This document shows, one piece after another, positions 1-56,650 of a stretch of DNA of 56,650 nucleotides. The stretch is from Eubacteriales bacterium (lineage in GTDB: Bacteria > Bacillota > Clostridia > Oscillospirales > CAG-272), in NCBI GenBank assembly GCA_045591885.1, contig JAZNTT010000029.1, forward strand, positions 1 through 56,650. The letters run 5' to 3'. A program made the translations under genes and the position numbers. The notes under the pieces are model-generated. The model had not been told where the DNA came from. It was given only the letters and a program-made list of their open reading frames with translations, and did no database searches. Every line of letters begins with the position of its first letter. Within the stretch, counting starts at the first letter, position 1.

Positions 1-863
1 TGAAATTCAGCCGCTTCATCCGTAATGATATCGCCGTAGAGATTCGGAAGCACGAACACCTTGAAGTCGGTGCGGCGCCTTTCGTCAACCAGCTTTGCGG
101 TCATGATATCAATGAACCACTCATCGGTATTGATTTCGGGATATTCCTTAGCAATTTCCTCGCACAGACGCAGGAACTTACCGTCGGTCGTTTTGATGAT
201 GTTGGCTTTGGTAACGATGGAAACGCGATTCTTCTTATTTTTTCTCGCATATTCGAATGCAAGGCGAGCGATACGGTTTGTGCCCTCTGTGGTGGTAACG
301 CAGAAGTCAACAGCGAGGTCGTCGGTAACGTTTACGCCCTGCGAGCCGACCGCATAGCTACCCTCGGTGTTCTCACGGAAGAAGGTCCAGTCGATGCCCT
401 TATCGGGAACCTTAACGGGACGAACGTTAGCAAAAAGGTCGAGCTTCTTTCTCATAGCGACGTTTGCGCTCTCGATGTTCGGCCACGGATCGCCTGCGCG
501 AGGGGTCGTCGTCGGTCCCTTGAGGATAACGTCACACTTATAAAGCTCCTCCATTACCTCGTCGGGGATCGCCTGCATGTGCTTTACGCGGTTTTCGATG
601 GTGAGTCCGTCGATAACCTTAAATTCGATCTTTCCGCTCTTAACGTCGTCGGCAAGAAGATACTCAAGAACCTTCTTCGATGCGTCGGTGATGATCGGTC
701 CGATGCCGTCTCCGCCGCAGACGCCGATTACTATCTTATCCATTTTGGAATAATCAACAGCGTCACCTGCCGCATTTATCTTTTCAACTCGCTGGAGCTG
801 TGAGCGAAGCAGTGCTTCGTACTTTTCGACTGCGCTTTTGATCTGATTTTCGTAGTTTGCCAT
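1..863 (-). CDS. Isocitrate/isopropylmalate dehydrogenase family protein (3' end runs off window)
   Basis: Manual translation from ATG at 863 (AGGAG RBS): MANYENQIK...VCGGDGIGP...ILKGPTTTP...RKKLDLFANVRP...FRENTEG...TKANIIK...LPNLYGDIITDEAA. Not in the ORF track because it is open-ended. Confidence 0.9.
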   Translation of the reverse strand, partial: MANYENQIKSAVEKYEALLRSQLQRVEKINAAGDAVDYSKMDKIVIGVCGGDGIGPIITDASKKVLEYLLADDVKSGKIEFKVIDGLTIENRVKHMQAIPDEVMEELYKCDVILKGPTTTPRAGDPWPNIESANVAMRKKLDLFANVRPVKVPDKGIDWTFFRENTEGSYAVGSQGVNVTDDLAVDFCVTTTEGTNRIARLAFEYARKNKKNRVSIVTKANIIKTTDGKFLRLCEEIAKEYPEINTDEWFIDIMTAKLVDERRRTDFKVFVLPNLYGDIITDEAAEF

Positions 864-878
864 AATAATCTCCTAAAA

Positions 879-1883
879 TTATTCGCCCGTCGCGTATGCA
901 TTCAGCGAGCTTGAGGCGGTATTTCCGTTTATAAATTCATAGTACGCCTGCGCGCCGATCATAGCGGCGTTATCACCGCAGAGCGAACGCGGCGGAACGT
1001 AAAACTTCATTCCGTGCTTGTTTGCAAATTCTTCCATAAACGAGCGCAGGTGCGAGTTTGCGGATACTCCGCCCGCAAGAACGAGCGAGGTGTGCGGATA
1101 GCGTTCGATTGCCATTTTAAGCTTCTTTTCGACGCTCATCAGCACCGTTTCTGTAAAGGAAGCCGCGATGTCCTCCTTCGGATAAGGGATTCCCTTTTGC
1201 TCCATATTATGAAGAATGTTTATGATATGCGTTTTAAGACCGCTGAACGAGAAGTCAAGACTTCCGTCGTTCAGTGCCGCTGACGGCAGCTTGAACGCTT
1301 TTTTGTCGCCGAGCGATGCAAGACGGTCCATTTCTGCGCCGCCGGGATAAGGTATTCCCATAACTCGCGCGACCTTGTCAAAGGACTCGCCCATTGCGTC
1401 GTCCTTCGTTCTGCCGACGGTCTCAAAATGCGTGTAATCGGTGACCTCGATAAGCGAGGTGTGTCCGCCCGAAACGACGAGTGCAAGGAAGGGCGGCTTA
1501 AGGTCTTGATGAACGAGATAATTCGCCGCTATATGCCCTCTTATGTGATGCACGGGGACAAGCGGAATGTTTCTTGACAGCGCAAGCGATTTTGCGAAAT
1601 TCACGCCTACAAGAAGCGCGCCGATAAGCCCGGGGCGGTTCGTTACGGCGATAGCGTCGATGTCGTCAAGGGTAACGCCTGCAGCTTCAAGTGCCTCATA
1701 GGTAATTTTCGATATTACCTCACTGTGCGCGCGGCTTGCGATCTCGGGCACGACTCCGCCGTAAAGGGCATGCGTTTCTATTTGTGATGCGACGATATTT
1801 GAAAGGATCTTCCTTTCTTCTCCCATCTCGACGACTGCCGAAGAGGTCTCGTCGCAGGAGCTTTCAATTGATAGAATCTTCAT
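879..1883 (-). CDS. tsaD: tRNA N6-adenosine threonylcarbamoyltransferase
   Basis: IESSCDET, GGVVPEIASRAH, HHIRGH, SGGHT, DDAMGESFDKVAR, DNAAMIG motifs. Confidence 0.97.
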   Translation of the reverse strand: MKILSIESSCDETSSAVVEMGEERKILSNIVASQIETHALYGGVVPEIASRAHSEVISKITYEALEAAGVTLDDIDAIAVTNRPGLIGALLVGVNFAKSLALSRNIPLVPVHHIRGHIAANYLVHQDLKPPFLALVVSGGHTSLIEVTDYTHFETVGRTKDDAMGESFDKVARVMGIPYPGGAEMDRLASLGDKKAFKLPSAALNDGSLDFSFSGLKTHIINILHNMEQKGIPYPKEDIAASFTETVLMSVEKKLKMAIERYPHTSLVLAGGVSANSHLRSFMEEFANKHGMKFYVPPRSLCGDNAAMIGAQAYYEFINGNTASSSLNAYATGE

Positions 1884-2317
1884 AGCTTTTTTGTCATAAG
1901 CACCGCATTTTCCTGCGGCTTCGTATAGTAATTTTTTCTTATTCCGTCGATGGTAAAGCCGAAGCTTTCGTAAAGATGACGCGCGGGAGCGTTGCTTTCC
2001 CTCACTTCAAGGTGTAAATAAACGACAGCGCGTTTTTTCGCTTCGTCTTCAAGGGCGGACAGTATAGCTCTTCCAAATCCGTTTCCGCGTTTGTCAGCGC
2101 GGACTGCGATGTTCGCAATATCGCCCTCGTCAAGGACTGTAACGAGCGAGCCGTAGCCGACAAGCTCATCGTTTTCGAAAAGCCCGACGAAGTAAAACCT
2201 GTCGTTACCGAGACACTCGCAAAAGCTCTCCTCGCTCCAAGGACAGGAAAAGCATTCCCTTTCGAGAATAGCGAGCGACGGCGCGTCGGTTACGGAAAGT
2301 ATTTTCAGTTCACTCAC
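1880..2317 (-). CDS. rimI: Ribosomal-protein-alanine N-acetyltransferase (GNAT)
   Basis: PWS...NIAV...RGNGFG...LEVRESN..A..LY..FGF...RKNYY; overlaps the tsaD start. Confidence 0.92.
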   Translation of the reverse strand: MSELKILSVTDAPSLAILERECFSCPWSEESFCECLGNDRFYFVGLFENDELVGYGSLVTVLDEGDIANIAVRADKRGNGFGRAILSALEDEAKKRAVVYLHLEVRESNAPARHLYESFGFTIDGIRKNYYTKPQENAVLMTKKL

Positions 2318-3029
2318 CGCTATTCTCCTTCAAAGATTCAACGTAACCGTCAAGGATTCCGTTCGCCTTAATATACGAAAACGATAGGTGGTCGTAGAAA
2401 TAGCTTCCGTTTTCGGTTATAACGTACTCAAAGCAGAAATACATATGGCTGTATTTTTCCGAGACGAAGCGGATCGAATACGTCTCGGTAAATTCGCCTA
2501 TATTTTCCACCTTTTCACCGTTTACAAGTGTAGAAACGATATTATCAAGCTCGGTCTTATCCTTAATTTCCTCGCGGTAAAGAATAAGCGGCGCATCGAC
2601 GAAAAGATACATTTCGCTTGCTTCAAACTCCGAAATGCTCGGAAGAAGCGCGCTTTCCTCATAATAAAGCTCATAAAGGTCCTTAGTCAAGCGTCTTACG
2701 AGCCAGCTCTTTCCCTTTACGCCCGGGATAGTATAAACCTTATCCTTGCCCATATAGCCGTAAAGGTTTTTTTCATAAAACTCTGTTTTTATCAGATATG
2801 CCGACATATCGGCAGGACAGTAGCTCTTGCCGCTTGACGGATCAATATACGCGCCCTCGTCATATATAAATGTGCGTTCGTTCCGTATGCTCGGAAATAT
2901 CGCAATAACGGCAAAGAACGCCAAAAGCCCGCAAACGACGAAAACAACGGTGTTTTTTTCCCGTCTTTTTTTATCTGCTCTCGCCTGCTTTTCCGCCATC
3001 TTTTTAAGCGTGTTTTTATTTTTGCTCAT
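2310..3029 (-). CDS. Hypothetical single-pass membrane protein
   Basis: Basic N-terminus, one hydrophobic helix, then a soluble domain; tightly coupled between dCMP deaminase and rimI. Confidence 0.75.
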   Translation of the reverse strand: MSKNKNTLKKMAEKQARADKKRREKNTVVFVVCGLLAFFAVIAIFPSIRNERTFIYDEGAYIDPSSGKSYCPADMSAYLIKTEFYEKNLYGYMGKDKVYTIPGVKGKSWLVRRLTKDLYELYYEESALLPSISEFEASEMYLFVDAPLILYREEIKDKTELDNIVSTLVNGEKVENIGEFTETYSIRFVSEKYSHMYFCFEYVITENGSYFYDHLSFSYIKANGILDGYVESLKENSGE

Positions 3030-3033
3030 TGAC

Positions 3034-3522
3034 TCAATATCCGAACTGACCCGACAGACTGTCGTCGTCGGTTATCCAATCCGCAACCTCAATAATGCGA
3101 TAAGTATCCTCGGTATCTCGGATAACGACCTTTTCGATACCCGCGTTTATAACCTGTCGCTTGCACATTGCACAGCTCGACGTTCCTGAGGCAAGCTCGC
3201 CTGTCTTTGCATCAATGCACGCCATATAGAGCGTCGAACCGATCATCTCCTCGCGCGATGCGGAAATTATCGCGTTCGCCTCAGCGTGGATCGAACGGCA
3301 CATTTCGTATCTTTCGCCTCTCGGGATATTGAGCTTGTCACGCATACAGAACTGTATATCTGAGCAATTCTTTCTGCCTCTCGGCGAGCCGTTATACCCC
3401 GTAGAAACGATGCAGTCGTTCTTTACTATAATAGCTCCGTAGTGCTTTCGAAGACAGGTGCTTCGCTTTGCAACGGTTTCTGCTATATCGAGGTAATAGT
3501 TTATTTTGGAAACTCTCTCCAT
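3034..3522 (-). CDS. Deoxycytidylate deaminase / ComEB-family zinc deaminase
   Basis: RSTCLR, TGYNG, HAEANA and CAMC zinc-binding motifs. Confidence 0.92.
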   Translation of the reverse strand: MERVSKINYYLDIAETVAKRSTCLRKHYGAIIVKNDCIVSTGYNGSPRGRKNCSDIQFCMRDKLNIPRGERYEMCRSIHAEANAIISASREEMIGSTLYMACIDAKTGELASGTSSCAMCKRQVINAGIEKVVIRDTEDTYRIIEVADWITDDDSLSGQFGY

Positions 3523-3613
3523 AATATCCTCCGAGCAAAATTTTCGTATCTTATATTATATCATAATATAGGGTGCTTTTACAATAGTTTTCTTACAAAA
3601 ACCGACATTTTTG

Positions 3614-4114
3614 TCAAACGCCCTTACGTTCCTCTATTGCCGACATGAATTCGGCTCCGCACTGCAATCGAAGAATAGTCAGCTCGTCGCCCTCCTCAAA
3701 AACGAGAATGCAGCTCTCTTTCGGGAACATATCGGGGCAAAATGACATTTTCTTACCGACCTTACCGTATTCCTTTTCGACCGCCTTCATTTTTTTATAC
3801 GGCATAACCTCGGCAAGAGACGACAGCGGCGCGGTATATAGCGAGGTTCGTCTTTTGCCGACCACTTGAATAACCGTCAGTCTGTTATAGCTGAGAAGCT
3901 CGTCCGAGGGGTCGAGTATATATTCGTAGTACGACATAAGGTATCTTTGCGCTATTTGTATAACGACAACCGCACAAGCGAGAGCTATAACCTCAAACAC
4001 TCCTTTAAAAAACAGATCAAGGGTTGAAATGATTAGAAAAACAACGGTCAGCACGCCGAAAAGCGTCGCGAACAGTACCGCGTATTTGTTTTTGCTTATA
4101 CTTACGTATTTCAT
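3614..4114 (-). CDS. Hypothetical membrane protein (two N-terminal TM helices)
   Basis: ATG at 4114 with AGGAG RBS; two hydrophobic segments followed by YEYIL. Confidence 0.7.
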   Translation of the reverse strand: MKYVSISKNKYAVLFATLFGVLTVVFLIISTLDLFFKGVFEVIALACAVVVIQIAQRYLMSYYEYILDPSDELLSYNRLTVIQVVGKRRTSLYTAPLSSLAEVMPYKKMKAVEKEYGKVGKKMSFCPDMFPKESCILVFEEGDELTILRLQCGAEFMSAIEERKGV

Positions 4115-4115
4115 A

Positions 4116-4604
4116 TTAACTCCTGTATTCTGCAACGTTAAGAACGATCTGTCCGCCTACTGTCTCGATATATCCGAATGACGGTGACAGGTACCCGGGT
4201 GCTCCTATGCTTCCGGGATTGAATATATAAAACGGCTTTTCGCCGTCGATACGCCTTATATCGCGGGCGTGCGTATGACCGTAGAGAACGAGGTCGACTC
4301 CCTTTTCCCTTGCGTAGTATTCAAGGACCGACGTGCCGTGCTTTACGCTTTTACCGTGTCCGTGCAGCATAAGCACTCGGAAGCCGTCGAGGTCAAAAAT
4401 CCGTTCCTCCGGTGTTCCGTCAAAGAAGTCGCAATTCCCCTTGACCGAGAGCATTCTCGCGCTTGTCATATTGCTTTTTTGCAGTTTATCGAAGTCTGAT
4501 ATTCCGTCGCCGAGAAAAAGCACAACGTCGTATTTATCACGCGAAAAAACGTCTGCCATTCTCTCATATTTGCCGTGACTGTCCGAAAAAACGAGTATCT
4601 TCAT
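4116..4604 (-). CDS. YfcE/YsnB-family metallophosphoesterase
   Basis: SDSHG, LGDG, GNCD, HGH, GHTH, NPGS motifs. Confidence 0.93.
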   Translation of the reverse strand: MKILVFSDSHGKYERMADVFSRDKYDVVLFLGDGISDFDKLQKSNMTSARMLSVKGNCDFFDGTPEERIFDLDGFRVLMLHGHGKSVKHGTSVLEYYAREKGVDLVLYGHTHARDIRRIDGEKPFYIFNPGSIGAPGYLSPSFGYIETVGGQIVLNVAEYRS

Positions 4605-4688
4605 AAGCCCTCCAAGTAACGCTAACTTGATTATAGCATAGAATGAAAATGATTACCACAGTTTTTTGTAAATAAAGGAAGGTACGAT

Positions 4689-4931
4689 ATGGAAATCAGC
4701 CAAGATATGATAAACAAGATCAGCGCGCTAAACGATGCCGAGCTGAAAAAGGCGATCGGGCAGATAGCAGATGCACTCGGCGCGTCACAGTCTCAAAAGC
4801 GCATGGCGATGAGCAATGCGGGCTTCATTAAGAGGAAGATCAACACGATGTCGAAGAACGAAATGCAGGCATTTTTATCAAAGGTCCCCCCCGAAAAGGC
4901 GGAAGAGCTTAAAAAAACGCTCGGGCTTTGA
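4689..4931 (+). CDS. Small hypothetical helical protein
   Basis: 80 aa ORF with AAGGAAGG RBS; first gene of a tight three-gene run. Confidence 0.75.
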   Translation: MEISQDMINKISALNDAELKKAIGQIADALGASQSQKRMAMSNAGFIKRKINTMSKNEMQAFLSKVPPEKAEELKKTLGL

Positions 4932-4944
4932 GAAAGGAGACAGT

Positions 4945-5253
4945 ATGGACGATATTTCCGAAATGCTCAAAAGCGTTATGTCGGACCCCGAAACGATGTC
5001 GAAGCTCATGAGCGTTGCTCAAGGTCTGACGGGAGGCGGCGAAAATCCGTCTCCAACACCCGAGAAACCCACGGAAAATGAACCGGAAGCAAAACCGAGC
5101 TTGCTCACAAAGGGCAACGAGGAGCGCATCGCACTTATCAGCGCGATCCGACCGTATCTCTCTCCAGAGCGGCGTAAAAGTGCCGACAGTATGATAAAAA
5201 TGCTTAAAATGATGAAGCTGACCGATCTGAGCAAAATGCTCGGCAACCTCTGA
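4945..5253 (+). CDS. Hypothetical protein (MDDISEML...LISAIRPYLSPERR type, possibly spore-associated)
   Basis: AAAGGAG RBS before ATG at 4945; Pro/Glu linker; C-terminal 'ALISAIRPYLSPERRKSAD'. Confidence 0.75.
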   Translation: MDDISEMLKSVMSDPETMSKLMSVAQGLTGGGENPSPTPEKPTENEPEAKPSLLTKGNEERIALISAIRPYLSPERRKSADSMIKMLKMMKLTDLSKMLGNL

Positions 5254-5266
5254 AAGCGAGGATGAA

Positions 5267-5740
5267 ATGTACACACGAAGCTACTCCAACAGAATCAATA
5301 ATGCCCCGCTCCCGCCCGATTACAGCGGTACTGCGTTAACTCTGCGGCCGCCGACGGAGGAAGTACCCGCCCGTGCCGCGCTGACGCGTCCAAGCGGCAG
5401 AGGAACGGCGTTCGGACGCGATATAACGCCCCGCTATCCGCAGTACAGCGAGGAGAATTACCGAGAGCCGAGCGACGGTATAGTCGACAAGACCGAAGCG
5501 CCGTTCGGAATCCTCGGTCAGAACGGAGAGGGAGAAAGAGAGGTAAACGAGCCGATTCCCGACTCGCTTCCTACCGCATCGCGCGAAAGCAGACCGCTCA
5601 TCGATCTCAGCAAGCTCGGAAGCGACGATCTTCTGCTCCTCGGTCTCGCGTTTCTCATATTCACCGACAAGGACCGCGAGGGCGATATTCCCGTCGACGC
5701 CCTTCTCATACTCGCAACCCTGTTTTTGTCGGGGTTATAA
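5267..5740 (+). CDS. Hypothetical Pro-rich protein with C-terminal DDLLLLGL...LLILA hydrophobic hairpin
   Basis: GAGG RBS; low-complexity N-terminus; two short hydrophobic segments at the end. Confidence 0.7.
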   Translation: MYTRSYSNRINNAPLPPDYSGTALTLRPPTEEVPARAALTRPSGRGTAFGRDITPRYPQYSEENYREPSDGIVDKTEAPFGILGQNGEGEREVNEPIPDSLPTASRESRPLIDLSKLGSDDLLLLGLAFLIFTDKDREGDIPVDALLILATLFLSGL

Positions 5741-5769
5741 TCGCACGAACAAAATTTGCACCATGCATT

Positions 5770-5820
5770 GTAGGGGGCGACGTCCTCGGCGCCCCGTAGG
5801 GCGGGGGCTTGCTCCCGCCG
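5770..5820 (+). repeat. Two abutting GTAG-type REP-like palindromes
   Basis: GTAGGGGGCGACGTCCTCGGCGCCCCG (5770-5796) and GTAGGGCGGGGGCTTGCTCCCGCCG (5796-5820); the second recurs exactly at 50867 and 54808. Confidence 0.85.
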
Positions 5821-5822
5821 TA

Positions 5823-5855
5823 TAAAAAGAACGTTCGATTCTCGAACGTTCTTTT
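5823..5855. terminator. Bidirectional intrinsic terminator
   Basis: AAAAAGAACGTTCGA-TTC-TCGAACGTTCTTTTT between convergent genes. Confidence 0.85.
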
Positions 5856-6106
5856 TATGATTTAATCTCCCCGTACAATTCATATAACGTCTTATTAAGG
5901 ACAGACGAAATGTGAAGAAGCTCTATATCCGTTATAAACCGCTGCCCCGATTCCATTCTTTGGACAGCATTTTTGTCAACGTTAAGTCCGCTTATCTGCA
6001 ATTTTTCCGCAAGAATCCTTTGAGAAATCTTCATTTCCATTCTGAATTTCGCGATATTTTTGCCGCAAATATTATTTTTTCCGTCAAAATTCTTATTAAT
6101 AAACAC
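5855..6106 (-). CDS. XRE-family helix-turn-helix regulator
   Basis: GKNIAKFR...ISQRILAEKLQ...AVQRMESGQR..TDIEL..IS.VL pattern. Confidence 0.85.
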   Translation of the reverse strand: MFINKNFDGKNNICGKNIAKFRMEMKISQRILAEKLQISGLNVDKNAVQRMESGQRFITDIELLHISSVLNKTLYELYGEIKS

Positions 6107-6119
6107 TTTTTTCGCCTTT

Positions 6120-6193
6120 TTGACATTCAGTGCTTGACATTTTTTAAATTATACCTTATAATGATTCCATAATTGACATTCTGTAAATGTCAA
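6120..6193 (+). promoter_or_regulatory. Consensus sigma-A promoter plus putative XRE operator
   Basis: TTGACA(6134)-17 nt-TATAAT(6157); TTGACATT occurs at 6120, 6134 and 6173; palindrome TTGACATT-CTGTA-AATGTCAA at 6173-6193. Confidence 0.7.
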
Positions 6194-6215
6194 AATAAAC
6201 ATTTAGGAGCTAATT

Positions 6216-6314
6216 ATGGAACAGCAAAAAGTAGATATGTATATCATGTCAAATCAAAAGTATTTTCCGGCAGAAAAGGATAAAGCCTTTTGCGGTTTAT
6301 TCTTTAACTGTTGA
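6216..6314 (+). pseudogene. Truncated gene, probably the N-terminus of a TM2-domain protein
   Basis: AGGAG RBS; MEQQKVDMYIMSNQKYFPAEK matches, from memory, the N-terminus of gut-bacterial TM2 proteins; stops after 32 aa. Confidence 0.6.
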
Positions 6315-6357
6315 GGCTGTCAATTTCATTTTATACATAATAAGATTGTTTTGAGGC

Positions 6358-6390
6358 AAAAAGCCAATGCTTGACGGCATTGGCTTTTTT
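6358..6390. terminator. Bidirectional intrinsic terminator downstream of trpB
   Basis: AAAAAGCCAATGC-TTGACG-GCATTGGCTTTTT. Confidence 0.85.
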
Positions 6391-6393
6391 AAT

Positions 6394-7611
6394 TTATCTT
6401 ATTCCGTAATTTTCGATAATGTAATCCATATCCTTGTCGCCGCGACCCGAAAGATTGATAAGCACAGATCCGCGCTTCATCTGCTTTGCGAGCTTCATGC
6501 CGTAAGCAACCGCGTGCGCGCTTTCGATAGCGGGAATGATTCCCTCCATGCGCGAAAGCTCGAAGAATGCGTCGATGGTCTCCTCGTCGTTTATAACGTC
6601 ATACTTGACGCGTCCGATGTCACGAAGGAACGCGTGCTCGGGACCCGACGACGGATAGTCAAGACCGCTCGCAACCGAATAAACGGGCGCGGGATCGCCG
6701 TTTTCGTCTTTAAGCATAATGCTGTTGAAGCCGTGCATGATACCCTCGGTTCCGTACTTAAGAGAAGCCGCGTGATCGCCGAGCTTTTCGCCGCGCCCGA
6801 GCGGCTCAATTCCGTAAATATCAACGGGATCGTTTAAAAATCCCGAGAAGAAGCCCGCCGCATTAGAGCCGCCGCCGACGCAAGCGACGATAGCGTCGGG
6901 AAGATGTCCCGTCATATTAACGAACTGCTCTCTTGCCTCTTCTCCGACAACACTCTGGAAATCGCGCACCATCATCGGGAACGGATGCGGTCCAAGGACC
7001 GAGCCGATACAGTAGATAGCGTCCTTATATTCCTTAGCATACGCCTCGAAAGCGGCGTCAACTGCCTCCTTGAGCGTCTTGAGACCGTGAGTTACCTCGA
7101 CTACGTTTGCGCCGAGTATCTTCATTCTCGCTACGTTGGGCGCCTGCTTCTTTATGTCGACGGAGCCCATATAAATATCACATTCAAGTCCGAAATAAGC
7201 TGCCGCAGTAGCAAGTGCAACGCCGTGCTGACCGGCTCCCGTCTCTGCAATTACCTTCTTCTTGCCCATATATTTTGCAAGAAGCGCCTCGCCCATACAG
7301 TGGTTAAGCTTATGCGCGCCTGTATGATTCAGGTCCTCGCGCTTAACGTAAAGCTGAACGTTTCCGAGCTTACCGGAAAGACGTTCAAGGTGCGAAACGG
7401 GTGTCGGTCTGCCCTGAAATTCTTGACGGATACGGCGCAGCTCCGCTATAAAGCGTCTCGACTGCGCGATCGTCATATATGCCTCAGTTATCTCGTCCAT
7501 CGCCGCCTGAAGCTCGGGCTGGATAAAGGAGCCGCCGTATTTTCCAAAGTATCCGTTTTTATCGGGATACGTTTTAAAATACGTATTAAAATCAACATTT
7601 TCGTATTTCAT
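6394..7611 (-). CDS. trpB: Tryptophan synthase beta chain (no adjacent trpA)
   Basis: [14 protein letters not shown] (PLP Lys), [29 protein letters not shown]. Confidence 0.96.
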
Positions 7612-7705
7612 AATAAATTCTCCTTAAAAGTTAGTAAAGTAAAGCTTTAAGAAAAATACCGCCATCGTCTTGCTAATATAAACATACTTTCTCCCTCTCC
7701 GTCGG

Positions 7706-7965
7706 AAAACAAAAATCGCCCCGACAGAAAACATAATTCCGTCAAGGACGAATATAAGCTAAAGCATATATCCGCGGTGCCACCGTGACTTGGCGCTTCG
7801 CGCCCACTCAACATACCGAAAAGTATGCACGTATTTAACGGTTACGTTTCCGTCGGTCATTAGCCGCCCTCCGAAGTCCATTCACCGTAAGTGCCGTCGC
7901 CGCGCTCACACCGTCCGCGGCTCGCTGAAATACCAAATTACGGTTACTACTCTTCATCAAAGGTT
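7706..7965 (-). promoter_or_regulatory. T-box riboswitch with Trp (UGG) specifier
   Basis: Minus strand: GAAGAGTAGTAA...GGTGTGAG...GAA-TGG-ACTT specifier (7878-7880); T-box GGTGGCACCGCG (7773-7784); terminator hairpin plus T-run at about 7710-7750. Confidence 0.92.
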
Positions 7966-7976
7966 TCTTTTCTGTC

Positions 7977-8005
7977 ATTATATCACCACGGCAAACCTTT
8001 GTCAA
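7977..8005 (-). promoter_or_regulatory. Sigma-A promoter of the T-box/trpB transcript
   Basis: TTGACA-17 nt-TATAAT, perfect consensus. Confidence 0.8.
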
Positions 8006-8096
8006 TATTTTTATCAAATTATATTGATAAAGCGTAATTGCGCATAATTAACGCTATCCGGGGGAAAAATATCACAAAATATTCACGGAGAATGAA

Positions 8097-9515
8097 ATGA
8101 ATTATTCGGAAACGGTATCGGAACTGAAAAAATCCCTGAATCTTGAAAAAAGCTTTGACGTTCAGTGCAGAACGGTCGTATCAAACGGACGCGAATTTTC
8201 CTTCTTTTCGACCGCGGGGCTGATCGACAACGAGCTTGCCGAGGAGCTTATAGAGCATCTTGCGCGAGGAGGCGAAAATGCGGTATTCACGCTTCCCTGT
8301 CACGACGTAACGGTCAGTCAGGACCCCGAGGTTTTGACTGATGCTGTGCTTTCGGGCAGAGGTGTTATCCTCTGTGACGGGGTGAAGGGCGGTGTTATTG
8401 CCGACATAAAAAAATTCCCTCTGCGCGGTATTGCCGAGCCCGAAAACGACCGCGTTCTGCGAGGTCCGCGCGACGGATTTACCGAATCTCTCGTTTTTAA
8501 CACTGCAATGATACGCCGTCGGCTTCGTGATCCGAATCTGATAATGGAGCGTTTTTCCGTGGGTAAGACCGCCAAGACCGACGTTGCGCTTTGCTACGTT
8601 GACGGATGTGCCGATGAAAAATTCGTTTCCAAAATGGCAGAAAAGCTGAAAAATCTCGACGTCAAGGCGATAAATATGACGCAGGAAAGCTTGGCGGAAG
8701 CGCTCATACACCGCGGCTGGTACAATCCTTTTCCGAAGGTACGCTACACAGAGCGCCCCGATGCCGCCGCCGCGATGCTTGAGGAAGGAAGTGTGATAAT
8801 CGTCTGTGACAACACGCCGCAGGCGATGATCCTCCCGACCTCGATCTTCGATTATTTACAGGAGACCGACGATTTCTATCTTCCGCCGCTTATCGGAACC
8901 TATCTTCGCCTTACCCGAATGGCAATCTTTTTGCTTTCGCTCATACTCACTCCCCTGTGGTACTACTGCGTCAAAAACGTAGCGTCTCTCCCCGAGTGGC
9001 TTCACTTTCTCGACATTGACAAGAAAGCGGCGGTACCTCTTCTCATGCAGCTTCTGCTCGCGGAATTTATGATAGACGGGTTAAAGCTTGCATCGCTGAA
9101 TACTCCCAATATGCTCAACAACTCGCTTTCGGTCGTCGGAGGACTGATCCTCGGCGATTATGCGGTTGAGGCGGGGTGGTTTTCGCCGCAGACGATACTT
9201 TATATGGCGATAGTTGCTATCGCATCATTTACTCAGCAAAGCTACGAGCTTGGATATGCGTTCAAATTTATACGAATGCTTTTGCTTCTCGCCGTAGAAT
9301 TTTTCGGCGGCTGGGGACTTACCGTCGGGCTGATACTAACCGCACTTACCATCGCACTCAATAAGACGGTTTCTGGAAGCAGATCGTATCTGTACCCACT
9401 CATTCCGTTCAACGGTGATGCCCTCCTCCGCACCTTTGTCAGAAAGCGCTTAACCTATGAAAAACCGAAAAAGAAATGCGGCGCGACGGGGAAAGACAAG
9501 TGCGGAAAGGCATGA
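8097..9515 (+). CDS. GerA/SpoVAF-family spore germination protein
   Basis: RGIAEPE...LRGPRDGFTE...RRRLRDP...YTERPD...LEEG, then multiple TM helices and YLYPLIPF. Confidence 0.9.
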   Translation: MNYSETVSELKKSLNLEKSFDVQCRTVVSNGREFSFFSTAGLIDNELAEELIEHLARGGENAVFTLPCHDVTVSQDPEVLTDAVLSGRGVILCDGVKGGVIADIKKFPLRGIAEPENDRVLRGPRDGFTESLVFNTAMIRRRLRDPNLIMERFSVGKTAKTDVALCYVDGCADEKFVSKMAEKLKNLDVKAINMTQESLAEALIHRGWYNPFPKVRYTERPDAAAAMLEEGSVIIVCDNTPQAMILPTSIFDYLQETDDFYLPPLIGTYLRLTRMAIFLLSLILTPLWYYCVKNVASLPEWLHFLDIDKKAAVPLLMQLLLAEFMIDGLKLASLNTPNMLNNSLSVVGGLILGDYAVEAGWFSPQTILYMAIVAIASFTQQSYELGYAFKFIRMLLLLAVEFFGGWGLTVGLILTALTIALNKTVSGSRSYLYPLIPFNGDALLRTFVRKRLTYEKPKKKCGATGKDKCGKA

Positions 9516-9516
9516 T

Positions 9517-9882
9517 ATGATCCTACTTGACATTGCCGCTGCGCTTGCAATCGCCATTCTTTGCGGCCTTGGCGGAGGAGGCGGAATATTCGTTCTTTAT
9601 CTGACCGCCGTGATCGGTATGACACAGATAAAGGCTCAAGGTGTAAATCTGCTGTTTTTTATCTCCTCTGCACTTGGTGCCTTTGCCGTAAACAGAAAAA
9701 ACAAGCTGATCGACCTTAAGGCGTTCGCCATGATTTCCCTTGGCGGTGTCCCGATGGCGGTTCTCGGTTCACTCTCCGCATCTCTGATAAAAAACGCGCA
9801 TCTTTCAAAAATGTACGGGGGGCTGCTCGTTTTGTCCGGTCTGTATTACCTTTTTCAAAGAGAGAAAAACAGCGACGCTTAG
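9517..9882 (+). CDS. Half-length TauE/SafE (TSUP) family membrane protein
   Basis: GLGGGGG...Q.KAQGVNLLFF; about four TM helices. Confidence 0.75.
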   Translation: MILLDIAAALAIAILCGLGGGGGIFVLYLTAVIGMTQIKAQGVNLLFFISSALGAFAVNRKNKLIDLKAFAMISLGGVPMAVLGSLSASLIKNAHLSKMYGGLLVLSGLYYLFQREKNSDA

Positions 9883-10097
9883 AGTCAGCGTATTCCTTTC
9901 GTTTGATGGGATAAGTACTGTCCATCATTGAAATTGCCCTTCGGCTTAACGCTCGCCATCATCTTATCGCAAGAACGAGCAGCGTGCGCGACAATTTCCG
10001 CAGTCTCACTCGGTTTTTCGGCCCATCTTCTTTATTGAAATTAACTACCCAAATAAGGGTGCAAATAACAAAAATTACGGTTTCAGCTTTTTCTCCT

Positions 10098-11768
10098 TTA
10101 AGGCAACGCCTTTTCAAGCGCACTTCCGATCTCTATTCGGATCTGCGCAAATATATCGTCGGTCGCCTCGATCGACGTAATAGACGAGGATATCGAATTT
10201 ACGCGTTCGTTCACCCACTTGTTTCCAAGCGTTTTCGCCGCAAGCATAAGCAGCTCAATGTCGTCGATACCGTCGCGCATGATCTTCATGCGCATTGATA
10301 CGGTCGGAGCATCGGTTATATTTTCGCCGGGATAAAAGAGGATTCCGTCACCGTAGACGGGCTTGCCGCTCTCATCGTAAAGACCGGTATGAACGTTTTC
10401 CCAAGGATTGACCTTGAAGAATACATTCCATGCAGTCGATGACCAGTATATAAGCCCGTGAATTCCTCTCTGATAGTGCTGCCAGAAAAGAACTCTTTGA
10501 TTAAGACCGGGTTGGTTAAGAACCATAGCGGTATAAGGCAGACCGGGGGTGTAGGAAATATACGTCCAGACACCGAAATTCTCGTTCATCATTTTTCTCA
10601 TCCGGGCTTCAAAGGACATGCTGTGAACGTAGTCGTGCTTACCGTACGAAACCTCGTCGTCCCAAAGACAAAGCTTCGGACACCAGAGCGTACAGAAGCC
10701 CTTCATCGCATTTATCTGGTCCCAACCGCGGGGGTCGATCTGGATATCCACGCTCATCGGGGCGGTTATTCTTATTGCGGGGCAAACGGACCGAAGATGA
10801 AACGCCATTTCGCAGAAACGCTCAATCTCCTCGATCGTATCAGGCTCAACCATAGGCATAAAGTACGCCTTTTTAAGCCATTTCGTATTGGTTTTGAGCT
10901 TATTGTAATACTCTTCGAGCTTCTCATCGGAAACGTCATGAGGAACTCTGAACGAGGTCACACGCGGGTCCGAGAGATATGCATCAACTCGCGGGTCGAG
11001 AATATCGTAAGGAAGCTGCTGAGCGCTCAGATTGTGTTCGAGAAGCAGATTGTAGTAACTAAGGTATACCTCTTCGGAAATATCAGTCTCATTGCCGAAG
11101 AAATAGGTTGAAATATCCTTTTTGGAAACAACGACAGAGCTTTGATACGAGAGCTTCTCCGGAAGCTCAATATCCCAGACTCTTACGATTATAACGTACT
11201 GGGCGACGGTCTTATCAGCCTCATCGCGAAGCTCAAAAACGTAAGGATAATGACCCGCCGCGGTCTCACGGTCGGTAGTGAACTCTACAATGAACGGAAG
11301 CGTCTTTCCTGCCGCCGCATTAAAAAACGTGCCCTCTGAATAGGACCTCGCGGGGTCCGGTATGATCTCGCCGTTGATATTGTAGCTCGTATCGAGCACA
11401 TACATCTTGTATCCGATCGAATTTTCATCTTTATAGGTACATTTAAGGGTTAATTTGCAGTCGGCAACAGGGCGGAAAGCAACCTGACAGCCCTCTGTCT
11501 CGCCCTGCGCCATATAGACCTTATATGAGGTCGGTGCCGACGCGGGAATTGCGCCGTTTTCTGCTATTTTGTAAAAGGAATGAGTTGCCCAGGCGCTTAC
11601 CTGTATATCGCTATTCGGATTGTCATCGGGCGGTGTAAAAACAAAATTGTCATCCGGTTTATTACTGCCTCCATCATTAACGGTCGGCGGGTCACCGAAG
11701 CTTTCTTGACAGGAAGCAAAGGAAAAAAGCGTACACATGGCAAGCAAGATCAAAAGTGATCTTTTCAT
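10098..11768 (-). CDS. Lipoprotein with DUF4091 / GH123-like glycoside hydrolase fold
   Basis: Lipobox FAS-C; E.EGCQ; G.IYW; C-terminal GDGILFYPG...SMRMKIMRDGIDDIELL. Confidence 0.8.
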   Translation of the reverse strand: MKRSLLILLAMCTLFSFASCQESFGDPPTVNDGGSNKPDDNFVFTPPDDNPNSDIQVSAWATHSFYKIAENGAIPASAPTSYKVYMAQGETEGCQVAFRPVADCKLTLKCTYKDENSIGYKMYVLDTSYNINGEIIPDPARSYSEGTFFNAAAGKTLPFIVEFTTDRETAAGHYPYVFELRDEADKTVAQYVIIVRVWDIELPEKLSYQSSVVVSKKDISTYFFGNETDISEEVYLSYYNLLLEHNLSAQQLPYDILDPRVDAYLSDPRVTSFRVPHDVSDEKLEEYYNKLKTNTKWLKKAYFMPMVEPDTIEEIERFCEMAFHLRSVCPAIRITAPMSVDIQIDPRGWDQINAMKGFCTLWCPKLCLWDDEVSYGKHDYVHSMSFEARMRKMMNENFGVWTYISYTPGLPYTAMVLNQPGLNQRVLFWQHYQRGIHGLIYWSSTAWNVFFKVNPWENVHTGLYDESGKPVYGDGILFYPGENITDAPTVSMRMKIMRDGIDDIELLMLAAKTLGNKWVNERVNSISSSITSIEATDDIFAQIRIEIGSALEKALP

Positions 11769-11783
11769 TTGTGCCTCCGTATG

Positions 11784-14237
11784 TTATTTATTCATTTTAC
11801 TCTCGAGAGCGTCGCCTATCTCTTTTCTGATTTTAGCAAAGCTGTCGTTATCGGTATAGGTAGTAAGCGAATCGGTCGCGCCATTCGTCTTTTCCTTCAC
11901 CCAATCCTCACCCAAGTGCTTCTTTGCAAGTAGCAAAAGCTCAATATCGTCAATTCCGTCGCGAAAGTATTTAAGACGCAAGCTTGCAACGGGGCCGTCA
12001 ACACCGACGGCTTTTCCGGGATAAAGAATAGCTCCCTCTCCACAGATAGGGGTACCGTTTTCATCTTTATAACCGTTATTAAGAGTTTTCCAAGGATCAA
12101 TGAAATCGGAATAGTTGTTTGCGCTTGCCCATTTATTGACTCGCCAATAAAAGAAACCTTTTATGTCTCTCTGATATATCTGCCAGAAGAGCAGTCTTTG
12201 CACTCTGCCCTCAGTATCGAGAAAGAACTGAGCGTAGGGATCTCCGGGCGCATTGCAAACGTAGGTCCAAAGCTCGGCCCCGGCTGCCGCCTTTTCGTTC
12301 ATTCTTTCCGCGAATGATTTTTTCGGCTTGACCAAAAGATCCTTATACGAGTTGCTGTCATCCCAGAGGCAGAGCTTCGGACACCAGATGCCGGAATCGT
12401 CATACATTGCTCCAACCTGGTCGCCGGACAATCCTATTCGGATGTTTGTGTAGAAGGGCGCGAAAACGGGAATATCCGGACAAAGCGTTCGAAGATGCTC
12501 GCACATCTCGTTATATGCCTTAATATCGGCTTCAGAATCGGGCTCGTCAAAGGGATAGAATACCGCCTTTTTAAGCCAATCGGGGTTCTGCTTTAGCTTT
12601 TTATAATATTTGAGGATCTCCTCATCAGGAAGAAGCTTACCGTCGCTTCCCTTGCAAGGAACCTCGACAAAGGTAATAATAGGATTATTCAGATACGCGT
12701 TCGCGGAATCGCTGAGTACATTCACCGGGATGCGACTGGCGGAAATATTATGCTTCAGAAGGAAGCTGTAATAGTCGCAGGTGACCTCATGTAAGTCATC
12801 ATCAGAAACGTTTTCCATCACAGACACGTACCACGTATCAAGTCCTGCCGCCGCGCGGAACGTTTTTTCAAGAGGAATGGTAATATTCCAAACGTGTACA
12901 GTCACCTCAAAGAGCGCGATTGTCTTTCCGCTGTCATTTACAAATGCGAACGTATAGTTATAATCGCCCGCGGGGGTTGATGCCAACGTCGTAAACTCAA
13001 CAAGAAAAGGGAGCGGCGTTTTTGCCGCGATACTAACGTAACTGCCGAAATAAGGAGTACAGGCATCGGTATACTTATTTCCGTTCCAGTCCTCGTAATG
13101 CTGAAGAACAAATATCTCGGGCTGAATGGAATGTTGAGGATTTGAAAGCAGAACGAGTTTTCCTCTCTTTCGTCCGCTGGCACCATCGTTCATAACGACG
13201 AGCTGACAGCCCTCGGTCTCCTGCTTTGCCATATTTACCGTAAATTTTGCACTGCCGGTATCTTTGGGAGCATTAATAATGACCTTGTCATAGGAATGAG
13301 TTGCCCAGTAACTAATAGAATCGTCAGTAACTGACGGCTTAGTCGTATTATCCTTAACGCTGTGTTCGTCAAAATAAACCTCAAAGGTATTAAGAATGCA
13401 GTTCTGTCCGCTCTCAACTTTGTTGCCGCTACTATATTTTACGAGCAAAAATACAGTGTTACCCTTGGTAAGCTCGACCGTTTCTTTGAAGGACACTACG
13501 ACACGAGCCGATTTGACATTTTTTTGTTCGGCAAGGACCTCTCCGTTGCCCGTCATAAGAACAACGTCGACCTCACTCTCATTACCCCAAAGCTTTGTGA
13601 CCTTGGCAACTACGGTAGCACTTCCGGATGCACCCGCCGTAAATACGACGGCAGCCCCATAATACTTCGAGCATACAAGGTCGACGCCGGCGCCGCCGCC
13701 CTCGGACTTACTGACAACGTAGGTCTCGGGGTCGTATATAACGTAATGACCGGGATAAGCGGCATTCCGCGCAGCTCTTTCATTTTGCTCCAGTTCGTAG
13801 AGCTTCTTTTCAGAAATGTCATACGCAGCAAATCGGTATGCGCCGCTTGCTACGGTTCCAATACCGATATTGAACTTGACAATCGTACCCGTTATTGGCG
13901 GCTCGGTTTCGGGCGGTGCCGTGGTCGACGGCTTCGTAGTTACCGGCTTGGTTGTTTCGGGTTTAGAAGTGTCGTTTACCGATGAATCGGTTTCGGGCGG
14001 TGCCGTAGTCGACGGCTTCGTAGTTACCGGCTTGGTTGTTTCGGGTTTAGAAGTGTCGTTTACCGATGAATCGGTTTCGGTAGTATCGCTTGGATTAGTT
14101 GTGCTGTCGGTAGTATCTGCACTCGTGGTGGTTGACGGATTATCGGTAGTCACGTCTCCCTTTTCATCCACCTTACTGCAGGCAAAAAGCGTGAGCATAG
14201 TGGCAATAATAAGAATAATTGAGATAAATTTCCTCAT
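11784..14237 (-). CDS. Lipoprotein with Thr/Pro linker, beta-rich domain and DUF4091 / GH123-like domain
   Basis: Lipobox LFA-C; FDEP motif; GFFYW; GEGAILYPG...SLRLKYFRDGIDDIELL; clear paralog of 10098..11768. Confidence 0.8.
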   Translation of the reverse strand: MRKFISIILIIATMLTLFACSKVDEKGDVTTDNPSTTTSADTTDSTTNPSDTTETDSSVNDTSKPETTKPVTTKPSTTAPPETDSSVNDTSKPETTKPVTTKPSTTAPPETEPPITGTIVKFNIGIGTVASGAYRFAAYDISEKKLYELEQNERAARNAAYPGHYVIYDPETYVVSKSEGGGAGVDLVCSKYYGAAVVFTAGASGSATVVAKVTKLWGNESEVDVVLMTGNGEVLAEQKNVKSARVVVSFKETVELTKGNTVFLLVKYSSGNKVESGQNCILNTFEVYFDEHSVKDNTTKPSVTDDSISYWATHSYDKVIINAPKDTGSAKFTVNMAKQETEGCQLVVMNDGASGRKRGKLVLLSNPQHSIQPEIFVLQHYEDWNGNKYTDACTPYFGSYVSIAAKTPLPFLVEFTTLASTPAGDYNYTFAFVNDSGKTIALFEVTVHVWNITIPLEKTFRAAAGLDTWYVSVMENVSDDDLHEVTCDYYSFLLKHNISASRIPVNVLSDSANAYLNNPIITFVEVPCKGSDGKLLPDEEILKYYKKLKQNPDWLKKAVFYPFDEPDSEADIKAYNEMCEHLRTLCPDIPVFAPFYTNIRIGLSGDQVGAMYDDSGIWCPKLCLWDDSNSYKDLLVKPKKSFAERMNEKAAAGAELWTYVCNAPGDPYAQFFLDTEGRVQRLLFWQIYQRDIKGFFYWRVNKWASANNYSDFIDPWKTLNNGYKDENGTPICGEGAILYPGKAVGVDGPVASLRLKYFRDGIDDIELLLLAKKHLGEDWVKEKTNGATDSLTTYTDNDSFAKIRKEIGDALESKMNK
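13903..14080. repeat. 84-bp (28-aa) tandem duplication in the Thr/Pro linker
   Basis: Units start at 13903, 13987 and 14071 (partial); one synonymous mismatch (GTG/GTA on the + strand). Confidence 0.95.
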
Positions 14238-14278
14238 AATTTATTTTAACCTCGAATTGTTCAAAACATAAAGCAATA

Positions 14279-14298
14279 GGGGCGACCTAAGTCGCCCC
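14279..14298 (-). terminator. GC-rich hairpin after the SBP gene (terminator or mRNA stabiliser)
   Basis: GGGGCGAC-CTAA-GTCGCCCC; weak U-tract. Confidence 0.6.
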
Positions 14299-14366
14299 CA
14301 TGGTTTCGGCAAGCCGTTTGACGGTTAGCATCGCCGCTTTCCTATGTCAGCGATTACTGATTTATT

Positions 14367-15824
14367 TTAGTTGTCCTGGAATCTGTCGAATGCTGCCATG
14401 ATACTCGCAAGTGCCCTATCAATGTCAGGCTTTTTAGAGGTATAATACTGAGAAATCTGGCTGTCCTGAGGGTGGTAAACAACGTCCTCCTCAACTGCGG
14501 TAATCATACGAAGCTGAGTAGAGAGAAGGGTCGCGATATCCCAAGTGGTGTTGTTAAGAATGATATCGAGCATATCGATAGATTCAGCGTCGGAAACGCC
14601 GGTACCCTGGAGAGAGTCGTATCTGTATGCGGGGTATACGTGTTGCTCAGAAGCAATGGAAAGTGCTTCGCAGATAAGAGAAACAAAGTTGGAGTTTGCA
14701 GTGACAGGTATCGACATTACAGAGTAGTTATCGAACATCGCGGATCTGTAATTCTTCTGGTTATCATCATACTTCGGCTGAGGAAGGATAGTATAAACAG
14801 CTTCCATGGAAGGAAGAGTACTGATGGTATTAGAAAGGGCGGTAGTAGAGAAGAGAGCTCTGTTGGACTTGAAAGCATTAGTAGCTTCGCTCTGTTTACC
14901 GTAGAAGGTACCGGGGGTTTCATAGTACAGAGTATGCATTCTGCTTGCGTAGGAAAGGTACTTTTCGTTCATCATAACGTCCTCAAGTCCCTTTTCCACA
15001 GTGTTCTTAACGCAGGGGATTTCCCATGCAGCGTGCCAGGAATCGATAGACCAGTCCAAGGTCAGATAGAATGCGAAGCTGTCATCGGCGGTCTTTCCGT
15101 CACCGCCAGCATCATCCCAGCCGTACTCATTTACGATGTTCATAAGGTAATCGTAAGTCCAGCCGCCTTCCTCGCCGTTACCGGCAAGAACGGTGTCGAT
15201 GAGTTCCTGAGAGAACTCAGTGCCCTTCCAGTTATCACCGAGGTCACGATTGTAAACCACAGCAACGGTCTGTCCGAGGATGGAGATACACATCTTGGAA
15301 ATAGCGGTGTATATAGCGTCACGAACGGAGAACTCCTTGTTCATGCCGTTGATCCAGTGAGACTGCGAGAGCTTGGTATAGGGAAGCTTTGCCCAGTTAA
15401 GAACGAAGCCGTTCGTGATAAGGGGCGAGCTCTCGTATACGTACGTCATAGCGAGGTCGAAGGTATCCATCTGCAGCGTACATGCGTTAAGAACGATGTT
15501 GCTATGTGCAAACTGGGTACCGTCATTATCCTGGCGCTGGATGAAGACATCGTATCTGTCTTCAACCTTAGCGTTTCTGAGAACAAGCGCCTGATCAACT
15601 ATGTTCGTGGAATTCTCGTCGTCAACAACAACCTCCATTGCGCCGTAGTGACCTCTCGTGCTTACACGGAAATCTTTTCCTTCAAAGTCATAGTCGGGAA
15701 GTGCTTCCCACTTGGTGCCGGGGTCTTCCTTGTAGTTGGGACCCGTTTTCTTTCCGTTGCCGCCGCAAGCAAAGCAGGTAACAAGCATGCAAGCAGCGAT
15801 GAGAAGTAAAATAAACTTCTTCAT
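14367..15824 (-). CDS. Extracellular solute-binding lipoprotein (sugar ABC type)
   Basis: Lipobox CFA-C; LPDYDFEG..F, RN..VEDRY, WT.D.L, ILPQPKYD..Q..Y and S.DMLDII motifs typical of clostridial SBPs. Confidence 0.88.
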   Translation of the reverse strand: MKKFILLLIAACMLVTCFACGGNGKKTGPNYKEDPGTKWEALPDYDFEGKDFRVSTRGHYGAMEVVVDDENSTNIVDQALVLRNAKVEDRYDVFIQRQDNDGTQFAHSNIVLNACTLQMDTFDLAMTYVYESSPLITNGFVLNWAKLPYTKLSQSHWINGMNKEFSVRDAIYTAISKMCISILGQTVAVVYNRDLGDNWKGTEFSQELIDTVLAGNGEEGGWTYDYLMNIVNEYGWDDAGGDGKTADDSFAFYLTLDWSIDSWHAAWEIPCVKNTVEKGLEDVMMNEKYLSYASRMHTLYYETPGTFYGKQSEATNAFKSNRALFSTTALSNTISTLPSMEAVYTILPQPKYDDNQKNYRSAMFDNYSVMSIPVTANSNFVSLICEALSIASEQHVYPAYRYDSLQGTGVSDAESIDMLDIILNNTTWDIATLLSTQLRMITAVEEDVVYHPQDSQISQYYTSKKPDIDRALASIMAAFDRFQDN

Positions 15825-16073
15825 AAAATTTCTCCTTCTTTGGATATTTTTTATTTTGACATTCGCGCAAGAGATTACGGCAAATGTTAAAACCTAATAA
15901 TGAATAGCGCTCCGCCCTTGTGCAAGATGTGAAAAAACTGTCTTAGACTTTTTAGCACAAGTCACAAGAAACTTTGGCGTATGCAAGTTTTTTTAGTTTT
16001 TAGCGGAATCGTTTTGCAAAATTTACATAATAGCGCCTAAATTCGAGCGTATTTTATTACTTTTTGCAAGAGT

Positions 16074-16142
16074 ATTATAACACGAACGCAAAATATACGC
16101 TATCAGTAATTTGCTCTAAATTATCAATTATTTGCTCTAAAA
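16074..16142 (-). promoter_or_regulatory. Putative activator-dependent promoter with 21-bp direct repeat
   Basis: TATAAT at 16074-16079, poor -35 (TAGCGT); TATCAgTaATTTGCTCTAAA repeated at 16101 and 16122. Confidence 0.55.
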
Positions 16143-16222
16143 TGTAAACAATTGTGATGGATATGTGAACAACAAATGAAGTTCGAGTGAGAACGGAAAT
16201 CGTATTTTACCGGACAGAGCCG

Positions 16223-16318
16223 TCAGTTATCCGCCGCCTTATCAAATTCGTTCATTACGTCCTTGATCGCATTCCGTATTTTTTCCGTGCAGGTCGCGGA
16301 CAAGTCCGCCGCTGCCCC
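16223..16318 (-). pseudogene. Probable C-terminal remnant of a deleted SBP paralog
   Basis: Encodes ...EKIRNAIKDVMNEFDKAADN*, which aligns without gaps to the SBP end PDIDRALASIMAAFDRFQDN* (7/20 identical). Confidence 0.45.
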
Positions 16319-16951
16319 TCAAAATTCCGGATCGTATTTCTGTTCAAACGGCTCCCAAAAGATCTCTCTTACCTCGATGTCCTTTATGCGGAGCATCGTG
16401 CAGTAAGCGGAAAAGCCGACGTGACCGCCGTTTATCGGATTCGGGTCGATCATCTCCGAAACAAGAACGTCATCGACCATCATAAATGAGTGACCGTCGA
16501 TCGCTCCGCAGGTCATTCTGACCTCGGTGCCGGGTATATACTTATAGAGGCTCGTCGTAGAATAGAGATTCGAGCCGACTCCGTAGCCGATGTTTCTTTC
16601 AAGTCCCGCCTTGTTCTCATACCAGCCGTTGAGTCCGCAGACGTAGGAAGTGCCGAGATAGTCGACCTCGTCGTCCCAGCTTGCACAGAAAACGGCGTTA
16701 AGGTCGCGCGTTGCAGGAAGGATAGTTGAGCCGGTAAAGGAAAGCATTACGTTACCATTATAGTAATCGCGCGAAAAAAGAATACCGCCCTTGTTTCCGT
16801 TCTCGATTCCGATAAGCGCGCCATCCTCGTATTTCCATTCTCCGCTCTTCGGCTCGAAATAGCTCTGCCAATCGGTGTTCGGCTTATAGTCGAGAAGCAC
16901 CTTTGACTTGTCGAAAAATATTTTTTTACCTAAAAGATGTATGTTTTTCAT
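16319..16951 (-). CDS. Hypothetical beta-sandwich protein (DUF1080/concanavalin-like)
   Basis: GAGGT RBS before ATG at 16951; W.YEDGALIG...GGILF...GGHVGF pattern. Confidence 0.6.
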   Translation of the reverse strand: MKNIHLLGKKIFFDKSKVLLDYKPNTDWQSYFEPKSGEWKYEDGALIGIENGNKGGILFSRDYYNGNVMLSFTGSTILPATRDLNAVFCASWDDEVDYLGTSYVCGLNGWYENKAGLERNIGYGVGSNLYSTTSLYKYIPGTEVRMTCGAIDGHSFMMVDDVLVSEMIDPNPINGGHVGFSAYCTMLRIKDIEVREIFWEPFEQKYDPEF

Positions 16952-17120
16952 AGTTACCTCATAGCTTTTTACCGACTGTTCTTCTATCTTCATTATAATA
17001 TATATGCCCAAAATTGTCTACAAGTATTTCTTTTTCGGCAAAAATATTTACAATGCTCTTGCATTTTGTTAAAAGAGCGTTTATAATATAGATACTACAT
17101 AAAATTGAGAGGTAATAATC

Positions 17121-17363
17121 ATGGATCTTCTTAAAAAGTATTGGCCCCTCGGCCTCAAGGTAAAGAAGGGTGACGTTGTTTCGCTCATCATTTGGCTCGT
17201 AGTCAGCCTTGTTGTTTGCGGACTTATCTCTACCGTTTGCCTTACCGTCCTCGGAGCTATTCCGGTAGTTAACATTCTCTGCGGAATCCTCGCTCTTATT
17301 TTTGACATTTACGGTATCGTAAACATCGTAGTTTGCGTTCTTTCCTTCCTCGGAAAGGTTTAA
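17121..17363 (+). CDS. Small hydrophobic membrane protein
   Basis: Promoter TTGCAT-17-TATAAT (17059-17087), GAGGT RBS, 2-3 TM helices. Confidence 0.8.
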   Translation: MDLLKKYWPLGLKVKKGDVVSLIIWLVVSLVVCGLISTVCLTVLGAIPVVNILCGILALIFDIYGIVNIVVCVLSFLGKV

Positions 17364-17376
17364 TTGTCAGTTAATA

Positions 17377-17415
17377 AGCAACGCCGAAGCAGTGCTTCGG
17401 CGTTGCTTATTTTTT
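17377..17415. terminator. Bidirectional intrinsic terminator
   Basis: AAGCAACGCCGAAGCA-G-TGCTTCGGCGTTGCTT followed by a T-run. Confidence 0.85.
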
Positions 17416-17832
17416 AACTACTTCGCCCGATATGACCGCGAAAATAAACCGGTACATATCGCTTGCCATTTTATAGACCTTATCAAGCTCGGTGTCGGTA
17501 ATGTCGAAGCCGACGTCGGTCGGGTAACGGGTTTCGATATAGTATCTGTTGAGAGAGGTGCTTTCGTCGAGCCACTCGTCGAACTTTCTGTCGATACGGC
17601 AGGCACTTCTGCAAAGGAACGTCAGGTTATGTCCGTCAACGTGCTTGCCGTTTTTATAAAGAAGATACCCCTTAAGCGCTTTTTCAATGCACTGCTGGCA
17701 GTGGAATGCGGCGTTACAGTTATCGCCGTTATTGTCCTTTAATATCCGCGCGGAATCAATGTCGCACTCGGCGCGCTCGAGCCAGTCGAAATATCTTTTA
17801 CTGTCGTGAGGACTGCCGCGTCTTCTACCCAT
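17407..17832 (-). CDS. HEPN domain protein
   Basis: W...AE.D...A...AFHCQQCIEKALKGYL...GHNL..LC...LNRYYIETRYP. Confidence 0.9.
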   Translation of the reverse strand: MGRRRGSPHDSKRYFDWLERAECDIDSARILKDNNGDNCNAAFHCQQCIEKALKGYLLYKNGKHVDGHNLTFLCRSACRIDRKFDEWLDESTSLNRYYIETRYPTDVGFDITDTELDKVYKMASDMYRFIFAVISGEVVKK

Positions 17833-18115
17833 AAAGCACCCTGCCCTTCGACATTATGCTGTATGCGTAGCTCGTTTCGTCCTTTTCAAGAATAAGGAAA
17901 TCCTCCTCGTTATACACAAGCAGATTGAAAGCAACGTCACAGTCAAGGACACGGTAAAGCCGTCTTTCCGCTTCCTTCGGGTCGCTCTTCACTACGATAA
18001 GCAGGCTCGCCTCGCGTAGTTGCTCACCGTTTTTCTTTTCTCCGTAGAGAACTATCTTGCTCGGACTTACCTCATCAATGACGGTTTTACAGATTTGATT
18101 CAATACTCCGTTCAT
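17825..18115 (-). CDS. Degenerate minimal nucleotidyltransferase (MNT)-like protein
   Basis: P.KIVLYG...LLIVV...LVY..E.F...I..KGRVLYG scaffold, but GS and all catalytic Asp are replaced; overlaps the HEPN start; own promoter TTGAAA-17-TATAAT (18141-18169). Confidence 0.75.
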   Translation of the reverse strand: MNGVLNQICKTVIDEVSPSKIVLYGEKKNGEQLREASLLIVVKSDPKEAERRLYRVLDCDVAFNLLVYNEEDFLILEKDETSYAYSIMSKGRVLYG

Positions 18116-18172
18116 TTCCGCACCTCCGTTTCTTACCTATATTATACACGGATATGCGGTGTTTTTCAAGTA

Positions 18173-18559
18173 TCAACCGATTATTTCGTTAGGTGCATTT
18201 CCTCCGAGTCCAAAGCTGACGGCGATTGCTTCGTTTACACGGCGCATAACGCTGTCGTCAAGATGCCCCATTTTTTCTTTGAGGCGCGTTTTGTCGAGCG
18301 TTCTTACCTGTTCAAGAAGTATAACGGAGTTTTTCATAAGTCCGCCCGAGGTGTCCGACGATATCATCGCCTCGACTCCGATGTGAGTCGGAAGCTTATT
18401 TTTCCCCGTTCGCGAGGTTATCGCGGCGGCGATGACCGTAGGGCTGTATCTGTTGCCGACGTCATTCTGTATTATGAGAACGGGACGAAGTCCTCCCTGT
18501 TCCGAGCCGACTACGGGACTAAGGTCTGCGTAAAATATATCTCCGCGTTTACACGTCAT
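18173..18559 (-). CDS. mazF: MazF/PemK-family endoribonuclease (NdoA/EndoA-like)
   Basis: [44 protein letters not shown]...[12 protein letters not shown]; AAAGGA RBS before ATG at 18559. Confidence 0.95.
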
Positions 18560-18587
18560 AATGTTTTTTCCTTTCGTTTCAACTTTC

Positions 18588-18663
18588 CTGTAAGAGTTCA
18601 TTACTATTTTTCGGCAGGCATGGGAATAATATTCGCGCCGGTGAAAATTTGATGCTCTTACAG
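18588..18663 (-). promoter_or_regulatory. Long irregular hairpin in the mazF 5' leader
   Basis: CTGTAAGAG/CTCTTACAG closing stem with inner TCA/TGA, ATTTT/AAAAT, CGGC/GCCG and GAAT/ATTC pairs; begins just after TTAACA-17-TAAAAT (18669-18697). Confidence 0.55.
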
Positions 18664-18753
18664 TAATTATTTTACGCGGAGAAAAGTATGATGTTAACGT
18701 ATTGATAATGAGAGACAAATGTTGTATAATAATGTATATGAAGCCGAAAGGAA

Positions 18754-19533
18754 ATGAAAATGGGCGGATTTGAAAAAACGGGCGCATTGCCGCTTTTAAC
18801 ATCGGATAACATAAGCTGCTCCCACGGATTCTCAACGCGTGAGGGCGGAATCAGCCACGGAAACGGACTTGACACGCTTGACCTCGGTATGGGAGCAGAA
18901 GAGGACGTAAAAGAAAACCGCCGCCGTTTTGCTTCGGCGTTTGGCAGCGATATTTCAAATATGTTCTCGGCAAAGCAGATACATTCGAACATCGTTGAAA
19001 TCGTAACCCAAAAAGACCTCGGACGGCATTTCGAATGTGACGGCTTCGTCACAAACGAGAAGGACCTGCTTCTGACCGTCAAGGTCGCGGACTGCGTTCC
19101 GATACTTCTTTACGATGATTCGGGCGTTATCGGCGCCGTTCACGCCGGCTGGCGCGGAACTGTCAGCGGCATCGCCGTAAACGCGGTGAAGAAAATGTTG
19201 TTACTCGGCGCGTCTGCCGAAAACATCAAGGCCGCGATAGGACCTTGTATTCACTCCTGCTGCTACGAGGTTGATATTCCATTCATCAACGCAGTCAAGG
19301 AAGCCGAGTACGGAAGCGAGCTTTTGCGCTTCATATCCCCCGCCGAAGCAGACGGGAAATTCTACGCGGATCTTCCGTCAATGAACAGACATCTGCTTCT
19401 TTCGGTCGGCATACCGTCCGAAAACGTAAACGTATGTGAAAGCTGCACGTCCTGTCACAGCGACGTGTTTTTCTCCCACCGCGCAAGCCACGGCAAACGC
19501 GGACTAATGATGGGAGGAATAATTCTTCAATAA
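18754..19533 (+). CDS. pgeF: PgeF/YfiH purine nucleoside phosphorylase (laccase-domain) family
   Basis: [41 protein letters not shown]. Confidence 0.93.
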
Positions 19534-19549
19534 GACAACACAAAACTTC

Positions 19550-19578
19550 TTGACAAATCAAGAAATTTATGCTAAAAT
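19550..19578 (+). promoter_or_regulatory. Sigma-A promoter
   Basis: TTGACA-17 nt-TAAAAT with extended -10 TG. Confidence 0.75.
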
Positions 19579-19585
19579 TACCGTA

Positions 19586-19712
19586 ACATAGGGAGTAGTT
19601 TGCGCGTAAGCGTGTCAAGCCAACCATCCCGCGGAATCTTTTTCCGATTGACTTGACTTAAAGAACGAGACTGTGTGCGGCGTTTCCGTGCATTGGCTCG
19701 TTATTTTTATTT
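19586..19712 (+). promoter_or_regulatory. yybP-ykoY (Mn2+) riboswitch with terminator expression platform
   Basis: ACATAG-GGAGTAG...GTCAAG..AA...CTTGAC...CGAGAC-TGTGT; alternative hairpin CGAG..TGTGCGG/CCGTGCA..CTCG plus T-run; upstream of a P-type ATPase, as in Lactococcus yoaB. Confidence 0.8.
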
Positions 19713-19755
19713 TGAAAATAATTACGTAAAAAAATCCGAAAGGAAAAAAATAAAA

Positions 19756-22410
19756 ATGAAGCATTACCTAACCGAAAAAGAAGAAGTGCTTTCAGCCCTG
19801 TCTTCCTCGCAAAACGGTCTGACGACAAGTGAAGTCGAGACCCGTCAAGCTCGTGACGGCAAGAACAAGCTTGCCGAGGGCAAGAAGATCACTCTCTTAC
19901 AGAGGATCATCTCTCAGCTTATCGACCCGATGGTGCTTGTGCTCATCGGCGCGGCGATAGTTTCGGCAATTACCGAGCTTTCGCTCCACCCCGATAAGCT
20001 CCCGACCGACGTATTCATCATTCTCGCGGTTGTCATTCTCAACACCGTTCTCGGCGTCGTTCAGGAAAGCAAAGCCGAAAAAGCCATTGATGCGCTGAAG
20101 GAAATGGCGGCGGCGACCTCAAAGGTCATCCGCGACGGCAAGCTTGTAACGGTACGAAGCGAGGATCTCGTTATCGGTGATATCGTCGTTCTCGAAGCGG
20201 GCGATGCCGTCCCTGCCGACGGACGAATACTCGAAAGCGCCAGCATGAAGATTGAAGAAGCAGCGCTGACGGGAGAAAGCGTTCCGTCCGACAAGGTCGA
20301 TCACGTTCTTACTGCCGCGGATAACGGCGACGTTCCGCTCGGCGACAGAAAGAACATGTGCTACATGGGAAGCGTCGTCGTTTACGGACGCGGAACAATG
20401 GTAGTAACCGGCATCGGTATGAACACCGAAATGGGTAAGATCGCAACCGCGATCACCGAGGCAGAGGAAGGCGAAACTCCCCTTCAAAAGAAGCTTTCCC
20501 AGCTTTCGAAGATTCTCACCTGGCTTGTACTCGGTATCTGCGTATTCATGTTCGGCTTCACGCTGTTCATGAACAGAGATATTCTTTCTTCCGATCATGC
20601 TTTCAAGGTAATCCTTGAAGACGCATTTATGCCCGCAGTATCGCTTGCGGTTGCGGCTATTCCCGAGGGACTTGCAGCAGTCGTTACCATCGTTCTTTCG
20701 ATGGGCGTTACCAAGATGTCGAAGCAAAATGCAATTATTCGCCGTCTTACCGCAGTTGAGACACTCGGATGCACTCAGATAATCTGCTCCGATAAGACCG
20801 GTACTCTTACTCAGAACAAGATGACCGTCGTTGACAGCTGGGGAAGCGACAACAATCTCCTCGCTATCGGTATGGCACTCTGCTCCGATGCAAGCCCCGA
20901 CGAAACGGGCGAGGCAGTCGGCGAGCCGACCGAATGTGCACTCGTCAACTACGCAACGAAGCTCGGCCTTCACAAGAATGAGATCGAAAAGACCTCTCCC
21001 CGTGTAGGCGAGGCTCCCTTCGATTCGGGCAGAAAGATGATGTCTACCGTTCATAACGATAACGGTAACATAATTCAGTACACCAAGGGCGCTCCCGACG
21101 AGCTTCTTGCGCGTTGCACCAAGATCCTCGTGAACGGAAGCGAGGTTGCCCTTACCGATGCATACAAGGCAGAGATCCTTTCTAAGAACACAGAGTTCGC
21201 TTCTCAGGCACTCCGCGTTCTCGCCTGTGCATACAAGAAGCATCCTTCGATGCCGAGCGACTGCTCGCCCGCCGCTCTTGAAAATGACCTCGTATTCATC
21301 GGACTTGTCGGAATGATAGACCCCGTTCGTCCCGAGGTAACCGAGGCAGTTAAGCAGTGCGTGCTTGCAGGCGTCCGCCCGATAATGATAACGGGTGACC
21401 ATAAGGACACCGCCGTCGCTATCGCAAAGACTCTCGGAATCATCTCCGACGCGTCCGAGGCAATAACGGGTGCCGAGATCGACAAGTACACCGACGAGGA
21501 ATTTGACGAAGCAGTAACGAAGTATTCGGTCTACGCACGCGTTCAGCCCGAGCATAAGACGAGAATAGTCAACGCTTGGCGTAAACGCGGAATGGTAACC
21601 GCAATGAGGGGCGACGGCGTAAACGACGCGCCCTCGATAAAGAGTGCCGATATCGGTATCGGCATGGGTATAACGGGAACCGACGTCACTAAGAATGTCG
21701 CAGATATGATCCTCGCCGACGATAACTTCGCAACTATCGTCTCCGCAGTTGCCGAGGGTAGAAGAATCTACGATAACATCACGAAGTGTATCCAGTTCCT
21801 CCTTTCCTCCAACCTTTCCGAGGTAATAAGCGTATTTACAGCTACCCTCTGCGGATTTACGATTCTCAAAGCACCGCACCTCCTCTTTATTAACCTCGTA
21901 ACCGACTCTGTCCCCGCTCTCGCGCTCGGAACTGAAAAGGCAGAGCCCGACATCATGACCCGCAAGCCGCGTAAGAGCAACGAAGGCATATTTGCAGGCG
22001 GCATGGGCTTCAACATCGCATATCAGGGCGTTATGATATCGCTCATCACCCTCGCCGCGTACTTCATCGGACATTTCATGGAAAGCGGCAGATGGGAGAT
22101 CGCACAGAGCCCCGACGGTATGACGATGGCGTTCCTCGCTATGTCGATGGCTGAGATATTCCACTCCTACAACCTCCGTTCGCACGGCTCGATCTTCAAG
22201 CTCAAGAGTCACAACATGATCCTCTGGGGATCGATGGTAGTGTCGCTCATTCTCACAAGTGCTCTCATCTTCATTCCCGCACTCAGCGATCTGTTCGGAT
22301 TCTCTCACATCAATTTCACCGAATATGCAGTTGCTCTCGGTCTTGCAATTTCGACCATTCCGATCGTCGAGATCGTCAAGCTCTGCACAAAGCATAAGAC
22401 ACAGGAATAA
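19756..22410 (+). CDS. Cation-translocating P-type ATPase (type IIA, Ca2+/Mn2+)
   Basis: LTGES, AIPEGL, CSDKTGTLT, KGAPD, MITGDH, (R)GDGVNDAP, INLVTD. Confidence 0.95.
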   Translation: MKHYLTEKEEVLSALSSSQNGLTTSEVETRQARDGKNKLAEGKKITLLQRIISQLIDPMVLVLIGAAIVSAITELSLHPDKLPTDVFIILAVVILNTVLGVVQESKAEKAIDALKEMAAATSKVIRDGKLVTVRSEDLVIGDIVVLEAGDAVPADGRILESASMKIEEAALTGESVPSDKVDHVLTAADNGDVPLGDRKNMCYMGSVVVYGRGTMVVTGIGMNTEMGKIATAITEAEEGETPLQKKLSQLSKILTWLVLGICVFMFGFTLFMNRDILSSDHAFKVILEDAFMPAVSLAVAAIPEGLAAVVTIVLSMGVTKMSKQNAIIRRLTAVETLGCTQIICSDKTGTLTQNKMTVVDSWGSDNNLLAIGMALCSDASPDETGEAVGEPTECALVNYATKLGLHKNEIEKTSPRVGEAPFDSGRKMMSTVHNDNGNIIQYTKGAPDELLARCTKILVNGSEVALTDAYKAEILSKNTEFASQALRVLACAYKKHPSMPSDCSPAALENDLVFIGLVGMIDPVRPEVTEAVKQCVLAGVRPIMITGDHKDTAVAIAKTLGIISDASEAITGAEIDKYTDEEFDEAVTKYSVYARVQPEHKTRIVNAWRKRGMVTAMRGDGVNDAPSIKSADIGIGMGITGTDVTKNVADMILADDNFATIVSAVAEGRRIYDNITKCIQFLLSSNLSEVISVFTATLCGFTILKAPHLLFINLVTDSVPALALGTEKAEPDIMTRKPRKSNEGIFAGGMGFNIAYQGVMISLITLAAYFIGHFMESGRWEIAQSPDGMTMAFLAMSMAEIFHSYNLRSHGSIFKLKSHNMILWGSMVVSLILTSALIFIPALSDLFGFSHINFTEYAVALGLAISTIPIVEIVKLCTKHKTQE

Positions 22411-22413
22411 TAT

Positions 22414-22444
22414 AAAATCGGCACCCGACGGGTGCCGATTTTTT
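22414..22444. terminator. Bidirectional intrinsic terminator
   Basis: AAAATCGGCACCCG-A-CGGGTGCCGATTTT. Confidence 0.9.
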
Positions 22445-22460
22445 CATAGACAAAAAGACC

Positions 22461-23147
22461 TTACGGTCTTTTTTTGTTTTTTAAAGCCTTATTCACTACG
22501 ATAAGACCGCCGCCGAGAAGCGCAGTAACAAGCACGATCATGATGAGAGTAAATTCCCAGGTGTCGGTAAACGAGGTCGGGATATTGTACTTTTTCGCGT
22601 GTGCCTTTGCAACATCGTTTCCGTTCAGCTCAAAGCGGAGCCGCTCACAGCCCATAAATGCATCTGTGCCAATGCTTTCAAGTCCTTTCGGTATCTTTAC
22701 CGTACCGAGCATCGTACAGCCCTCAAAGGCATAATCGTCGATGCTTTCAAGGTTAGACGGAAGCTTGAGCATCAAAAGCGCCTTGCAGTCACGGAACGCC
22801 GAACGGCCAATGGAAATTCCGCCCTTAATGACAACCTTGGTCAGATTCGGGCATTCGGCAAAGGCGTATTCTCCTATTGACGTTATGCTCTTCGGAATAC
22901 GAACCTCGGTTATTACCCTGTCGCCGCGGCAGACCTGCGCCGCAATACGCTTAACGGGAAGTCCGTCTATCTTTTCGGGAATATCCATAACCGTCCCCGC
23001 CGCGTTGAAACCCTCAATGACGACCTCACCATTCTCTACCGTGTACAGTATACCGCCGTCAGTCTCAAGCATTTCCGCTCCCGCGGTTATCGGGAAGCAA
23101 ATAAGCACCAAAATAAATGTAAAAAACACAGAAAATATTTTCTTCAT
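22461..23147 (-). CDS. BspA-type leucine-rich repeat surface protein
   Basis: Signal peptide, repeated IP.SI.SIG..AF..C..L, C-terminal TM and basic tail. Confidence 0.88.
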   Translation of the reverse strand: MKKIFSVFFTFILVLICFPITAGAEMLETDGGILYTVENGEVVIEGFNAAGTVMDIPEKIDGLPVKRIAAQVCRGDRVITEVRIPKSITSIGEYAFAECPNLTKVVIKGGISIGRSAFRDCKALLMLKLPSNLESIDDYAFEGCTMLGTVKIPKGLESIGTDAFMGCERLRFELNGNDVAKAHAKKYNIPTSFTDTWEFTLIMIVLVTALLGGGLIVVNKALKNKKRP

Positions 23148-23352
23148 AAAAATCTCCGAAACATTCGTTATGTTCATTTTACCACATTATCCGCCCAATA
23201 ACAACACCGTGACCGATAATTTACAAAAAAGTCTTTATTTGCCTCCGAATAAATTATTTCTCGCCCCCACGCACCGACCGATTTTTCAGAGCGAAGAGAA
23301 TATAATAAAACCGAAGCACACTCCCAAAGAATTTCAAACGCTCGCGCAAAAA

Positions 23353-23496
23353 GAAAGGGGTTTCCAAAGGGGAAAACGTATGTAGAATTTTGCGAAGGCA
23401 AAATTCAAACCCGTTGTCCACTTGGTGCCGTTCTTTGGTGTAGATTTTCAAAGCAAAACTACTCATTTCATTCGGCAAGCGAGAAAGGTGAGAGAA
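23353..23496 (+). repeat. Structured intergenic repeat (about 120-145 bp), copy 1
   Basis: Shares CAAAGGGGAAAACGT, TTTGCGAAGGCAAA, CTTGGTGCCGT.CTTTGGT and GGCAAGC.AGAAAGGTGAGA with 54672-54790. Confidence 0.85.
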
Positions 23497-23503
23497 AAAC
23501 ACT

Positions 23504-24346
23504 ATGCAAACTCTTTACGCCGACATACTGTTTCTCATAAACTTCACGATGGACTTCCTCACCCTTTTCGTCACAGCCTCGATTATGCACCGCAAAGTAT
23601 CAGTGCTTCGTCTAAGCATTGCCTCTGCCATTGGCGGCATCTACGGTGTAGTATCGGTGTTTATGCAAGGGATACTGATTATTAACATCTTTATAAACCT
23701 TGCCGTTTCATATCTCATGTGCCTTATTGCCTTCGTCAAGAAGACATTTCCATGCTACGCGCTTTTCTACGGAACGGGATGTCTGCTCGGCGGCGCGATG
23801 ACGGCGTTCTTCACCTTTATGAACGGCATTGATTCCGTTTCCACGGAGAGCTCCGCTACTCCCGGAAAAATACCGCTCGGTTGGATGGCATTAAGCGCTG
23901 CCGTAATCGGTGCTTCTGCCATCGCGGGCGGACGAATGGCGAAAAGAAAGCGTTCGCTTCGTCCCTGCCGACTTGCAATAGTAACTGTAAAAGGGGCTTT
24001 CGTTTTTGATGCGATGACAGACACGGGAAATATGCTCACAGACCCGATGAGCGGCAAGCCCGTCGTTATCCTGCAAAAAAAGAGCTTTTTCTCCGTTATA
24101 CCCGACGCCATTATACCAATATTTGAAAATAGCGACCCCAAGGAGCTTACAAGTCTCAGCCCGGAGCTTTTGACATCGGTCAGGCTGATACCGTCGGTCT
24201 CGGTCGGGGGAGAAAAACTGCTGTTTGCTTACGCGCCCAAGAAAATGACAGTCGACGGTGCCGAGGTATCTGCCCTTATCGCGATAGGCGACGAAAACGG
24301 CTACGGCGGATACTCTGCACTTGTGCCCGAAATTCTCACAAATTGA
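23504..24346 (+). CDS. spoIIGA: Sigma-E processing peptidase
   Basis: YAD.LFLINF.MDF, five TM helices, DTGN.L.DP.SG.PV aspartic protease motif; directly before sigE. Confidence 0.92.
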
Positions 24347-24356
24347 GGTGAACATT

Positions 24357-25058
24357 ATGAAGATCTTCTCTATCGTCAAAGAAGCCCTCAGGCGGCTTTT
24401 GAAAAGAAAAAACGGAGTTTATTACATAAACGGCCCCGAAACCCTCCCTCCTCCCCTCTCCCACGAGGAGGAGGCAGATATAATCTCGCGGCTGTCGAGT
24501 GAGCCGTCACTCCGCTCGGTGCTTGTTGAAAGGAATCTGCGCCTCGTCGTATATATCGCAAAGAAATTCGAAAATACAGGCACGGGAATCGAAGACCTCA
24601 TTTCGATAGGCACGATCGGACTTATCAAAGCAATAAACACCTTCAACGCCGAAAAGAACATCAAGCTCGCAACCTATGCCTCGCGCTGTATTGAAAACGA
24701 AATTCTCATGTACATAAGAAAGACCTCACGCACACGCCTTGAGATGTCAATAGACGAGCCGCTCAATACCGACTGGGACGGAAACGAGCTTCTGCTCTCC
24801 GACGTTCTCGGCGGAGACGAGGACACAGTATACCGCAATATGGAGGTGGGTGAGGACAAAAAGACGATAGAGGAAGCTCTAAGCAAGCTATCCGAGCGCG
24901 AGCAGACTATAATCCGACTGCGATTCGGAATGGACGGCAAGGATGAACTGACACAAAAGGAGGTCGCAGACCTGCTCGGCATATCGCAATCGTACATTTC
25001 CCGCCTCGAAAAGAAAATAATATCGCGCCTCCGCAAGGAAATAGAGACAAAGATATAG
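24357..25058 (+). CDS. sigE: RNA polymerase sporulation sigma factor SigE (pro-form)
   Basis: [56 protein letters not shown]. Confidence 0.96.
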
Positions 25059-25133
25059 TAGCGAAGAAAGCTCCCTTTCATAAACTGTATAGTGGGGTAC
25101 ACCCTAACTGTTTATAAGAAAGGAAGTAACAGT

Positions 25134-25997
25134 ATGACTGAAAAAACCGTTCTTCTGATCGGTGGCGATCTTCGTCAGCTCCACGCCGGAGATGAGCTTG
25201 CGAACAACGGGTACAAGGTATCACATTTCGCCCTCGACACCTATAAAGAAAGCTGTGAGCTTTCACCTTCTTTAAAGAACGCAGACGCGATCCTTCTCCC
25301 CGTTCCTGTTGCTCGGGGCGAATACATGAATTTTCCGCTTTCAAGCGCAAAGCTATCTCCCCGCGTACTCGCTTCGGAAATTGTTAAAAGCGCAAACTCA
25401 AGCTCCATAGTATTCGGCGGAAAATTTCCGCCCGACATGGCAGCGATTTTTGATAAAAACGGCATACGATACCACGATCTCTGCGAAAACGAGACCTTTA
25501 ATTATCTCAATGCCGTTCCGACCGCAGAGGGTGCTATCGCTCTTGCGATGGGCAACACGCCCGTGACTCTCGACGGAAGTAAATGTCTCGTTCTCGGCTA
25601 CGGAAGGATCGGAAAGGCCCTTTCCCGACGCCTCAAAGCACTCGGAGCCGCCGTTACCGTTGCTGCCCGAAAAGAAAGGGACCGCGCAGAAGCGGCAAGC
25701 GAGGGAATGATTTCCCTTGACTATCCCAATCTATGCTCTGTGATCGGAAGCATAGATGCCGCATTTAACACTGTGCCAACAACCGTACTAAACGAAGAAG
25801 CGCTTTCGCACCTCAGCGACGGAGTTCCAGTAATTGAGCTTGCATCAAAGCCGGGCGGCATTGATCCTGTCGGCGCGATCCGTCACGGCACACGCGTCAT
25901 TTCCGCTCAAAGTCTGCCCGGACGCGTTGCTCCGGTTACGGCGGGAAAAATAATCGCACGCTGTATTCTCGACAAAATGTCGGGAGGCGGAACATGA
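25134..25997 (+). CDS. dpaA: Dipicolinate synthase subunit A
   Basis: IGGDLRQ, NAVPTAEGA, GYGRIG, FNTVP, ELASKPGG, LPGRVAP.TAG. Confidence 0.92.
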   Translation: MTEKTVLLIGGDLRQLHAGDELANNGYKVSHFALDTYKESCELSPSLKNADAILLPVPVARGEYMNFPLSSAKLSPRVLASEIVKSANSSSIVFGGKFPPDMAAIFDKNGIRYHDLCENETFNYLNAVPTAEGAIALAMGNTPVTLDGSKCLVLGYGRIGKALSRRLKALGAAVTVAARKERDRAEAASEGMISLDYPNLCSVIGSIDAAFNTVPTTVLNEEALSHLSDGVPVIELASKPGGIDPVGAIRHGTRVISAQSLPGRVAPVTAGKIIARCILDKMSGGGT

Positions 25998-26551
25998 TAG
26001 GATACGCCTTCTGCGGCTCGTTCTGCACGTTTGACCGCTCAATATCGGTCTTGAAGAAGCTCGCTCACGACTATGACGTTCTCCCGATAATGAGCCATAA
26101 CGCCGCCTCAACCGACACGCGCTTCGGCAAAAGCGCGGATTTTATAAATACAATAACCGATATATGCCGCCGCGAGCCGGTTTTGACGATAAAGGATGCT
26201 GAGCCGCTCGGCCCTTCGCGTCCCCTTGATGCGCTCGTAATCGCACCCTGCACGGGTAATACACTTGCAAAGCTTGCATGCGGCATCACTGACACCCCGG
26301 TCACAATGGCAGCAAAAGCACATCTCCGCCAAAGCAGACCGCTTCTCATCTCACTTGCAACAAACGACGCAATGTCGGCAAACCTCAAAAACATCTCGAC
26401 CATGCTCGAAAAGAAGGGCGTGTTCTTCGTCCCGATGAAACAGGACGATTGCCTTAAAAAGCCGCACTCTCTCGTTTCTGAATTTGAAATGATACCCGAG
26501 TGTCTTGTTTCTGCGCTGAACGGAAAACAAGAAAGGCCTCTCTTTATATAA
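25994..26551 (+). CDS. dpaB: Dipicolinate synthase subunit B
   Basis: CGSFCT, TDTRFG, AEP.GP, IAPCTGNTLAKL, KAHLR, QDD..KKP.SL. Confidence 0.95.
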   Translation: MIGYAFCGSFCTFDRSISVLKKLAHDYDVLPIMSHNAASTDTRFGKSADFINTITDICRREPVLTIKDAEPLGPSRPLDALVIAPCTGNTLAKLACGITDTPVTMAAKAHLRQSRPLLISLATNDAMSANLKNISTMLEKKGVFFVPMKQDDCLKKPHSLVSEFEMIPECLVSALNGKQERPLFI

Positions 26552-26583
26552 AAATCAGGCGATCACTCGCCTGATTTTCTTTT
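26551..26583. terminator. Bidirectional intrinsic terminator
   Basis: AAAATCAGGCGA-TCAC-TCGCCTGATTTT. Confidence 0.85.
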
Positions 26584-28573
26584 ATCTTCTGTAATTGTTT
26601 CTGTTCTGAGCACTTCTGCTCTGGGCACTTCTGCTCTGTCCGTTTCTATTCTGTCCGTTTTTTGCCTGATTCGTTCTCGAACGAGATCTGCGGCGGCGAT
26701 TCCTGCGGCTTTCAACGTAGACCGCGCCGATAATAAAGACCACGATAACGAAAAGTACCGCGATAATCGCAAAGAGGAATATCTTTCCGAGATCTACAAC
26801 ACCGCCGAGAGCGTTGCTCTTTCTTCTCTCGGTCGTAACGGGAGGATCCGTCACGGGCTTGGTATCCTCGGGAGTGGTGTCAGGAGCAACGGTCGTCGTA
26901 CCGCCACTCATCATTTCAAGATATTCGGCATAAGTAACCTGATCCAACTCCGTCTCTCCGCAAACGCCGCAAACACGCTCGCGGACGCCGTCTATGTTAA
27001 CGGTCGGAACGCTTCCGCCCTTCCAATACCATTCGCCGAAATCATGCTCTCCGGTCGCGGGAATCGGCGTATTCTCAACAGCAACACCGCACAATGTACA
27101 TACAACCTTGTCGAATCCATCCTTGCCGCAGGTAGCATCCTGATGCTCGGGAGTTGTCGTTGCATGCTCGCACTGACCGCTCTTGACCGCAAGGATCATT
27201 TCCTCGGTTGCGGTAAGAGAGCCACAGGTAACCGTAATGCTCTTTTCATTGAGCGAAAGGATCGCGTCTGCACCGTGCTTAGGCGAAACTGTAATCCCAT
27301 ACTGCCCAAATTTATCCTTGCCGATCTTCGTGTCAGAGGCAACCGCGAAATCAACGGTTATCTCCATCTTCGAAAGGTCGATTGTCTCGCCCTCGGTATA
27401 AGACAGCGTCGGCTTTTTGGTGACCGAAATTCCGACTATTCCGTCGGGAGTCACTGCAACCTTACCCGACTCATCGGACGAATAATTGCCCGTTTCGGTA
27501 TTGCCGAGAGACGATGAGCTTGCGGTAACCGTTGCGTTATACTTTGTTCCGAATTCAAGGTCCTTAATAGTTCCCTGAAGCTTCGACGAGGTAATATCCT
27601 CGCCGACGGGGTTGCCGTCTTTATCGTATATCTTGATTATATATGTACCGACAGTGTCATCGGGGTTTTCATCGGTTATCTTATAGCTTACAGTACCCGC
27701 GATCTTGTCAACAGTGAGCGCGATGCTCGGTGTAAGAAGCTTTCCTCTGTAATTACAGGGGCTTGACGTGGCCGCGTCACTATCCTTGTAAAGGTCGCTG
27801 TTCGACTTTGCAACGACCGTAAAGCTGTATTCGCCGCCGAAGTTGCTTGTAATAAGCGTCGACAGATCGTAGCTCGTACCTGTTGCAGTAAGCGGCTTGC
27901 CAAGCGGCTCCTCATCCTTATATACCTGAATTACGTAAGAATCCGCGTTTTCAACAGCGTTCCACTTTGCCTTGTAGTTATCGTCCTTGTCAATTACAAG
28001 ACCGTCGGGCTTATCGAGCTTCTTTATAAGAGAAACGTCAAGAGAGCCGCAAGTAACATTTGAGACAAGTTCAAGATTAGCGGCTCCGCCCTCGGTTTCG
28101 GAACCGATATAGATCTCCTTACCACTTCCCTCTACAGCATCCGCCTTGACCTTTATCGAAATTTTAAACTTCAAAACTCCGTTTTCGGTAATAGCAGGAT
28201 TCTTTCCGGTAACAGAATCCTCTTCACTTGACGCTTCGATTTTGATGGTTCCGTCGGACTGTTTTGCAAACGATTCCCATTTTCCGTTTGTAATCTCGGG
28301 CATCGTTACGGTAATACTCGACGCATCGAAAAAGGCGGTGTCATACTTAACGAAAATGGTAAGACTTGCAATGCCGCTGGCATAATCGTCAGGATCTGAC
28401 GACGGGATATTGATGTCCTTGACCTCAACTGTATATTCTACGGTATCACCTGCCGCCACCGCAGTTGCGCCGCTGACATCCACTTTAAAGCTCGGCTCTG
28501 CGCCCAAAATCCGGAATGCGAAAAGAATCGAAGCAAGCATCACCGAAAGAAATAAAACTAATATCTTCTTCAT
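26582..28573 (-). CDS. Membrane-anchored surface protein: cohesin-like, FN3-like x2, Ig-like, Cys/His repeats, Thr linker, TM, basic tail
   Basis: AGDTVEYTV...GIASL...KYD (cohesin-like); W.AVENADSY (FN3-like); ISVTKKPTLSYTEGETIDL (Ig-like); ATC..DG....C..CG...H.FG.W; C-terminal TM then RRNRRRRSR. Confidence 0.75.
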   Translation of the reverse strand: MKKILVLFLSVMLASILFAFRILGAEPSFKVDVSGATAVAAGDTVEYTVEVKDINIPSSDPDDYASGIASLTIFVKYDTAFFDASSITVTMPEITNGKWESFAKQSDGTIKIEASSEEDSVTGKNPAITENGVLKFKISIKVKADAVEGSGKEIYIGSETEGGAANLELVSNVTCGSLDVSLIKKLDKPDGLVIDKDDNYKAKWNAVENADSYVIQVYKDEEPLGKPLTATGTSYDLSTLITSNFGGEYSFTVVAKSNSDLYKDSDAATSSPCNYRGKLLTPSIALTVDKIAGTVSYKITDENPDDTVGTYIIKIYDKDGNPVGEDITSSKLQGTIKDLEFGTKYNATVTASSSSLGNTETGNYSSDESGKVAVTPDGIVGISVTKKPTLSYTEGETIDLSKMEITVDFAVASDTKIGKDKFGQYGITVSPKHGADAILSLNEKSITVTCGSLTATEEMILAVKSGQCEHATTTPEHQDATCGKDGFDKVVCTLCGVAVENTPIPATGEHDFGEWYWKGGSVPTVNIDGVRERVCGVCGETELDQVTYAEYLEMMSGGTTTVAPDTTPEDTKPVTDPPVTTERRKSNALGGVVDLGKIFLFAIIAVLFVIVVFIIGAVYVESRRNRRRRSRSRTNQAKNGQNRNGQSRSAQSRSAQNRNNYRR

Positions 28574-28593
28574 ATTTTTTCCTCTTATTGCGT

Positions 28594-29772
28594 TTATTCA
28601 AAAATATTGTAGTTTCCGAAAACGTGGCGTCTTACTCTCTGATAGTCAAGCGGTCGTATGTCGCTTCCGCCCGAAATGCGAGCAGCCTCAAAATATGCAC
28701 CCTCGATAGCGTAGTTTCCGAAAACATATCTCCTCATTCTCTGGTAATCGTTTGAGTCAACACGTCCGTTTCCGTTCACGTCACCAAGAACCACTACCGT
28801 AACGGTATGCACTTTTTCATCTCCGTGCATAAGTGATACCGTATATCCCGTGCCGACGTAATCATCCGATGCTGTAACCTCTGACCCGTCTCCGTCAAAG
28901 ACCTTGATTCGTTCTTTGTTCTTAAATCTGCCAAGAAGCGCGTCAAGCGTCGTTTCCTCAACAACTCCTCGAAGCCAATCGCCGTCGATAGCATAACTGC
29001 TTCCGTTTTCAAGCTCAAGCGCTCTCGGCTTTTCGAGAATCGTAAGCGTAAGCTCTTTCGGTTCTGAAACAAGCTCTCCAAGGAGCGTTGCCTTTACACT
29101 TATCGGGAACGTACCGAACTGCGTCGGCGTTCCGCGAAGCGTTCCGTCGGGTTCAAGAGTAAGTCCGTCGGGAAGCGTTCCCTCGAAGCTATAGGTCAGA
29201 AACTCGTCGTTGCTTCCGACTATCTTATACGAGTATTCATACCCCATAACCGCCTCAGGAAGAGACTGTGTTGTTACAACGGGCTTTACAAGCTCGTTTA
29301 CCGTATGGACTATAGTTCCGTTGTTTACCGTCGATGAAAGGAACGAGCTGCCGTCATTCAGCTGATAAGCGTAAAAACGCACGCTTACGCTTCCGCTCCC
29401 CGTCACCTTAAAGGTCATCGTACAAAGCGCGGAATCAGTTTCCGTCATGCTTTCGCCCATAACGACGATTCCGTACGCACCCTCATTTTCGCCCGAGACC
29501 GCCTTTTCGGCAGTAATGCTCTTGCCCTTATAAGTTGAACTTACATAGGCAAGGTTGTCCGACGGGTCAAAATAAAGAGTTCCAAATGAAAAGCCCGAGC
29601 CTGCTTCAAGCGACACCGTATAAGTTACCGTATCGCCAAGCGTCACCTTGCTATTGCTCGGCACGTCTGAAGAAAAGGAGAAGACGATTCCGCTGTCCGC
29701 ATATACTGCAAAAACGGTCGATAAAAGCATTATCACCGACAAAACAGCTGCTATCAAGCGCTTGATTCTCAT
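28594..29772 (-). CDS. Secreted protein: cohesin-like, putative Ig domain, C-terminal dockerin-like domain
   Basis: Signal peptide; V.LGDTVTYTVSL...LCTMTFKV; G.LPDGLTL..DGTLRGTPT..G.F; GDVNGNGRVDSNDY...RR.VFG duplicated (second loop degenerate). Promoter TTGACA-18-TATAAT at 29804-29833. Confidence 0.75.
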   Translation of the reverse strand: MRIKRLIAAVLSVIMLLSTVFAVYADSGIVFSFSSDVPSNSKVTLGDTVTYTVSLEAGSGFSFGTLYFDPSDNLAYVSSTYKGKSITAEKAVSGENEGAYGIVVMGESMTETDSALCTMTFKVTGSGSVSVRFYAYQLNDGSSFLSSTVNNGTIVHTVNELVKPVVTTQSLPEAVMGYEYSYKIVGSNDEFLTYSFEGTLPDGLTLEPDGTLRGTPTQFGTFPISVKATLLGELVSEPKELTLTILEKPRALELENGSSYAIDGDWLRGVVEETTLDALLGRFKNKERIKVFDGDGSEVTASDDYVGTGYTVSLMHGDEKVHTVTVVVLGDVNGNGRVDSNDYQRMRRYVFGNYAIEGAYFEAARISGGSDIRPLDYQRVRRHVFGNYNIFE

Positions 29773-29895
29773 TATGAGGTCCTCCTTTTCGTTTTATACG
29801 TCAATTATAACATTTCAAGTCGTATTTTGTCAATAAGCGCCGCACTTCTAATTTTTTCTTATATGTAAATATATTAAGAAGATTCCCGCATTATG

Positions 29896-29919
29896 AAAAA
29901 AACGCCCGAGGGCGTTTTT
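29896..29919 (-). terminator. Terminator of the glycosyltransferase operon
   Basis: AAAAAAACGCCC-GA-GGGCGTTTTT. Confidence 0.75.
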
Positions 29920-30908
29920 CACAGATTATTAAGCTCGTCGTAGCGCTTTACCGTCACGTATTTGCGATAATAGGAATTAAGAACACCAAACGGCAGAATA
30001 AGGCTCAGATAAACTATCTTCTGTTTAGGTCCGAACTTTTCGCATTTCGGCGCTAAGAGCATTACGGGAAGAAGCTTAAAATAGTACTTATATAAGCGCA
30101 TACCGACGCCCAGCTCCTTTTTGAGCACTCGCATTTTCGCGACACATCCCAAAAGCTGTTCAAGCGCCGTGCCGTAAGCCGTACAAGCTCCCGTTTTTTT
30201 GTAAATATCTCTTATATGTTCTCTGTAAATATCAAGGATGCAGAGCTTTTTGAGCGAAAATTTCGCATTCATTATCGTCGGAAGCTCGGGATTTTTTCTG
30301 TAATAATAAAGCTTGGAGCGATTGAATGCCACCTTGCTTATTCTTTCAAGAACATGCGGGGCAATATGAGTGTCCTCATAATAGATCCCCTCCTTAAAGC
30401 GAAGCGAAGAAAATACCTCTTTTTTATAAAGCTTGCCCCACGCCTCCGTTCGTTCGTACACGCTCTCTGTGAGAAGAAGCTCACGCGCGTCGGCAACCGT
30501 TACGCCATCAAAGATCTCCGCTTTCTTTATATCGTCATCGTTTTGGAATATCTCGTACATACAGACCGACATATCGGCATCTGACTTAATGAGCGTATCA
30601 TACAAAACCGAAACAGTCTCGGGAGCGATCATATCGTCGCTGTCAACAAAGGTAATATATTCCCCCGCAGCGTGCTCGATTCCCGTGTTTCGCGCCGCAG
30701 AAAGACCGCCGTTTTCGCGGTGAACGACCTTGATTCGACCGTCTGTCTTTGCAAGCTCCTCGCACATCGCGGGACAAGAATCGGGGCTTCCGTCATTGAC
30801 AAGTATTACCTCAATATCGGTATACGTCTGCGCAAGTATACTGTTCACGCAAGCGCAAAGCGTTTTTTCAACCTTATATACCGGCACGATAACGCTGATA
30901 AGCGGCAT
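29919..30908 (-). CDS. Glycosyltransferase family 2
   Basis: ISVIVPVY, NDGSPD, NGGLSAARN, FVDSDD, WGKLY, YED. Confidence 0.93.
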   Translation of the reverse strand: MPLISVIVPVYKVEKTLCACVNSILAQTYTDIEVILVNDGSPDSCPAMCEELAKTDGRIKVVHRENGGLSAARNTGIEHAAGEYITFVDSDDMIAPETVSVLYDTLIKSDADMSVCMYEIFQNDDDIKKAEIFDGVTVADARELLLTESVYERTEAWGKLYKKEVFSSLRFKEGIYYEDTHIAPHVLERISKVAFNRSKLYYYRKNPELPTIMNAKFSLKKLCILDIYREHIRDIYKKTGACTAYGTALEQLLGCVAKMRVLKKELGVGMRLYKYYFKLLPVMLLAPKCEKFGPKQKIVYLSLILPFGVLNSYYRKYVTVKRYDELNNL

Positions 30909-30912
30909 ACTC

Positions 30913-31683
30913 TTACCCCCTCTTGATCTTATTCTTAACGGCCTCAAACCGTTTTTCTCCGAGAAGCTTTATAAGTATCTTTCTCGGTATACGCAAATAC
31001 TTTTCACGTCTCAAATATCTGCGTCTTTCTTCGTCACACTCTCTCTCCGACTCGCTCTTCCATGATGCACTGAAGCGGTGGATCGTATACGTTCTTCTCG
31101 TTTTGCGGATCTTCCCCGTGACGTAATCCATGGGACAGAAATACTCGGTCGGGTATATTCTTGCGCCGCAAATCGTTTGAAGCTTTCCGTCGGACACAAG
31201 CCCAAGCTTTTTCAAAACCTTTGTGTTTCTCTCGGGACAGGGCGTAAGATCGAAGCTTCCGTCGGGCTGAACAAAATGTATTCCCTCGTAATCGTCCATC
31301 ATCGCTTTGAGAATATTATTTCCCCTTTCCGCGCCAAAACCGAGCCCGGTTGCAACATTAGTTTCGTTTTCGAAACCAAAAAACGCCGTATCCAGCAAGG
31401 ATTTATCTATCTTCTTTAGGACTTCAACATCGGTATCAAAGTAAACGCCGCCGTTTTCATATACGATCTTGAGCCGAACGTAGTCGGTAACGAACGCCCA
31501 TTTTTTGTTTTCGTACGCCTCTTTAACGTAATCGGGGCAGGAAAAAATATCAAAACTGCTCTCGTCCCAACGTATTATTTCAAAGTCGCTGCAATACTTT
31601 TCCCAGCTTTTAATACATTTGAGTGCTAACGGTGGAAGAGGATTGCCGCCGAACCAAATATAATGTATCTTTTTAGGTATCAT
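30913..31683 (-). CDS. Glycosyltransferase family 32 (OCH1-like, DxD)
   Basis: MIPKKIHY.WFG, WAFV.DY.RL, GG.Y.DTDVE. Confidence 0.92.
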   Translation of the reverse strand: MIPKKIHYIWFGGNPLPPLALKCIKSWEKYCSDFEIIRWDESSFDIFSCPDYVKEAYENKKWAFVTDYVRLKIVYENGGVYFDTDVEVLKKIDKSLLDTAFFGFENETNVATGLGFGAERGNNILKAMMDDYEGIHFVQPDGSFDLTPCPERNTKVLKKLGLVSDGKLQTICGARIYPTEYFCPMDYVTGKIRKTRRTYTIHRFSASWKSESERECDEERRRYLRREKYLRIPRKILIKLLGEKRFEAVKNKIKRG

Positions 31684-31684
31684 A

Positions 31685-32398
31685 TCAAGCTTCCGTCTTG
31701 AACAGCTTTTCCGCCTTCTCAAGATCGTCGAAATTGTCTATCTCATACCATCTTCCGACAAGAGTGCATGCCTTGAATTCAATAGTGCTCAAAACGTCGT
31801 TGAGCGCCACCTCGCTCCATTTGTTCAGTATCTTCTCGTCCTCTATATAATGTGCACAGCGATCGAAAAACGCCTTGCCTCCCTCGGGAGAGAATTTATA
31901 TACGTCAATAGAACAACCAAGAGCATCCGCGGAAGGGATCTGCTTTGAAATAGCAACAAGACGTCCGTCCTTTTCAACAACCTTCATAGACTCCTCTGAA
32001 TAGCTTCCGATGTCGGTAACGATCGCGTTTTCAGCTTCACACTCAATAAGCGCCTTAACTACCGATGCATCATAAAAAACGTCTGCGTTCATCATAAGAA
32101 ATTCGCATGATCCCACAGCATCTCTTGCTATGTATGCAGAGTACATATTGTTTGTCGTTGCGTAATCAACACTGTTGATAATACGAACGGAGGGATACTT
32201 TTCGGTAATTCTCTTTTCCAGTATCTCTGCTTTGTATCCGGAGACTACCGTTATGTCAGTGATACCGTTCAAAAGCAGGTTATCGATCTGGTTAAAAATT
32301 ATAGGAGTACCGTTCACAGGAACAAGCGCCTTGGGGCACTCATCGGTTATCGGAGCGAGTCTTGAGCCGAAACCTGCGGCAAGTATCAAAGCTTTCAT
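31685..32398 (-). CDS. Phosphocholine cytidylyltransferase (LicC)-like nucleotidyltransferase
   Basis: ILAAG.GSRL..IT...PK.L, GYK, Y..TNNMYS, W.EIDN..DL. Confidence 0.85.
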   Translation of the reverse strand: MKALILAAGFGSRLAPITDECPKALVPVNGTPIIFNQIDNLLLNGITDITVVSGYKAEILEKRITEKYPSVRIINSVDYATTNNMYSAYIARDAVGSCEFLMMNADVFYDASVVKALIECEAENAIVTDIGSYSEESMKVVEKDGRLVAISKQIPSADALGCSIDVYKFSPEGGKAFFDRCAHYIEDEKILNKWSEVALNDVLSTIEFKACTLVGRWYEIDNFDDLEKAEKLFKTEA

Positions 32399-33621
32399 TT
32401 TTTCTTTCCCTTTCTGACATGAAAAATATAATTGCAAAGATCATAGCTGAAGCAATGCTCCTTCGCATCGGTGCCGTTCACATAAGCTGAAACTGCCGCG
32501 CGATCGGCAGAATAACCGTCGTCGCCTTCTTCAACAGCAGATATAAACGACAAAAGATCGTCATAGCTGTACATCCTCGGTCCCGGCATATATTTCAGCG
32601 GATCATCAAGAAGATATCCTCTTGAATAATCGCAGAAATTATTCATAAAAAATGCAACGGGCTTATCAATAAGTAAAAAGTCGAACACGACGGACGAAAC
32701 ATCCGTGATAAGCGCATCGCAGCATCCGAGAAATTCGTAAAGTAAAACGTCCTTATAGAACAGTTCTCTATTTTGAACGTAATGAACGTTGTGAAGCTTC
32801 GGCATCTTCATAAGATCGGTTCTTTGAAGCGGATGTATCTTAACTATAAGATGAGTTCTCGCGTCAAAGAGCGCCTTATCGAGTTTAAGCAGCTCGTCCT
32901 CGTTTTCGATAACGCTAAGCGAATAAGGGTCTACCGTTTCGCTATCAGTCCACGTTGCAGACTGCCTGAAAGTCGGCATACACATTATGACCTTTTCAGA
33001 CGCGTATTCCGGAATGATTTTCTTCAGTATTTCATCTTTTTTTGAGGCATTAACGGCAAGGAGATCGTTTCTCGGTTGACCGCAAATAAAGGTTTTTTCC
33101 TCTTCGCATCCCCAAAACCGCGTATACCAGCTCAAAATGTTTTCCGCCGGCACTGCAAGAAGGTCTATGCATGTCGAATCGAAATTACCGGATGCCTGTT
33201 TTATCGGTGTTCCGTGTCCGATATGTATAACTGTTTGTTCATTTCTGCGTTTTCTGAACCAATACGGATGAGAAAAAACAAACCATTTTGCTGTCGCCAA
33301 ATAATATTTCAAGCGAAGCTTATCTCGCAGATTATAAGAGATTCTGCTTACAAAAACCACGTTCTTGGCCTTATGATGCTTTTTGCAGAAATCAACGTCT
33401 TTAACTATCCACACGAGCCTATATTTTCTGTTATATTTATTTTTCAAAAGATATTCATAAAAAGCACGAGGATTATCATCCATATCGCTCTCACATTCGA
33501 GAACGATAGTGTTTTTCAGCGGCAGACAAAGAGAAATTCCGTACCAAATCGGTTCGATCGAAGCCTTAATGCCATAATGCGAAACATAAGAAAATGCTTT
33601 TTTAATTTTTTTAAACATCAT
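32395..33621 (-). CDS. CDP-glycerol/ribitol phosphotransferase (TagF/TagB family)
   Basis: GHGTPIK, GQPRND, MPTFR, KIHP, LITD.SS..FDF. Confidence 0.88.
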   Translation of the reverse strand: MMFKKIKKAFSYVSHYGIKASIEPIWYGISLCLPLKNTIVLECESDMDDNPRAFYEYLLKNKYNRKYRLVWIVKDVDFCKKHHKAKNVVFVSRISYNLRDKLRLKYYLATAKWFVFSHPYWFRKRRNEQTVIHIGHGTPIKQASGNFDSTCIDLLAVPAENILSWYTRFWGCEEEKTFICGQPRNDLLAVNASKKDEILKKIIPEYASEKVIMCMPTFRQSATWTDSETVDPYSLSVIENEDELLKLDKALFDARTHLIVKIHPLQRTDLMKMPKLHNVHYVQNRELFYKDVLLYEFLGCCDALITDVSSVVFDFLLIDKPVAFFMNNFCDYSRGYLLDDPLKYMPGPRMYSYDDLLSFISAVEEGDDGYSADRAAVSAYVNGTDAKEHCFSYDLCNYIFHVRKGKKK

Positions 33622-34892
33622 TCCGGTTCCCACTCGGTTAGTTGAGGCATAGCCTGGTCGCCCCAAGCGTGTCTGACCCATTCGAAATTATAAAACTCGG
33701 ATTTAGCGTATATATTAAACGCAGCAGCGAGCGGAACGAAGTCGTGCCTTGCCTGCCCCCCCGCTCCATTCGGCTGGAACGCCACGATCTGCATAATGTA
33801 CGGACCGGGAGCAATACGAGAGGTGTCCAGATCGAAATTCTTAACGGTAACGGTATTCGGATGCGCTTCAAATTCGGCAGTTGTGGCAGTTGCAACAGGA
33901 GTTCTGTCGCGGAGAAGAACAGTCATTCTGAAAGCGAGATTCTCAATATAATCACTGCATTCATAGGTAAGCGAGAATCTGAAATGACTTCCGAAGCGAA
34001 TCGTATTCTCCTCGGCTTCAACGTCAAGAGCAGTCATCTTTATCTTTCCTGTTATCCAGGGATCGATTCCGCGTTTGGTAAAGTCATTATGCCGCTGAAT
34101 TATTCCGTCTTCGCCGCCCATATAGATGGCAATACCTTCGTCAACGTCGCCGTCAAATATCATTCGTCCCTTGGAAAGAACGATAACTCTGTCGCAAAGC
34201 TGACGAATGGTATTCATGTTATGAGAAACGTAAAGGACAGTCCTTCCGTCCTCTTTTGCGGTCTGACGCATTTTGGTAAGGCACTTTTTCTGGAACGCCA
34301 TATCGCCGACGGCAAGGACCTCGTCCATAATAACTATCTCGGAATCGAGATGCGCGGCGACCGAGAACGCAAGCTTAACGTACATTCCCGACGAATATCT
34401 CTTAACGGGGGTATCAATAAACTGCCTCACCTCCGAAAAATCGATTATCTCCTCGATCTTCTCGTCAATCTCTTTTTTCGACATACCGAGGATCGCGCCG
34501 TTCATATAAATATTTTCGCGTCCCGTAAGCTCAGGATGGAAGCCGGTTCCGACCTCAAGCATCGAGGCAACGCGTCCGTTAAGGGATATAGTACCCTTAC
34601 TCGGTCCGGTGATTCGGGTTATGAGCTTCAGAAGCGTGCTCTTCCCTGCGCCGTTCTTACCGATGATTCCGACAGCCTCACCCTTTTTGACCTCAAACGA
34701 TATTCCGTCGAGTGCCATAAACTTTTCGTTCGATACAGGGCGGCTCTTTTGACCGATTTTTGAAGTCGGATCCTCTTTTTTGCGAAGGCGCGCCGAGAGA
34801 CGCTGAAGATCCTCTTTGAGGGTTGTACCTCCAATGGCACCGAGGCGGTACTGCTTCGAAACATTTTCACAGCGAATCATTATTTCACTCAC
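33618..34892 (-). CDS. wzt: Polysaccharide ABC transporter ATP-binding subunit with C-terminal Wzt_C-like domain
   Basis: GKNGAGKST, PVKRYSSGM, DEVLAVGD, VSH; about 160-aa C-terminal extension; GTG start. Confidence 0.92.
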   Translation of the reverse strand: MSEIMIRCENVSKQYRLGAIGGTTLKEDLQRLSARLRKKEDPTSKIGQKSRPVSNEKFMALDGISFEVKKGEAVGIIGKNGAGKSTLLKLITRITGPSKGTISLNGRVASMLEVGTGFHPELTGRENIYMNGAILGMSKKEIDEKIEEIIDFSEVRQFIDTPVKRYSSGMYVKLAFSVAAHLDSEIVIMDEVLAVGDMAFQKKCLTKMRQTAKEDGRTVLYVSHNMNTIRQLCDRVIVLSKGRMIFDGDVDEGIAIYMGGEDGIIQRHNDFTKRGIDPWITGKIKMTALDVEAEENTIRFGSHFRFSLTYECSDYIENLAFRMTVLLRDRTPVATATTAEFEAHPNTVTVKNFDLDTSRIAPGPYIMQIVAFQPNGAGGQARHDFVPLAAAFNIYAKSEFYNFEWVRHAWGDQAMPQLTEWEPE

Positions 34893-34906
34893 GGTATTCC
34901 GCCTCC

Positions 34907-35788
34907 TTAAACTGTATCCGCAAAGTTCTTTTCAATGCGGTTAAATAGCAAAAGTCCGAAGAACGCGATAACAAGCGTGACCGCCCAACCGACAAAATAA
35001 TACACGGGATCAAAGTATCCGGCACCGAAAACTCCGTACCTGAACGAAAGGATAGCGGGAGTAACGGGATTGAGGTTATAAAGACCTATGTACTTTGCGG
35101 GAATGAGAAGCAGACCGTATGCAACGGGAGTCGCGTACTGCCAGAGGTTAAGACCAAAGCCGACAAGCATCGAAAGATCGCGGTATTTGGTCGTAAGCGC
35201 GGAAATGATTATTCCAATACCCGTTGAAAGTATCATAAGCTGTATTATCGACAGCGGAACGAAGATGAAATGCCACGAGAAAATGAAATCAGCACTTCCC
35301 CCAATAATACAGCCGATGTACAAAACGATAAACATTACAAGCTGAATACCGAACGATATGAGGTTCGATATTGCCGTCGAGATCGGCATAGCGATTCGCG
35401 GAAAATAAACCTTTCCCATAATGTGCGCGTTAGCCAGGAACGTATAGCTCGTCGCCGAAACGACCGATGAGAAATAGCCCCAAAGGATCGTGCCGCTCAT
35501 ATAGAAAAGGAACGACGGCACGTTCGGTGCCGGATTCGCATCTGCGGTCGAAAGCTTCGCCAAGGTACCGAATATAACTGTATAAACAACCGTTGTGAAA
35601 AGCGGCTGAATTATTGCCCAAAGCGGGCCGAGAATCGTCTGCTTGTACTTCGACACAAAGTCTCTTTTAACGAAAAGAAGTATCATGTCCTTGTATTTAA
35701 GTGCTTCTCTCAGCTTCAGGTCAAATACTTTTTTGTCTGCCGAAACGACCGTCTTGAAGGCGGTATCAGACTTCTTGTTTTCTGTCAT
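34907..35788 (-). CDS. wzm: Polysaccharide ABC transporter permease
   Basis: KRDF..KYKQTILG.LW.IIQP, KVYFPR, YRD, TPV.Y, NP. Confidence 0.92.
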   Translation of the reverse strand: MTENKKSDTAFKTVVSADKKVFDLKLREALKYKDMILLFVKRDFVSKYKQTILGPLWAIIQPLFTTVVYTVIFGTLAKLSTADANPAPNVPSFLFYMSGTILWGYFSSVVSATSYTFLANAHIMGKVYFPRIAMPISTAISNLISFGIQLVMFIVLYIGCIIGGSADFIFSWHFIFVPLSIIQLMILSTGIGIIISALTTKYRDLSMLVGFGLNLWQYATPVAYGLLLIPAKYIGLYNLNPVTPAILSFRYGVFGAGYFDPVYYFVGWAVTLVIAFFGLLLFNRIEKNFADTV

Positions 35789-35808
35789 TTTTATGCCTTT
35801 CACTCTGT

Positions 35809-36771
35809 TTATTTCGTCTTTATGGGCGCGATAAGGTTTTTGTAACCCCATATTCCAAGCACCGAGAACAGGAAATACTTTATCTTGTCCTTTGCAGATA
35901 AAAGATTGTTACCAAGCGCTTTGCGCTGAGTACGGAACTCTTTTTTAACGAATTTTTGAGTTCCTTGCGGAACGCCGTCACCGACTGCGGTAAGAATTAC
36001 GTCGAGAATATGCTTACGGGTCTTATATTCAAGCTCGCTGTCGCCCACCTGCATATAAAAATCGATATGATCGTTCAAGATTTCTATAAGAAGCTTAAAT
36101 CGCTCCGGGCTGGGAGACAGGTGCATTATACTTCCGTTTCTTTGACGGTAAAGGCAACCGCAATAGGGAATTATCGCAAATTTGGAAACGCCGTAATATA
36201 GGCGCGGCATAAGATGTCTGTCCTCGTAAACGATACCCTCTTTGTATCTCTTGCCCTCATATACTTCTCTTCTTGTGAGCTTTCCCCAAGGCGTGGCGAT
36301 CATCGCGTTCGCACCGATCTCGTTGTCCTGAGATACAAGTGCATCTCGTCCGCTTACGATCCATTCCTGAGCGGGGCACTTATCGTAAATCGGCTCGCCC
36401 TCCTCGGTTATGAATCGACAGCCGCAGGCAACTACCTCCGCACCGGTCTCGATCATCTTGTTATAAAGCGTTTCGATCATGTCGGGGACAATAACGTCAT
36501 CACTGTCGACCGAAACGATAAGCTCGCCCGTTACGTTATCAAGTCCTGTGTTGCGGGCACGGCTTACTCCGCCGTGATCGTTTCGCACGATCTTTATTCT
36601 GCCGTCCTCCGACGCAAGCTTTTGACAGATATCAAGTGTGCGGTCGGAGCTTCCGTCGTCAATTATTATTATTTCGAGATTCTTATAAGTCTGTTCCCTT
36701 ACGCTGTTTACGCATTCGGCAATAAACCGTTCCACGTTATATGCGGGAATTATGACCGATACCTTTTCCAT
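35809..36771 (-). CDS. Glycosyltransferase family 2
   Basis: VSVIIPAYN, DDGS, VDSDD, PWGKL, YED. Confidence 0.93.
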   Translation of the reverse strand: MEKVSVIIPAYNVERFIAECVNSVREQTYKNLEIIIIDDGSSDRTLDICQKLASEDGRIKIVRNDHGGVSRARNTGLDNVTGELIVSVDSDDVIVPDMIETLYNKMIETGAEVVACGCRFITEEGEPIYDKCPAQEWIVSGRDALVSQDNEIGANAMIATPWGKLTRREVYEGKRYKEGIVYEDRHLMPRLYYGVSKFAIIPYCGCLYRQRNGSIMHLSPSPERFKLLIEILNDHIDFYMQVGDSELEYKTRKHILDVILTAVGDGVPQGTQKFVKKEFRTQRKALGNNLLSAKDKIKYFLFSVLGIWGYKNLIAPIKTK

Positions 36772-36775
36772 ACTG

Positions 36776-37732
36776 TCACACCTTTTTTCTTATTGAACGA
36801 TAGCCCTTTACGCCAAGCAAGCGGAAAAGAAAATACTTGAACTTTTCCTTTGCGTTCGGCGCATGCTTTTTCAAAAATTTATAGTGCTTCTTAAACTCGT
36901 TTACCGAATATTTATCAAGCCCCTCGGGAATCTCTCTTTTGCGGCAAGCCATAAGGATCTTGTCCGCGGCGTTCCTATGCACGTAGTATTCAAGGACGGT
37001 GTCGCCCTTTTCACGGTAAAATTCCGCGTGGTCAGCCCAGATATCGAAGAAGAACTTATACTCTCTTTCGCCCTCTTTGCGATGCATTATGCTGCCCTCT
37101 CTCTGGCGGTACTTGTAGCCGCAATAAGGGATTATAACGAACCTCTGAACGTCAAAATACAGGTACGGCATCAGGTGCATATCCTCGTATACAACGCCTT
37201 CCTTATAGCGTTTGCCGTCGTAGACCGCTTTTTTTGCAAGCTTTCCCCACGGTGCGGCAATCGCGGCGTTTACACCGACTCCGCTGTCTCGCGCTTCAAG
37301 TGCATCGCGTCCGCTTAAAACACGCTCGGCGGGCGGAGGATAATCGCCGATATGCCCGCCGTCCTCACTCATATACGAGCATCCGCAGGCAACAACGTCG
37401 GCATTATGCTCTTTTAGCTTGTTATAAAGCGTTTCTATCATATCAGGGGCAATAACGTCGTCGCTGTCGACCGACATTATATAGCCGCCGGTTGCATTGT
37501 CAAGACCTGCGTTGCGCGCACGGCTCACCCCGCCGTGATTATTCTGCAATACCTTTATTCTGTCGTCTTCAACGGCAATCCTTTGACAGATATCAAGCGT
37601 GCCGTCGGAGCTTCCGTCGTCAACTATAATTATTTCGAGGTTTTTATAGGTCTGCTCCCTTACACTGTTAACGCACTCGGCAATAAACCGTTCAACGTTA
37701 TACGCGGGAATTATGACCGATACCTTTTCCAT
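36776..37732 (-). CDS. Glycosyltransferase family 2 (tandem paralog of the previous gene)
   Basis: First ~37 aa identical to 35809..36771; same motifs. Confidence 0.93.
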   Translation of the reverse strand: MEKVSVIIPAYNVERFIAECVNSVREQTYKNLEIIIVDDGSSDGTLDICQRIAVEDDRIKVLQNNHGGVSRARNAGLDNATGGYIMSVDSDDVIAPDMIETLYNKLKEHNADVVACGCSYMSEDGGHIGDYPPPAERVLSGRDALEARDSGVGVNAAIAAPWGKLAKKAVYDGKRYKEGVVYEDMHLMPYLYFDVQRFVIIPYCGYKYRQREGSIMHRKEGEREYKFFFDIWADHAEFYREKGDTVLEYYVHRNAADKILMACRKREIPEGLDKYSVNEFKKHYKFLKKHAPNAKEKFKYFLFRLLGVKGYRSIRKKV

Positions 37733-37733
37733 A

Positions 37734-38927
37734 TCATTCCTCATCAATAAACGAATATATCTTCTCGACCTCGCTTGAATTTCCGTAATCTGTGCTCATA
37801 CAGTTTTCAGAGAGCATCATCATAAGCTCGCCGTCGAAGAGAAGCGCAGCAATGCCCTCTGCACAAGCGCGGTTTTCAAGCGGAACGATGATTCCGTCAA
37901 AGCCGTCCTTAAGCTGGCTTTGTGCAGTCGCAAAATCGGTAATGACAACCGGCTTGCCGAGGATCTGTGCCTCAAGCACCGCTACCGCCTTGCCCTCATA
38001 CAGGCTCGGCTGAGCGTATACGTCGCAGGCATTTATATAAGGGTACGGATTCGCCTTAGACCCAAGGAGAATGACCGTTTCCTCCATACCGTACTTTGCA
38101 ATATTTGCTCTTATCTTTTCTTCTTCCGTTCCGCCGCCAAGTATGTACCATCGGAAATCGGCGCCGAGCTTCTTCATCTCTGACGCTATTATCGGAACAG
38201 ACACAAAATTTTTCTGCTCGTGAAGCCGTCCGCATGATACGATAACGGGCTTGTCCGTCTTTATCTCGTCCTGGCTTTCAAGAGCCGACTTGCGGATAGC
38301 ATCGGGGGAATAAATATTGTCAATACGAACAAGCTTGTCTCCGAGTGTCGGGAACTTCGTCAAGAACGCCTTACTTACCGACTCGGATATTGACACGATT
38401 CCGTCGTACTTTTCCCACATTCTCGTCTCCGACTCGGTGTCAAAATCGAGGAAGGAGTAGTCCGTGTGTATCCACGCAAGCTTCTTTTTACCGACACACT
38501 TTTCGATTCCGAAATAGTGAGGGGTCAGAAAGCTTATAACGAGATCGTATTCGGTTTCTGAGATCTTCGGCATATATTTTTTCGTGTACTTATGACTGTA
38601 TTCGACCTCAACGCCGACGGGATTGTTCAAGCTGTTCTTTTTCGTAAAGGCTTTTGCGCGCATTTTGCCGACAAACCGTCCGAACGCAACCCCGAAGCAG
38701 CCCTTTTTGATGACCTCACCGATCGGCACGCCGAGGCAGGTGTACTCCTTGATCTCGGGGAGCAGATTCACGCCATCGGGTATAAGTCCGAAAAGCTCTC
38801 CGTCGTGCTTCATCAGAAACAGGTCGACCTGATATTCACTTTTATCAAAAGCGGAAAGAAGCCCAATAAGCGCTCTTTCCGCGCCGCCGATATACATCGC
38901 GTGCGAAAGAACCAATACCTTTTTCAT
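37734..38927 (-). CDS. Glycosyltransferase family 4
   Basis: GGAERAL, AWIHTDY, GRL..QK, PS.YEG....LEA. Confidence 0.92.
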   Translation of the reverse strand: MKKVLVLSHAMYIGGAERALIGLLSAFDKSEYQVDLFLMKHDGELFGLIPDGVNLLPEIKEYTCLGVPIGEVIKKGCFGVAFGRFVGKMRAKAFTKKNSLNNPVGVEVEYSHKYTKKYMPKISETEYDLVISFLTPHYFGIEKCVGKKKLAWIHTDYSFLDFDTESETRMWEKYDGIVSISESVSKAFLTKFPTLGDKLVRIDNIYSPDAIRKSALESQDEIKTDKPVIVSCGRLHEQKNFVSVPIIASEMKKLGADFRWYILGGGTEEEKIRANIAKYGMEETVILLGSKANPYPYINACDVYAQPSLYEGKAVAVLEAQILGKPVVITDFATAQSQLKDGFDGIIVPLENRACAEGIAALLFDGELMMMLSENCMSTDYGNSSEVEKIYSFIDEE

Positions 38928-39652
38928 TTCTTTTTCCTTTTCAGAAAGTCGAGGCAATGCTCGCCGAAGGTTCGGCGGAGCTTGCGCGTTATCTTAACGC
39001 GGAATCGGACCCATCCGTTTATCCAGCTCGACGAATAGTGATGTATCGAAATTGTCTTGTCAGTGATCGTTAAGATCCCCGTTGAGTAGAACATCGGACA
39101 CATGTATTCCGACGGCAAAATTCTTATATTGCCGGGCAAAAGCTGATCCTTGTTTTCCTTCTCGAAGCCGTATTTGTAGAGCGAACGGGTATTACGAACG
39201 GGACATGGCGTAAGGTCGAAGCTTCCGTCCTCTTTTACGAATGTTTGACCCTCGTAATCGTCCATCATCGTCTTTACTGCCGCATTTCCCTGCTCGGCAC
39301 CGAAGCCGAGACCCGACGCGACGGTTATTCCGTCCGACTCGATTGCGAAAAACGCCTCGTGTTCAAGCAGAAAATCTATATTCTTTATAATCTCAACGTC
39401 GGTATCGAGATAGATGCCGCCGTTTTCATATATAATTTTCAAGCGCGCGTAGTCGCTGACGAACGCCCACTTTTTCATTTCAAACGCCTGTCTTACATAA
39501 AGCGGACAAGACTCAATGTCAAAATTTGTCTCATTCCAGAGAATGATCTCATAGTCGGGGCAATATTTTTTCCAGCTTCGCAGGCACTTTTTACCGAGAT
39601 GCGGCAGCGGATTACCGCCAAACCATACGTAATGAATCTTCTTCGGTATCAT
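38924..39652 (-). CDS. Glycosyltransferase family 32
   Basis: MIPKKIHY.WFG, SDYARL, GGIYLDTDVE. Confidence 0.92.
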   Translation of the reverse strand: MIPKKIHYVWFGGNPLPHLGKKCLRSWKKYCPDYEIILWNETNFDIESCPLYVRQAFEMKKWAFVSDYARLKIIYENGGIYLDTDVEIIKNIDFLLEHEAFFAIESDGITVASGLGFGAEQGNAAVKTMMDDYEGQTFVKEDGSFDLTPCPVRNTRSLYKYGFEKENKDQLLPGNIRILPSEYMCPMFYSTGILTITDKTISIHHYSSSWINGWVRFRVKITRKLRRTFGEHCLDFLKRKKK

Positions 39653-40722
39653 TTTATTACCTCGGTAGTTTTTCTGACGACCTCGTTTCGGTCAAAGTTC
39701 GCTTCAACGTGCGCCCGTCCTCGTTTGCCCATCTTTTCTCTTTCGTCTCTATTCATAAGGCAAACGCGCTTCATCGCTTCATAAAGCAACTCACCGTCGC
39801 GAACGGGGCAAACAAATCCGCTTTCACCCGAGACGACTGCCTCGCGGCAACCGTAAACGTCGGTCGTCACAAGCACGCGCCCGATCGCCGCGCCCTCGAG
39901 AAGCACGTTCGACATTCCCTCGTGATAAGACGGAAGAACAACCGCATCACACGATTTGTAAAGCGATGCCACGTCGGTTATGAAGCCGAGATAGTTAATA
40001 ACTCCCTTTTCGTGAAGCTCGTTTACTGTCTGCTCATAGGAATCCTCAAATATTCCCGCAACGTGTAATTCAAATTTGTCACCAAACTCGCTTTTCAGCT
40101 TCTTCGCGGCGTAAAACAGCTCGTCCACGCCCTTTTCCTTCATGATTCGACTGACGAACGCAAATTTTACAGTATCGCCCTCGGGCATAGGAGTGAGCGG
40201 AAAAGCATCAAGATCGACCCCTGCGCCGCTGAACACAACGGCTTGATCCCTTTTAATTATCTTCTTGCTTACGAAGTGGTCGCGGTTACCCTCGTTTTCA
40301 AAGAAAACGGCTTTCGCCTTTTTCGCCGCCCAACGGTACATGGTCGAAACGACGGTCTTAAGTCCCTTGCGGTAAAAGGCGCTTCCAAGTCCCTGAACGT
40401 GCAAATAATACGGCACGCCAAGCTTTCGGCAGGCGTAACCGCCGTAGATATTCGGCTTGATCGAGTAGGTTATCACCGCATCGGGATCGACCTCTTTGAT
40501 GATTTTCTTGTACTGCTTGTAAAGCTTCAGGTCGCTTATCGGATTGATCCCGCGTCTGTCAACGTCGGCATAAACTATATCGCAGCCGAGCTTTTTAAGC
40601 TCCTCTTCTCCGCCGTGAGGCACACATGCGGTTACGGATGCATTCTTCAGAAGCTCACGCAAAAGCGCTCCGCGGTAAATAACGAGCATTCCGCCGTTAT
40701 TAGATATTATAAGATAACGCAT
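39649..40722 (-). CDS. Glycosyltransferase family 4 (CapM-like)
   Basis: RRGINP..DL, KPNIYG, GLGS, GVD, KEKG, PSYHEGMSNVLLE; AAGGAG RBS. Confidence 0.92.
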   Translation of the reverse strand: MRYLIISNNGGMLVIYRGALLRELLKNASVTACVPHGGEEELKKLGCDIVYADVDRRGINPISDLKLYKQYKKIIKEVDPDAVITYSIKPNIYGGYACRKLGVPYYLHVQGLGSAFYRKGLKTVVSTMYRWAAKKAKAVFFENEGNRDHFVSKKIIKRDQAVVFSGAGVDLDAFPLTPMPEGDTVKFAFVSRIMKEKGVDELFYAAKKLKSEFGDKFELHVAGIFEDSYEQTVNELHEKGVINYLGFITDVASLYKSCDAVVLPSYHEGMSNVLLEGAAIGRVLVTTDVYGCREAVVSGESGFVCPVRDGELLYEAMKRVCLMNRDEREKMGKRGRAHVEANFDRNEVVRKTTEVIK

Positions 40723-40771
40723 TATAGCTGAACACTCCTTTCTTACATCACACTTGTAGGCATACATTGTT

Positions 40772-40800
40772 ATTATATAATATAAAAACTATATTGTCAA
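40772..40800 (-). promoter_or_regulatory. Sigma-A promoter of the glycopolymer operon
   Basis: TTGACA-17 nt-TATAAT, perfect consensus. Confidence 0.8.
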
Positions 40801-40854
40801 GACGCGCTGCGCACACAATAATAATGTAACATTGTTTTGTAACTACACACCTCA

Positions 40855-40894
40855 GGGACCCCCAAGACTCCTTGCATTCGCTTTGGGGAACCTC
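40855..40894 (+). repeat. ~40-bp CCCCAA...GGGGAACC repeat, copy 1
   Basis: Similar to 45463-45503 and 54577-54616. Confidence 0.7.
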
Positions 40895-40966
40895 TACCAA
40901 ATGCGAGTCTTGAGACCATCTCTGTTCGTCCGATTTTTCTGATTCATTCTTTACTCTCTATCATTT

Positions 40967-40996
40967 AAAAAACCCACCTGCAAGTCAGGTGGGTTT
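40967..40996 (-). terminator. Intrinsic terminator after the nucleotidyltransferase gene
   Basis: AAAAAACCCACCTG-CAAGT-CAGGTGGGTTT. Confidence 0.85.
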
Positions 40997-40998
40997 CA

Positions 40999-42162
40999 TC
41001 ACTGTTCATCTTTCTTTTGATTTGATTTTGCGATCATTTTTATTATCTTGACCGTCTTTCCGAGTCTGTTAAAGAGAATATCAAACGCCCTGTATATCCA
41101 TCCGAACGGGAGAAGCCACCATCTTGAAAAAAACGGATTATACTTCTTCATATACTCAACTCCCGGGAAAATCCTGCTAATAAGATAACCGAATTTACCC
41201 TTTTTGCGAATACCCTTCTCGACTCTGCCCTCACCGGATATATTGAACATATTAAGCATAAACGCCTGCAGAAGCGTCCGCATCTCGTCCGAAAGCTTAC
41301 AGATATCAAAGCTCTCGACCTCGTCGAATATCTCGCGCACAAGCTCTCGGCAATCGCAGTCGAATTTCCAAACGTCAAGCTTGCTTAACTCGTTTTCTAT
41401 ATATGCAAAATCAAGATTCGGCTTCTTATTCAGATATACGAACACGTCAATAAGATGACGCGCACCAATGCTCTCGCTGAAAGCAAAATGCTTGTATGCA
41501 TGCAAAACGATATATATATAGAAATCCTCATCCGTAAAGTGATAGCCGAAATTACTATCGTCATTCTTTACAAGGCGATCCTTCACGTCACTATAATAGC
41601 TTCTGAACACGGGCCTTTTTTCTCCGTAAAGCTCAACGTGCATCTCGTAATTGAATATAGGCTTTTTTTGATATACGTCGTGAAATCCTTCGTTATAATG
41701 CTCTATTGAATATCCCCGAGACACGAAATAATCTCTTACATACTCTCGATACGCACCGTCAAAAAAAATATCGTTATCCGACATCTGACGGAGTCCAAGC
41801 TTCGGATACATATCCTTCAAAATTGCACCCTTGAGCGGCATATACCATATACCTTTTTCTTCGAGATGTGCCAAAATGACCTCGCGCTCAGTGTCGAGCA
41901 GAATATTCTTGCGGACAGACATCGCACGCGCCTGAGCGAAAGCGTCAAGAACGGGCGCATTTTCATCCGTTTTTTCAATACCCAGCTTGTCGATTCCCTC
42001 GCTGACGAGCGAGGCAAGACCGTTATACGCGCTTATCTTGTATATCCCCGCGAGCGACACAGTGCTTGTATCGACCTTTTCACCGCCGCGCCCCGTAAGT
42101 GCGCAGACGCAAAGCCTAAGCATATCGCAGGCAGCGTTTATTCTTTTATTTTCCTTATCCAT
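40999..42162 (-). CDS. Uncharacterised nucleotidyltransferase family protein (NTP_transf_5-like)
   Basis: PLKG..L..MYP..GLRQMSDNDI, YEMH..L, H..KH...G.R.L.D. Confidence 0.88.
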   Translation of the reverse strand: MDKENKRINAACDMLRLCVCALTGRGGEKVDTSTVSLAGIYKISAYNGLASLVSEGIDKLGIEKTDENAPVLDAFAQARAMSVRKNILLDTEREVILAHLEEKGIWYMPLKGAILKDMYPKLGLRQMSDNDIFFDGAYREYVRDYFVSRGYSIEHYNEGFHDVYQKKPIFNYEMHVELYGEKRPVFRSYYSDVKDRLVKNDDSNFGYHFTDEDFYIYIVLHAYKHFAFSESIGARHLIDVFVYLNKKPNLDFAYIENELSKLDVWKFDCDCRELVREIFDEVESFDICKLSDEMRTLLQAFMLNMFNISGEGRVEKGIRKKGKFGYLISRIFPGVEYMKKYNPFFSRWWLLPFGWIYRAFDILFNRLGKTVKIIKMIAKSNQKKDEQ

Positions 42163-42602
42163 CTTTTGATCTTCCGTCCCGCTCTTATAATAAAGTGCCT
42201 CAGGTGATAGGTCGTATTCCAGAGAACACTGTAAAAACGATATGCCCTGTTCCTATTAGCATCGATCATCTTACCTTTTCTGTAAATATGCGTCACAACG
42301 CCTATCATTCTTCCGTTTTCAACACGCTCAAGAAAATACGTGTTGTCACCGCGCATAAGGCAATAGCCGTCCATCACCTTGACACATCTGTGCAAAACGT
42401 GTGTCCCATCAGGGCGTATATAAAGCACGATATCGTATTTCTTGACACCGTCCTTTATCGGTGACAGCATAACGTGCGTCCGACGTTCAAACAGCAGCGG
42501 CTGCATCGAGCAACCCACGGTAAAAAACGTCACACTTCTGCCGTTTTCAAGCTCCTCTTTCAGCGTCGTATGCTTCGTTTCGGGGGTGAAATTTTCTGTC
42601 AT
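42138..42602 (-). CDS. S24/S26-family peptidase-like protein without membrane anchor
   Basis: G.SM.PLL (catalytic Ser), DIVLY.R, VLHR, RGDN. Confidence 0.85.
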   Translation of the reverse strand: MTENFTPETKHTTLKEELENGRSVTFFTVGCSMQPLLFERRTHVMLSPIKDGVKKYDIVLYIRPDGTHVLHRCVKVMDGYCLMRGDNTYFLERVENGRMIGVVTHIYRKGKMIDANRNRAYRFYSVLWNTTYHLRHFIIRAGRKIKRWIRKIKE

Positions 42603-42865
42603 ATATCAAGCACACCCGCATCCTTGAGTTGAGAAATAAATGACGTAGCAGCAGTGGCGGCAGTTGCTTCGTCAATTCCGTATTCTGCAATAAGCGCGGA
42701 AATCACGTTATTTTCGTCAGTTTCCTTTTCGAGCCGGCGAAAAATGAACGCACCCGTATCGTTCAAACGTATCATTCCGCGAAATTTTGTCGTCATCTTT
42801 CCGATAGCGACAACTACGTTCTCTCCGCCAACCGAGTGTAAAACAAATCCATCCTTGATTTTCAT
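42599..42865 (-). CDS. PqqD-family / RiPP recognition element (RRE) protein
   Basis: MKIKDGFVL..VGGE.VVV...F.G.I.LN.TG.FI..L...L..EY.ID...A....F...L...G.L. Confidence 0.9.
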   Translation of the reverse strand: MKIKDGFVLHSVGGENVVVAIGKMTTKFRGMIRLNDTGAFIFRRLEKETDENNVISALIAEYGIDEATAATAATSFISQLKDAGVLDI

Positions 42866-42866
42866 A

Positions 42867-43571
42867 TCAGTTCCCCTTCATTCCGTTATACGCGACGCGT
42901 GCAGCGTCGTCGTCCATATTGCAGTAAAGGTTATATATCGGTACGTTTTTGATTATCTTGTCCATCATCGCCATAAAGGCGGCAAGATCTGCCCCGTTTT
43001 GCGGCAACAGCACTTGATGGAATATCTGTCCGACGGCATCATGCGAGGTCGCAGGCGCGATCTCATTTTTTTCGCCTCTGCGAAGTATACACATTCCGCG
43101 AACAGGAGCACTCATATTGCAGCCGAGAAGCTCCTTGCCGCGCCACGGCGTACCGTGAGCTGTCAAAACTCCGTCTTTATAAGTAAAATAGGGCTTGTCA
43201 CCGTTAAGAACAACAGCGCGGTCGCCAAACACCTTTTGCCATAAGCTAATATGTGTCGACTTTCCAACACCGCTCTTTGCCATAAAGACGAATGCCTCGC
43301 CGTCTACAGTGACTACCGCCGAATGTATTAGCATAACACCGTACTTCACGAGTGCTCGCGTCGCGGCGCGGTGAATACAGGTTCCCTCGCATATAGCGAG
43401 CGGAAACTCTCCGTTAGTCAGCTTGTTTTCCGCCTCGATCTCCTCGTCGGTAGCCGAGACAGTAATAATCGGCGTCTCATCCGTCAGATATTCGTCACAT
43501 ATTGCGCGAATATGCCCGTATTTGTGTATAACGCGGACGGGAACACCCGCCAAAGATACGCAAAGCTCCAT
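42867..43571 (-). CDS. HPr kinase-like P-loop protein
   Basis: IHSAVV, Walker A AKSGVGKSTH, LNGDKP, GTPW.GKE; TGTTATAAT extended -10 upstream. Confidence 0.8.
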   Translation of the reverse strand: MELCVSLAGVPVRVIHKYGHIRAICDEYLTDETPIITVSATDEEIEAENKLTNGEFPLAICEGTCIHRAATRALVKYGVMLIHSAVVTVDGEAFVFMAKSGVGKSTHISLWQKVFGDRAVVLNGDKPYFTYKDGVLTAHGTPWRGKELLGCNMSAPVRGMCILRRGEKNEIAPATSHDAVGQIFHQVLLPQNGADLAAFMAMMDKIIKNVPIYNLYCNMDDDAARVAYNGMKGN

Positions 43572-43651
43572 AATACCACCATTTTTTCATAGTTATACTT
43601 ATTATAACACAGCCGAATAAAATAAACAATAGCGAATTAAAAAATAAAGCA

Positions 43652-43682
43652 AAAAGCAAGAACGATCACTCGTTCTTGCTTT
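43652..43682 (-). terminator. Intrinsic terminator after the M23 peptidase gene
   Basis: AAAGCAAGAACGA-TCAC-TCGTTCTTGCTTT. Confidence 0.85.
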
Positions 43683-43688
43683 ATAACC

Positions 43689-45152
43689 TTAATTTTCCCA
43701 GGGCTTAGCGGAGGGGAGATAGTTTCTCGGATTAACGGGCTTGCCGTTGATCCGCACCTCAAAATGAACGTGAGGGCCGGTAACACGTCCCGTTGTACCC
43801 ATCGTTCCTATCATCTGTCCCTTGTAAACCTTATCGCCAACCTTGACGTCGATTCTGTCCATGTGTGCGTATCTGGTCTCAACGCCGTTTTCATGAGCGA
43901 TCTTAACAATTAGTCCGTATGTTCCGCTATACGAAGCGAAGGTTACGACTCCGCCGTCCGCAGCGTAAAGCGAAGTACCTCGTGCCGCCGCGATGTCGAT
44001 CGCCTTGTGGTATGCTCCCGCATCGTCAAGTCCTTCACGGTTAACACCGAATCCGGAGGTTATAACGAATCTGTCAAGAACAGGCCACATGAACGAGCCG
44101 GTCGGAGCAGTCGAAGGATAATTCTTAGTACCTACGATCATGATACGAGCAGTCGGTTCGGAAATTACGTTTGAGGAAACGAGAGTCTTCGAAACCTCAA
44201 CACCGTCTATATAAGCTATTTCGTATACGTTTTCGGCAATTCCGTTTTCGCCCGCGACAGTCACCTTGCTCTGTCCGATGTAAAGCTCGTCGGTCTCTAC
44301 GGTAATTGTATCGAAAGGAACGATCTCGGAATAAGTTTCTATAACGCAAGTCTTGAATTCAATTGAAGAATTAAGCTCACCGAGATTGAACGAGAAATCG
44401 AACTTGGGAAGCTCGGTCGCCGCCTCATTCTTAAGCATACCGAACGCAAAATTTTTATCTGCGTAGAGCAGATTAAGCGCTCCGTCCGCAGTCACTCTGT
44501 TCGAAGCGTCGCCGTCATCGGTCTCATCATGGTCGCTTACGTTAAGAATGGAACGGCAAAGCGTTTCGGGCTTCGTCACTCTGTCAGATCGGCAGATCTT
44601 CGACGTGATTGCAAAATCCGTCGTAAGCTCAACGAAATCAGCAACGTCGTCCTTTTCAAGAACGCTGTCTATAATGTGTTCTCTGAAATGCTCAACAACC
44701 TGCTCTGCTTCGGAATATGTAGCGCAGAAGCCGATCTCAATACCCTTCATTGATATGCAATATGCACGGACGTAATCGGTTAAACATTCCTTGTAAAGGA
44801 TCTCCGCACACTCGCTCGCATTCACTTTCTTAGCGCTCGAAAGCATAAAGGAGCAGGTTATTTTCATGTCGGTTCTGTCGGATATACCGTTTTCAACGTG
44901 AAGCTTTTCAAGAAGCGCAAGAGCGCGGTTGAACTCGCTTCGGCTTCCGACCTTGCAAACCGCCTCACCGTCGACGTAAACAACGCCCGACGTACCCGCG
45001 GAAACTATAGCGGCACTTGAACCGAGAAGAATTGCGATAGCAGACACCGCCGCAATGATCCTGCCGTTGCGCGTTTTTATCGCATTTCCAAGAAACGTAC
45101 AGACGCCGCTCAGCTTTTTATTCAGCTTTTTGAGTATGGCGCGAAGGTCCAT
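43689..45152 (-). CDS. M23-family peptidoglycan DD-metalloendopeptidase with G5 domain
   Basis: G5-like segment (G.NG...Y.DG.EV...VGTK); HKAIDIA, YAHM, PHVHFEVR; AAAGGAG RBS. Confidence 0.9.
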   Translation of the reverse strand: MDLRAILKKLNKKLSGVCTFLGNAIKTRNGRIIAAVSAIAILLGSSAAIVSAGTSGVVYVDGEAVCKVGSRSEFNRALALLEKLHVENGISDRTDMKITCSFMLSSAKKVNASECAEILYKECLTDYVRAYCISMKGIEIGFCATYSEAEQVVEHFREHIIDSVLEKDDVADFVELTTDFAITSKICRSDRVTKPETLCRSILNVSDHDETDDGDASNRVTADGALNLLYADKNFAFGMLKNEAATELPKFDFSFNLGELNSSIEFKTCVIETYSEIVPFDTITVETDELYIGQSKVTVAGENGIAENVYEIAYIDGVEVSKTLVSSNVISEPTARIMIVGTKNYPSTAPTGSFMWPVLDRFVITSGFGVNREGLDDAGAYHKAIDIAAARGTSLYAADGGVVTFASYSGTYGLIVKIAHENGVETRYAHMDRIDVKVGDKVYKGQMIGTMGTTGRVTGPHVHFEVRINGKPVNPRNYLPSAKPWEN

Positions 45153-45443
45153 TTCGGTGGTTCTCCTTTCGTAAAAATCATTTTCGCCAATTAACCCAAA
45201 TACTATCTTACCACAAAAAATACAAGAAATCAAGGTTTTTTGTGATTTTTGCTGATATGTCAGTATTTTACAGCCGATTTTAGCCGTTTTTATGCGTTAT
45301 ATTGAAGGATTTTCTCCGTTTTTGAACCTAAAATGAATTTTTCCCGTCAGCATGGATTGCTTCACATTTATATAATATGCGGCTTTTTAGAGCGCGTCAC
45401 CGACGGGCTTTTGCCGCCTGCATAAATACTTGCCGCGTTATTT

Positions 45444-45588
45444 GTAGGGCGGGGGCTTGCTCGGAACCCCCAAAACTCGCGTTCGCTCGTTTCGGGGAAC
45501 CCCACGTGCTCCCGCCTCCCGCAGGTCGAATGACCTGCGGAAAGATACAACATTGTTTTAAAACGGCGGGAGTAAACCCCCGCCCTAC
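45444..45588. repeat. Inverted pair of GTAG REP-like units (REPIN-like), left unit interrupted
   Basis: GTAGGGCGGGGGCTTGCTC[insert]TGCTCCCGCC and the inverted variant CGGCGGGAGTAAACCCCCGCCCTAC (45564-45588). Confidence 0.8.
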
Positions 45589-45650
45589 GGCGTGCCACAG
45601 ATTTACCATCGCACAAACACAATGGAAGGCAAAACAAGATCCCTCAAACC

Positions 45651-45678
45651 AAAAACGGCGGACACTTCCGCCGTTTTT
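45651..45678 (-). terminator. Terminator after rsmI
   Basis: AAAACGGCGGA-CACT-TCCGCCGTTTT. Confidence 0.8.
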
Positions 45679-46547
45679 CACTTATTCTCGTAATTCAAAA
45701 ATTCCTTGTAGACCGCGTTTTTGGGAAGCCCCCTATCCTTTGCCGCCGCTTTTACAGCCGACATCTTGTCGAGTCCCATTTTGTCAACGTAATAAATAAC
45801 GTGCTCGGGCAGAGTCATATCGACCCAGAACGCATCGCCGCTATCCTTTCTGCCGTCAACGACGATGACAAACTCCCCTCTCGGCTCGGTCTTTTCAAAA
45901 TGCGCTAAGGCATCACCGAGGGTGAAACGAAGGACCTCCTCGTTCCGCTTCGTAAGCTCACGGCAAAAAGCCGCCTTGCGATCGCGCCCAAAGGCGTCAG
46001 CCATCATAGCAACAGTTTCGGTAAGACGGTGAGGCGCTTCGTAGAAGATAATGCTCCGCTCCTCGCCCGAAAGCGTGTTAAGGCGCTCTTTTTTAGCGTT
46101 GTCCTTCCCCTCAAGGAAGCCCTCGAAGACGAATCGGCGCGTCGAAAGCCCCGAAAGCGCAAGCGCGTTTACCGCAGCACAGGCGCCGGGGACTGCAACG
46201 ACGTTTATTCCGTTTTCCGCGCAAAGACGAACGAGATCCTCGCCGGGATCGCTTATCGCAGGCGTTCCGGCATCAGTCACAAGCGCACAGCTTTCGCCGT
46301 TTTTGAGACGCTGAAGTATCATTTCGCCCGCAGAGCGCTTCGTATGCTCCTCATAGGTAACACAGGGCTTCTTTATCTCATAAGCAGAAAGAAGCTTCGC
46401 TGTTACTCTCGTGTCCTCTGCGGCAATAAAGTCGCACTCCGTCAAGGTCTTGACGGCGCGATAGGTCATATCGTCGAGATTTCCTATCGGCGTTGCGACA
46501 AGATAGAGCGTCGACGGTAAAATTTTGTTCTTCTCGGTATCGGACAT
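45678..46547 (-). CDS. rsmI: 16S rRNA C1402 2'-O-methyltransferase
   Basis: LYLVATPIGNL.D, AEDTR, DAGTPAISDPG, FYEAPHR, RELTK, PRGEFV. Confidence 0.96.
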   Translation of the reverse strand: MSDTEKNKILPSTLYLVATPIGNLDDMTYRAVKTLTECDFIAAEDTRVTAKLLSAYEIKKPCVTYEEHTKRSAGEMILQRLKNGESCALVTDAGTPAISDPGEDLVRLCAENGINVVAVPGACAAVNALALSGLSTRRFVFEGFLEGKDNAKKERLNTLSGEERSIIFYEAPHRLTETVAMMADAFGRDRKAAFCRELTKRNEEVLRFTLGDALAHFEKTEPRGEFVIVVDGRKDSGDAFWVDMTLPEHVIYYVDKMGLDKMSAVKAAAKDRGLPKNAVYKEFLNYENK

Positions 46548-46551
46548 AGTC

Positions 46552-47286
46552 TTATCCTTTCATCCAATTTCCGTTATCGTAGATGTATTTGCAGTCGTCA
46601 CTTTCGTTACCGTTTCCGTCGGTCAGAATAAGCGGTCTCATCACGTTAACGCCGCTTTTTCCGCCCTTTTTGGCAGAAACGAGAACAAGGCATGGCGCGT
46701 GAGATACACTTTGAAAAACGAAGCAAATATTCTTCGGCTCAAGCTTGCTTTCACGAAGTGCAGAAATGAGATCCGTCAGCCGATCGGGACGGTAAACGAC
46801 GTAAGCATCTCCGCCGTATTTAAGCATACACGAAGCCGCATAGCAGAGGTCGCCTATATCGCCGTTAAGCTCGTGACGCGCGGCGTATTTGCCGTCGTCC
46901 TCGTTGCGCTTTCCGCCGCCGACCTTCATGTACGGCGGATTCATAAATACCGCGTCACATTCGGTCTTAAAATCTCTTGCGTCGGTGCATACCGCCTCGA
47001 CAACACCGTCAAGACCGTTCAAAGCTGCGTTTCTTTCAGTAAGAGACGCGTAATACTCCTGCACCTCAAGAGCAAATATTTTCTTAAACTTACCCCTCTC
47101 TGCAAGCAGAAGCGAGATTATACCGCTTCCCGACCCTATCTCGGCGGCAATACCCGTTTTTTTGCCCTTTATGAATGCAGAAAGAAGATAAGCGTCGGTG
47201 CCGTAGGTAAGTCCTTTTTTGTTCTGAATTAGCTTGATGCCGTCATTTACCTCGGTCAAGCTTTCGTTTTCAAAAATATCGGTCAT
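46552..47286 (-). CDS. tRNA1(Val) A37 N6-methyltransferase-like (YabB/TrmN6 family)
   Basis: GTDA.LL, EIGSGSG, NPPY, ARHE; usual position next to rsmI. Confidence 0.85.
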   Translation of the reverse strand: MTDIFENESLTEVNDGIKLIQNKKGLTYGTDAYLLSAFIKGKKTGIAAEIGSGSGIISLLLAERGKFKKIFALEVQEYYASLTERNAALNGLDGVVEAVCTDARDFKTECDAVFMNPPYMKVGGGKRNEDDGKYAARHELNGDIGDLCYAASCMLKYGGDAYVVYRPDRLTDLISALRESKLEPKNICFVFQSVSHAPCLVLVSAKKGGKSGVNVMRPLILTDGNGNESDDCKYIYDNGNWMKG

Positions 47287-48467
47287 TGAAAGAGATCTAT
47301 TGCCTTTCCGAAGGCGGGAAGCGAGCGCCTTACCGTCTCTTCGGAAACACAGTAAGAAATGCGCAAATATCCGGAACAGCCGAAGCCGTCACCGGGAACG
47401 AGAAGAAGCCCAAGCTCCTTTGCCTTCTCGCTGAATTTCACGGCGTCACCGCCGGGTGCTTTCACGAAAAGATAAAACGCGCCGTCGGGAACGACACAGC
47501 TGTAACCCATAACGGTAAGCGCGGCGTATAGATTATCACGGTTTTTCCTGTAAACGGTAAGATCGCTCACCTGACCCGTGCAGGAGGCAACGACCTTCTG
47601 CATAAAGGTCGGGGCGCAAACGTAGCCAAGCGATCTACCCGCGCCGCATATAGCGAAGTAAAGCTCGTCAATATCGCTGACCCCGTCGGGAAGCGCGATA
47701 TAACCGATTCGCTCACCGGGAAGCGAAAGCGACTTCGAGTAGGAGTAGCAAATGACGGTGTCGGAGTAAATATCGGGAATGTACGGAACGCTCTTACCGT
47801 AGGTAAGCTCGCGGTACGGCTCGTCGGAGATTATGTATATCGGGTGACCGTATTCCTTCGATTTTGCTCTCAAAAGCGAAGCCAACTCCGAAAGCGACCT
47901 TTCGCTGTAAATAACGCCCGATGGATTGTTCGGAGAATTGATGATGACTCCTTGCGTTTTTTCATTTATCAGCTTCTTGATTTCGGGAATATTAAGTTCA
48001 AAATTCTCGGTGTCCGCATCGGCAACGAGAAGCTTACCGCCGTTATTTTCGGTAAAAACCCTGTATTCGGGGAAGAACGGCGCCTGAACGATAAATTCGT
48101 TATTTTCACCGCTGACGAGCGCACGAACGGTAATACATAGAGAAGCTGCCGCGCCGCAGGTCATATATATCTTGTCGGGCGAAATTTTCGCGCCGTAACG
48201 CACCGCAAGATCATCAGCTATCGCCTTTCGGGTAGCAGCATCACCCTGCGCCGACGAATATCCGTGAAGCGAGCAGGGGTCACTTTCTGCAAGTATCTTT
48301 CCCATTTCGGACAAGACCGCCTGCGGAGGAGGAGTGGAGGGATTGCCCAAGCTGAAATCGAAGACGTTTTCATCGCCTATCTCTTTTTTCAGCTTCTTTC
48401 CGTATTCAAAAAGCTCTCTGATCGACGACGGCGCCGATCCGAGACGGTACATTTCGGAATTGATCAT
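47283..48467 (-). CDS. PLP-dependent aminotransferase class I/II
   Basis: DFSLGNP, NSPNNPSG, SDEPY, SYSKSLSLPGERIGY, GAFY, LRISY. Confidence 0.93.
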   Translation of the reverse strand: MINSEMYRLGSAPSSIRELFEYGKKLKKEIGDENVFDFSLGNPSTPPPQAVLSEMGKILAESDPCSLHGYSSAQGDAATRKAIADDLAVRYGAKISPDKIYMTCGAAASLCITVRALVSGENNEFIVQAPFFPEYRVFTENNGGKLLVADADTENFELNIPEIKKLINEKTQGVIINSPNNPSGVIYSERSLSELASLLRAKSKEYGHPIYIISDEPYRELTYGKSVPYIPDIYSDTVICYSYSKSLSLPGERIGYIALPDGVSDIDELYFAICGAGRSLGYVCAPTFMQKVVASCTGQVSDLTVYRKNRDNLYAALTVMGYSCVVPDGAFYLFVKAPGGDAVKFSEKAKELGLLLVPGDGFGCSGYLRISYCVSEETVRRSLPAFGKAIDLFQ

Positions 48468-48544
48468 AAGAACCACCTGAATCACTTAATAAAAACATAA
48501 TAGCACTTTTTTCTCATTTCGTCAATAAAAATTGCTTTAGTCTA

Positions 48545-48573
48545 TTGAAATTGTTTGATTTATGTTATATAAT
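48545..48573 (+). promoter_or_regulatory. Sigma-A promoter of the aromatic amino acid operon
   Basis: TTGAAA-17 nt-TATAAT. Confidence 0.65.
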
Positions 48574-48624
48574 ATGATATTATAGTAAAATTTTTCTAAA
48601 AACCAACCCGATCGGGAGAACACA

Positions 48625-49719
48625 ATGAGCGATCTTACAAAAGTCAGAGCAGAAATAAACGAAATAGACAAGGAAATGGCAAAGCTCTTTGAACGCCGTA
48701 TGAGGGCGGCAGAGCAGGTCGCCGCTCACAAAAAAAGTGTCGGCATGCCTATTCTCGACGAAAAGCGTGAGCGCGAGGTCATAACGCGCAACTGCGAGTA
48801 CGTTTCCGACCCCGTAATAAAAGAGTATTACGTCAATTACATATCCGAAACGATGAAGATATCAAGAGCGTATCAGAACCGCCTTATGAACGGAATGAAG
48901 ATCGCATATTCGGGCACAGTCGGTGCCTTTGCACATATCGCGGCAGGCAAGATCTTTGGGGTCGGTGAAAGAGTTGCGTTCGGCAACTTCACCGAAGCGT
49001 ATAACTCCGTCGTCTCCGGCGAATGCGACTGCGCAGTCCTTCCGATGGAAAACAGCTACGCAGGAGACGTCGGACAGGTAATAGATATGCTCTTCTCAGG
49101 CCCGCTTTACGTTAGCGGCGTATACGATCTTCCCGTTGTCCACGATCTCGTTGCGATTCCCGGTGCGGTCAAGAGTGAAATCAAAAAGGTAATAAGCCAC
49201 CCGCAGGCGCTCAGCCAGTGCGCGAATTATATCAGAAACAACGGCTTCGAGCAGGTGCAGTACGAAAACACCGCAATGGCGGCAAAGGCAGTAAGCGAAA
49301 TGGCAGACAAGACCGTCGGTGCTATCTGCTCCGAGGAATGTGCCGAGATATTCGGTCTTACAGTGCTTGAAAGACACATAAACGAAAGCCGTTCGAACAC
49401 GACGCGCTTCGGAGTATTCACCCGCGCGCCTATCGACCACGGCATAAAGGAAGCACCCGAAAACCGCTTCATACTGATGTTCACTGTCCGCAACGAAGCC
49501 GGATCGCTCTCCGAAGCGATAAACATAATCGGACGTCACGGCTATAACATGACAACACTTCGCTCGCGCCCGATGAAGGAGCTTCTTTGGAGCTACTATT
49601 TCTACGTCGAATGTGAAGGCACGCTCACCGAAAAGGAAGCAAAGGTGCTGAAGGACGAGCTGTCCTGCTTCTGCGACCGCCTCAAGATCGCAGGCGCATA
49701 CAAAACGAAAACCCTTTAA
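48625..49719 (+). CDS. pheA: Chorismate mutase / prephenate dehydratase
   Basis: R.EI..ID...RM...VA..K (CM domain); P.ENS..G.V, SHPQAL.QC, N.TRF, ACT domain with SRP. Confidence 0.93.
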   Translation: MSDLTKVRAEINEIDKEMAKLFERRMRAAEQVAAHKKSVGMPILDEKREREVITRNCEYVSDPVIKEYYVNYISETMKISRAYQNRLMNGMKIAYSGTVGAFAHIAAGKIFGVGERVAFGNFTEAYNSVVSGECDCAVLPMENSYAGDVGQVIDMLFSGPLYVSGVYDLPVVHDLVAIPGAVKSEIKKVISHPQALSQCANYIRNNGFEQVQYENTAMAAKAVSEMADKTVGAICSEECAEIFGLTVLERHINESRSNTTRFGVFTRAPIDHGIKEAPENRFILMFTVRNEAGSLSEAINIIGRHGYNMTTLRSRPMKELLWSYYFYVECEGTLTEKEAKVLKDELSCFCDRLKIAGAYKTKTL

Positions 49720-49728
49720 GGAATATTT

Positions 49729-50739
49729 ATGAACACGATAAAAGTAAACCTCGGCGAAAACAGCTATAACGTATACGTCGGTGGGGGTCTGATAAACGAG
49801 GCAAAAAATCTCTTTAACCTCGACCGCAAGGTTCTGATCGTAACCGACGACGGAGTTCCGACCGAATATTCAAAGGCAGTTGCCGAGCAGTGTAAGGAAG
49901 CATATATAGTAACCGTGCCGCAGGGCGAGGGATCAAAAAGCATCGAGACGCTTTCCCTGCTCCTCTCCGAAATGCTGAATAACGGCTTCAACCGAAATGA
50001 CTGCGCAGTCTCGGTCGGCGGAGGTGTTGTCGGAGACCTTACCGGCTTTGCCGCATCCTGCTATATGAGAGGTATCGACTTCTACAATATACCGACAACG
50101 GTCCTCTCGCAGGTCGACTCGTCCGTCGGCGGAAAAACGGGAATCAACTTCGGCGGAGTAAAAAACACAGTCGGCGCGTTCAAGCAACCGAAGGGAGTTG
50201 TCGCGGACATAAACACCCTCGCATCGCTCCCCGACCGCCAAATTTCAAACGGACTTTGCGAAGCGCTCAAAATGGCGGCAACCTTCGACTCCGAGCTGTT
50301 TGAGATATTCGAAAACGAGATCCCGACAGAACAGCTTGAAAAGATAATCGCAAAAAGCGTTGAAATAAAAGTAAAGGTCGTCGAAGAGGACGAAAAGGAA
50401 TCAGGGCTGCGCCGCGTGCTGAATTTCGGACACACGGTAGGTCACGGAATCGAATCGCTCGGACTCGGATATTACCACGGCGAGTGCGTCGCGCTCGGAA
50501 TGATACCGATGTGCGGAGAGGGCGTAAGGGAACGCCTGATCCCGATACTCAAAAAGCTGAACCTCCCGACAGAATCGGATTTCGATATCGATAAAGCGTT
50601 CGAGGCAGTCTCGCACGATAAAAAATCGACCTCCTCGGGAATAAACGCAGTATTCTGCGAAAAGATCGGCACGTATACGGTGAAAAAAGTAACGCTAAAT
50701 GAGCTGAAAGAGCTTACAGAAAACGCTAAAATTTATTGA
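49729..50739 (+). CDS. aroB: 3-dehydroquinate synthase
   Basis: GE.SK, GGGVVGD..GF.A..YMRG, PTT.L.QVDSSVGGKTG, LNFGHT.GH, HGE.V. Confidence 0.96.
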   Translation: MNTIKVNLGENSYNVYVGGGLINEAKNLFNLDRKVLIVTDDGVPTEYSKAVAEQCKEAYIVTVPQGEGSKSIETLSLLLSEMLNNGFNRNDCAVSVGGGVVGDLTGFAASCYMRGIDFYNIPTTVLSQVDSSVGGKTGINFGGVKNTVGAFKQPKGVVADINTLASLPDRQISNGLCEALKMAATFDSELFEIFENEIPTEQLEKIIAKSVEIKVKVVEEDEKESGLRRVLNFGHTVGHGIESLGLGYYHGECVALGMIPMCGEGVRERLIPILKKLNLPTESDFDIDKAFEAVSHDKKSTSSGINAVFCEKIGTYTVKKVTLNELKELTENAKIY

Positions 50740-50748
50740 AGCACAAAA

Positions 50749-50891
50749 CACCTTCTCCTGAGGGAGAAGGGGGACCACGAAGTGGTGGATGAGGAGTAAA
50801 TTCCCTTTTTAGACACCTCATCCGTCCGAGGTTTACCTCTTAGACACCTTCTCCCACTGGAGAAGGCGGCGGGAGCAAGCCCCCGCCCTAC
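50749..50891. repeat. Mosaic of an inverted CCTTCTCC-N4-GGAGAAGG repeat pair plus a GTAG REP
   Basis: Hairpins at 50751-50770 and 50847-50866; GGATGAGG/CCTCATCC inverted match; exact REP copy at 50867-50891. Confidence 0.8.
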
Positions 50892-50932
50892 TGTGAAGCT
50901 TCTAACCATCTCCGATAAAAAGGACCAAAACC

Positions 50933-52027
50933 ATGAAAAACACATTTGGAAACAATCTTCATATAACCCTCGGCGGCGAAAGCCACGGTGACTCGCTCTT
51001 CGCAGTCCTCGACGGTCTGCGTCCGGGAACGGTGATAGACGAAAGCTATATCGCATCGCGTCTTACTCTCCGCCGTCCGTCGGGCAATATATCGACGCCC
51101 CGTAAGGAAGCCGACGAATTCAAAATAATCAGCGGCGTATACGATGGCAAGGCAACGGGAACTCCCCTCTGCATAATTATCCCGAATACCGCGAAGAAGA
51201 GCGCAGACTACGATGAAACGCGCTATCTTCCCCGCCCATCACACGCAGATTATTCCGCATTCTTAAAATACGGCGGCTATCAGGACCACCGCGGAGGCGG
51301 ACATTTTTCGGGCAGAGTTACAGCCGCGCTCGTCGCGGCAGGCGCTATCGCACAGCTTGCGCTTGAAAACGAGGGAATAAAGATCGGTACACACATAAAG
51401 AATATCGGTCCCGTAACCGACCGCGATTTTGAAGACCTCGAAAACGATATAGCATACCTCTCCGATAAGACCTTCCCCGTGCTCTCCGAAGAGTCGGGCG
51501 AGGAAATGATAAACGAGATCGAAAAAGCAAGAAACGACCTCGACAGCATCGGCGGAACGCTCGAAACCGCCGTCATCGGAATGAAGGGCGGCTACGGCGA
51601 GCCGTGGTTTGATACCTGCGAGGGTATGCTCTCTCACGCACTATTCTCGATCCCCGGCGTAAAGGCAGTCGGTTTCGGCATAGGCGAAGGATTCGGCACC
51701 ATTCGCGGAAGCGAGGCAAACGACGCTTTCACTTACGAAAACGGCAAGGTATTTACAAAAACGAACAACAACGGCGGAATCAACGGCGGAATCACAAACG
51801 GTATGCCGATAACCTTCACGGTAACCGTCAAGCCCACGCCGTCGATCGCCAAGGAGCAGTCGACAGTCGATCTCAAAAACCGTGAGAACAAAACTCTCTC
51901 TGTTCACGGCAGACACGACCCCTGTATCGTACACCGCGCGGCATCGGTAGTAAACGCCGTCACCGCACTCACACTTCTTGACCTGATTTACACGCGCGAC
52001 GGAAACGCGCCGAAAGGAAATATATGA
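50933..52027 (+). CDS. aroC: Chorismate synthase
   Basis: GESHG, PRPSHAD, RGGGHFSGR, GGINGGITNG, KPTPSI, GRHDPC. Confidence 0.96.
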   Translation: MKNTFGNNLHITLGGESHGDSLFAVLDGLRPGTVIDESYIASRLTLRRPSGNISTPRKEADEFKIISGVYDGKATGTPLCIIIPNTAKKSADYDETRYLPRPSHADYSAFLKYGGYQDHRGGGHFSGRVTAALVAAGAIAQLALENEGIKIGTHIKNIGPVTDRDFEDLENDIAYLSDKTFPVLSEESGEEMINEIEKARNDLDSIGGTLETAVIGMKGGYGEPWFDTCEGMLSHALFSIPGVKAVGFGIGEGFGTIRGSEANDAFTYENGKVFTKTNNNGGINGGITNGMPITFTVTVKPTPSIAKEQSTVDLKNRENKTLSVHGRHDPCIVHRAASVVNAVTALTLLDLIYTRDGNAPKGNI

Positions 52028-53274
52028 AATACGGACTTATAGGCGAAAAGCTCACACATAGCTTTTCCCCCGAGATCCACGAAAAATTAGGCGACTACCC
52101 CTACGAGCTTCTTGAGCTTAGCAAAGAAGAGATCTGCACTTTTATGACCGAAAAGGACTTTTCGGCAATAAACGTAACGATCCCCTATAAAAAGGAAGTC
52201 ATTCCCTACCTCGACGAAATAAGCGAGGAAGCGAAAAAGATAGGCGCGGTCAATACCGTCGTAAACCGCAACGGAAAGCTTTACGGCTACAATACCGATT
52301 ACATGGGAATGTCGCGTCTCATTATGCGCGTAACAGACGGTAAAAAGCTCAGCGGCAAGGTGCTCATTCTCGGCACAGGCGGGACTGCTGTCACCGCAAG
52401 AGTCGTCGCACGCGACCTCGGAGCCGACGAGGTAATTACAGTCAGCCGTACCAAAACCGATGAAACGGTTACTTACGCAGAGGCAATCGAGCTTCACCCC
52501 GACGCGTCGTTTATCATAAACTGCACGCCTGTCGGAATGTATCCGAACGATTTTGAAAGCCCGATAGACCTCAAAAATTTCACTCAGCTTTCGGGCGTAA
52601 TCGACGCAATATATAACCCTCTCCGCACGCCTCTTATCCGTCAGGCAAAGAAGCTATGTATACCTGCCGAGGGCGGTCTGTATATGCTCGTTTCCCAAGC
52701 AGTTGCCGCTTACGGATACTTCTTCGATACCGAAGCGCCGACGGAGCTTTGTGACCGCATATATAACGAGGTGCTTCTCGAAAAGGAGAATATAGTCCTC
52801 GTCGGTATGCCGTCCTGCGGAAAATCGAGCATAGGCAAAGCGCTCTCTGTCACTCTGCGCCGTCATTTCTACGACAGCGACGAGCCGATAGCAGAGGACG
52901 CGAATATGTCTATTCCCGAAATTTTCCTGCGCTACGGAGAGACGCATTTCCGCTATCTCGAAACGAAATCAATAAAGAAGCTGTCAAGCGGAATCTGGAA
53001 CGCAGTCATCGCAACGGGCGGAGGTGCCGTTATCCGCGAGGAAAACGTCGATATGCTGAAAGCAAACGGACGCCTTATATTCATCGACAGATCCTTAGAA
53101 AACCTTACCCCGACCCCCGACCGTCCTCTTTCGGGCGATATGGATTCACTTCGCCGCCGCTACGAGGACAGATACCCGATATATACGTCGGTCTGCGACG
53201 ACGCGGTTGACGGAAACGGCACGGTCGCGGAGGTCGCGTCAAGTATAATCAAGCTTCTGAAAGATAAACAATGA
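52024..53274 (+). CDS. aroE: Fused shikimate dehydrogenase / shikimate kinase
   Basis: HS.SP.IH, NVTIPYK, GAVNT, NTD..G, N.TPVGM, GL.MLV.QA, then GMPSCGKS, GE..FR..E, ATGGG, RPL. Confidence 0.92.
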   Translation: MKYGLIGEKLTHSFSPEIHEKLGDYPYELLELSKEEICTFMTEKDFSAINVTIPYKKEVIPYLDEISEEAKKIGAVNTVVNRNGKLYGYNTDYMGMSRLIMRVTDGKKLSGKVLILGTGGTAVTARVVARDLGADEVITVSRTKTDETVTYAEAIELHPDASFIINCTPVGMYPNDFESPIDLKNFTQLSGVIDAIYNPLRTPLIRQAKKLCIPAEGGLYMLVSQAVAAYGYFFDTEAPTELCDRIYNEVLLEKENIVLVGMPSCGKSSIGKALSVTLRRHFYDSDEPIAEDANMSIPEIFLRYGETHFRYLETKSIKKLSSGIWNAVIATGGGAVIREENVDMLKANGRLIFIDRSLENLTPTPDRPLSGDMDSLRRRYEDRYPIYTSVCDDAVDGNGTVAEVASSIIKLLKDKQ

Positions 53275-54461
53275 AAATACAGATAGAAAATACAACCTAC
53301 TCGGGTGAAATATCCGCGCCGCCCTCTAAAAGCGCCGCACACAGACGGCTCATCTGTGCCGCCCTCGCAAACGGAAAAAGCGTCATTCACGGCATTTCCG
53401 AATCGGAGGATATGAAGGCGACGATCGACTGTATAAGGGCGCTCGGCGCAACGGTCGAAAAGAACGGCGACACAGTAACCGTCATAGGTTGCGACCCGAA
53501 AAACCGCGAAAAAGCAACCCTTAACTGCCGCGAAAGCGGAAGCACGCTTCGCTTCTTCGTTCCGATCTGTCTGCTTTCGGATAAGGAAGCAACCCTTAAC
53601 GGAAGCGAGCGCCTGATGTCGCGTCCCCTTGAGCCGTATGAAGAGATATGCGTCGCTCAGGGAATGGACTATATACTGACAGAAAATAACCTGACCGTCA
53701 AAGGACCGATTACAAGCGGACATTTCCGCCTGCGCGGCGACGTGTCGAGCCAATTTATAAGCGGACTTATGTTCGCGCTTCCCCTCTGTGACGGCTTCAG
53801 CGTAATTGAACTGATACCGCCCGTTATGTCGGCATCGTATATCGCAATGACGGTCGAGGCGCTGAAGGAATTTGGCGTCCGCGCCGAAGTCACCGAGGAC
53901 AACATGATAATAATTCACGGCGGTCAAAAATATAAGCCGACCAACTGCGTAGTCGAGGGCGACTGGTCAAACGCCGCGTTTTTCCTTGCCTTAAACACCC
54001 TCGGCTCTGATATCGAAATAAACGGTCTGCGCCGTCATTCGCTTCAGGGCGACGAGGTGATAATAAAGCTGCTCGGTAAGCTCTCGCGTACCTGCCCGAC
54101 GATAGACGTATCCGATTGTCCCGACCTTGCCCCTATCCTTATGGCGACCGCAGCGGCTCTTAACGGCGTACACCTAACGAATACCGACCGCCTGAAGATC
54201 AAGGAGTCGGACCGCGGCGAAGCAATGGCAACCGAGCTTCGTAAGCTCGGCGTGACAGTTACCGTCGGCGATAACGAAATAACAGTCACCGCCCCCGAAT
54301 CGCTCACCGCACCGAAAGAACCTCTCTGCGGACATAACGACCATAGAATCGTTATGGCGTCCGCCGTCATTCTTTCCCTTGTCGGCGGCGAGATCGACGG
54401 CTGCGAGGCAGTAAGTAAGTCCTTCCCCGATTTCTTTGAGATTCTCAGCTCATTAAAATAA
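53271..54461 (+). CDS. aroA: EPSP synthase
   Basis: PPSKS..HR, ESGSTLRF, SSQFISG, EGDWS.A, KESDR, DHRI.M, KSFP.FF. Confidence 0.95.
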   Translation: MKIQIENTTYSGEISAPPSKSAAHRRLICAALANGKSVIHGISESEDMKATIDCIRALGATVEKNGDTVTVIGCDPKNREKATLNCRESGSTLRFFVPICLLSDKEATLNGSERLMSRPLEPYEEICVAQGMDYILTENNLTVKGPITSGHFRLRGDVSSQFISGLMFALPLCDGFSVIELIPPVMSASYIAMTVEALKEFGVRAEVTEDNMIIIHGGQKYKPTNCVVEGDWSNAAFFLALNTLGSDIEINGLRRHSLQGDEVIIKLLGKLSRTCPTIDVSDCPDLAPILMATAAALNGVHLTNTDRLKIKESDRGEAMATELRKLGVTVTVGDNEITVTAPESLTAPKEPLCGHNDHRIVMASAVILSLVGGEIDGCEAVSKSFPDFFEILSSLK

Positions 54462-54507
54462 CTGTCAAAAGCATATCAAAATCTTAGCAACCTCCCAATG
54501 TCCGCCC

Positions 54508-54832
54508 GAGATTCCGCCGCGCTTACGCTTGGCGCCGCTTCGCGGTTCGACTGCGCGCCGCCGTCACCCTAATCGCGACCCCCCAAAAGCTCATTACATT
54601 CGCTTCGGGGAACCCCTCACCGCAAGTCGAATGAGTCTGGCGGCGCTCCGCTCAGAATGACGCGGGCGGCCGAAAGAGGTTTTCAAAGGGGAAAACGTGT
54701 GAAAATTTGCGAAGGCAAATTTTCATCGGTTGTCACCTTGGTGCCGTGCTTTGGTCACCTTTCTTGGGCAAGCAAGAAAGGTGAGAAAAAAGAAAAATCT
54801 TATGATACGGCGGGAGCAAGCCCCCGCCCTAC
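54508..54832. repeat. Mosaic of four repeat families between aroA and tyrA
   Basis: GAGATTCC...GCTCCGCTCAGAATGAC frame; CCCCAA...GGGGAACCCC unit (54577-54616); structured repeat copy 2 (54672-54790); exact GTAG REP (54808-54832). Confidence 0.8.
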
Positions 54833-54870
54833 GAATTACATTCCGCAAACCAACAAATCATAGGTAAAAA

Positions 54871-55728
54871 ATGAAACTCACAAAAAACACAAACATTCTG
54901 ATAATAGGCCTTGGACTTATGGGCGGCTGTTACGCAATAGGTCTTAAGAAAAACGGCTATAAAGTATCCGCAATAACACGTTCCCGGTCCTCCATCGACT
55001 ACGCGCTCGAAAACGGCATTATAGATTACGGTACAACAGAGATCGATCCCGAGCTTATCGGAAAAGCCGACCTCATCATCTTTGGTCTCTACCCCGCAGT
55101 CTTCATCGACTGGATAAAGGAAAACCAGCACCTCCTCAAAGAGGGCGCGCTCATTACCGACGTAACGGGCGTAAAGACCTCAATAGTCTACGAAATTCAA
55201 AGCATCCTCCGCCCCGACGTCGAATTCGTCCCTGCGCACCCGATGGCAGGACGCGAGGTCTACGGCGTGCAAAACTCCGCGGGCGTTAACGTCTCGGAAG
55301 CAAACTTCATCGTCACGCCGACAGATAAAAACACCGAGGAAAACATCGAAACGGTAAAACAGCTCGGTCACGAGATCGGCTTTGCGCGCATCTCGACACT
55401 GACGCCCGAAGCGCACGACGAAATGATTGCGTTTCTATCCCAGCTCGCGCATTGTCTTGCAGTCGTCCTTATGACCTGTAACGACCTTAATAACCTCGAA
55501 GACTATACGGGTAACTCGTTCCGCGACCTGACCCGTATCGCACATATAAACGAAAATATGTGGAGCGAGCTTTTCATGATGAATAAAGAAGCTCTGCTCA
55601 ACCAGATGAACCTCTTTTCAAAGCAGTTCGACAAGTTGAAGAAACAGCTTGAGGACGGCGACACGGACGGCATGAAGGAAATGATGAGAAAGTCGACCCT
55701 CCGCCGTGATAAATTTGATAAAAAGTAA
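54871..55728 (+). CDS. tyrA: Prephenate dehydrogenase
   Basis: GLGLMGG, TDV.GVK, HPMAG.E, HD...A..SQL.H, SFRDLTRIA. Confidence 0.94.
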   Translation: MKLTKNTNILIIGLGLMGGCYAIGLKKNGYKVSAITRSRSSIDYALENGIIDYGTTEIDPELIGKADLIIFGLYPAVFIDWIKENQHLLKEGALITDVTGVKTSIVYEIQSILRPDVEFVPAHPMAGREVYGVQNSAGVNVSEANFIVTPTDKNTEENIETVKQLGHEIGFARISTLTPEAHDEMIAFLSQLAHCLAVVLMTCNDLNNLEDYTGNSFRDLTRIAHINENMWSELFMMNKEALLNQMNLFSKQFDKLKKQLEDGDTDGMKEMMRKSTLRRDKFDKK

Positions 55729-55758
55729 CCCCCCGCGTAAGAAAGGAAACCCCGCACC

Positions 55759-56650
55759 ATGAATATGGAATTTTACCGCAAATTACCGATACCGAAGGAC
55801 ATAAAGGAGCAGTACCCCCTTACCGCCGACCTCGCCGCGATCAAGACCGCCGAGGACGAGGAGATAAGAAAGGTGTTCACGGGCGAGTCGAATAAATTCA
55901 TGCTCGTAATCGGCCCCTGCTCTGCCGATAACGAGGATTCGGTAATTGATTATATATCGCGTCTGCGCAAGGTACAGGACAAGGTTTCGGATAAGATCGT
56001 AATAGTACCGAGAATATATACGAATAAACCGAGAACGACAGGCGAAGGATATAAAGGAATGCTCCATCAGCCGAATCCGAACGAGCGTCCCGATATGCTG
56101 AAGGGCATAATCGCGATCCGCGCGCTTCACATGAGAGCGCTTAAGGAAACGGGCTTCTCCTGCGCCGACGAAATGCTCTATCCCGAAAACCACCGCTACC
56201 TCTCCGACGTCCTTTCCTACGTCGCAGTCGGAGCGCGCTCAGTCGAGGACCAGCAGCACCGTCTCTGCGCAAGCGGACTTGACATTCCCTGCGGAATGAA
56301 GAACCCGACGAGCGGTGACATCTCAATAATGCTAAACTCAATAGTTGCCGCACAGCATTCGCACACCTTCATCTACCGCGGCTGGGAGGTAAAATCCCTC
56401 GGCAACCCCTTCGCACACGCGATCCTCCGCGGCTACGTAACCCGCCACGGACAGTCGATGTCTAACTATCATTACGAGGATCTAAGCGGACTTGCGGAAA
56501 CTTACGCGAAGAGCGGACTTAAAAATCCCGCGCTTATCGTTGACACGAACCATGCAAACTCCGGCAAGAAATTCCTTGAGCAGATAAGAATCGCGAAGGA
56601 GGTTCTCCACAGCACACGTCATAACGATGATGTCAAAAAGCTCGTCAAGG
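55759..56650 (+). CDS. 3-deoxy-7-phosphoheptulonate (DAHP) synthase, class I-alpha (3' end runs off window)
   Basis: Manual translation: MNMEFYRKLPIP...IGPCS...RIYTNKPRTTGEGYKG...VGARS.EDQQHR..ASG...GMKNPTSG...H.ILRG...VDTNHANS.K; AAAGGA RBS. Confidence 0.93.
   Translation, partial: MNMEFYRKLPIPKDIKEQYPLTADLAAIKTAEDEEIRKVFTGESNKFMLVIGPCSADNEDSVIDYISRLRKVQDKVSDKIVIVPRIYTNKPRTTGEGYKGMLHQPNPNERPDMLKGIIAIRALHMRALKETGFSCADEMLYPENHRYLSDVLSYVAVGARSVEDQQHRLCASGLDIPCGMKNPTSGDISIMLNSIVAAQHSHTFIYRGWEVKSLGNPFAHAILRGYVTRHGQSMSNYHYEDLSGLAETYAKSGLKNPALIVDTNHANSGKKFLEQIRIAKEVLHSTRHNDDVKKLVK

Follow-up and report, generated by a model that had tools for sequence, protein, structure and literature searches.

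Four coupled genes in the window (the whole 56,650-nt stretch of DNA that was analyzed) probably constitute the modification core, lppK-lppB-lppS-lppN, of a RiPP pathway of the linear polyphosphorylated peptide (LPP) type that acts in trans on short precursors dispersed over the genome, a likeness to the Paenibacillus alginolyticus system that was drawn from gene content and the published description rather than from protein alignment. The host genome assembly is a Clostridia MAG (87.6% complete), whereas the host of the described LPP system belongs to the Bacilli. Sequence comparison suggests that the precursor genes of this one genus moved out of the cluster and increased in number.

Organization of the Cassette

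The ORF listing confirmed four coupled minus-strand genes at 40999–43571 in the order lppK-lppB-lppS-lppN, where the initial annotation had placed them. According to the coordinates, lppK and lppB are separated by a 1-nt gap, lppB and lppS overlap by 4 nt, and lppS and lppN overlap by 25 nt. The cassette had also been credited with its own promoter and terminator; both are legible by eye and neither appears in the scan list, including the extended -10 element of the promoter, TGTTATAAT, at 43609–43601. Searching the whole window against Rfam at gathering thresholds gave no match. The features of the cassette and its surroundings are as follows.

43653..43682, minus strand: intrinsic terminator of the upstream M23/G5 peptidase gene (scan; 13-pair stem, then a T run)
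43601..43629, minus strand: putative cassette promoter, TTGTTT, 17 nt and a TG-extended TATAAT (by eye; not listed by the consensus scan)
42867..43571, minus strand: lppK-like gene for a predicted HprK-fold P-loop kinase, 234 aa (ORF, conserved motifs, AF2 model, Foldseek)
42599..42865, minus strand: lppB-like gene for a discrete PqqD-type RRE, 88 aa (Pfam PqqD)
42138..42602, minus strand: lppS-like gene for a small, predicted cytoplasmic Ser32-His71-Asp86 peptidase of the signal-peptidase (Sec11/SipW) type, 154 aa (invariant residues, profile, model)
40999..42162, minus strand: lppN-like gene for an NTP_transf_5 nucleotidyltransferase, 387 aa (Pfam PF14907)
40967..40993, minus strand: intrinsic terminator 3' of lppN, with an 8-bp GC-rich stem, a 5-nt loop and T6 (by eye; not listed by the scan)
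40772..40800, minus strand: separate sigma-70 promoter of the downstream glycosyltransferase operon, a neighbor outside the cassette (scan, 12/12 matches)
29919..40767, minus strand: neighboring glycopolymer operon, GT4, GT-DXD, GT4, GT2, GT2, Wzm, Wzt, TagF-like, sugar-1-P nucleotidyltransferase, GT-DXD, GT2 (Pfam, NCBIfam; context only)

Properties of the Encoded Proteins

The identities originally proposed for the kinase, RRE, peptidase and nucleotidyltransferase were all borne out by Pfam, alignments, and AF2 models with Foldseek. The kinase has no Pfam match, and its NCBIfam matches all fall below the cut-off (ScmC, 5.9e-6; HprK_rel_A, 1.4e-3). Alignment of 44 homologues revealed an invariant Walker A motif, G-K-(S/T)-T, and an N-D-D motif, the invariant residues being H83, G103-K104-x-T106, N123 and D125. 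The AF2 model (pLDDT 97.2) matched HprK/P (1kkl_B, E 4.1e-6) and PEP carboxykinase in Foldseek. Sequence and model thus assign the 234-aa protein to the HprK-like kinases found in LPP clusters, with kinase activity predicted.

The RRE matches Pfam PqqD (E 1.6e-15) and, below the cut-off, NCBIfam lasso_PqqD (7.2e-9), and its closest PDB sequence is the lasso PqqD chaperone 9x90_B (E 0.008). A second, weak PqqD match proved to be the N-terminal domain of a radical SAM/SPASM enzyme, encoded on another contig (C77) away from the cassette, and was set aside as a separate system.

The peptidase matches neither Pfam nor NCBIfam. Its alignment (50 sequences) has G30, S32, M33, P35, H71, R72, G85 and D86 invariant, and its profile matches SpsB, SEC11A and SEC11C (E 1e-3 to 2e-3) with Ser, His and Asp in register. 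The model (pLDDT 95.9) has a LexA/signal-peptidase fold, composed of a soluble beta-barrel and two C-terminal helices, for which the best Foldseek match had an E of ~5e-3 and none reached 1e-3 or lower. The fold is shared with the Sec11/SipW type I signal peptidases, and the catalytic Ser, His and Asp align. However, the cassette peptidase, at ~150 aa, lacks their N-terminal membrane anchor, no hydrophobic segment being seen ahead of catalytic Ser32 when the sequence was read by eye, and it is operon-linked to an RRE and sometimes fused with one. Natural fusions join such peptidases to PqqD (P0112, P0133), NTP_transf_5 (P0027) and an ABC exporter (P0073). The substrates would be cytoplasmic RiPP leaders, in contrast to the Sec signal peptides cut by Sec11/SipW. 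As is expected of LPP clusters, a SipW/Sec11-like protein with a predicted Ser-His-Asp triad is encoded beside a discrete RRE.

The nucleotidyltransferase, present in a single copy in the genome, matches Pfam NTP_transf_5 (PF14907) with an E of 2e-35, and a PDB sequence search returned no relative. As described for the heterologous LPP system, LppN had no detectable activity (PMC13381572), and a review links the nucleotidyltransferase of pseudomycoidin with glycosylation (PMC7533575).

Candidate Precursor Genes Outside the Cluster

At least three ORFs of 42–44 aa with FxxP leaders were found in the assembly, all of them on contigs other than that of the cassette.

C25:9246-9374, minus strand: candidate precursor (leader HMM)
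C32:1335-1466, plus strand: candidate precursor (leader HMM)
C71:21061-21192, minus strand: candidate precursor, more divergent (leader HMM)

A GT2 gene lies 3' of the precursor operon on C25. The initial annotation had envisaged a leader-directed system whose peptide substrate is unlinked and bears a leader of the YxxP type, and the genome scan gave substance to this proposal with the FxxP ORFs on these three contigs. A first leader HMM, made of Y-type leaders only, found no precursor in the genome itself (best E 2.2) or in five genomes of the same genus (best E 0.37), and a loose regex scan for leaders yielded 65 ORFs, none of them convincing. The F-type precursors were recovered solely by a second-round HMM built from leader-bearing ORFs at class loci, in which two ORFs of the genome scored 15.3 and 12.6 bits, the next match in the genome 8.4 bits, and the best of 40 control loci 8.8 bits. 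After genus variants had been added, the ORFs of the genome scored 38.4, 35.6 and 11.3 bits versus 8.9 bits for the controls. The best score over the contig of the cassette (C29, the 56.6-kb window) was only 7.4 bits, and no plausible short ORF was observed in either flank; a 40-aa ORF in the downstream flank (40797–40919) was rejected as a precursor, having no ribosome-binding site and no match to the leader HMM. The flanks are also free of cyclase and radical SAM genes, in agreement with the earlier reading that none of these components lies in cis. The lesson for genome mining is that an "orphan" RRE cassette can be served by precursors in trans, and that a leader model specific to the family is needed to find them.

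The candidate genes have conserved features. Within the genus, the F-x-x-P leader is accompanied by invariant T22 and S24, and all 27 precursor copies examined carry the ribosome-binding site GAAAGGAG and an intrinsic terminator in which the stem changes are compensatory. Among the precursor ORFs with 43 codons (15 of the 27), 13, 13 and 35 sites vary at the three codon positions. Nine of 19 genomes of the genus carry the cassette; the precursor HMM matched precisely those nine, which encode a close orthologue of the peptidase, and gave no hit in the remaining ten, a 9/9 versus 0/10 pattern that may reflect one clade since these genomes are kin. Each cassette-bearing genome has 2–11 precursor copies. 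Some lie near the cassette: a precursor was located within the cluster or ~5 kb of it at four of the eight other loci of the genus, not at the window locus, either directly 5' of the kinase gene (L040, L042) or behind a large gene 3' of lppN (L041, L042, L044). Of 37 precursors in the class sample, 24 are encoded no more than 400 nt 5' of the kinase gene.

Co-folding of the RRE with the precursor gave weak support for their interaction. The score was 0.36, against 0.01 for the best among three controls, and the runs shared at least 85% of contacts with a partner pLDDT of at least 49. Of 80 solved complexes, 58 pass the mark applied, as do 2 of 110 mismatched pairs; at scores of 0.60 or lower it is met by only 7 of the 80 solved complexes, plus both passing mismatches, and because solved RRE–leader complexes exist, the pass may reflect likeness.

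Relationship to Known Systems and Proposed Pathway

The LPP family was described from lppA-K-B-S-D-N of Paenibacillus alginolyticus DSM5050 (Popov et al., Nat Commun 2026;17:6633, PMC13381572), and the view of the initial annotation that no such gene set had been functionally characterized does not hold, as lppK-B-S-D-N together with lppA was characterized in that species. In that system, LppK polyphosphorylates core Ser3, and the SipW-like LppS (S29/H68/D93), which requires LppB, cuts after T-1 and thereby removes the YxxP leader; F-3, E-2 and T-1 are important for cleavage, and the leader Tyr is the main recognition determinant (PMC13381572). LPPs are described there mainly from Bacilli, with the final product and biological role left open, and the main text of the paper contains none of Clostridi-, FxxP, "in trans", orphan, phenylalanine or secreted (PMC13381572).

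The cassette has the enzyme set and order of the P. alginolyticus LPP clusters (kinase, discrete RRE, SipW-like peptidase, NTP transferase); both are without a macrolactam cyclase, both stand beside polysaccharide genes, and an aromatic-x-x-Pro motif and Thr at -1 are common to the LPP leaders and the genus precursors. Unlike the LPP clusters, the cassette lacks the MsbA-like exporter LppD and an in-cluster precursor; instead, 2–11 dispersed copies per genome stand 3'-terminally in large exoprotein operons. In addition, Phe replaces Tyr in the leader, and two more residues separate Pro from the cleavage site. The leaders of the genus appear as a natural F-for-Y variant of the LPP leader motif, at a published specificity determinant. 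An exporter HMM was constructed from 40 cassette-linked ABC exporters, which themselves score at least 476 bits; no LppD-like MsbA-type exporter was found in the window, and the best ABC exporter of the 87.6% complete genome scored 413 bits.

The kinship with lasso peptide clusters of the paeninodin/pseudomycoidin type that had been noted from the start was upheld. These clusters share with the cassette a PqqD-type B1 RRE, an HprK-like kinase and an NTP_transf_5-type nucleotidyltransferase; their RRE recognizes a Y/WxxP leader and their kinase phosphorylates Ser. In contrast to them, the window has no Asn-synthetase-like cyclase, the genome (87.6% complete) has no transglutaminase-like B2 protease (Transglut_core3), and leader removal is assigned, from sequence and model, to a putative signal-peptidase-fold serine peptidase. 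Elsewhere in the genome, Asn_synthase has two strong matches at contig ends (C76, C22) and two weak ones (C89, C19). A second parallel is offered by prochlorosin-type systems, in which one modifying enzyme is accompanied by many dispersed precursor genes. Both have many unlinked paralogous precursors with a conserved leader and more variable cores, and they differ in the modification (lanthionine versus predicted phosphorylation) and in the attachment of the precursors described here to exoprotein operons.

By homology to the Paenibacillus system, we propose that the RRE binds the N-terminal F-x-x-P leader and that the HprK-like kinase would place at least one phosphate on the Ser at the start of the core, Ser24 being invariant in the genus. 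The RRE would then present the leader end, with a hydrophobic residue at -3 and Thr22 at -1, to the Ser-His-Asp peptidase, which would cut after Thr22, and the NTP_transf_5 enzyme may add a further group to the phosphate, probably derived from a nucleotide or sugar phosphate. Each precursor gene would be the final gene in the operon of a large signal-peptide-bearing protein, so that peptide supply would be tied to exoprotein expression.

Large Secreted Proteins, Glycopolymer Genes and Alternative Readings

It is highly improbable that the four genes are what is left, without activity, of a lasso or LPP cluster after loss of its cyclase, exporter and precursor: all three are indeed absent in cis, but the ORFs are intact with every invariant catalytic residue present, the cassette is kept in eight other species of the genus with peptidase orthologues of 63–89% identity, and it co-occurs perfectly with the 2–11 precursor copies per genome. 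Among the 27 copies in the genus, 23 begin 5–18 nt past a large ORF, the other 4 being at contig ends, and the 18 complete large upstream ORFs (830–2213 aa) each encode an N-terminal signal peptide and fall into three unrelated C-terminal types. The order of large secreted protein, precursor and kinase recurs in seven class-sample loci of other families. A single conserved partner domain for the cassettes was considered and dropped because the flanking large proteins belong to several families, with domains that include GDSL/MBG, LRR, dockerin, Cu_amine_oxidN1, DUF6528 and SASA. These associations would fit a scheme in which the large secreted proteins, or their secretion or anchoring, are the true target and the short ORFs serve as adaptors or partners; a phosphopeptide might, for instance, act as a tether or regulator of the exoprotein whose gene immediately precedes its own. 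We regard this as very unlikely, since RREs bind the N-terminal leaders of short peptides whereas the large proteins have ordinary signal peptides, many other loci have a precursor without a large neighbor, and a physical link between peptide and exoprotein is purely hypothetical. The preferred reading, a trans-acting LPP core, can tentatively be extended, with only a small chance of being right, to one cassette serving a dispersed regulon of 2–11 precursors, each last in an exoprotein or surface-protein operon, with the phospho(glyco)peptide as partner of the exoprotein, for instance as a tether to the GT/Wzm/Wzt glycopolymer or as a co-released signal. If so, LPPs would gain a role in exoprotein display. 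The arrangement 3' of exoprotein genes offers a concrete, testable lead to LPP function, namely coupling to secreted proteins.

The initial annotation had favored a different role, in which the cassette phosphorylates and sugar-primes a peptide that the adjacent GTs extend and Wzm/Wzt exports, giving a peptide-primed surface glycopolymer; this now seems unlikely. Pfam and NCBIfam confirmed the GT/Wzm/Wzt operon, with its TagF-like gene, directly downstream and co-oriented, and no dedicated exporter accompanies the cassette. A GT2 gene stands behind the C25 precursor operon, and a phosphoglucomutase gene lies 3' of lppN in L132. LPP clusters are embedded in capsule loci whose neighbors might add modifications, in a paper that merely speculates on a polysaccharide/biofilm link (PMC13381572), and the glycosylation tied to the pseudomycoidin nucleotidyltransferase in a review (PMC7533575) points the same way. 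Across the class sample, at least two glycan genes within ~10 kb were observed at 16 of 80 cassette loci versus 1 of 40 controls, and in matched genomes at 12 of 35 versus 1 of 35 (Fisher p 0.0013), figures that are rough because the glycan HMMs, partly seeded from the test loci and thus biased toward the test set, found no GT2/GT4 in the 40 controls, an implausibly low count that suggests under-detection. The expected co-occurrence thus stood at the level of the class but not within the genus, where the GT operon is downstream of only two of nine cassettes (the window and one of the eight others) and four other loci have a large exoprotein gene and a precursor in its place; moreover, 64 of the 80 class loci have fewer than two glycan genes nearby. 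As the initial annotation had itself cautioned, the GT operon is transcribed separately, from its own 12/12 promoter past the lppN terminator. Wzm/Wzt systems export undecaprenyl-linked polymers and are not known to export peptides. Extension and export of the peptide by the neighboring GT operon are therefore not supported, and peptide-primed glycan synthesis remains speculative, given the separate promoter and a linkage that is not conserved in the genus.

Occurrence in Clostridia

The module of SipW-like peptidase, RRE and kinase recurs often in the Clostridia sample: of 399 scored genomes, 147 contain it, and it is represented in 85 of 219 genera. Its make-up is not uniform, an exporter, an NTP transferase and a radical SAM enzyme each being present in some cases and missing in others. 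Among 100 loci around peptidase homologues, an RRE was present at 82, a kinase at 69, an ABC exporter at 38 and NTP_transf_5 at 27, and leader-bearing short ORFs were observed at 34.

Organization of the cassette

The cassette consists of four minus-strand genes. In gene order, their ORFs are 1 nt apart at the first junction and overlap by 4 nt and 25 nt at the next two.

Features of the cassette and its flanks
43689-45233: M23/G5 peptidase gene, upstream neighbour of the cassette
43682-43653, minus strand: terminator ending the M23/G5 peptidase gene (listed by scan)
43609-43601, minus strand: putative extended -10 before the first cassette gene (read by eye, unlisted by scan)
42867-43571, minus strand: lppK-like kinase ORF, 234 aa
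42599-42865, minus strand: RRE (lppB-like) ORF, 88 aa
42138-42602, minus strand: peptidase (lppS-like) ORF, 154 aa
40999-42162, minus strand: NTP_transf_5 (lppN-like) ORF, 387 aa
40993-40967, minus strand: 8-bp GC-rich hairpin then T6, 3' of the last cassette gene (by eye, unlisted by scan)
40800-40772, minus strand: perfect TTGACA-17-TATAAT promoter of the glycosyltransferase (GT) operon (scan)
About 40859, 45467 and 54580, minus strand: copies of a palindromic repeat

The GT operon encodes five glycosyltransferases, Wzm, Wzt, a TagF-like enzyme, a sugar-1-phosphate nucleotidyltransferase and two further glycosyltransferases. As terminators and separate promoters surround the cassette and this operon, the initial annotation correctly described, from the ORFs and signals, an autonomous four-gene unit adjoining a separately transcribed glycopolymer operon. 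The first GT ORF is listed from ATG 40767, just 5 nt past the -10 hexamer; the ATG at about 40721, with AAAGGAG ahead of it, is the more likely start.

Identity of the encoded proteins

Pfam searches matched the RRE protein to PqqD (1.6e-15) and the nucleotidyltransferase to NTP_transf_5 (2e-35). The kinase-like protein had no Pfam match, and its NCBIfam matches, to ScmC and HprK-related kinase A, were all sub-threshold. Walker A and N-D-D motifs are invariant across 44 aligned homologues, and its structural model (pLDDT 97.2) matches HprK/P at E 4.1e-6, as well as the fold-related PEP carboxykinases.

The peptidase matched nothing in the Pfam/NCBIfam libraries, and HMMER found 2847 relatives at E<=1e-3 among 1.84 billion representatives. 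Motifs G-x-S-M-x-P, H-R and G-D are invariant across 50 aligned relatives, the profile aligned its Ser/His/Asp to the catalytic triad region of SEC11A/C and to SpsB (E 1e-3 to 2e-3), and the model (pLDDT 95.9) has the LexA/signal-peptidase fold, with modest Foldseek E-values (best 5e-3). Natural fusions among metagenomic relatives, to PqqD (P0112, P0133), NTP_transf_5 (P0027) and an ABC exporter (P0073), tie these proteins together; the last is analogous to the C39-peptidase PCAT transporters.

Probable membership of the linear polyphosphorylated peptide family

The initial annotation knew of no functional characterization of such gene sets; the set has in fact been characterized, in the account of Popov et al. 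(Nat Commun 2026; PMC13381572), as the linear polyphosphorylated peptide (LPP) family, comprising lppA, lppK, lppB, lppS, lppD and lppN. There, lppA encodes a precursor with a YxxP leader, lppS a SipW-like SpI (S29/H68/D93) and lppD an MsbA-like protein. LppK expressed in B. subtilis placed as many as four phosphates on core Ser3, LppS cut the leader after T-1 only with LppB present, and LppN deletion brought no change (PMC13381572). Our full-text literature search returned no second paper using the term "linear polyphosphorylated peptides", and the main text of this article contains none of Clostridi-, FxxP, "in trans", orphan, phenylalanine or secreted.

The cassette studied here is probably a member of this pathway type. 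By homology, the RRE would bind the precursor leader, the HprK-like kinase would (poly)phosphorylate Ser, the Ser-His-Asp peptidase, guided by the RRE, would cleave the leader, and the NTP transferase would carry out a further step of unspecified nature. It departs from the LPP family in lacking two defining features, the exporter and the cis precursor. The best protein of its own genome, a 1.48-Mb MAG of 93 contigs at 87.6% completeness, scored 413 bits with an HMM of 40 cassette-linked exporters, versus a family minimum of 476, and none of eight genus loci has an exporter of this type. The flank ORF scan found no credible short ORF on either side, as the initial annotation had stated.

Profile searches of this 87.6% complete genome gave one NTP_transf_5 gene, no Transglut_core3, and four Asn_synthase matches, two strong at contig ends (C76, C22) and two weak (C89, C19). 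Its one radical SAM/SPASM gene (459 aa; contig C77, L003:307-1686, minus strand) gave a weak PqqD/RRE match at the N-terminus and is probably part of a separate system of ranthipeptide/SCIFF-like type.

Distribution in Clostridia

With the peptidase as probe, matches were obtained in 28 of 61 related genomes, among them eight genus genomes with orthologues 63-86% identical. At E<=1e-8, its profile matched 147 of 399 scored class genomes (two others were unscored) and 85 of 219 genera. We fetched 100 loci, 80 of them in the class sample (about one per genus), 8 in the genus and 12 in relatives; for their annotation, local HMMs were combined with Pfam searches of cluster representatives. RRE was present in 82, the kinase in 69, an MsbA-type ABC exporter directly 3' of the peptidase in 38, NTP_transf_5 in 27 and a radical SAM enzyme in 7.

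Short ORFs beside cassettes have a common leader (aromatic-x-K-P, an acidic/hydrophobic stretch, and E-x-I-A/S/T). Iterated leader HMMs, thresholded 2 bits over the best of 40 control loci, found such ORFs in 34 of 100 loci (28 of 80 in the class sample), after manual removal of some seeds (regex hits in L055, L111 and L137, hits >1000 nt from a cassette gene, and one L095 hit). Most class-sample precursors (24/37) are found at most 400 nt upstream of the kinase gene. Precursor cores are Cys-rich with a radical SAM enzyme in the locus and Cys-free otherwise.

In other Clostridia families (L119, L120, L123-L127), a radical SAM gene lies between the RRE and kinase genes, with Cys-rich YxKP-leader precursors, inside CpsB/Bac_transf/Wzz capsule loci; the products are presumably thioether-bridged, phosphorylated peptides. 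Another family (L104-L106, L112, L129, L130 and others) has the recurrent order RRE, peptidase, ABC exporter, 320-aa protein (no Pfam match), precursor, kinase, SLH-domain protein, Wzz and CpsD. At a single locus, a phosphoglucomutase/phosphomannomutase gene directly follows lppN (L132:11390-12910), which hints that the NTP transferase acts with a sugar phosphate.

Predicted dispersed precursors in the genus

The initial annotation had proposed scanning for short ORFs with a YxxP-type leader, and candidates were indeed found, with F-x-x-P instead of Y. The first, Y-type leader model found no precursor in the own genome or five genus genomes. The second-round model recovered C25:9246-9374(-) at 15.3 bits and C32:1335-1466(+) at 12.6, against 8.4 for the next own-genome match and 8.8 for the best control-locus match. 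After genus variants were added, these ORFs scored 38.4 and 35.6 bits, and a divergent third ORF on contig C71 scored 11.3. The F-x-x-P leader of the own-genome and genus precursors differs in its aromatic residue from that of LPP, and these precursors belong to a multi-copy family whose genes are dispersed and attached to operons for exoproteins. Across six genus sequences, T22, S24 and an N-P motif at the C-terminus do not vary. The precursor ORF is immediately upstream of the kinase gene in loci L040 and L042, and 3' of the large gene succeeding lppN in L041, L042 and L044.

A genus-wide HMM search found precursors in 9 of 19 genomes (2-11 copies each), exactly those with a close peptidase orthologue; six of the ten negative genomes have no peptidase match and four only a distant one. 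As these genomes are kin, this co-occurrence is one pattern rather than nineteen independent trials. In 23 of 27 copies (25 loci), the precursor begins 5-18 nt past the stop codon of a large ORF on the same strand, the other four lying at contig ends without upstream sequence. Eighteen of these large ORFs are complete (830-2213 aa, with N-terminal signal peptides) and five run off the contig; three unrelated C-terminal types account for 10, 7 and 4 of the 21 proteins compared. All 27 copies have the GAAAGGAG ribosome-binding site and a terminator with compensatory stem changes. Among the 15 of these 27 ORFs that are 43 codons long, variable sites number 13, 13 and 35 at the three codon positions, a pattern expected of coding sequence. 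Many copies lie <300 nt from contig ends (for example, G003:C33:77-205, C105:77-205, G010:C12:68-196); the repeated precursor-plus-terminator module probably interrupts short-read assemblies, so that copy numbers are a floor.

Co-folding the RRE with the C25 precursor, also proposed initially, passed the mark and lends weak support (score 0.36, against at most 0.01 among 3 controls; contact agreement between runs >=85%, partner pLDDT >=49). Among solved complexes 58 of 80 passed the mark, as did 2 of 110 mismatched pairs; at scores <=0.60, passes came from only 7 of the 80 and from both of these mismatches. Since RRE-leader complexes are already solved, the pass may reflect likeness only.

Association with glycan loci

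A minority reading is that the adjacent glycosyltransferases extend a peptide primed by the cassette. Compared with 40 control stretches of the same genomes, cassette loci of the class sample more often had at least two glycan genes (16/80 versus 1/40; matched genomes, 12/35 versus 1/35, Fisher p 0.0013) and SLH proteins (26/80 versus 3/40). These figures are rough and lean toward the test set, because test loci supplied the seeds of 7 of the 12 glycan HMMs and GT2/GT4 genes were detected in 0 of 40 controls. The enrichment agrees with the remark that capsular polysaccharide loci of Bacilli often enclose LPP clusters (PMC13381572), and it does not establish glycosyltransferase action on the peptide. 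The co-occurrence check proposed in the initial annotation gave this enrichment across the class sample; in the genus, a GT operon follows the cassette in the window and only one of eight other loci.

Other elements of the window

The end of the glycopolymer operon (26582-29772) encodes surface proteins, one with He_PIG and a type I dockerin and one with fn3 and a C-terminal hydrophobic segment, which point to a cellulosome-like lifestyle. The palindromic intergenic repeat of ~35 nt (GGTTCCCCGAA ... TTTGGGGG) has 15 copies in the genome, 12 of them on other contigs; of the window copies, one separates the cassette terminator from the GT promoter and another is situated between M23 and rsmI. 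It had no family match in an Rfam search of the window and looks like a REP-like element.
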